From Candidatus Scalindua sp. (GTDB lineage Bacteria; Planctomycetota; Brocadiia; Brocadiales; Scalinduaceae): a stretch of DNA of 24,000 nt. Under the pieces are notes generated by a model, which had not been told where the DNA came from, made no database searches, and saw only the letters and a list, made by a program, of their open reading frames with translations. The translations under genes were made by a program, and so were the position numbers. Position 1 is the first letter of the stretch. The number at the start of each line of letters is the position of its first letter. Shown here in pieces: positions 1 through 24,000 of this stretch. The stretch spans positions 1-24,000 of the forward strand of contig JABGRF010000250.1 of the NCBI GenBank assembly GCA_018648405.1, read 5' to 3'.

Positions 1-962
1 ATGAGATCCTGTGCAATTGGCATCTTATTTAAATCAGCATCATCTATGTTTAACAGTGGTTCTGATGGCAGTGGAGTGGCTACTATTTCATCAAACCGTA
101 AGCCCATCGCCAATCCCAGCGTCTGCCTTGCCTCGAAAAGCCCTTGAGTTTTATTAATCCGGGTAGAGGTTTTTCCATGCAGGTTTGCAGCAAGTTTGCT
201 AATATCTGAGGCGGGCTGTTCCCCTGCATCAACAAGTATTTTAGTCTTCTCAAGCATATACCTGGCTCTTGTTTCAGCTTTATCAGCTATTTCAAGATTA
301 TCCATCGCCGCTACCGTATTCCAATACTCATTGACTGTAGTTAATATACTCTGAGAGGTAGTGTAGTTCAGGTCATACCTGCTTGCTTCTGTTAAAATTT
401 TCGCTGACGTTTCGTCGGCTGCGTTTGCTGCTCTTCCGCGTTCTCTTAACAGTGGTATTTTGATATCAAACGAAACTGTTGCAAGGGTTTCAGTTTTGCG
501 AGTTGTGGTGAGATGAAGTGCCAGATCTTCAGTGCTGGTCACTGTAATATCAGGGGTTAATTCAACGCCGGAACGAAACTCTTTGCTTATGTCCACACTA
601 TATTCCGTAACCCGTTCTACTGTCTCACTTGTGCCGTAGTAATTCCGGTAATATCTGTTGAGTGGAGTATGGGTGACGGTATCGCTAACGCTTGTACCTA
701 CGGTTGTATTGAATGTTCCACGCTGTATCTGCCATAATCCCTCATTTACCTTGACCTGCCAATCGTCCAGAAGAATATTTGGCTGCCTTGCTATCGTATA
801 CTGAACGGCTTCCAGTAATCTAAGATTTTTTAGATAATCACTGAGTGCCACTATGTTTTTATTCTCGTCCGCAAAAGATCTGCATTGGAAGATGCAGATA
901 GACAGAATTATGGCTATAATTATACGTAGCTGTAGTAAGATTGACTCACTCTTTTTTGTCAT
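1..962 (-). CDS. TolC/OEP-family outer-membrane efflux channel protein, N-terminal ~320 aa (3' end lies beyond the window start)
   Basis: Absent from the ORF track because it is open to the window edge. My own minus-strand translation from the ATG at 962-960 gives MTKKSESILLQLRIIIAIILSICIFQCRSFADENKN..., a signal-peptide-like N-terminus. It continues with ...LLEAVQYTIARQPNILLDDWQVKVNEG... and ...ILVDAGEQPASDISKLAANL...FEARQTLGLAMGL, which look like outer-membrane efflux protein repeats. No stop codon down to base 1. Confidence 0.65.
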   Translation of the reverse strand, partial: MTKKSESILLQLRIIIAIILSICIFQCRSFADENKNIVALSDYLKNLRLLEAVQYTIARQPNILLDDWQVKVNEGLWQIQRGTFNTTVGTSVSDTVTHTPLNRYYRNYYGTSETVERVTEYSVDISKEFRSGVELTPDITVTSTEDLALHLTTTRKTETLATVSFDIKIPLLRERGRAANAADETSAKILTEASRYDLNYTTSQSILTTVNEYWNTVAAMDNLEIADKAETRARYMLEKTKILVDAGEQPASDISKLAANLHGKTSTRINKTQGLFEARQTLGLAMGLRFDEIVATPLPSEPLLNIDDADLNKMPIAQDL

Positions 963-1416
963 TTTAAAACTATTGATTTCCACAAAGATATTCTGACCAA
1001 TCCATTTTCAAAGTATCCAGGAAGAGTTTCCTCAATTTAATGATTTGTAAATTTAGAAACTCTCAGCCGGTGCTTGGCAGGGAATAATTTGGAAATGTCT
1101 ATCCACTCGATATTGACAATTCCGTATAAATTGTGGCAAACACAAGTGGCCTGATGGTACCAAAATAGGGGAGGGCTTTCAACTTTAACTTATTAATTAT
1201 TGAATGCTATTAGAGGTTCTGAATCGATTTAAGTCTTAAGCTGTGTGCTGCATGGTTTATTCAGTTAAAGCTTGATTTAAGCAATCACTTAAGTAAATAA
1301 TATCAATGGCTGGCATACCAGGTTTTCATGAAAATACTTATTTGTAGGTAGGCTATTACATAATAAGTAAAGAAGTAAGCAGGTAGAATAAACTGGATAA
1401 CTTCAGTAATCTATCA

Positions 1417-1608
1417 CTAGCCGTTCTGCTTCCTTTTTAAGGCAACGCCTATTCCTGCACCAATAGCAACACCTACTCCAATCCCGACACCCATATTGCC
1501 TATAGCAGCACCAATCCCTGCGCCTATAGCTGTTCCAATTCCAATATAGAAACCTATCTTACGTTTTTTGGCTACGTGCTTTGTTTCTGGTTTTTCTGTG
1601 TTTTTCAT
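1417..1608 (-). CDS. small glycine-zipper membrane peptide (63 aa)
   Basis: Basic N- and C-termini flank a 40-residue (I/V/A)G repeat core: IGIGTAIGAGIGAAIGNMGVGIGVGVAIGAGIGVAL, i.e. a GxxxG/glycine-zipper pattern with AIGAGIG occurring twice. A GGAG Shine-Dalgarno sits ~8 nt upstream (attGGAGaataaATG). It starts 32 nt downstream of tldD on the same strand. Confidence 0.6.
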   Translation of the reverse strand: MKNTEKPETKHVAKKRKIGFYIGIGTAIGAGIGAAIGNMGVGIGVGVAIGAGIGVALKRKQNG

Positions 1609-1640
1609 TTATTCTCCAATATCTATTAACTCTGTATACC

Positions 1641-3002
1641 TTACCTGCCGCCAATTGTCACGTCTTTAATCCTGATATGTGGTCCTCCGTCGCTTACACG
1701 CAGGGGGGATTGTCCTCCCTTGCCACATCCACCGAGACCTCCGAACAGGACACGATCGTTGCCGATTGCATCTATGTTCATTAATGTTTCAAATACATTA
1801 CCTGTCAATACTACATCACGGACCTGCTCACAAATCTTTCCATCTTTTATTTTATATGCTTCCTCTGCACTGAAAGTAAACATTTCTGTATTCGTCTGGC
1901 CGCCAAGCGATCCCTTTGCATAAATGCCGTCGTCTACACCTGCCAACATATCTTCAAACGTTTGATCGCGGGATTCCATATATGTATTAGTCATGCGCAC
2001 AATTGGTTCACTGCCATAACTGATAGCCCTTGCATTTCCTGTCGGTTTCTCATTCATTTTGGCTGCGGTCTCTCTTGAATGCAACCGGTTGGTCAGGATT
2101 CCATCCTTTATCAGGTATGTTTTTTGAGTCGGAGTACCCTCACTGTCATACTTATTATAACCCGCTTCTCCTACTAATGTGCCATCATCTACAATAGACA
2201 ATTCATCGGAACCGAAGCGTTTTCCAAGTTTCATGATCTCGCGTAGCTTCTGGTTTTCATAGATAAAATCCGCTTCACTCAGATGTCCAAATGCTTCGTG
2301 TGTAAACACGCCGCAAAGCTTTGGGTCAACAATTACTGTATGCTTACCTGCCTCCACTGGTTTTGCAGAAAGTAGATCGACAGCTCTCTTTGTAACCTCT
2401 TCACAACTCTCTTCGAAGTTTTCGACTTTACTGTATCCCCTGAGATCTCCAATTGAATTATATGCCTGCTGTACATCCATGCCGTCTTTTGCCATTGCCA
2501 TAACTGAGACTCCACAGAATATATTTTTGCAAACTATAAAGCTTCCTTCCAGGTTTGCGAAGTAAAGCGTACTGTGGGAATCCACATATCTTACACTGGA
2601 AGTCTGGATTTTTTTTGAAGATAAGATTATGTTGTTGTACTTTTGACATAAATCGTGTTTGTCAATCAGCGAGACGTCTGCCGGGTCTACATCAACCGGT
2701 GTCTGTACAATATCGCTGATTACCCTGGTTTCTGCCAGAGCAACATCCTTATTACCAACTAGTGTAGCCTGCTCACACGCCATTTTGACGTAGCGAGGCA
2801 GGTTTTCAATATCATTGAAGGCCACAAATCCCCATCCTCCATTGACAAGGGCGCGTACACATCCGCCCATCATACTGCTTTCACCTATACTCTCCAATTC
2901 CTTTCCTACATAAGAGACTCCGGTCCCTCTTCCCTCATTAATACGTATTTCCAGGTGATCTGCTTTCGCAGATTTTAAAGCATTCTTTATCAGTTTTTCC
3001 AT
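1641..3002 (-). CDS. tldD: TldD-type zinc metalloprotease (TldD/PmbA family)
   Basis: 453 aa. Carries the HExxxH zinc motif in the TldD context (VFTHEAFGHLSEADF) and a glycine-rich C-terminus (GGLGGCGKGGQ...) typical of the family. Starts 24 nt downstream of ligA. Confidence 0.8.
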   Translation of the reverse strand: MEKLIKNALKSAKADHLEIRINEGRGTGVSYVGKELESIGESSMMGGCVRALVNGGWGFVAFNDIENLPRYVKMACEQATLVGNKDVALAETRVISDIVQTPVDVDPADVSLIDKHDLCQKYNNIILSSKKIQTSSVRYVDSHSTLYFANLEGSFIVCKNIFCGVSVMAMAKDGMDVQQAYNSIGDLRGYSKVENFEESCEEVTKRAVDLLSAKPVEAGKHTVIVDPKLCGVFTHEAFGHLSEADFIYENQKLREIMKLGKRFGSDELSIVDDGTLVGEAGYNKYDSEGTPTQKTYLIKDGILTNRLHSRETAAKMNEKPTGNARAISYGSEPIVRMTNTYMESRDQTFEDMLAGVDDGIYAKGSLGGQTNTEMFTFSAEEAYKIKDGKICEQVRDVVLTGNVFETLMNIDAIGNDRVLFGGLGGCGKGGQSPLRVSDGGPHIRIKDVTIGGR

Positions 3003-3026
3003 TTTAGTTTGTACCCCATGGTGAGC

Positions 3027-5087
3027 TTATATTTTATTTATTAAATTTTTAAAACTATCTTCATTCAAGATTGTTGTATTTAGTTTCTCTGCCTTTTCAA
3101 GTTTTGACCCCGGTGATTCACCAGCTATAAGGAAATCTGTCTTGCCGCTTATGGACGATGATACTCTGCCGCCAAGGCCCTTTATTATATCTTCTATTTC
3201 CTTCCGTGTATACCCATTTAGAGTCCCAGTTACGACAAAAGACTTTCCTGCTATGTCAGAAGCCGTATTGGTTTCGTTATGTGTAGCATTGACATTAACG
3301 TCTGCTGCCTTTAGTTTGTTGATAATGCCTTGTGTATGACTGTTTGAGAAGAAGTCTACTATGCTTTTTGCCATGATGTTGCCAATTTCAAAGATCTCTT
3401 CCAATTCTTCAACAGATGCATTCATTAGTTTATCTAGCGTACCGAATTGTTTTGATAATACCTCTGCAGCATGAGAACCAACATTCTGTATTCCTAGTGC
3501 ACAGATCAGGCAGTGTAGATCTCTGGTCTTGCTCTCTTCAATTGCATCGATGAGGTTTTGAGCAGATTTTTCACCCATTCTCTCCAGTGGTACAAGGTCG
3601 TCAAATTTGAGAGAATAGATATCAGCGTAGTTCTTAATAATCATTTTATCTACTAATTGTTCGATCAGGGCCGGACCAAAACCTTCTATATCCATTGCGT
3701 TTCTACTTGCAAAATATATTATCCTTCTCTTCGCCTGGGCGGTGCACTGAGGATTGTAACATCTAAGATATACTTTTTCTTTGATAACAGATTCTTTGCA
3801 GGCAGGACATACTGTTGGCACAGGAAACTCTTTCTCGTCACCTGTGCGTTCTTCCCTCAAGACCTTAACTACCTGGGGGATAATTTCTCCCGCTTTGCGG
3901 ATAACGACATGATCTCCTTCGCGGATATCCTTTTTCACAATCTCATCAAAATTGTGAAGTGATGCCCTGCTTACCGTTGTGCCGCTGAGCGGGACAGGGT
4001 TTAATTCTGCCACTGGAGTCAATGTACCTGTCTTACCAACCTGTACTGTTATCGCTTCTATCTTTGTGGTTGCTTCTTCCGGGTGGTACTTATAGGAGAT
4101 AACCCAGCGTGGTGCTTTGCTGGTTGAGCCCAGTTTATCATGAAGTTCCAGCGAATTAACCTTAATTACCATTCCATCTATCTGATAATCAAGATTACTC
4201 TTTTTTGTTTCCCAGGAATTACAGTATGAGACAGCTTCATCAATATTTTTACATAATTTATAGTGTGGGTTTACGGGAAAACCGAACTCCTTTATAGCTT
4301 CAAGACATTCAATGTGGGTGGTAAATTTACTGTTTCCGCCAAATCCTAAGGCATAGGCAAACAGGCTGAGGGGTCTTCTGGCTGTTGTTTGAGGATCAAG
4401 GAGTTTAAGTGAGCCTGCGGTCGCGTTTCTGGGATTTGCAAATTGAGGTTCTCCAGCTTCTTCGCGGTTCTGATTGAGCATCTGAAAATCCTTGTCTGGC
4501 ATATAGATTTCACCACGGATTTCAATCTCCGGTGGTATCTCGATGTCATCTATGCATAAAAACCTCAATGGTATGTTCTTTACTGTTCTTAAGTTCGTTG
4601 TGACGTCGTCTCCCCTGTAACCGTTACCTCTTGTCGCGCCACGTGTGAAAACTCCATTTTCGTACAACAGCGTAATTGCTACGCCATCAATTTTATGTTC
4701 TACAACATATTCTATATCATAAACCGGTTCGACATTGTCTTCCGGTGTCGGTATCGACTGGTCATCGCTGGCACCTTTTAGCACCCGTTTGATTCTCTTG
4801 TCAAACTCTCTTAACTCCTCATCGGAATACGTATTATCTATGCTGAGCATAGGTACATTGTGTTCGAATGGTGTAAATTCCGGGACAGGTTCACCGCCTA
4901 CGCGTTGAGTTGGAGAATCAGGAGTGATGAGTTTCGGGTGGGAACTTTCAAGGCTTCTCAGCTCTATCATCAGCTGATCATATTCATAGTCCGCAATTTC
5001 CGGCATATTCTCGACATAATATCTTCCGTCGTGATATCGTATCTTTGTGCGAAGGTTTTCAATCTTCTCAATTACGTTCTTATTCAC
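3027..5087 (-). CDS. ligA: NAD+-dependent DNA ligase LigA (start probably GTG at 5087; the ORF is open to the ATG at 5261)
   Basis: Ia-domain motif RYHDGRYYVENMPEIADYEYD. Adenylation motif EHKIDG (KxDG). Four-Cys zinc finger CPACKE...CYNPQC. HhH region, and a C-terminal BRCT-like GKSFVVTGTL. Homology begins at residue ~59 of the track ORF (VNKNVIEKIENLRTKIRYH). The preceding 58 aa (..FFLFFWLRTRIS) look non-coding, and starting at the GTG gives ~686 aa, a normal LigA length. Confidence 0.9.
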   Translation of the reverse strand: MNKNVIEKIENLRTKIRYHDGRYYVENMPEIADYEYDQLMIELRSLESSHPKLITPDSPTQRVGGEPVPEFTPFEHNVPMLSIDNTYSDEELREFDKRIKRVLKGASDDQSIPTPEDNVEPVYDIEYVVEHKIDGVAITLLYENGVFTRGATRGNGYRGDDVTTNLRTVKNIPLRFLCIDDIEIPPEIEIRGEIYMPDKDFQMLNQNREEAGEPQFANPRNATAGSLKLLDPQTTARRPLSLFAYALGFGGNSKFTTHIECLEAIKEFGFPVNPHYKLCKNIDEAVSYCNSWETKKSNLDYQIDGMVIKVNSLELHDKLGSTSKAPRWVISYKYHPEEATTKIEAITVQVGKTGTLTPVAELNPVPLSGTTVSRASLHNFDEIVKKDIREGDHVVIRKAGEIIPQVVKVLREERTGDEKEFPVPTVCPACKESVIKEKVYLRCYNPQCTAQAKRRIIYFASRNAMDIEGFGPALIEQLVDKMIIKNYADIYSLKFDDLVPLERMGEKSAQNLIDAIEESKTRDLHCLICALGIQNVGSHAAEVLSKQFGTLDKLMNASVEELEEIFEIGNIMAKSIVDFFSNSHTQGIINKLKAADVNVNATHNETNTASDIAGKSFVVTGTLNGYTRKEIEDIIKGLGGRVSSSISGKTDFLIAGESPGSKLEKAEKLNTTILNEDSFKNLINKI

Positions 5088-5303
5088 ACTTATTCTCGTT
5101 CTTAACCAGAAAAACAGGAAAAATTGAGCAGAAATGCCGAAATGTACAACTGCGGCCTCTATTCGTCCATTATTTTCCAAATAATACACAAGCTTTAGAT
5201 GAAAGACAAAGATATTTTCTTTGTCGCTGTAGCTTATACCATTACACGGTTGAATCTTCATTTTGATAGTTTTTTTGTGTCATAATCCGGAATAATGACT
5301 CCT

Positions 5304-5385
5304 TGTCTTTCTGAGCGAAGCGAAGAATCTAATGTGTACAATGCTTGAATAATCGAGATTCTTCGGCTAAAGCCTCAGAGTGACA
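5304..5385. repeat. imperfect long inverted repeat (REP-like palindromic intergenic element)
   Basis: Inner perfect 10-bp stem cgaagaatct (5321-5330) / agattcttcg (5356-5365) around a 25-nt loop. The outer arms also pair partially: tgtctttctgag (5304-5315) with ctcagagtgaca (5374-5385). The core reads ctgagcgaagcgaagaatc. Confidence 0.55.
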
Positions 5386-5449
5386 TTGCGACATAGTCTA
5401 TTAGCCGTCGGACGGGTGACATTCTGCTTTCCTTTATAAGCGAAAAACC

Positions 5450-5478
5450 TTGACAATAAAATCTGTTTTTTATAGACT
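5450..5478 (+). promoter_or_regulatory. candidate sigma-70-type promoter
   Basis: Perfect -35 TTGACA (5450-5455), a 17-nt spacer, and a -10-like TAGACT (5473-5478). Lies ~210 nt upstream of the 5691 CDS. AT-rich context makes chance matches likely. Confidence 0.3.
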
Positions 5479-5507
5479 TTAGGGCTTATATTTTAAAGAT
5501 ACTCTTA

Positions 5508-5531
5508 ATCCCTTTGTAGGGATGTTTTTTT
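5508..5531 (+). terminator. intrinsic-terminator-like hairpin plus T-run
   Basis: ATCCCT (5508-5513), loop ttgt, AGGGAT (5518-5523), then G and seven T (5525-5531). The T-run follows the hairpin only on the plus strand. No plus-strand CDS lies upstream of it. Confidence 0.4.
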
Positions 5532-5690
5532 ACCTGCCTTCACATTATTTCCCGCCAGTGTGGGCAGCATAGCCTTTTTAGGCCAGGGACATATATTCAG
5601 GAACGAATTGCTCATTTCTGTTTAAATAATCTTAAAATCTTTCTATAGCCAATTGCTAATAAATCATTAACTTTGCATTAAGGGGTTGTA

Positions 5691-6476
5691 ATGTTTGGGA
5701 AAGAAAAAGAATCAAAAGAGTTTTTTGAAGTATTCAAAACACCACATGATGCAGAAGATAAATGTGACAGTAAGGTGCTTCGAAGAGAGCAGATGAATCC
5801 AACGGTCTTACCCCGACCGGGTCATAAAAAAATTGAAGAGGAGACTGTACCTGATATTATTGTAGATGAAAAGAGAGAGACGGAACAGCTTGGCTGGATT
5901 CAGGACTCGCGAAAAGAGGAAGAGGCTCCACCTGATACTAGAAAGTCTAGAAAACTATTTCTAAATGAAGTTGTTATTAAGCAGGAAACTTTGATTTTTG
6001 GTGCGTTAGGTGCGGTTTTCCTATCATTAGCGTGTTTCTTTGTCGGTTATAAAATTGGTACTAAAAATGAATTAACGCCTGAGATAGTGCAGAAATCTGT
6101 TGAATATGCTGAGTTAGAAGGAGGGGTTAAGTCGGTACCTAAGGGCAGGAAGATAAAAGCTGTAGATTTGTCACCAAAAAAACCGTTGATGGTCGCGGAT
6201 AAAAAGGCTGCAAATATTAAATGGACTCTTCAGATTATATCTTACAGCGATACAAAACAACATATTAAGAAGGCACGTGATCTGGCAAAAGCCATCAAAA
6301 ATATGACGAATTACAATACATTTGTAGCAAAGAGAGGTAAGGAAATTGTTGTATGTACGGGTAAATTTAATTCTAAGGATAGTAATGAACTAAAGAAGGC
6401 TTTGAATTCAATCAGCAAGTTAGAATACGAAGGAAAGAAGCAATTCGCAAGTAGCTATCCAATTCAAGTGCGATAA
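5691..6476 (+). CDS. bitopic membrane protein with a C-terminal SPOR-like (peptidoglycan-binding) domain
   Basis: 261 aa. Charged cytoplasmic N-terminus of ~100 aa. One TM helix LIFGALGAVFLSLACFFVGYKIG (nt ~5988-6056). C-terminal ~85 aa KWTLQIISYSDTKQHIKKARDLAKAIK...FVAKRGKEIVVCTGKFNSKDSNELKKAL (nt ~6219-6470) fits the SPOR pattern. SD aaGGGGttgtaATG. Confidence 0.6.
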   Translation: MFGKEKESKEFFEVFKTPHDAEDKCDSKVLRREQMNPTVLPRPGHKKIEEETVPDIIVDEKRETEQLGWIQDSRKEEEAPPDTRKSRKLFLNEVVIKQETLIFGALGAVFLSLACFFVGYKIGTKNELTPEIVQKSVEYAELEGGVKSVPKGRKIKAVDLSPKKPLMVADKKAANIKWTLQIISYSDTKQHIKKARDLAKAIKNMTNYNTFVAKRGKEIVVCTGKFNSKDSNELKKALNSISKLEYEGKKQFASSYPIQVR

Positions 6477-6493
6477 GGAAGAAAGGGTAAAAA

Positions 6494-6724
6494 ATGAGTA
6501 TTGACAAAAGTCTTACGTTAAAGAGTAAATTGGTCAGGCAGAGAAATGTTCTGACAAGACCGGAGCGTATCAAGCATTTATCAGATGAAGGTTTGTGGGA
6601 TGAAAAAAAATCTGTATACGGCTTGCCTAAGGTAAAAATCGAAAAGATAAAGAAGAAGGTTAAGGTGAAGAAGAAAGTAGAAGAGACCGAAGGTGAAGGT
6701 GCTGGTGATAAGGGAACTGCCTGA
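6494..6724 (+). CDS. small basic protein (76 aa), resembling the conserved small-basic-protein family I recall from the Planctomycetes-Verrucomicrobia-Chlamydiae group
   Basis: MSIDKSLTLKSKLVRQRNVLTRPERIKHLSDEGLWDEKKSVYGLPKVK followed by a Lys-rich tail. Its stop overlaps the next gene's start (TGATG at 6722-6726). The family assignment is from memory only. Confidence 0.5.
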   Translation: MSIDKSLTLKSKLVRQRNVLTRPERIKHLSDEGLWDEKKSVYGLPKVKIEKIKKKVKVKKKVEETEGEGAGDKGTA

Positions 6725-7824
6725 TGATTGCCGATCGAATGCGTGGATTTGAAGCATCCGGGATAAGAAAGGTATTCGATCTTGCACAGAAGATTAAGAA
6801 TCCGGTTAACCTCAGCATCGGACAGCCGGATTTTGATATTCCTGAAGAAGTAAAGAGAGAAGCAATAGAAGCAATAGAAGGGGGCTTTAACCGATACACA
6901 AGCACTCAGGGTATACCAGAGCTTAGTGAAAAGATTCTGGAAAAGGCAAGAAAAGAACGAGGTATCAAGGGCGAAAGCATAATGATTACTTCCGGCGTAG
7001 CCGGTGCTTTAACCCTTGCGTTTATGGTTCTTATTAACCCTGGAGATGAAGTTCTTGTACCGGATCCGTACTTTGTGTCATTTAAACATCTTGTAAATTT
7101 TTGCGGAGGCAAGGCAAAGTTTATTGACACATATCCTGATTTTGAGCTCACCCCGGAACGTATCTTGCCGTTGATTACCCCGCGCACTAAAATCCTCATT
7201 ATTAACAGTCCGTCCAATCCAACAGGTGTAGTTTACAACCCGCAACGTCTTAAAGAGATCAGCGATATTGCAAAAGAACATAACCTGATAATTATTTCAG
7301 ACGAAATATACAAGAAATTCGTTTATGACGTAGAGTATCAGAGTATTGGCAAGTATCATGAAAATACGGTAACCTGTAACGGCTTTTCCAAATCATACGC
7401 AATGACAGGATGGCGATTAGGCAGTGCAATTGGTCCTGCGAGAATTATAGATGAAATGATGAAGCTTCAGCAGTACACCTATATTTGTGCTCCATCATTT
7501 GCGCAGGTAGCCGGAGTAAAGGCCATGGATATTAATATGGATGCGTATGTAGACGATTATAAAAAGAAACGTGATTTCGTATGTAACAGTCTTAAAGAGC
7601 AGTACAAGCTGATCAAGCCTGACGGTGCATTTTATGCATTTCCTCAGGTACCGTGGGGAACTGATGAGGAGTTTGTTACGGAGGCAATAAAGCATGATTT
7701 GTTAATCATACCCGGAAGTGTTTTCTCAGAAAAGAAGACTCATTTCAGAATTTCCTACGCCGCAACATTCGAAACACTGGAACGTGGAGTTGAAATTTTA
7801 AATTCTATCGTTCAGCCATGCTGA
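6724..7824 (+). CDS. PLP-dependent aminotransferase, class I/II (aspartate-aminotransferase-like)
   Basis: 366 aa. N-terminal ...FEASGIRKVFDLA.... NSPSNPTG motif. PLP-lysine context FSKSYAMTGWRLG. C-terminal ...FRISYA.... Confidence 0.85.
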   Translation: MIADRMRGFEASGIRKVFDLAQKIKNPVNLSIGQPDFDIPEEVKREAIEAIEGGFNRYTSTQGIPELSEKILEKARKERGIKGESIMITSGVAGALTLAFMVLINPGDEVLVPDPYFVSFKHLVNFCGGKAKFIDTYPDFELTPERILPLITPRTKILIINSPSNPTGVVYNPQRLKEISDIAKEHNLIIISDEIYKKFVYDVEYQSIGKYHENTVTCNGFSKSYAMTGWRLGSAIGPARIIDEMMKLQQYTYICAPSFAQVAGVKAMDINMDAYVDDYKKKRDFVCNSLKEQYKLIKPDGAFYAFPQVPWGTDEEFVTEAIKHDLLIIPGSVFSEKKTHFRISYAATFETLERGVEILNSIVQPC

Positions 7825-7907
7825 AAACAGGACTGAGGTTTGCCGGTATATGCCGGGTTTAGAATAGGCGAGGAGTGTCTGCAATCACACTTGTAGATTG
7901 AGCTGAA

Positions 7908-8795
7908 CTAAAAGAACAACTTTATGGTATCTGCCTCTTTTTCTATATTTTCCGCCATCGTTTGCTGGAATCTACTCAGATCAGATACATCCCACTCCAT
8001 TCCAAATGTCTTGGATAGCTTTATCGCATCACCGTAAAAAAGATCGGCTTCAAAAGGCTCTCCTTCTTCCGCCTCATCCTGCATTTCGTAAACATGTGTA
8101 AGGATGTCGGCAACGTGTACAATCATCGGAAAGTTAGACTTTTTGTCTGCTTCCTGTGGGTGATGATGATAACCGACTGCGGTCAGCAGGCTTTCCGGAA
8201 ACATCCACTTCTTGAGAAGTTTCATTCCAACTTCATCATGAGTCATCCCAAAGACGTCTTTCTCTGCTTCAAAGGCTGTGTATTTTATTTTTAAAGGGTT
8301 CATGATTTCTGCCTGCATCATAAATTCACCGGGAAAGGTGATATACATGGCTAATTTCCCTATATCATGAACCAGGCCTGCTACAAATAGTTCACTGCTT
8401 TCTATCTTCATATCGACAGCAATTGTCTTTGCCGCAAGTGCGCAATAGAAGGAGTGCCTCCAGAATTTGTTAATATCAAATTTATTGTTTTTCCCCAAAT
8501 TCTTAAAACTATCAAATGCAACAGTAGATATTACCAGATTCCTGATTTCCTTGAAACCCAGGACAGTTACAGCGTGTTGAAGGGAGGATATTTCTCTTGT
8601 AAGACCATAAAATGGAGAATTGGCAATTTTGAGTATCTTCGTAGTAAGGGATACGTCCGGACTGATAATGTCCATGAGATCGTTCGCTGAGCTTTTCGGA
8701 TTAGCAGTGATCTCCATGACACGAAGTGCCACTGTTGGCAAAGTCGGTATAGATTGAAGCCTGGCAATAAGTGTTGATGCTGCTTGAGAGCTCAT
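7908..8795 (-). CDS. HDOD-domain signalling protein
   Basis: 295 aa. LPTLPTVALRVMEITANPKSSANDLMDIISPDVSLTTKILKIANSPFYGL...SSLQHAVTVLGF, followed by GLVHDIGKL, the typical HDOD layout. Confidence 0.8.
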   Translation of the reverse strand: MSSQAASTLIARLQSIPTLPTVALRVMEITANPKSSANDLMDIISPDVSLTTKILKIANSPFYGLTREISSLQHAVTVLGFKEIRNLVISTVAFDSFKNLGKNNKFDINKFWRHSFYCALAAKTIAVDMKIESSELFVAGLVHDIGKLAMYITFPGEFMMQAEIMNPLKIKYTAFEAEKDVFGMTHDEVGMKLLKKWMFPESLLTAVGYHHHPQEADKKSNFPMIVHVADILTHVYEMQDEAEEGEPFEADLFYGDAIKLSKTFGMEWDVSDLSRFQQTMAENIEKEADTIKLFF

Positions 8796-8917
8796 ATTGG
8801 TAAATCCTCTAACTTTTAAATAATTTTGTCAAAAACTATATTTTAATGCCTGTTTTCTCACCGTAATAATTCACTGCACATGTACGCCAGGTCCGGAGGG
8901 TGAGACCGCTCCTCTTT

Positions 8918-10537
8918 TTACCTCGCCTTACACACCTTTTCACGTGCTTGTTCTAAGACCTCTGCTGGCACAGAAAAAAGTTCTTGCCTCTCAATGATAT
9001 CAAAAAATAGAGAAACCAGCATTGGGTCAAACTGTGTGCCTGCCTTATCAGCAAGTTCTGCTATCATCTCTTCAGGAGACATCTTCGCTTTATATAGCCG
9101 TCCGGATAACATTGCCGCGATTGCATCAGTCATGGCAAATATTCGTGCGCCAAGGGGGATTTCGCTTTCTTTAAGCCCATCGGGGTAACCGGTTCCATTA
9201 TAGTTTTCATGGTGATGCTGAAGTATAGACTTCTCGTTGGCAAAAAAATCGAACATGTCTATCAGTTCTGATAGCATGTACGGATGGTCTTCAATCTCAT
9301 TCCTCTCTTCATTGTTTAACACTTTATTTTTAGCTTTTAAAGTTTTTCTCAGTAAAACTTTAAAATTGTCGTGAAAATTTGCCGAACGCTTAAAAGTTTC
9401 GATAATAGAGGGAGGAAGGGCAAGTGTTTCACCGATAAGGTTAATGTATCTCTTTACATCGTGATTATGTTGCTTGTGTTCCTTACCACCTAGATCACGA
9501 GTCAGAAGTTCTAACGATTCTATAGAAGATTTTTTTGTTTTTTCTAAAATCACTGAAAGACTTTCTTTCAGGTGTCCTAAATCACGGTCTTCACTAATTT
9601 TATTATCTTCAGATATCCAGGAAGGTTTCTTCATGTAAACAGTAATCCTGTTTCTTCCTTCTGCCTTAGATTGATAAAGGGCTTTGTCTGCACATGCAAT
9701 AATCTCTCTACCCTCTGTTAGTTGGTGCTGTTTTAGAGATGCAATACCTATACTTACAGTTACAGTTGTTGAATTGTTACCATCGACATACTTCTTCTTT
9801 TCACATCTTGTACGAATTTTTTCAGCCAGTTTTTGTGCCCCGGCAATACCGGTGTTCGGGAGAAGTACCATAAATTCTTCTCCACCATATCGGATGGGAA
9901 TATCAGTTTTTCGTGCATTTTGCTTTAGCTCCTCAGAAAATTCACGTAAAACTAAATCACCAAAGGTGTGCCCAAATGTATCGTTAACGTCTTTGAAACA
10001 GTCCAAATCAAGCAGGATACAAGATAAATCTGTTTTGTATCTCTGCGCACGTGCAAACTCCGTTCTAAGGATTTCCAGCATGTAGTGACGATTATACAAG
10101 CCAGTTAACTCGTCATTGCTTGCTTGTTTTGCAAAATTGTCACGTACAGACAAAAGCTCTTCATTCAATTCAATAATACGCTTTCCTGCCTTCAGGCGAA
10201 CCCTTAGTTCATTTTGATCGAACGGCTTGGTAATATAGTCGTCTGCCCCTGCATCCATTCCTTTGACAAAATCATCATGTTTGCCCTTAGATGTAAGTAA
10301 CAGTATAAATGTATACGGTTCCCTGGCCAGTTTTCTTACCTTACGGCATATCTCTACACCATCCATTCCAGGCATCATCCAATCGAGTATCAGAAGACTT
10401 GGCGCATTTTTTGACTTAATTACATCCCAGGCATCAAGACCATCCTTGCATGATACAACCTCATAGCCCATGTCTGTCAAAAGCTTTTCCAATCTGCGCC
10501 TTGTTATATTCTCGTCGTCTGCAATTAATACTTTCAT
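8918..10537 (-). CDS. response regulator with REC, GGDEF (diguanylate cyclase, I-site present) and HD-GYP (phosphodiesterase) domains
   Basis: REC: MKVLIADDEN...LILDWMMPGMDG...ITKPF (nt ~10178-10537). GGDEF: DELTGLYNR...RKTD-IPIRY-GGEEF, with RxxD exactly 5 residues before GGEEF (nt ~9638-10120). HD-GYP: FHDNFK ... HHHENYNGTGYPDGL...IPLGARIFAMTDAIAAM (nt ~8978-9505). Its start overlaps the Hpt gene's stop (ATGA at 10534-10537). Confidence 0.85.
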   Translation of the reverse strand: MKVLIADDENITRRRLEKLLTDMGYEVVSCKDGLDAWDVIKSKNAPSLLILDWMMPGMDGVEICRKVRKLAREPYTFILLLTSKGKHDDFVKGMDAGADDYITKPFDQNELRVRLKAGKRIIELNEELLSVRDNFAKQASNDELTGLYNRHYMLEILRTEFARAQRYKTDLSCILLDLDCFKDVNDTFGHTFGDLVLREFSEELKQNARKTDIPIRYGGEEFMVLLPNTGIAGAQKLAEKIRTRCEKKKYVDGNNSTTVTVSIGIASLKQHQLTEGREIIACADKALYQSKAEGRNRITVYMKKPSWISEDNKISEDRDLGHLKESLSVILEKTKKSSIESLELLTRDLGGKEHKQHNHDVKRYINLIGETLALPPSIIETFKRSANFHDNFKVLLRKTLKAKNKVLNNEERNEIEDHPYMLSELIDMFDFFANEKSILQHHHENYNGTGYPDGLKESEIPLGARIFAMTDAIAAMLSGRLYKAKMSPEEMIAELADKAGTQFDPMLVSLFFDIIERQELFSVPAEVLEQAREKVCKAR

Positions 10538-10878
10538 TCAACAAATTCCTTTAATGCATTTACCAGGCATTCTACCTCTTTCACCAAAGTATTATAAGCC
10601 TCCTCAACTCCATCCAGTCTGCTTTCCCTGCCCATCAGCTCCAATTGTAAAGCTGCTTCAAAAGCTGCTTTCTCTTCAAAATTAGCAATTGCTCCTTTCA
10701 GCTTGTGTGCCGCTCTCTCTATATCGTTACTATTACGGCTGTCAACAGCCTTTTGAATTCCGGAAAGTTGCTCTGGGACGTCATTTATTAATACCTCTAT
10801 AAGTTCTCCTAAAAACCCTTCATCTCCATCAAACTTTTTGAGTAACTCGTCCTTATCAAATAATTTATTACTTTCCAT
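10534..10878 (-). CDS. stand-alone Hpt (histidine phosphotransfer) protein
   Basis: 114 aa, helical, with the phospho-His motif AAHKLKGAIANF. Translationally coupled to the downstream REC-GGDEF-HD-GYP gene. Confidence 0.8.
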   Translation of the reverse strand: MESNKLFDKDELLKKFDGDEGFLGELIEVLINDVPEQLSGIQKAVDSRNSNDIERAAHKLKGAIANFEEKAAFEAALQLELMGRESRLDGVEEAYNTLVKEVECLVNALKEFVE

Positions 10879-11052
10879 TTGTTTTCCGTTAAAGTTGCCA
10901 TTGATACTTATTAATATGGTTCCAGATAGCTTAACAGGAGTTTGATTGTTCTTCCAACTAAATCTATGCCATTAATTTTAATGCTGAAAACACTTCAACT
11001 CTGCTTAGTGTGACATCATTCCCAGTCACTCTGGCATGTGAAGCCGTAGAGT

Positions 11053-11628
11053 CTAACCCGGTAATCTTCCCAGTTGTGAAATCAGTTTTTTACGAATGCC
11101 TTCCGGTGGCAGGACATAATCTACCTTCCCAGTTTTAATAGCTGACTTGGGCATTCCCCAGACTACACTGGTGATTTCATCCTGGGCAAACGTAACTCCT
11201 CCTATAGATTTTATGTAGCTTAATCCGTCTGTCCCATCCATTCCCATACCAGTCATAATGACTCCTGTAATATTGTCTTCCGCTGTTTTCCTGATTGATT
11301 TCATCGTTACGTCCACTGCTGGACGTACAAAACACACCTTCGGGCTTTCAACCAGTTGTATCATCTTATTATTAATGAGTTTCAGATGAACTTCACTTGG
11401 TGCAAAGTATACAACTCCGGGTTTCATTGATTCTCCATGACTGGCAATCTTAACTTCCATTTCAGTTAAACTATTTAATGTCGCACATAATGACCGGTTT
11501 GCACACTTTATCATATGCTGAACGAGCACGATACTTGCGTCCAAAAGTGGTAACCCGTCAAAGAAACCTCTCAATGTTTTAGGGCCACCAGTTGAAATTC
11601 CAATAATTACTATATTTCGTTTTTTCAT
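11053..11628 (-). CDS. CheB-type methylesterase/deamidase catalytic domain, no receiver domain
   Basis: 191 aa. The sequence contexts of the CheB Ser/His/Asp triad are all present: IGISTGGP, LVQHM, TGMGMDGTDG. Also AQDEITSVVWGMPKSAI. The N-terminus starts directly in the catalytic domain. Confidence 0.8.
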   Translation of the reverse strand: MKKRNIVIIGISTGGPKTLRGFFDGLPLLDASIVLVQHMIKCANRSLCATLNSLTEMEVKIASHGESMKPGVVYFAPSEVHLKLINNKMIQLVESPKVCFVRPAVDVTMKSIRKTAEDNITGVIMTGMGMDGTDGLSYIKSIGGVTFAQDEITSVVWGMPKSAIKTGKVDYVLPPEGIRKKLISQLGRLPG

Positions 11629-11655
11629 TGTTTATAAGGCTCCACCGCACTTTTC

Positions 11656-12030
11656 CTACTGTACGTATTCAATATACTCTGTCACTACTTCCAAAAGTTC
11701 TTCGGAAGTGAATGGTTTTCTCACGTAGTCCATTACGTACTCTGTCAGCTTTTCCAATTTTGGACAGGGATCATGCACTGCCGTAAGCATGCAGATAACA
11801 TTTCCTTTGTACAGCCCTTCGTCCTCAATCGCTGCAATAGTATCCCATCCGTCCATTTTCGGCATCATAACGTCCATCAGGATCAAGCCTCTGAAACCCT
11901 CTCTCAGCCTGTCCAGACATCCCTGTCCACTCTCAACAGCACAGATTGAATATCCACTTGTTTTGAGAATAATATCAACAGTAGACCTGATGGAGGGGTC
12001 GTCATCTACCACCATTATTTCCTTATTCAT
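11656..12030 (-). CDS. single-domain response regulator (REC only)
   Basis: 124 aa. VVDDDPS..., phospho-acceptor context LILMDVMMPKMDG, MLTA, VRKPF. Confidence 0.85.
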   Translation of the reverse strand: MNKEIMVVDDDPSIRSTVDIILKTSGYSICAVESGQGCLDRLREGFRGLILMDVMMPKMDGWDTIAAIEDEGLYKGNVICMLTAVHDPCPKLEKLTEYVMDYVRKPFTSEELLEVVTEYIEYVQ

Positions 12031-12051
12031 TTTTCTACTCCAATTAAATTA

Positions 12052-13182
12052 CTATTTCTCACTTTGTCTGATTGGGAGTGTAAAATGCACACTTGTCCCG
12101 TGTCCGGATCCCTGACTTTCAGCCCGGATAGATCCACCATGATTTTCGACTATTCGTTTGCAGATGGTAAGGCCCAACCCGGTTGAGGAACGATCAGTCC
12201 TTGAATCATCTGCCTTGTAGAATTCTTCAAATATACGTTTTTGCTGCTCGATAGTCATTCCTATCCCTGTATCTTTAATGGATATCTCTACATTATCATC
12301 CTTCAGAAAACTTTCAAACGTTACAACTCCATCTCCATTTGTATATTTAATTGTATTGCTAACAAGGTTATGAATTAATTCTTTGATCAACATTCTGTCT
12401 GCCTCAATGTCAAGAGGCGTGGTCGTATTGTTCACGATCTCAATCCCATTCTCTTTGAATACAGATGATAGGCTTTCAATGGTATTCCTGATTTCACTTG
12501 CGAGATCAACTTTTTCAACTCTTAACGAGACTTCGGGTGAATTCAATTGTGCAAGTTGAAGTGTTCTTTCTGTCAGATTTCTCATGTAGTCGACATTATT
12601 CATTATCAAATCCAGCATTTTCTTAGACTCGACATCCTCAGTTCGTTCGGCGACCATTGGCAAAAGTGCTACAAGAGGAGTCAGGGGTGTTTTCAAATCA
12701 TGACTGAGTTGGTTGACAAACGCATCCTTTTGTTCGAGAAGCTGTTTAATTTCCTCTGTTCTTTGATCCACACGCTCCTCAAGCTCAAGGTTCATGGTTG
12801 CTAACTGGTCTTGCAATTGTTTGGTACGTAAGGCCGCTCTTACCCGGGCTCGTAATTCGAATGAGTCAAAAGGTTTTGTGACGTAGTCTACAGCACCTAG
12901 ATCCAGCCCTCTGACACGGCTTTTATTGTCATCTGCAGCAGTAAGGAAAACGACCGGAATCATAACAAGTTCGGCATCATCCTTCAGGATCTGACAAACC
13001 TCAAATCCGGACATATCAGGCATGTCCACATCCAGAAGAATCAAATCCGGCTTTTCCTGTCGAGCCGACTCCAGTGCGCTTTTTCCATCCTCTACGCAGA
13101 GAACTTCAAGGCCTTCCTTTTTCAGATGAACTTCGGCAATAGCCATGATTTTTGTGTTATCGTCTACAATTAAAACTTTCAT
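12052..13182 (-). CDS. cytoplasmic REC-HisKA-HATPase hybrid histidine kinase
   Basis: 376 aa. REC (MKVLIVDDN...LILLDVDMPDMSG...VTKPF), a coiled-coil linker, H-box FVNQLSHDLKTPLTPL, and ATPase G-boxes DTGIGM and GLGLTICKRIV. No TM segment. Confidence 0.85.
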   Translation of the reverse strand: MKVLIVDDNTKIMAIAEVHLKKEGLEVLCVEDGKSALESARQEKPDLILLDVDMPDMSGFEVCQILKDDAELVMIPVVFLTAADDNKSRVRGLDLGAVDYVTKPFDSFELRARVRAALRTKQLQDQLATMNLELEERVDQRTEEIKQLLEQKDAFVNQLSHDLKTPLTPLVALLPMVAERTEDVESKKMLDLIMNNVDYMRNLTERTLQLAQLNSPEVSLRVEKVDLASEIRNTIESLSSVFKENGIEIVNNTTTPLDIEADRMLIKELIHNLVSNTIKYTNGDGVVTFESFLKDDNVEISIKDTGIGMTIEQQKRIFEEFYKADDSRTDRSSTGLGLTICKRIVENHGGSIRAESQGSGHGTSVHFTLPIRQSEK

Positions 13183-13293
13183 GTTTTATAATCCATCCTG
13201 CATAACTGGTTACTCAGAGAATGCTTTCTCTATTCTACTTTAAAAATGCTGCAGTCTTTCTGTTAAAAGAGCTCAGGCTACAATTCGAGATTC

Positions 13294-16200
13294 TCAGGTT
13301 TGTACCTTTCTGCCTTGATCCGCTGCATGGCAAAGTACTTCAAACTCGTCCAAAGCAGTTGTGCAGGTTTCAATATCCCCAGCTTTTGCTGCCTCTTCCA
13401 GTGTCTTTGCTACTTTAGTCAACATTGGGTATCCATAGCTGCCTCCTGCGCCTTTCATCTGGTGCGCCAGCCGTTGTAGACCTTCATGGTCACTACTCTT
13501 TAACGCCTTGCGCATAGACTCTGTATCTTCTTCCAACCCGGCAACAAACTCATCGATGAGTACTCTCAGATCTGAATCATCTGCATATTCGGAATAAATT
13601 GTCTCTGTCACATCTTGCTTTGTCTCTTTAGATGCTGTTATTTCCGGTACTGATGTTGTCGATAATTGCCGTTTTTTTCCGTTACTCAGGTTCCTGTCTA
13701 TTGCATCGGCAAGCGTCTTTTTGTTGATCGGCTTGGATACATAATCGTCCATACCAGCCTTAAGGCACTTTTCGCGATCGCCCTTCATGGCATTAGCGGT
13801 CATGGCTATTATCGGGGTTTTATGATTCAGAACGGCTGAATTCTCATCACGTATGGTACTGGTAGCTTCATAACCGTCCATCAACGGCATATGGCAATCC
13901 ATCAATACCAGGTCGTAATCAAATTTCTCCAACAAGTCGACGGCCTCTTTGCCATTAACAGCGACATCCGTATGGTATCCAAGTTTCTTTTCCAATATAT
14001 GTAATGCAATCTTCTGGTTGACAACATTATCTTCTGCCAGAAGTATGCGAACACGTTGTTTATGATCCTCAGAGATAGAATATTTGGTAACTATTTGACC
14101 GGTTGTATCTTCCCCATCACTTGCAGTTTCTCCGGTAACTATCCTGAGACAATCCAGCAGCAGTGATTGCTTTATCGGCTTATTCAGATATGCCGCAAAT
14201 CCCAACTCTTTAAAATGCTCTGCATCCCCTCTACTACCAACAGAAGTCAGCATCACAAGGATCAGGTTCTTAAATTTTGGATCTGCCTTGATATCCTTGC
14301 AAAGTGATTCTCCATTTACCTCAGGCATACTATAATCAAGCAGGGCAATCTCAAATGGATCTTTATTATTAACAGCTTCATACAGCTTCTTCATGGCTTC
14401 CTTAGCAGAGATAGCCTCTTCAGTCCGGCAAGACCAGGATTCGAGGTACTTGCTAAAGATGTTACGATTAGTACCGTTATCGTCAACAATTAATACCCGT
14501 TTATTTTTTATGTCTCCCAGATCTGTTGGAATCGGCTGCTGATCATAAGGTTGTTTTTCCATCACAGCTGTAAAAAAGAAAGTAGAACCTTCCCCCTCTT
14601 TGCTTTTCACACCGATTTGTCCTCCCATCAATTCAGTAATTTGTTTAGAAATTGCCAATCCCAGTCCGGTGCCGCCATACTGCCTGGTAGTAGATGCATC
14701 TGCCTGAGAAAATGATTTGAACAGACGATCCATACGATCAGCAGGTATTCCTATGCCGGTATCTTTGACATCAAACCGTACTGTGACATGAGATTCTGTC
14801 TCTTCCACAAGAATTACATTAATTTCTACTTTTCCGCTGTCTGTAAATTTGATGGCATTTCCGGTAAAGTTAATCAAAACCTGCCGTAACCGTCCCGGAT
14901 CACCACGCAATAGGGACGGTACTTCCGGGCTCACAAAATAGGATATTTCCAGACTCTTCTCATATGCCTTAATGGCGAGAATATCAATGGTACTCTCCAC
15001 GGCAATACGCAGATCAAAATTTATGTTCTCTAAATCCATTTTCCCGGCCTCTATCTTGGAGAAATCCAGGATGTCATTAATGATGGTAAGTAGAGAGCCT
15101 GTACTGTCTCGAACAGTATCTGCAAATCCACGCTGTTCATGAGTTAACTTTGTGCCTAGTAAGAGATCCGCCATGCCCATTATACCGTTCATTGGTGTGC
15201 GTATCTCATGGCTCATATTGGCAAGAAACGTACTCTTGGCTGTATTAGCAGCTTCTGCTGCCTCTTTGGCAACATGCAGTTCTTCTTCCGCCCGTTTTCT
15301 TTCCGTTACCCTGCCCAATTGTGTAGCAAGGGGAGATATGATTTGCAGTAAGGATTGATCCGGTTCTAACTTTTCTGAGGAGAAGAACTCTAACACTGCT
15401 ACAACTTCGTTTCTTTCCAATATGGGGAAAGCAAATCCGCTTTTAACTTCAGTGCTTTCAGATAATCTTGCCCTGGGGAAATTAGGATCCTCTATTAAAT
15501 CTGAAATCCACAAGGGTTTTTTGCTTTCCAAAACCCGTCCCGGCAAGCCGGCACCTTTGACAAATGTTGTAGTTTCAGTATCTTTCATAAACTCTTTATA
15601 CCTCTTGTAATGATCGAAATACCATAGGTCAGTAGGTGTCATATTACCTTCTGCGTTCAACATGTATACATGTCCAAGTGAGAAGTTTGTAAACTCGCAT
15701 ACTTTGCCAAGACTGGTACGCATAGCTTCTTCTAAAGTAAGTGCTTCATTGGCGGTGACTGCTACTTCCTGCAATAGACGAACAAGTTTCGCCTCCTTAC
15801 GTAATGCTACTTCTGCCCTTTCCCGCGCATCTTCAGTATACCTGCGTGAAATACCTATGCTTAACACATTTGAGAGTTTACGCAGAAATGTTACTTCGTT
15901 CTCCACCCGCTTGTGGCCTTCCCGGAGATAAAGTACTAAAACTCCGAGCAGTCTCTCTTCCTGCATTATGGGTATGTTGTAGAGTCCATGCGGTTTCATA
16001 CCTTCAAAGCGAATATCGTGACGATCGTCTACACAATCAGAGAATTGAACATCACGCTTCTCTGCCGCTCTGCCGCACATACATTTCCCGAAAGGGACCT
16101 GTGCGCACAGCGTCTGTAGTTCTGGTGCAAGATTGTGATTTGTGACGAGTTTCAGGGTATCTGTTTGTTCATCTAAGTCAGTGAGAAAGATACCTCCACG

Positions 16201-18774
16201 GGAGAAAGAACCCAGCCATGGCAGAGAATCCAGTATCATATTCAATGACATTTTGAGAAATTCTTGTGTATCCAGAGTTTGATGCGTCAGGTGCATGACT
16301 TTGCCGAGGATCTCTTCTGTAATAGCGATCTTTTCTGCCCTTTTTTGGGCGTCGAACGCTTCTTTCATCTTGACCAGAGCAATTTTTTCACTCCTTTTAA
16401 GCGCTTCTTCTATCCGCTTGCGTCTTGTAACGTCTTCATTAACTGAAGTAAAGTGAGTAATATTACCATCACTGTCTTTGACGGGCGAAATAGATGACTG
16501 TTCCCAGTAGAGTATACCGTTTTTCTTTTTATTGCAGAATTCTCCATGCCAGTCACTACCGGATTTGATAGTATCCCACATTTTTTTATATTCTTCGAGG
16601 GGAGTCTTTCCGGATTTTATTATGCTTGGGGTTTGCCCAAGTACCTCTTCAGAAGTGTAACCGGTCAATTCTGTGAACTTGGGATTGATATATTCAATCT
16701 TGCCTTCATAATCCGTAATCATTACTGAAGTGGGGCTTTGTTCAACAGCACAAGATAAACTTTTTCTTTCATTAATTTCTTTAGTAAGTAGATTAGTCAT
16801 CATGTTAAAGCCGTTGGCCAGTGCTCCAATCTCATCTCTCGACTTAACTTCAGCTCTTTGCAAAAAGTCGCCTTTTGCAATTTCTTGTGAAACCCCGGTT
16901 AATTTTTGGATAGGGTTTAGAACCCGAATTCTCAACCACTGAATGAAGAGAGCGAAAACAAAAATTGTAGAACCAAGAATTATGTAGCCGATCCACATAC
17001 CTCTCTTTGCAGTCGCTTCCATTTTCAACACGGCGACACTTGCATCTCTACTGGATAAATTTGATATGGCCAATCCTGTATTGATTGCTTCTGTTGCTGC
17101 GTCAAACCAGGCTGCAGCGCTAACCGGATACTCTATCCCTTTGACTTGTTTAATAAATATCCAGGACTTGTCTGTTTCATAATCAAAATCAAGAAAAAAT
17201 GGTTTGTAAACAATTACTTCTCCTGATGCCAGACGGATATTTCCTTTCTTTCCTGAAAGAATCTGCTCTTTAGCATCAGGATAGTCTTGTTTTATATTAT
17301 GATGTGATATGTTCAATCGCTGCATCATTCCCCACTCTTTCACTTTATCCGGGTGGTGGATGTAGAATCCGTTCTGATTAGCTAATATATAGTCTTCTCC
17401 TTTTTCAATTTCTATGCCTTTGTGTAAAAGAGAGGAAGTATTTACTGACAAATTGAATACTACTATACAGCTTTGCTCTCCGTCTGTATGAACGGGTGTT
17501 GCAAAACGCATAACAGGTTTATATGGTGTTTCAATGCTTCCGTGTTCTATGTTGAGATCAAGCGAAGATACATAAATACTTCCTAATGGTAGATTTATGG
17601 AATCTGTAAAATAGTATCTGTCACTCTTGTCTTGTAATAGTGGGCCACGAATTATTTTGCTGGTATCACCATCAAAATTAACACGCACTCGCTCATAACC
17701 GGAATTATCCAAAATCCTAATCTGTCCAAAGACAGTTTTTATCTGAGAAAAGGAGCTAATTAGATTTTCAACAGAAATCAGCTGCTCAGATAGTTGAGTA
17801 TTGTCTTCTTCCCTCAATGATCTGGCTAATGCGACCACACTCTTATGCTTGCTCATACTCAGCAGATCAGTAGATATTCCATGTAAATAATTACGAAATG
17901 TCAGAATTCTTTTATCAATTTGTGTTTCAGCTCTCTTTTGCTCTTCTTCTTGCCTCTCACTTGCCGAGAAAACGTTCTCCCTTAAAAGCTGAAATGATTG
18001 CATGAATTCTTTTTCAAATGTCTCTATAGCCAGTTTCATTCGACTTGAAGTAGTTGGAAACTTTTTTAAAGCTATCACTTGTCCTAGAGATTGGTCGACT
18101 ACTGAACGGTAGCGTTTGATTTCTTTGGTTGTCTCATCAGAGAAACGTTTTCCGGATGCAATAGCATTACCGACAAGAGCCCGCTCTTTTCCTGCATATT
18201 CGCATAACCTTGCAATATTGGGGCGCAGGACGCTATTTAAATAGAGTATCGTCTCCTCTTCTCTTTGCGGGGTAAAGGTGGTATCGAGCAAGTTGAATTC
18301 ATTATTAATATTAAGGGTAACGATATCAATCCACTCATCTTTGGAAATGCCTCTGTTTTCGATTCTGGGACGGGTAAGCGTATGGGCCTCATAACTCCTG
18401 CGCCACGTATTCAGTCTTTCAACAAGTACTTTATCCTTCATGATACTCAGAAGCTTTCTTATCTCTTCTTCAGCCTGTGAGACTTCGGAATCTCCCTTCT
18501 CTGCCATTTCAAGAAATGTTGAAAACAGGGGCGATGAATTTCCTTTGTCATCCCCTATTATCGTAGCGCCATAACCACGTTCAATAGCTTGCCACCCAGT
18601 TGCATTATTCAGGTGAATGACAATTTTATTCCTTATAGTATATTCATCAGATAGTTTTTTCGTTTTGAAAGATCTTCTTATTGACATTCCTGACAGCGTA
18701 GTCAGTACACATAATAAGATCACCGAAACAAATAGTGTTTGATATTTTAGTGTTTTAAATTTATGGGTCTTCAT
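13294..18774 (-). CDS. giant transmembrane hybrid sensor histidine kinase: large periplasmic sensor, HAMP, PAS, 2 x GAF, HisKA-HATPase, 2 x REC, Hpt
   Basis: The track ORF begins at a TTG (18840). The first ATG is at 18774 ([24 protein letters not shown]..., a basic N-terminus running straight into TM1), so I prefer 18774. Numbering below is from the TTG. TM1 ~35-53. Periplasmic ~54-615 (nt ~16996-18681), with a NIT-like helical module ([12 protein letters not shown] and [15 protein letters not shown]) and a Cache-like module ([14 protein letters not shown]...RYYFTDS...). TM2 [26 protein letters not shown] 637-690. PAS 697-808. GAF1 ~850-1000. GAF2 ~1020-1178. H-box [15 protein letters not shown] (His codon 15208-15210). 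HATPase [20 protein letters not shown]1 ([11 protein letters not shown]). REC2 ([13 protein letters not shown]). Hpt ([13 protein letters not shown]). Confidence 0.85.
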
Positions 18775-18851
18775 ATTATTTCTTGTCAGGTTATCTTCGA
18801 AAGGGTGGATAATCTGTTGATCATTGAATATACGCGACAAAAGTTAATAGT

Positions 18852-19130
18852 TTATAGATCTGGCAGTGTAATGTCATGTTCTCCTGCAATCTTTTTTGCA
18901 AGCATTATACAGCCTATCTTTGCCGTCACTCCAGCGTAGCCAACGTAACACTCTATTAATTTTTCTGTCGCACTGTTGCCGTCACCCGCGAAGCTTTCTA
19001 CAGTACCGTTATCAAGAACCTCTAATCCGGCCTCTTTTGCACCGGCCAGAGCCTTTTCGGTTCCCAGCACTCCAAATTGCCGTTGAACAATTGCCGTTAA
19101 TATTGCAAGATAACCGTTTTGGTTACTCAT
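18852..19130 (-). CDS. hypothetical 92-aa soluble protein (no family recognised)
   Basis: MSNQNGYLAILTAIVQRQFGVLGTEKALAGAKEAGLEVLDNGTVESFAGDGNSATEKLIECYVGYAGVTAKIGCIMLAKKIAGEHDITLPDL. No TM helix or signal peptide. Tightly packed between the di-iron protein gene (35-nt gap) and the giant kinase gene. The coding call rests on ORF length, position and strand only. Confidence 0.5.
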   Translation of the reverse strand: MSNQNGYLAILTAIVQRQFGVLGTEKALAGAKEAGLEVLDNGTVESFAGDGNSATEKLIECYVGYAGVTAKIGCIMLAKKIAGEHDITLPDL

Positions 19131-19165
19131 TTTTCTAGTCCTCTTTTCTGTGTGAATTTCAAGAT

Positions 19166-19900
19166 TTAAACCCAGGTGCCCACTTCTAATTCCCGAGCGG
19201 CCTGCATATATATTTCGATGTCTTTGTCAATTATAGAACCATGTTGCGGGCATATTCTTTCTATTGCTATTGTTTCTAATTTATCTAATGCGCTATCTAA
19301 TGCGAGTTTTGATCCCAGATATGGTTCTGTAAAAGCTTTAAATGCTTCGAGATAATTCTCGTTTGCGTATAGATTCCAATCTATAGAGAATCCCCCGAAT
19401 ATATCGCTTGAAAAGACCGTCTTTGTCTTTTCGTCGTATGTTACCATTGAACCCGCAAAGTGTACGTAAGGGGTATGCACAAACGTTAAAATTCTGCCAC
19501 TTTTTAATGAAAATGGTTCACCGTCTTCAACAGTAATCACCTCAGAAACCGAGTCATAATATCTCATAAATGGCGCCGCTCTGGTTGGTGTTATAATCTT
19601 TACCCTGGGATTAACTATCTCTTCGAACAGTGGTATCGCGGCACATATGTCAGGGTCCTGGTGATGAGCTACAATGTAGTTGATTCTCTCCGGTTCCACA
19701 ACTGAACACACTTTTTCCTTCACTATGTTAAAATGTTCCGGTGCTCTCGAACCGGGATCAAAAAGTATCACATCTTCTCCATCATCCAGAATATATGGAT
19801 TATTGGAAAATCCCGCTTTTCTATCTGCAAAGCCCACCCAATAGATTCCTTCAACTATCTCGTGTGCTTTTGATTCATCATAAGTCTTAAAAGCATTCAT
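19166..19900 (-). CDS. stand-alone metallo-beta-lactamase-fold di-iron domain protein (flavodiiron-protein core without a flavodoxin domain; ODP-like)
   Basis: 244 aa. Colinear with the FDP N-terminal domain: EGIYWVGFADR...NPYILDDGEDVILFDPG, INYIVAHHQDPDICAA (in place of H-x-E-x-D-H), VHTPYVHFAGSMVTY, VFSSDIFGG, ICPQHGSII. AGGAG Shine-Dalgarno 13 nt upstream of the ATG. Confidence 0.7.
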   Translation of the reverse strand: MNAFKTYDESKAHEIVEGIYWVGFADRKAGFSNNPYILDDGEDVILFDPGSRAPEHFNIVKEKVCSVVEPERINYIVAHHQDPDICAAIPLFEEIVNPRVKIITPTRAAPFMRYYDSVSEVITVEDGEPFSLKSGRILTFVHTPYVHFAGSMVTYDEKTKTVFSSDIFGGFSIDWNLYANENYLEAFKAFTEPYLGSKLALDSALDKLETIAIERICPQHGSIIDKDIEIYMQAARELEVGTWV

Positions 19901-20055
19901 TTTTATTTCACCACTCCTAAATAGATTAACTTTCAGGTTAATAGAAGATATTGTATTTGTATTTCAAGTTAGATCGTTGTCAGCATTGTAATTTTGATAC
20001 AATAAGCGCAGTTTAGAGAGCAAAATAGTTGCCAATTGGACTATTAGAAATGTTT

Positions 20056-20069
20056 AATGTTTAAACATT
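20056..20069. promoter_or_regulatory. perfect 14-bp palindrome AATGTTTAAACATT in a divergent intergenic region (candidate operator)
   Basis: The sequence is its own reverse complement. It is preceded by a half-site-like direct copy, aaatgttt (20048-20055). It lies 156 nt upstream of the di-iron gene start and 416 nt upstream of the cytochrome gene start. Confidence 0.3.
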
Positions 20070-20403
20070 TTTACTGGTTTTATACATTCGTGCTAACCTT
20101 TGAGAGCTCTTTGTTGAACTGAGTAATTATCGGAGCGTCTTTTGACGGCTTGTCCTGCATAACTCTATGCGTAGTTGGTGTTTATGACTTTAGTCAGAGA
20201 GGAGGGTCTTTTCATATTACGCTAGTTAAAAAAGATCTCTTTTGTAGATAAATTTTACAAGACGGTATAAATTTCAAAATAGTTTATCTATTTATCAGAT
20301 AGAGAACAAAAAAGTATGAGTAATACGGGTAGTATATGTTGTTATTTTAAACAAAATATCTGTTTTTTGAGTGATTGTGTATCAATTTTCAGAATATCAT
20401 CTA

Positions 20404-20432
20404 TGGGAAAATCCATATAACCTCTGTATAAT
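20404..20432 (+). promoter_or_regulatory. candidate promoter for the multihaem cytochrome operon
   Basis: Perfect -10 TATAAT (20427-20432) immediately preceded by TG. The -35 is weak (tgggaa, 20404-20409) at 17-nt spacing. The -10 ends 52 nt upstream of the ATG at 20485. Confidence 0.3.
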
Positions 20433-20484
20433 ACTACTCATTAGTCAATTGTAATCAGTTATTTAAAATACCAAGGCAAATACC

Positions 20485-22878
20485 ATGAAAAATATACAAT
20501 TATTGATAGTAGTAATTCTTACAGCTCTTTCCGGGATGATTGGAGCGTGCAAAGCTGTACCTGAATCCGGAACCATGCAGACAAATACAATATCTGATTC
20601 CGCCATTACCAGAAGCGTCAGTGCCAAAAATATCTCAAACGTAGAGGGTGAAGATAAGGGTTGTATGTCATGCCATGAAGGGATTGAGGTTATTAATGAC
20701 AGAATGCAGCCGTATCTCCTGCTGTTTGCCGAACAGAAATATGGAAAGGGAAGAGGGTATGAGTGTGCTATCTGCCACGAGGGTGTTCCATCATCTGACA
20801 ATAAAGAGGAATCCCATACTGGTCTCATCCCCAATCCATCCAGTATGTGGGTACTTCATGAGGGAAAAGGTTGTGCAAAGTGTCATGATGGAAAGGGGAG
20901 TATTACTACTTTAATGGGTAAGCCTCTTGATGAGCCAGTTGGAGGGGAGATAATGTCAGGCCAGACTGCCACCCTTGACCCGTCAGGTACCCTTGGCAAA
21001 AACTATACTACCCGTCTCTCCAAGTCGCTTCATTCACTTCAGACGGGTATCGTAAATAAAAATCTCTCTTCAAACGGTGTCATCTCGAAGGGCACCTTTC
21101 CCTATGGCAACTTTGACATGGTGGATACGGAAGGTTCGGTTCCTAGTGTAGGCACTGATAAATTTAAGGAGTGGACAGAGAAAGCCATTAAGTTCGGATA
21201 TCTGAGAAGGCTTGATAGTGTGGAGGAGATACCGGACTTCGAGAAGGGCGTAAGTATATTCGGATCGGAAGAAAAAGCTGGTTTCTCAGATACTTATAGG
21301 AAACAGTGCGGACGATGCCATGTATGGGGAGAAGGAAGAGGTAAAAGGGGTGATCTCAGGGCATCGGGCTGTGCCGCCTGCCACATGCTTTATGGAAACG
21401 ATGGGAAGTACGAGGGAGATGATCCACATATTAAAAATACCGGTGAGCGTCCTCATCCGTTAAGACATCGTATTACTACAGCAATTCCGGCAGCTCAGTG
21501 TACTCACTGTCACACACGTGGAAAGAGGATAGGAACTACCTTTGTGGGGATGTTTGAGTTTGATTATATAAAGGACGCTCATGCCGCTCCTTTTGATGAA
21601 AAAGGAGAGGCGCAGAAACCTCTCTTTACGAAAGAGTATATGCATGTGCGTAAGGATGTCCATTTTGAAAGAGGTATGCAGTGTGTCGACTGTCACACGT
21701 CAATTGATGTGCATGGTGACGGCAACATTTACCCGGCAACGTTATACCAGGTGGAGATCAGCTGTTACGACTGCCATGGGACACCGGAAAAATTTCCCTG
21801 GGAGCTGTCCGTAGGGCATGGAACACCAGTAACTCTGGATGGTGCCAGGGGGACATACAAAAAAAATAGTGTGGAGTATCTGCTTACTTCAAGAGGAAAC
21901 GTAAAAGAGAACTGGAGAAGAGAGGGAGATACGTCATATGTATACAGCAGGTTTACCGGAAAGAAGCATAAGATACCTCTGTTGAAGGAAATAGATGAAA
22001 CCGATACCTACAAGACGAAACAGGGTAAGGTTGCTATGTCGACCATTCACAAGCATATGGAGAAGATGGAGTGCTATGCGTGCCACGCCACATGGGCTCC
22101 TCAGTGTTTTGGTTGCCATATGGAATATGACAGAAGGGTGGAGGGTACCGACTGGATTACTACTTCGAAAAAGGTTGATCCTGTAACCGGCAGGCAGACG
22201 GTGTCGAAAAAACCTGGTAACCTGGCATTGGAAAATCGTTCCTTTCTGAGGTGGGAAAGTCCAATATTGGGAATGAATTTGAGGGAAAAGGTATCACCGC
22301 TTGCTCCTGGGTGCCAGGTTTTCTACACATATATTGACGAAAATGGAGAGATTAAGGCACTTAATAAAACATACACCACTTCAACCGGGCATAACTCTCC
22401 AACACTTGCCCCTCTACAACCTCATTCAATCTCACTGGTTGCACGGACATGTGAGGATTGCCACACTAATCCCAAGGCTATAGGATACGGTACCGCTAAT
22501 TCAAGGAGCGCCGGGAAGATTCTGGGAGACAGCCCTCTCTTTCAGGATTTGTCAAAAGGTGTATATGGTGATATTCCTGGTGCGAAGACCGGTAAATGGC
22601 AAGTCCCGAAGATTACTGACTTTCCATTTGCACTTGACCAGCTGGTTACGCGGAGCGGCAAACAGATTCAGAACATGCCGCTGCCGGAAGACAGGCCGTT
22701 AAATGAGAAGGAAAGAAATATTGTAGAGAGAGAGGGATTATGCATGGGATGTCATCAATACCACGGAACACCAGAATGGGACAAGATCATAAAAAAATAT
22801 GGAAGGGCTGAGACTCCGGAACAGCACGAAAAGATCATTGAAGAAGCATTCAAGAGCTTTATCGAAAAAGTGAAATAA
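20485..22878 (+). CDS. dodecahaem c-type cytochrome, probable lipoprotein
   Basis: 797 aa with 12 CxxCH motifs: CMSCH, CAICH, CAKCH, CGRCH, CAACH, CTHCH, CVDCH, CYDCH, CYACH, CFGCH, CEDCH, CMGCH, with first Cys at residues 60, 94, 130, 275, 296, 339, 400, 427, 530, 541, 656 and 753. N-terminal signal peptide with a lipobox-like LSGMIGAC (Cys22). Confidence 0.85.
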   Translation: MKNIQLLIVVILTALSGMIGACKAVPESGTMQTNTISDSAITRSVSAKNISNVEGEDKGCMSCHEGIEVINDRMQPYLLLFAEQKYGKGRGYECAICHEGVPSSDNKEESHTGLIPNPSSMWVLHEGKGCAKCHDGKGSITTLMGKPLDEPVGGEIMSGQTATLDPSGTLGKNYTTRLSKSLHSLQTGIVNKNLSSNGVISKGTFPYGNFDMVDTEGSVPSVGTDKFKEWTEKAIKFGYLRRLDSVEEIPDFEKGVSIFGSEEKAGFSDTYRKQCGRCHVWGEGRGKRGDLRASGCAACHMLYGNDGKYEGDDPHIKNTGERPHPLRHRITTAIPAAQCTHCHTRGKRIGTTFVGMFEFDYIKDAHAAPFDEKGEAQKPLFTKEYMHVRKDVHFERGMQCVDCHTSIDVHGDGNIYPATLYQVEISCYDCHGTPEKFPWELSVGHGTPVTLDGARGTYKKNSVEYLLTSRGNVKENWRREGDTSYVYSRFTGKKHKIPLLKEIDETDTYKTKQGKVAMSTIHKHMEKMECYACHATWAPQCFGCHMEYDRRVEGTDWITTSKKVDPVTGRQTVSKKPGNLALENRSFLRWESPILGMNLREKVSPLAPGCQVFYTYIDENGEIKALNKTYTTSTGHNSPTLAPLQPHSISLVARTCEDCHTNPKAIGYGTANSRSAGKILGDSPLFQDLSKGVYGDIPGAKTGKWQVPKITDFPFALDQLVTRSGKQIQNMPLPEDRPLNEKERNIVEREGLCMGCHQYHGTPEWDKIIKKYGRAETPEQHEKIIEEAFKSFIEKVK

Positions 22879-22903
22879 ATCGATTATATTATAGGAGGTT
22901 GAA

Positions 22904-23455
22904 ATGGCTCTGCTAAAATCAATCAATGTACCATTAGGGACAAAGGCGGTAGACTTTTGCTTAAAGGGTATAGATGGTAAAATGCACTCTCTTGCTGACT
23001 ATAATGATAAGGACGTTTTAGTTATTGTCATTATGTGTAACCATTGCCCTTATGTTCATGCGGTGGATGACCGACTTATTCAACTGCAGGATAAATTTGC
23101 AGAACGAAATGTCCAGCTTATCGGAATCAACCCTAATGATGGAATCAAATACCCTGACGACAATTTTGAAAATATGGTTAAGAGGGCGAAGGAAAAAGGA
23201 TACAACTTTCCATACCTGAGAGATGAAGATCAAGCTGTTGCAAAGAAATATAAGGCTCAATGTACTCCTGATATATACGTTTACAACAGAGAGAGGGAGC
23301 TGTGTTACCACGGCCAGATAGATGACAACTGGCAGCATCCAGAAAAAGTAACATCGCACGATCTGAGCGATGCTATTGAAGCACTGCTCGGAGGAAATAA
23401 GCCATCTTCCGATCAATACCCATCAATGGGGTGTTCGATCAAGTGGAAGGAGTAA
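22904..23455 (+). CDS. thioredoxin-fold (AhpC/TSA/redoxin-like) protein with a CxxC active site
   Basis: 183 aa. VLVIVIMCNHCPYV (Cys45-x-x-Cys48) in the usual redoxin position. No signal peptide. Strong SD (atAGGAGGttgaaATG). Starts 25 nt after the cytochrome stop. Confidence 0.75.
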   Translation: MALLKSINVPLGTKAVDFCLKGIDGKMHSLADYNDKDVLVIVIMCNHCPYVHAVDDRLIQLQDKFAERNVQLIGINPNDGIKYPDDNFENMVKRAKEKGYNFPYLRDEDQAVAKKYKAQCTPDIYVYNRERELCYHGQIDDNWQHPEKVTSHDLSDAIEALLGGNKPSSDQYPSMGCSIKWKE

Positions 23456-23458
23456 TTG

Positions 23459-23638
23459 ATGAGTAAGGAACCGGAGCAGATAACAATAGAAGAGGAACTC
23501 CATATCTGTCCTGAATGTGGATACGAAGATGGTTTTCATACCTCTTTTGTACGACAGACAAAAGAACAGTGTAAAATTATCCTGATATGTCCAAGCTGCC
23601 ATGCCCGTTTTGATCCGAGTTGGGTGGCTAGTGTATAG
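23459..23638 (+). CDS. small zinc-ribbon protein (59 aa from the ATG at 23459)
   Basis: Two CxxC knuckles, CPECGYEDGFH ... CPSCHARF. The start sits 3 nt after the upstream stop (TAAttgATG). The track begins this ORF at the TTG at 23456. Confidence 0.5.
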   Translation: MSKEPEQITIEEELHICPECGYEDGFHTSFVRQTKEQCKIILICPSCHARFDPSWVASV

Positions 23639-23729
23639 TGACGGAAAATGTAACCGGCCTGGCAGTTCAAATAACAAGTTTAAACTAAACATTTCTTTAC
23701 AGACTATAAACCCAAACTAGAGTTTTTGT

Positions 23730-24000
23730 TTATCCCTGTCGGCCTTTAAACAAAGTGATATCACATCGTTTTGCAGCTTTTTTTAAACCTGAATCTTGAG
23801 TTGCGATCGGAACGCCATTCCTCATAGCTAAATCTAAATATGAAGCATCATATGAAGAGATGTTGCATTCCCGGGCTAAAGCAAATATCTCTTTCAGCAT
23901 TCTATCAGGTGTTTCCTGTTGTACGGTAATTGGAAGTTCATTAATTAAATTTAGAAATCTAATTCCATCTGATTCTGTTAAGCGCTTTCTACGTTCTGCG
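23730..24000 (-). CDS. PIN-domain (VapC-like) toxin, C-terminal 89 aa (5' end lies beyond the window end)
   Basis: My own minus-strand translation: ...AERRKRLTESDGIRFLNLINELPITVQQETPDRMLKEIFALARECNISSYDASYLDLAMRNGVPIATQDSGLKKAAKRCDITLFKGRQG*, with stop TAA at 23732-23730. The SYDASYLDLA...G.PIATQD...L..AA pattern is typical of VapC C-terminal halves. Confidence 0.6.
   Translation of the reverse strand, partial: AERRKRLTESDGIRFLNLINELPITVQQETPDRMLKEIFALARECNISSYDASYLDLAMRNGVPIATQDSGLKKAAKRCDITLFKGRQG

Follow-up and report, generated by a model that had tools for sequence, protein, structure and literature searches.

Nine co-directional genes on the minus strand of a 24,000-nucleotide stretch of DNA (hereafter the window) from Candidatus Scalindua sp., a marine anammox bacterium, bring together histidine kinases, receivers (REC), a CheB, a c-di-GMP enzyme and a di-iron protein, and the question raised by this locus is whether they form a single signalling system and, if so, what it senses and what it controls. 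The author of an earlier note knew of no characterised pathway with this composition; our search of the searchable literature likewise found none.

Gene layout and domain content

The nine minus-strand ORFs and their spacings were reproduced as the earlier note had given them (Table 1). From ODP to HDOD, the intergenic gaps computed from the coordinates are 35, 11 (or 77), 111, 21, 27, 174, -4 and 122 nt. The second value depends on the start of the transmembrane hybrid kinase HHK: gene callers mostly choose the ATG at 18774, which yields 1826 aa, and the TTG start yields 1848 aa. The negative value is a 4-nt overlap between the Hpt stop and the start of REC-GGDEF-HD-GYP, and internal promoters could fit into the 111-, 122- and 174-nt gaps. 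Sigma-70 and terminator scans of the cluster region gave scores not above those of shuffled controls, and the terminator scan found no terminator-like site on the coding strand of the inter-module gaps. Redox genes, for AhpC and a multihaem cytochrome, adjoin the cluster.

Table 1. Genes of the cluster and the adjoining intergenic region, with the basis of each assignment.
Feature	Position	Strand	Basis
ODP, di-iron protein, 244 aa	19166-19900	minus	ORF and Pfam
p92, 92-aa protein	18852-19130	minus	ORF; without Pfam family
HHK, transmembrane hybrid histidine kinase	13294-18840 (TTG start)	minus	ORF and Pfam
REC-HisKA-HATPase (REC-HK), 376 aa	12052-13182	minus	ORF and Pfam
Single-domain REC, 124 aa	11656-12030	minus	ORF and Pfam
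CheB, catalytic domain only, 191 aa	11053-11628	minus	PF01339, 184.7 bits
Free Hpt, 114 aa	10534-10878	minus	PF01627
REC-GGDEF-HD-GYP	8918-10537	minus	Pfam GGDEF (157.9 bits), Response_reg, HD_5
HDOD protein, 295 aa, final cluster gene	7908-8795	minus	PF08668, 201.9 bits
Intergenic region of 584 nt separating ODP from the divergent multihaem cytochrome gene	19901-20484	none	Presumed cluster promoter region, from layout

Pfam assignments were counted when above gathering scores, and phospho-acceptor and catalytic motifs were read by eye in the translations. The HMM scan of the nine ORFs confirmed all eight domain assignments made previously, each exceeding its gathering score, and the count of five REC domains, two kinase cores and two Hpt domains was correct. 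All H-boxes, the Asp/Thr/Lys residues of 5/5 RECs and the HxxKG motif of both Hpt domains are intact. HHK consists, in order, of a periplasmic NIT-like region (Pfam match of 24.5 bits, slightly under the cut-off of 24.9), a double-PDC sensor, HAMP, PAS, GAF, GAF, HisKA, HATPase, REC, REC and Hpt (Pfam content: HK_sensor_dom_bact, HAMP, PAS, two GAF, HisKA, HATPase_c, two REC and Hpt). Its periplasmic domain resembles the 2p7j/3lid sensor (E 4e-16), its H-box, the Asp of both RECs and the Hpt His are all retained, and NCBIfam comparison places it among BarA/TorS-like HisKA hybrids. REC-HK retains Asp51, the His161 H-box and the N and G boxes, and is predicted to be a receiver-gated second kinase. 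CheB_methylest is the only domain of the CheB protein (triad Ser12/His38/Asp131 intact), and His58 of the free Hpt lies within an HKLKG motif. REC-GGDEF-HD-GYP, in which HD_5 represents the HD-GYP family, retains GGEEF, the RxxD I-site and the HD...H...HHE..GYP...D motifs; as a putative bifunctional enzyme it would both synthesise and degrade c-di-GMP and would form the output of the relay, with HDOD as a putative accessory protein of the cluster. The proposed combination of a phosphorelay with a c-di-GMP enzyme is supported.

The earlier note had also drawn an analogy to Wsp. Taken literally, the cluster would be a Wsp-type chemosensory pathway with a HAMP-containing hybrid kinase replacing MCP and CheA. 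As in Pseudomonas Wsp (WspA-F, WspR), one cluster holds both an esterase of the CheB type and a REC-GGDEF output, and the kinase carries a HAMP domain. However, the analogy fails on its defining parts: neither Pfam nor the window annotation revealed an MCP (MCPsignal), CheA (H-kinase_dim, CheW-like P5), CheW or CheR in the window, an absence that had been noted before; no MCP-type methylation consensus was found in any cluster protein; and the kinase belongs with HisKA hybrids of the BarA/TorS type. Furthermore, the window CheB seems to have its regulatory domain encoded by a gene of its own, and HD-GYP is added to the output. We consider a Wsp-type pathway extremely improbable.

The ODP protein and its p92 companion

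The product of the head gene, described before as FDP-core-like, is indeed a di-iron protein, but specifically one with the HQDPD-type ligands and PF19583 match (171.7 bits, plus a Lactamase_B match) of an ODP (oxygen-binding di-iron protein). The best PDB sequence matches are the solved ODPs 6qrq/6qwo (E 1e-19), followed by 6qnm/6r9n, and the HQDPD..H..D..H ligand positions align with those of solved ODPs and are invariant in 23 homologues. The protein has a stand-alone metallo-beta-lactamase fold without flavodoxin domain. These features assign it to the ODP family, known as O2/Fe(II) sensors, and as such it would be a recognisable sensor, not an enzyme. At other loci ODP is fused directly to HisKA-HATPase(-REC-REC), PAS-HK, GGDEF, Guanylate_cyc, SpoIIE or REC, and it appears to be a general signalling input. 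Alternatively, the protein might be a detoxifying, flavodiiron-like O2/NO reductase that senses nothing and stands beside the signalling genes by co-location alone or because they regulate it. Its sequence resembles flavodiiron proteins and NorV cores, and the neighbouring AhpC and multihaem cytochrome genes would suit such an enzyme. However, its 244 aa hold an ODP domain only, without the flavodoxin domain required for flavodiiron turnover; the NorV score is 48 against a cut-off of 635 bits; the ligand motif is HQDPD (ODP type) and not HxExDH (FDP type); and the ODP domain recurs in fusions with kinases, cyclases, phosphatases and receivers. A reductase is therefore very unlikely.

The second gene encodes a protein, p92, with no Pfam match at E<=5 and no NCBIfam match at E<=0.001. 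Its AF2 model (pLDDT 89) comprises four helices and a hairpin, and structure comparison of this model found no PDB match. The homologues in Scalindua/Brocadiales (n=40) are nearly all 92 aa long and mostly 66-100% identical, and 98 remote representatives were collected. In a sample made up solely of ODPs 36-99% identical to the query, p92 lies beside or is fused to ODP in 37 of the 71 assessable metagenomic ODP loci; control loci yielded 0/60, with 0 matches over 1 Mb. It is the gene immediately after ODP in 17 loci, and in 20 metagenomic proteins it is flanked by the ODP domain on one side and a coiled coil-GGDEF-REC output on the other. ODP-p92 gene pairs adjoin CheA/CheW (L116, L126), an MCP (L093) or a histidine kinase (L069, L077), and in P0041 (planctomycete) and the L071 orthologue p92 is N-terminal to a CheB catalytic domain, with ODP as the next gene. 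Modelling of concatenated ODP and p92 with AF2 gave confident domains, but a pTM of 0.71, and an interface between the two is putative. Judged from these sequences, p92 belongs to an undescribed family that is widespread and keeps company with ODP, and we propose that it acts as a transducer or adaptor of ODP. This family membership was absent from the earlier note and is the least precedented feature of the cluster.

Conservation, modules and a putative split CheB

The same gene order is found on six independent metagenome contigs, and five further Scalindua-type loci retain large parts of the cluster at 55-90% amino-acid identity; the order is therefore not due to chance. The succession HHK, REC-HK, REC, CheB, Hpt, output is retained in the window, L007, L008, L010 and L156 (38-80% identity per gene, Hpt being lowest). 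REC-HK orthologues occupy the same position in L007, L008, L010, L156 (66%) and L157 (46% over the core), the free Hpt is conserved in L007-L010 and L156, REC-GGDEF-HD-GYP orthologues 68-80% identical are present in L007-L010 and L077, and HDOD immediately follows the output gene in L007-L010. ODP-p92 immediately precede the orthologous HHK in the window, L007, L077 and L078. Synteny of the nine-gene cluster in related genomes was thus found, but not as a fixed unit: ODP-p92 are missing from the L008 and L156 loci, REC-HK, REC and CheB from L077, and HD-GYP and HDOD from L156, whose output orthologue is REC-GGDEF only. The cluster is modular, and the modules ODP-p92, REC-HK/REC/CheB and HD-GYP/HDOD appear to have been gained or lost between relatives. 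As the core persists without them in L008 and L156, ODP-p92 are either dispensable or encoded elsewhere in those genomes.

Such variation would also be expected if the nine genes were no single system but juxtaposed independent modules (ODP-p92-HHK; REC-HK/REC/CheB; Hpt/REC-GGDEF-HD-GYP/HDOD) with partners mostly elsewhere. The presence of each module varies separately among relatives, the gaps of 111, 174 and 122 nt coincide with module borders, and in L010 an insertion of 1.1 kb is tolerated between the REC and CheB genes. However, the order from HHK to output is kept in the window, L007, L008, L010 and L156, the inter-module gaps lack a terminator-like site on the coding strand, and the free Hpt and single REC require donors and acceptors, which their neighbours supply. 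We regard independent modules as a possible but rather unlikely explanation.

The description of the CheB as REC-less holds at the gene level, but not for the pair: a single REC gene lies 27 nt upstream in the window, and in L156, L157 and L158 the CheB orthologue is likewise immediately preceded by a REC orthologue (64%, 57% and 46% identical, respectively), whose identity tracks that of CheB (63%, 54% and 51%). CheB homologues of ~190 aa were found down to 45% identity; in the genome scan, the non-Scalindua CheB matches were all canonical REC-CheB proteins of 332-425 aa, bar a few mis-trimmed or truncated ORFs. The single REC and CheB form a co-inherited pair resembling a split CheB, and the single REC is possibly also a relay intermediate. 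A chemotaxis operon (MCP, CheA, CheR) is present in a related assembly that also bears the L156 cluster.

The p92::CheB fusions suggest a different wiring, in which ODP-p92 would control CheB and not the kinase: p92 would replace the N-terminal regulatory domain of CheB, and O2-, Fe- or NO-loaded ODP would switch the methylesterase/deamidase, which would then modify a receptor or the kinase. Besides the fusions in P0041 and the L071 orthologue, with ODP adjoining, this wiring is favoured by the co-directional ODP, p92 and CheB without REC in the window. However, 7 kb separates p92 and CheB in the window, and L008, L156, L157 and L158 keep CheB and its REC partner without nearby ODP-p92. Conversely, L077 keeps ODP-p92-HHK without CheB, which leaves the kinase as the constant neighbour of ODP-p92. 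The fused CheB domain, 42% identical to the window CheB, is no closer to it than is the neighbouring canonical REC-CheB. We consider control of CheB by ODP-p92 improbable.

A phosphorelay model and its relation to known systems

The reading that we prefer, and to which we give an even chance, is that of a modular His-Asp phosphorelay with several steps, in which ODP-p92 provide input to the hybrid kinase and c-di-GMP is set via REC-GGDEF-HD-GYP. The order REC-HK, REC, (CheB), Hpt, REC-output fits a His-Asp-His-Asp relay, ODP-p92 precede the hybrid kinase in the window, L007, L077 and L078, the Hpt and output genes overlap by 4 nt, and the REC and CheB pair is conserved. Against this stand the persistence of the L008 and L156 core without ODP-p92, the p92::CheB fusions, which show that p92 is able to couple to CheB, and the absence of CheR and of a methylation consensus in the cluster proteins.

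HHK would integrate two inputs, one through its periplasmic part (NIT-like region and double-PDC domain) and one from a cytoplasmic two-protein sensor, ODP and p92, the latter serving as the adaptor onto the kinase. The ODP ligand may be O2/Fe(II), as in characterised relatives, and NO is conceivable in an anammox cell. We infer the order of phosphotransfer from domain logic and gene order, as we do the ligand, the protein contacts and the CheB substrate. Phosphate would pass within HHK from His to REC to Hpt, then from the HHK Hpt to the REC of REC-HK, gating the second kinase, and from the His of REC-HK through the single REC and free Hpt to the REC of the output enzyme, which would thereby be switched between making and degrading c-di-GMP. 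In a side branch, the single REC would double as a regulatory domain, in trans, for the CheB encoded next to it, whose probable substrates are chemoreceptors with genes in other parts of the genome. If this is true, chemoreceptor demethylation/deamidation (adaptation) is tied to the ODP-p92/HHK signal.

In H-NOX/HnoK with HnoB/HnoD (Shewanella, Vibrio) and NosP/NahK-HptB (Pseudomonas), gas sensors lie beside kinases that control c-di-GMP enzymes. A small gas-binding protein and a (hybrid) kinase share an operon, and Hpt phosphotransfer leads to REC-EAL or REC-HD-GYP. These systems would be closer functional analogues of the cluster than Wsp. In NCBIfam, the kinase shows sub-threshold similarity to NahK/ErcS, as does the output to NosR-type REC-HD-GYP, but all scores are far below family cut-offs and the cluster is therefore not a NahK/NosR-family member. 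It also differs in its sensor, a di-iron metallo-beta-lactamase fold and not a haem H-NOX/NosP fold, and in three additions, namely the putative adaptor p92, an apparent split CheB and a second kinase gated by REC. A path from a hybrid kinase with REC and Hpt to REC-HD-GYP is likewise found in RpfC-RpfG (Xanthomonas) and other hybrid-kinase/Hpt relays, whereas the window has a REC-GGDEF-HD-GYP output, a free Hpt, a second kinase tier and other inputs.

An ODP-chemoreceptor system was reportedly described by Muok et al. (2019, PNAS 116:14955). As described in PMC7666581 and PMC6978683, ODP works there with a cytoplasmic chemoreceptor that lacks a sensor domain, in Thermotoga maritima and in Treponema denticola (TDE2498/TDE2496). 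The window ODP shares their family, di-iron ligand motif and place as a stand-alone auxiliary sensor beside the signalling protein served; however, it adjoins a transmembrane hybrid HisKA kinase where those adjoin an MCP, and c-di-GMP would take the place of CheA/flagella as output. In the window the p92 gene lies between ODP and kinase; the presence of p92 beside ODP was surveyed among ODPs 36-99% identical to the query.

A REC-less CheB with only the catalytic domain is mentioned for Campylobacterota in PMC9321776; it belongs to CheA-based chemotaxis systems, whereas the window CheB has an upstream single-REC gene and lies in a HisKA phosphorelay cluster. Finally, in hemerythrin- and globin-coupled diguanylate cyclases, O2-binding metal centres control c-di-GMP synthesis (PMC9388753, PMC7033309). 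The window sensor differs in being a separate protein of a different fold that would act via a phosphorelay; the metagenomic ODP(-p92)-GGDEF fusions are the direct analogues of these cyclases.

Gene content and conservation of the cluster

All nine minus-strand ORFs that the earlier note had placed between positions 7908 and 19900 are present in the ORF table, with the intergenic distances that it gave (35, 11 or 77, 111, 21, 27, 174, -4 and 122 nt, the 77-nt value being counted from an ATG start). Pfam domain calls for these proteins all exceed the curated cut-offs (table) and add up to five REC domains, two kinase cores and two Hpt domains, as had been counted by eye; the 92-aa product of the second gene, hereafter p92, had been listed as unknown and indeed belongs to no Pfam family. 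Reading of the translations showed intact phospho-acceptors: the H-boxes, Asp/Thr/Lys in five of five RECs and HxxKG in both Hpt domains. By its sequence, the cluster thus carries the traits of the His-Asp multi-step phosphorelay family, with HisKA/HATPase, REC and Hpt domains bearing conserved phospho-acceptors. The output enzyme, REC-GGDEF-HD-GYP, scores 157.9 bits for GGDEF and 86.4 bits for HD_5 (Pfam); with GGEEF, an RKTD I-site (RxxD), FHDNFK, HHENYNGTGYP (HHE..GYP) and a downstream Asp, its predicted motifs for both c-di-GMP synthesis and hydrolysis are intact. Its gene shares a 4-nt overlap with the Hpt gene. Scans for promoters and terminators in the window gave the same counts as in shuffled sequences, and scanning it for Rfam families and tRNAs gave no match. 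The start of the large transmembrane hybrid kinase (HHK) is ambiguous, TTG and ATG each being chosen by gene callers on different contigs.

Features of the cluster, its flanks and the related loci (L-numbers)
Feature	Sequence	Position	Strand	Content
ODP gene	window	19166-19900	-	ODP/Lactamase_B
p92 gene	window	18852-19130	-	
HHK	window		-	HK_sensor_dom_bact, HAMP, PAS, two GAF, HisKA, HATPase_c, two REC, Hpt
HHK alternative starts	window	18774-18840	-	TTG 18840: 1848 aa, 11-nt gap; ATG 18774: 1826 aa, 77-nt gap
NIT match, HHK residues 87-293	window	~17962-18582	-	24.5 bits vs cut-off of 24.9, E 4e-5
Second kinase (REC-HK)	window		-	REC-HisKA-HATPase
Single REC gene	window		-	one REC
CheB gene	window		-	CheB_methylest alone
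Hpt gene	window		-	Hpt
Output gene	window		-	REC-GGDEF-HD_5
Last gene	window		-	HDOD
797-aa multihaem c-type cytochrome	window	20485-22878	+	Cytochrome_C7, weak MtrC-like; divergent from ODP promoter region
AhpC/TSA peroxiredoxin	window	22904-23455	+	divergent from ODP promoter region
261-aa protein	window	5691-6476	+	no Pfam match
76-97-aa ORF	window	between the 261-aa gene and 6724		
In-frame stop, HHK/Hpt domain	L077	14202-14214		ATG 9 nt later
Single REC and CheC/CheX-like phosphatase	L156	4942-5977		ahead of hybrid kinase
Insert of ~1.1 kb	L010	3288-4446		between single REC and CheB
p92::CheB fusion	L068	9974-10870		289-298 aa, p92 N-terminal; directly upstream of ODP
p92::CheB fusion	L071	9019-9915		289-298 aa, p92 N-terminal; directly upstream of ODP
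ODP and p92-family ORF	L074/L075	8001-9037		p92 ORF overlaps ODP stop
Direct ODP fusions	L095, L101, L120, L122, L136, L147, L153	~8001 (ODP, in some)		

The exact CheB-like protein is present in 222 metagenome-index blocks, the identical nine-gene order is found on six metagenome contigs of 20-32 kb, and the best matches of a genome scan, at 74-80% identity, lie in four Scalindua MAGs. When the neighbourhoods in relatives were compared, the conserved order proposed for the cluster stood, both on these six contigs and in the Scalindua-type loci L007-L010; its behaviour as a single unit did not, as modules vary independently, the ODP-p92 pair for example missing from L008 and from the more distant planctomycete L156. 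By tblastn, the run from HHK through REC-HK, REC, CheB, Hpt and output enzyme to HDOD is kept as far as the contigs reach in L007, L008 and L010, and L009 covers the distal part of the cluster only. In L007, ODP (91%) and p92 (86%) stand before a kinase that begins at PAS and lacks the membrane sensor; in L008 AhpC lies upstream of the kinase. An extra REC gene separates Hpt from the output gene in L007 and L009 (tblastn). L077 reads ODP (90%), p92, full-length HHK (66%), in-frame stop, Hpt, REC and REC-GGDEF-HD-GYP, with REC-HK, REC and CheB all absent, and L078 reads kinase tail, ODP, p92 and HHK. L156 shares the aminotransferase/261-aa flank and has AhpC upstream; there the order is REC, CheC/X-like, a 794-aa PAS-HK-REC-REC-Hpt kinase, REC-HK (66%), REC (64%), CheB (63%), Hpt and REC-GGDEF (59%), and neither HD-GYP nor HDOD is present. 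Because gene sets are kept or lost as blocks among L007-L010, L077, L078 and L156, this comparison indicates that the cluster is real and conserved and that it comprises three or more modules that can be separated: ODP-p92; REC-HK, REC and CheB, with or without Hpt; and the Scalindua-specific HD-GYP domain and HDOD. AhpC is the upstream neighbour also in L008 and L156, which gives ODP-p92, together with the cytochrome, the look of an insertion that parted AhpC from the kinase.

Such a make-up could also be read as a mere juxtaposition of modules, each with partners elsewhere. Presence and absence module by module and the larger intergenic gaps fit this reading, against which stand an order conserved over 38-80% identity and a complementary His/Asp inventory.

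Three local features of these relatives were noted. The lone in-frame stop that parts the hybrid kinase from its Hpt domain in L077 may reflect a true split of the gene, an error of sequencing or read-through. The REC and CheC/CheX-like phosphatase of L156 have no counterpart in the window. The insert of L010, seen in one Scalindua MAG, holds a 77-aa ORF that weakly resembles IS200-like transposases (Y1_Tnp, E 0.008, below the cut-off) and may be a decayed insertion. The window's own flanks are of housekeeping and redox type (PmbA, LigA, aminotransferase, the multihaem cytochrome and AhpC); the 261-aa gene, the small ORF beside it and the aminotransferase gene form the flank kept in L156, at 50% identity.

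The ODP protein and its small neighbour p92

The first gene of the cluster had been described as an FDP-core-like di-iron protein. The di-iron, flavodiiron-like similarity holds; the protein is, however, specifically assigned by its sequence to the ODP family, scoring 171.7 bits on PF19583 against a cut-off of 27.2, and its 244 residues give ODP/Lactamase_B matches only, with no flavodoxin domain (Pfam). The NorV models of NCBIfam give 48 bits against a cut-off of 635. The closest solved structures by sequence are the oxygen-binding di-iron proteins 6qrq/6qwo and 6qnm/6r9n, and alignment to ODP structures reveals the ligand motif HQDPD of the ODP type, not the flavodiiron HxExDH, with the downstream His, Asp and His also kept; H80, Q81, D82, P83, D84, H147, D166 and H220 are invariant among 23 aligned homologues. 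Outside Scalindua, Asgard archaea (Loki-, Heimdall-, Hod- and Odinarchaeia) supply most of the closest named homologues, which share 47-57% identity with it.

According to passages of two papers on Treponema denticola, ODP is an auxiliary O2/Fe(II) sensor acting on a sensor-less chemoreceptor and CheA (PMC7666581, PMC6978683). Coupling of this kind was not found here, the window having no MCPsignal domain and the ODP neighbours being p92 and the hybrid kinase. By family membership, the Scalindua ODP is a putative reversible sensor of O2 (as peroxo adduct) and Fe(II). That it would rather serve as a detoxifying enzyme is unlikely, given the missing flavodoxin domain and the repeated fusion of ODP to signalling domains. 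Fused without p92, ODP is joined to GAF-HisKA-HATPase-REC-REC, HK, PAS-HK, Guanylate_cyc, SpoIIE, GGDEF or REC (Pfam), and on these architectures ODP is best described as a general, modular sensory input for many kinds of signalling protein; fusions to other signalling domains may already have been noted in the original ODP description. Among the direct fusions located (table), the SpoIIE domain is a PP2C phosphatase and the cyclase is of the adenylate/guanylate type.

p92 has 40 close homologues, nearly all of 92 aa and mostly 66-100% identical, whose named sources are all Scalindua, Brocadiales or Planctomycetes. No Pfam match was obtained even at E≤5, nor any NCBIfam match at E≤0.001. An AlphaFold model computed from the homologue alignment (pLDDT 89, pTM 0.83) predicts four helices and a beta-hairpin, for which Foldseek returned nothing similar among solved structures (best E-value 1.9). 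A profile search of 1.8 billion representatives (E≤1e-3) retrieved 98 remote relatives, mostly of about 90 aa. One of them, P0041 (289 aa), is p92 over residues 2-82 (E 2e-25; 55% identity by tblastn) and a CheB methylesterase domain over residues 105-283; its operon encodes MCP, CheA, CheD, CheC, CheY, CheR, GGDEF, REC-CheB, p92::CheB and then, directly, an ODP 80% identical to that of the window. As p92::CheB stands in one operon with REC-CheB, this operon has two CheB enzymes; in the operon of L068 and L071, where such fusions are located (table), one of the two is controlled by its receiver and the other presumably by ODP. Another relative, P0061 (92 aa), directly follows an ODP (55%) which itself comes after a HisKA-HATPase kinase. 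Small unannotated ORFs matching the p92 profile were also found right after the ODP of a bacterial homologue (63% identity) and right downstream of the Candidatus Lokiarchaeum ossiferum ODP (56% identity). On the Ca. Lokiarchaeum ossiferum-like contigs L074/L075, the sole Asgard context examined, no recognisable signalling gene adjoins ODP-p92. Because the p92 relative P0048 lies on a 3-kb contig (L070) without ODP, the family may extend beyond its partnership with ODP.

To count the association, metagenome contigs were scanned with the ODP alignment and all ORFs at the best 80 of 495 relatives were searched with p92 profiles; this sample is biased to Scalindua-like ODPs, the spirochaete and Thermotoga types lying outside it. 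A profile made from stand-alone p92s only matched 14-15 downstream ORFs and 8 in-protein segments at the 80 ODP loci. With locus classes assigned after three iterations of the profile, p92 was the gene next to ODP at 17 loci and was fused directly after the ODP domain, at about residues 250-350, at 20; ODP was fused straight to another domain without p92 at 20 more and stood alone, with p92 not detected, at 14, the other 9 loci being too short for assessment. p92 is the commonest ODP neighbour or fusion partner among these best 80 of 495, and every p92 match above threshold at the 80 loci adjoins or is fused with ODP. In a control, the p92 profile had zero matches in 60 CheB-centred loci without ODP (1.0 Mb). 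The p92-containing fusions have the form ODP-(p92)-coiled coil-GGDEF-REC and 675-690 aa (L098, L100, L144; Pfam), and the neighbours of ODP+p92 gene pairs include CheA-REC/CheW (L116), CheA with REC and HD-GYP (L126), MCP (L093) and kinases (L069, L077).

From its position, p92 would act as a transducer or adaptor between ODP and output. AF2 run on concatenated ODP and p92 with block-diagonal alignments predicted each domain confidently, but the pTM of 0.71, without PAE, says little on their contact. A serious though tentative possibility is that p92 is a widespread and so far undescribed transducer domain that couples ODP to a variety of outputs, as a separate gene to histidine kinases, CheA and HD-GYP and as a fusion to CheB and GGDEF, in Planctomycetota, other bacteria and (as a gene pair) Asgard archaea, and that in Scalindua the ODP-p92 module brings a phosphorelay of two tiers and the bifunctional c-di-GMP enzyme under the control of O2 or NO.

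A CheB with a probable receiver on a separate polypeptide

The CheB protein of the cluster (191 aa) consists of the catalytic domain only (PF01339, 184.7 bits), with the triad Ser12 (GISTGGP), His38 (VQHM) and Asp131 (GMGMDG); Pfam detected no N-terminal receiver in the same polypeptide. Homologues of about 190 aa reach down to 45% identity, and the other CheB matches of the genome scan are nearly all of the usual REC-CheB type, 332-425 aa long and found in chemotaxis settings. An orthologue of the single REC lies upstream of the CheB gene in all relatives examined, immediately so in L156, L157 and L158, where the identities of the two proteins fall in step (REC/CheB 64/63%, 57/54% and 46/51%, respectively). 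In L157 a REC-PAS-HK gene is also upstream of the pair; in L158 the pair is alone. This immediate adjacency and the parallel identities argue that REC and CheB belong together; the simplest reading is a CheB with its regulatory receiver on a separate polypeptide, the single REC then acting in trans. That the REC descends from the N-terminal receiver of a canonical CheB was also considered and found no support: NCBIfam does not group it with CheB models, and it is only 26% identical to the REC of the fused relative P0359. Because these comparisons gave no CheB-receiver origin, the pairing is drawn from conserved adjacency.

A CheB substrate inside the cluster was sought with a methylation-consensus regular expression, strict and relaxed; the motif [ASTG][ASTG]xx[EQ][EQ]xx[ASTG][ASTG] occurred in none of the window proteins scanned. 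CheR is encoded neither in the 24-kb window nor in the syntenic loci L007-L010 and L156. As the assembly with L156 also has a full chemotaxis operon (L071), the most economical proposal is that the substrates would be chemoreceptors encoded elsewhere.

A candidate relay from ODP to c-di-GMP

Four Scalindua-type lineages, the CheB-less L077 among them, have the ODP-p92 pair immediately ahead of the hybrid kinase, and CheB with REC persists without ODP-p92 in L008 and L156-L158. We assign ODP-p92 to the kinase because the pair precedes it even where CheB is missing, whereas CheB-REC persists where ODP-p92 is missing. The p92::CheB fusions point to a rival wiring in which ODP-p92 regulates CheB. 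Against it, the two modules are distributed independently of each other, and the fused CheB, only 42% identical to that of the window, is no closer to it than any other. With ODP-p92 acting on the kinase, the pair would be a cytoplasmic O2/Fe(II) sensor adding to the periplasmic input of HHK; NO sensing is also conceivable, NO being an anammox intermediate. A first relay would run from the HHK His to REC to Hpt, and this Hpt would phosphorylate Asp51 of REC-HK. In a second relay, phosphate would pass from His161 of REC-HK to Asp53 of the single REC, to His58 of the free Hpt and to Asp52 of the output enzyme, and the single REC would activate CheB as well. The genes follow one another as the proposed relay does (REC-HK, REC, (CheB), Hpt, output), and the domain inventory is consistent with two chained relays, for which we infer phosphate flow, ligand and contacts alike. 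HDOD proteins, such as the product of the last gene, are frequent companions of systems of this kind, and we know of no established activity for them.

Each domain family is known, and the system as a whole falls within the two-component phosphorelay superfamily. The earlier note had likened it to Wsp, a reading contradicted by the absence of the defining components: as that note itself had recognised, no MCP, CheA, CheW or CheR occurs among the window genes, flanking genes included (Pfam), and no methylation consensus was seen in the window proteins scanned. A CheA-based chemosensory reading was rejected likewise, both kinases being of HisKA/HATPase_c type and H-kinase_dim, CheW and MCPsignal domains being absent. 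In logic only, the cluster most resembles H-NOX/HnoK and NosP/NahK, which are stand-alone gas sensor/kinase/c-di-GMP circuits; unlike these, it has no H-NOX or NosP Pfam match, and HHK, at 140-180 bits against NCBIfam cut-offs of 400-1500, is not a member of NahK/ErcS. The statement that no characterised pathway has this composition agrees with the literature searched on REC-less CheB and hybrid kinases and on c-di-GMP and chemotaxis in Scalindua, where none is described. That literature, Pfam and NCBIfam likewise hold no description of the ODP-p92 pairing, the p92 family, the p92::CheB fusions or a split REC/CheB pair in a non-CheA relay, nor does the literature searched describe an anammox ODP encoded ahead of a hybrid HisKA kinase. 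Of these elements, the p92 family has the best claim to being truly new.

A large part of the fixed nitrogen that the ocean loses is lost through Scalindua, which oxygen inhibits; to our knowledge, no mechanism is known for its sensing of O2 or NO or for its decision to aggregate. The cluster offers a testable candidate for this sensing, in which a protein from a known family of O2/Fe(II) sensors would be coupled to a c-di-GMP enzyme; if the proposal is true, anammox bacteria at the edges of oxygen-minimum zones would have in it a direct molecular switch from free-living to aggregated life and back. p92 occupies the place where a signal transducer would sit, which hints at the route by which ODP would reach signalling partners that are not chemoreceptors, and the pair reaches into Asgard archaea. 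The split REC and CheB in a non-CheA phosphorelay suggest that ordinary two-component kinases can drive chemoreceptor adaptation enzymes.

The periplasmic input of HHK comprises a NIT-like region and a VP0354-type double-PDC domain (Pfam and sequence comparison). The match of its first periplasmic region to NIT, a nitrate/nitrite-sensing domain, is sub-threshold (table) and may deserve attention in an organism that lives on nitrite.

Follow-up and report, generated by a model that had tools for sequence, protein, structure and literature searches.

The window analysed here, a stretch of 24,000 nucleotides, comes from Candidatus Scalindua, an anammox bacterium. Its minus strand carries a co-directional signalling cluster, which is given here from its first gene to its last.

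19166..19900, minus strand: ODP-family (oxygen-binding di-iron protein) sensor, 244 aa (PF19583, PDB sequence matches, AF2 model, conserved ligand columns)
18852..19130, minus strand: 92-aa partner, unannotated family (no Pfam, NCBIfam or PDB match; homologues next to ODP; fusions)
13294..18840, minus strand: hybrid histidine kinase, 1848 aa as listed (Pfam domains, TM scan)
12052..13182, minus strand: REC-HisKA-HATPase kinase (Pfam)
11656..12030, minus strand: single-domain response regulator, REC (Pfam)
11053..11628, minus strand: CheB methylesterase catalytic domain, 191 aa, no regulatory domain (PF01339, E 1.6e-54)
10534..10878, minus strand: stand-alone Hpt phosphotransfer protein (Pfam)
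8918..10537, minus strand: REC-GGDEF-HD (GYP-type) protein, probable c-di-GMP output of the relay (Pfam)
7908..8795, minus strand: HDOD-domain protein, end of the co-directional cluster (Pfam)

The 244-aa ORF opens with an ATG, an AGGAG stands 13 nt upstream of this start, and the gene for the 92-aa partner follows 35 nt downstream. As a preliminary description of the DNA had stated, the ODP gene is the first of the signalling cluster, and the arrangement is syntenic in other Scalindua genomes. The gaps between the genes are short, RBS-like sequences are present and no terminator-like site lies within the cluster, so that an operon is plausible; an Rfam scan of the window and scans for promoters, terminators and repeats around the genes returned nothing informative. 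The true start of the hybrid kinase is likely the ATG at 18774. Two TM segments of this kinase flank a NIT-like and Cache-like sensor region (the NIT match, at 24.5 bits, falls below the cut-off of 24.9), after which come HAMP, PAS, two GAF, HisKA, HATPase, two REC and Hpt domains. The CheB domain keeps the STGG, VQHM and GMGxDG motifs. A 12-haem cytochrome c is encoded divergently in the window, and a divergent ORF of similar size (801 aa) occupies the same place in another Scalindua locus, L006.

The preliminary description had likened the 244-aa protein to the MBL-like di-iron core of flavodiiron proteins (FDPs), with an altered metal-ligand motif and an end at the point where FDPs begin their flavodoxin domain. 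The ORF is real, and all the residues listed there sit at the positions given: H79-H80-Q81-D82-P83-D84-I85, Y145-V146-H147-F148, S164-S165-D166-I167-F168-G169-G170 and P218-Q219-H220-G221. The likeness to the flavodiiron core proved to be far above chance. In a phmmer search against PDB sequences, FDPs matched residues 29-229 at E values of 1e-15 to 1e-6, and Foldseek aligned the AF2 model (pLDDT 94.1) with ROO (1e5d) at an E value of 1e-20 and a TM of 0.84. Residues 29-229 pair with residues 48-249 of the 410-aa T. maritima FDP; because the alignment stops at about residue 249 of that protein, the 244-aa protein does end where the flavodoxin domain would begin.

Profile and structure comparisons placed the protein more precisely. 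It matches PF19583, the Pfam model of the ODP family, at an E value of 2.1e-50 (171.7 bits against a cut-off of 27.2) over profile positions 2-194 of 194, and its top PDB sequence matches are the ODPs of T. maritima (6qrq) and T. denticola (6qnm). A profile made from 38 homologues retrieved the T. maritima ODP at 1.6e-39, the T. denticola ODP at 3.5e-32 and the best FDP at 4e-25, and the flavorubredoxin models of NCBIfam reached 48 bits against a cut-off of 635. The AF2 model gave a TM of about 0.8 to 6qrq, 6qwo, 6qnm and 6r9n over the full length of these structures. A Zn-dependent MBL-fold hydrolase was considered and rejected, as the closest structures in Foldseek were all FDPs or ODPs and hydrolases appeared only from rank 44, at a TM of 0.60-0.70 or lower. 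The 244-aa protein is a typical representative of the ODP family, which was known before, and no altered form of the flavodiiron core. By itself it is of limited interest, as the family already has crystal structures and a Pfam model and gains a further representative, this time from an anammox bacterium.

The ligand motif is read in the same light. The first FDP motif, H-x-E-x-D-H, is absent, and H80-Q-D82-P-D84-I85 stands in its place; in the alignment, D82 pairs with the FDP Glu and I85 with His90 of the T. maritima FDP. The substitutions relative to FDPs were described correctly, but the motif is not altered, since H-Q-D-P-D-(V/I/L) is the norm in ODPs. Both 6qrq and 6qnm carry HQDPDV, (L/M)HS(T/P)G, FSGDI and APQHGA at matching alignment positions, and the ODP pattern H-x-D-x-D-(hydrophobic)...H...D...Q-H appears here as HQDPDI, H147, D166 and Q219-H220. 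Among 117 homologues, H80, Q81, D82, P83, D84, H147, D166, Q219 and H220 are 98-100% conserved; the ligand columns alone reach 99-100%, with 116 or 117 of the 117 sequences in agreement. His79, which had been singled out as an extra residue, occurs in 64 of the 117 and is variable. The zinc motif H-x-H-x-D-H is also absent, its second and fourth His being replaced (Q81/D82 and I85). According to a passage in a review of MBL structures (PMC7785958), a Gln at motif 5 of the T. maritima ODP takes the ligand place of the last motif-2 His. This Gln corresponds to the invariant Q219, which the preliminary description had not listed, and the predicted ligand set comprises H80, D82, D84, H147, D166, Q219 and H220. 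We infer the metal and the sensed ligand from sequence: these residues would form a binuclear site, with Gln in place of the second His of the FDP H-x-E-x-D-H motif.

ODPs are described in a passage of PMC6978683 as auxiliary sensors that bind iron and oxygen directly. In a protein of this type, an FDP-like core that belongs with the ODPs and has no flavodoxin domain, a sensory rather than a reductase role is the family-based expectation, and to this extent PF19583 membership and the missing flavodoxin domain uphold the earlier proposal of an ODP-like sensor in place of an O2/NO reductase. The further proposal that it feeds a kinase does not hold as a conserved link, given that the conserved neighbour is the 92-aa protein. 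Alternatively, the 244-aa protein might be catalytic, either as a split flavodiiron-type O2/NO scavenger with a separate electron donor or as a metallo-hydrolase or phosphatase acting on a phosphorylated signalling protein. Its fold and most of its ligands are those of FDP O2/NO reductases, a Zn-reconstituted structure of the T. maritima ODP exists (6qwo), and the iron-peroxo ODP studied by Muok et al. in 2019 reportedly makes phospho-CheA less stable, as would be expected if ODP acted on a kinase in the manner of a phosphatase. However, genes for a flavodoxin, a rubredoxin or a reductase are missing from the cluster, conserved Cys or His residues and other cofactor motifs are lacking in the partner family, and neither the zinc nor the FDP form of the first motif is present. 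Moreover, a sister clade of ODPs is fused to nucleotide cyclase output domains, as is typical of a sensor module. We thus regard a catalytic function as very unlikely and favour a sensor.

The conserved genomic neighbour of this ODP subfamily is the 92-aa protein, not the kinase. A first HMM, built from Scalindua 92-aa proteins only, matched ORFs that immediately follow ODP in loci of Asgard, Nitrospinota, Nitrospirae, Aminicenantes and Firmicutes, among others. With the iterated HMM, the partner was found in 55 of 83 ODP loci, or 55 of the 58 with a stand-alone ODP, directly downstream (gaps of -12 to +49 nt across the 55 loci), with many Asgard archaea among them. A 91-aa ORF after the ODP of L084 was considered as a divergent partner and is not one. 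Homology of the partners across lineages is established by profiles only, and BLASTP between the Scalindua and Lokiarchaeum partners found nothing. In Nitrospirae, ODP and partner are covalently fused in two proteins (L081 and P0197, 64% identical to each other). None of the 25 long ODP fusion proteins has the partner, and 24 of them end in a cyclase-like C-terminus; these proteins form one clade, and the partner is present in all other ODP clades.

The partner belongs to a family of at least 90 clusters at 50% identity, with near-invariant R17, G20, G23, G35, A70 and K71. Its AF2 model (pLDDT 92.3, pTM 0.85) predicts a helix-helix-beta hairpin-helix-helix fold, for which Foldseek returned no match in the PDB (best E value 1.8). 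The new observation of this work is that an unannotated 92-aa family, matched by no Pfam, NCBIfam or PDB entry, is encoded after ODP sensors in a wide range of bacteria and in Asgard archaea.

Two further contexts tie the partner to signalling proteins. In the Scalinduaceae loci L001, L009 and L010, a partner domain (51% identical, E value 9e-29) is N-terminal on a CheB methylesterase that adjoins ODP; the fusion in L001 is P0161, where the domain is joined to CheB_methylest. As a possible split orthologue of this fused CheB, the window CheB domain was aligned with both CheBs of L001; it is 38% identical to the fused CheB and 42% to the other CheB there, and is not specifically closest to the fused one. 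The second context is a distant branch of partners, collected by scanning metagenomes with P0169 as the query. These have no ODP nearby and lie just upstream of a GAF-PAS-HisKA-HATPase kinase in all 31 loci whose flanking DNA was long enough; the loci are not independent events, being related to that one query at 52-90% identity.

Whether ODP and its partner act on the neighbouring kinase depends on how these linkages are weighed. The conserved signalling linkage proposed earlier holds in Scalindua, where the kinase keeps its position in L006, L007 and L008 as PAS-GAF hybrid kinases after the partner; the L008 type is a soluble kinase of 1111 aa. It fails in most lineages, where the third gene is a housekeeping one (pyruvate kinase, PolA, Ham1, epimerase, M20 peptidase). 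ODP and partner could instead be a self-contained two-gene module, with the small protein itself as the effector that binds, for example, the membrane, nucleic acid or an unlinked target, and with the position of the kinase incidental. The heterogeneous third gene agrees with such a module, and so does a conserved 410-aa protein without kinase domains that comes after the pair in the Loki and Thor lineages. Asgard partners also carry a 17-20-aa tail with a net charge of +8 to +12 that resembles a targeting or binding element of its own; however, bacterial partners lack this basic tail. Kinase adjacency is kept in four Scalindua-type loci, the partner domain is fused to CheB within a Che cluster, and the ODP-less partner branch always adjoins a GAF-PAS kinase, all of which argue against a self-contained module. 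We consider it unlikely.

Overall, we think it probable that ODP is an O2/NO/Fe(II) sensor and that the 92-aa protein connects it, as an adaptor, with the hybrid kinase downstream. Family membership, ligand pattern, fold, ODP-partner linkage, fusions and Scalindua synteny are shown by this analysis. If it works like its counterparts in T. denticola and T. maritima, ODP would take up two Fe(II) and after that O2, or possibly NO in an anammox cell, and would report the ligand by a conformational change, not by catalysis. The signal would most likely be relayed through the 92-aa protein, and in Scalindua the pair would probably modulate the hybrid histidine kinase that follows; physical contact between ODP and partner and the action of the partner on the kinase are what we infer here. 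The kinase may feed a phosphorelay (REC-HK, REC, Hpt and the CheB-like esterase) ending in the REC-GGDEF-HD-GYP enzyme, and thus in c-di-GMP turnover. Because the gene after ODP and partner is a housekeeping one in most lineages, the kinase link is lineage-specific and could be coincidental. In addition, the hybrid kinase has its own large periplasmic sensor region together with PAS and GAF domains, and therefore needs no extra input.

The same architecture could serve a different signal, namely NO or nitrite-derived NO in place of O2/Fe(II), and the cluster would then be connected with the nitrogen metabolism of anammox. The anammox pathway passes through NO as an intermediate, and di-iron sites of the FDP type bind NO; the identity of the organism as Candidatus Scalindua therefore speaks for this signal. 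The weak match of the downstream kinase to NIT, a nitrate/nitrite-sensing domain, points the same way but is below threshold, and the divergent cytochrome c gene, with its positional counterpart in L006, would also suit this reading. However, ODP and partner occur in many non-anammox lineages, including Asgard archaea, and no sequence feature tells O2 from NO. We consider NO as the specific signal somewhat doubtful, and keep the broader proposal of an O2/NO/Fe(II) sensor with its adaptor.

The pair matters more than the ODP, since it suggests a signal route for ODPs that are unattached to chemoreceptors and provides a group of "hypothetical proteins" with a family name and with a role that can be tested. 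We tentatively propose, and hold it to be quite possible, that the 92-aa protein represents a signal-adaptor domain which is widespread but so far unrecognised, and whose fold lacks any relative among solved structures. This domain would couple di-iron ODPs to outputs such as kinases or CheB-type esterases and would be the ancestral way in which the ODP subfamily of bacteria and Asgard archaea passes on its signal, the polybasic tail being gained in the latter. If this is true, ODP and partner would be a two-protein O2/NO/Fe sensing module of strict anaerobes, among them the archaea most closely related to eukaryotes. Such a compact module would be at work in oxygen-sensitive organisms such as Scalindua of oxygen-minimum zones, Nitrospinota, and Loki-, Thor-, Heimdall- and Hodarchaeal lineages. 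As regards anammox, the cluster offers a candidate route by which exposure to O2 or NO may reach signalling by c-di-GMP.

Compared with known systems, FDPs (FprA/ROO/flavorubredoxin; 1e5d, 1vme, 1ycf, 4d02) have an MBL-like di-iron core that superposes on the 244-aa model at a TM of 0.80-0.84, and the contexts of H147, D166 and H220 are common to both. FDPs, however, have a C-terminal flavodoxin (FMN) domain, whereas the ORF described here stops at residue 244. In the ODP-nucleotide cyclase fusions of the sister clade (for example L036, L046, L047 and L056), the ODP domain is 42-48% identical to the 244-aa protein and matches PF19583 at about 1e-50, but a linker of some 120 aa connects it covalently to a class III cyclase domain (PF00211) and no small partner gene is present. 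The linker was searched as a possible cryptic copy of the partner, which was undetectable (hmmsearch --max, best E value 0.08). Canonical CheB has a REC domain in the N-terminal regulatory position, where L001/P0161 has the partner domain; the latter has no Pfam match and a different predicted secondary structure, and is not a REC domain.

The closest known systems are the ODPs of T. denticola (TDE2498; 6qnm, 6r9n) and T. maritima (6qrq, 6qwo). The fold is shared, the length is similar (about 245-255 aa, no flavodoxin domain), the motifs HQDPD(V/I), xHxxG, FS(S/G)DI and PQHG are common to all, and these genes also adjoin signal-transduction genes. Identity is only about 22-26%, and as it is only around 25%, the ligand specificity of the 244-aa protein may differ from that of the characterised ODPs. 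In the T. denticola/T. maritima system, ODP works with an MCP/CheA array, its gene being coupled to that of a cytoplasmic MCP which has no sensor domain and signals to CheA, whereas in Scalindua it is followed by the 92-aa protein and then the hybrid histidine kinase. The window encodes no MCP, CheA, CheW or CheR, and Pfam found no MCPsignal, CheA or CheW domain in its ORFs of at least 100 aa, so that coupling to chemoreceptors of that kind was not seen; the related Scalinduaceae ODP of L001 stands at the end of a Che cluster. In the summary of Muok et al. 2019 given by the TREND paper (PMC7319448), ODPs have been recruited to several signal-transduction pathways beyond chemoreceptors.

The 244-aa protein that heads the signalling cluster is a regular ODP (oxygen-binding di-iron protein). 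Its ORF begins with an ATG, with AGGAG 13 nt upstream, and the residues named in the preliminary description (H79-H80-Q81-D82-P83-D84-I85, YVH147F, SSD166IFGG and PQH220G) all lie where it placed them. The claimed likeness to flavodiiron proteins (FDPs) is real: in a phmmer search of PDB sequences, residues 29-229 pair with 48-249 of the Thermotoga maritima FDP (410 aa; E about 1e-15), and a dozen further FDPs also align. Because the match ends at about residue 249 of 410, the window protein does stop at the flavodoxin boundary. In these alignments, D82 is opposite the FDP glutamate and I85 is opposite His90, which had been read as an altered ligand motif with an extra histidine.

We found no alteration. 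The protein covers the full model of Pfam PF19583, "ODP family beta lactamase" (E 2.1e-50; 171.7 bits against a cut-off of 27.2), and its top PDB sequence match by phmmer is T. maritima ODP (6qrq/6qwo), whose own motif is HQDPDV. Both the T. maritima and T. denticola ODPs carry HQDPDV, (L/M)HS(T/P)G, FSGDI and APQHGA, whereas the window ODP has HQDPDI, VHFAG, SSDIF and CPQHGS in the same columns. Among 117 full-length homologues, D82, D84, H147, D166, Q219 and H220 are invariant, H80 and P83 are each kept in 116 and Q81 in 115, and position 85 is always Leu or Ile. His79 occurs in only 64 of the 117 and is unlikely to be a ligand. In T. maritima ODP, a motif-5 glutamine takes the place of the third His of motif 2, as stated in a comparison of MBL structures (PMC7785958). 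The invariant Q219 beside H220, absent from the residues listed in the preliminary description, fits this replacement.

We rejected an FDP identity because, in addition to the PF19583 match, a 38-homologue profile favored the ODPs (T. maritima, 1.6e-39; T. denticola, 6qnm/6r9n, 3.5e-32) over the best FDP (4e-25), and the NCBIfam flavorubredoxin models scored far below threshold. A hydrolase-type MBL was rejected on structural comparison: the AlphaFold model built on the alignment (mean pLDDT 94.1, pTM 0.92) matched ROO, both ODPs and other FDP cores with TM 0.78-0.84 in Foldseek, whereas Zn hydrolases of the MBL fold first appeared at rank 44 (TM 0.60-0.70). The nearest homologues, from Candidatus Scalindua, are 90-93% identical. 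On its own, the window ODP is thus an ordinary member of a known family, whose signature had been taken for novelty.

The genes downstream of the ODP gene share its strand, separated by short gaps and lacking any terminator-like site (domains from Pfam):

19166..19900, minus strand: ODP gene, ATG start, 244 aa
19130-18852, minus strand: 92-aa partner, 35 nt after the ODP gene, with its own AGAGGA
13294-18840, minus strand: hybrid kinase, 1848 aa; two TM segments flanking an NIT-like and Cache-like region, then HAMP, PAS, two GAF, HisKA, HATPase, two REC and Hpt
After the hybrid kinase, minus strand: REC-kinase
After the REC-kinase, minus strand: single REC protein
11053-11628, minus strand: CheB catalytic domain with no regulatory (REC) domain
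After the CheB domain, minus strand: Hpt protein
After the Hpt protein, minus strand: REC-GGDEF-HD-GYP protein
Last of the cluster, minus strand: HDOD protein

The order of ODP, small ORF and PAS-GAF hybrid kinase is repeated in three other Scalindua loci (L006, L007 and L008), and in L008 REC-, CheB- and Hpt-sized ORFs follow the kinase. The TTG start of the window kinase at 18840 is probably wrong; translation from an ATG at 18774 (MKTHKF...) would still begin ahead of the first TM segment. In its periplasmic part (residues about 56-613), a Pfam match to NIT (nitrate/nitrite sensing) narrowly misses the cut-off (24.5 against 24.9 bits), and a Cache-like HK sensor domain comes next; for an anammox bacterium, nitrite or nitrate would be a sensible input. 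The Ser/His/Asp motifs of the CheB domain are apparently intact, and the surrounding two-component cluster contains no MCP, CheA, CheW or CheR. Divergent from the ODP gene, a plus-strand gene (20485-22878) encodes a 797-aa cytochrome c7/c3-like protein with 12 CXXCH haem motifs; the AT-rich spacer of 584 nt includes an 18-nt imperfect palindrome at 20040-20078. L006 has an 801-aa opposite-strand ORF at this position and L008 has none. L007 holds two ODP-partner pairs about 5 kb apart (3956-5012 and 9033-10089) with identical partner HMM scores, which could reflect recent duplication or a co-assembly artefact.

The partner has no match in Pfam or NCBIfam, and an initial homologue search returned only "hypothetical proteins" of Scalindua and Brocadiales. 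In Lokiarchaeum and on a planctomycete-like contig, ODP is likewise followed by a small ORF, and these ORFs aligned with the partner end to end. We took 79 ODP loci from species-representative genomes and searched all ORFs with an HMM of Scalindua partners only, which detected ORFs right after ODP in Asgard archaea, Nitrospinota, Nitrospirae, Aminicenantes, Atribacteria and Firmicutes (E 1e-11 to 1e-3). Iteration, which converged after three rounds, yielded 57 partner ORFs, which fall in 55 of the 83 ODP loci; a few loci duplicate the same genome. All but four are on the ODP strand directly 3′ of the ODP gene, and the spacing, where the start is clear, is -12 to +49 nt; bigger overlaps are over-long ORF calls. 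The exceptions are telling. In the Nitrospirae locus L081, the partner is fused to the ODP C-terminus in one 355-aa ORF, and an independent fragment (P0197), 64% identical to it, has the same architecture. In three Scalinduaceae loci (L001, L009 and L010), the partner domain, which shares 51% identity with the window partner (E 9e-29), is the N-terminal part of a CheB methylesterase of 298 aa; its gene lies immediately upstream of ODP and closes a CheW-MCP-CheD-CheR-CheB cluster. A Thorarchaeal locus (L025) has a second, 110-aa paralogue (13591-13923) 4.9 kb downstream of its ODP pair, followed by a 171-aa ORF; thus, Asgard genomes also carry partner paralogues that are not beside ODP.

The neighboring gene represents a conserved, unannotated family whose predicted fold lacks a match among solved structures. 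The AlphaFold model from a 42-sequence alignment (pLDDT 92.3, pTM 0.85) places helices at 4-22, 24-33, 51-66 and 68-84 and a beta hairpin at 36-47. Foldseek found no match in the PDB (best E 1.8, TM < 0.5), nor did a profile search of PDB sequences, and thirty-two diverse members gave no consistent Pfam match even at E up to 1. R17, G20, G23, G35, A70 and K71 are near-invariant; with no conserved Cys or His, a redox or metal cofactor is unlikely. Only Asgard partners carry an extra C-terminal tail of 17-20 residues with a net charge of +8 to +12; bacterial partners lack it. The tails are polybasic and partly amphipathic, e.g. LLAKKRNRRRSIFKRRKS (L004:10714-11037, L015:8714-9025, L022-L042), and could serve membrane or nucleic-acid targeting.

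The partner is missing from 28 loci. In 25 of these, a protein of 540-620 aa joins an ODP domain through a linker to a C-terminal domain, the last being a class III adenylate/guanylate cyclase by Pfam in five of six scanned; a cyclase-like region is common to 24 of the 25. We found no similarity between linker and partner. In a neighbor-joining tree of ODP domains, the fusions form a single clade, and every non-fusion clade, including the Scalindua, Aminicenantes/Campylobacterales, Asgard and Nitrospinota/Nitrospirae groups, has the partner. Partner presence in 55 of 58 stand-alone ODPs versus 0 of 25 that bear a C-terminal fusion is the pattern expected of a small protein that relays the ODP signal. 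A role as maturation factor is disfavored, since fused ODPs would need such a factor too, yet none has it. The fusions (L036, L039, L041, L044, L046, L047 and L050-L076; ODP match at about 8001-8720), which would be di-iron sensor cyclases of the one-component type, occur in Spirochaetes, Anaerolineales, Victivallales, Atribacteria and others.

The narrow profile of Scalindua partners, run against 1.84 billion representative proteins, returned 90 clusters at E up to 1e-3; of 89 newly returned, 28 were nearest to ODP-linked proteins and 60 to a second branch, which we sampled via one member, P0169, in 62 metagenomic loci (L085-L146), many from groundwater or sediment. None of the 62 has an ODP gene. 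All 31 whose downstream DNA reaches 2.5 kb or more encode a GAF-PAS-HisKA-HATPase kinase of about 585 aa on the same strand, starting 5-800 nt downstream, although these loci are mutually related and amount to a single observation at lineage level. The branch thus forms a conserved cassette: the small protein, often an uncharacterized ORF of about 108 aa, the kinase and, in the one locus inspected for it (L104:3001-5842), a REC protein. The kinase association is independent of ODP and connects the domain family with cytoplasmic GAF/PAS kinases, to which type the kinase after the window partner belongs. Within this branch, P0163, P0164 and P0168 are acidic proteins with two or three tandem copies, and P0178, P0199 and P0241 have long P/Q/S/T/A-rich tails.

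Outside Scalindua, the gene after the pair is usually non-signalling (pyruvate kinase, DNA polymerase I, Ham1, epimerase, M20 peptidase or luciferase-like oxidoreductase), so the unit under selection is the ODP-partner pair, and its downstream target is either encoded elsewhere or lineage-dependent. A myxobacterium departs from this with a HAMP-cyclase-hemerythrin protein, and Loki and Thor lineages do so with a conserved protein of about 410 aa (L004:11072-12304, L025:9061-10287, also L019 and L029). The latter has no Pfam or NCBIfam match; Loki and Thor versions are 26% identical over full length (E 7e-65), and the N-terminus (..VLLSGFLSAI..) by eye resembles Roadblock/longin-type regulatory domains. 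Linkage to signalling genes is conserved through the cyclase and CheB fusions, the Che cluster and the Scalindua kinases; the link to this hybrid kinase is lineage-specific.

Overall, we suggest a putative mechanism. The window ODP would bind two Fe(II) and then O2 or NO, the latter an anammox intermediate, and the resulting conformational change may be read by the 92-aa partner. In Scalindua, this reading would modulate the hybrid kinase, which might act through REC, Hpt and REC-GGDEF-HD-GYP proteins on c-di-GMP levels. The abstract of a 2019 ODP paper reportedly describes destabilization of phospho-CheA by iron-peroxo ODP; this would agree with a direct ODP effect on a phosphorylated kinase.

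In the literature, ODP is an auxiliary sensory subunit that directly binds iron and oxygen and interacts with its cognate sensor-less chemoreceptor (PMC6978683, PMC7666581), and three groups are described: neighbours of MCP genes, operon members alongside other signal-transduction genes, and fusions with signalling domains (PMC7319448). A stand-alone ODP heading a non-chemotaxis signalling cluster was therefore anticipated and is not new. The partner family is common to bacteria and Asgard archaea, and Rosetta-stone fusions join it to the sensor as well as to an output enzyme. This conserved partner makes the locus a new variation on ODP signalling and yields a concrete, testable hypothesis.
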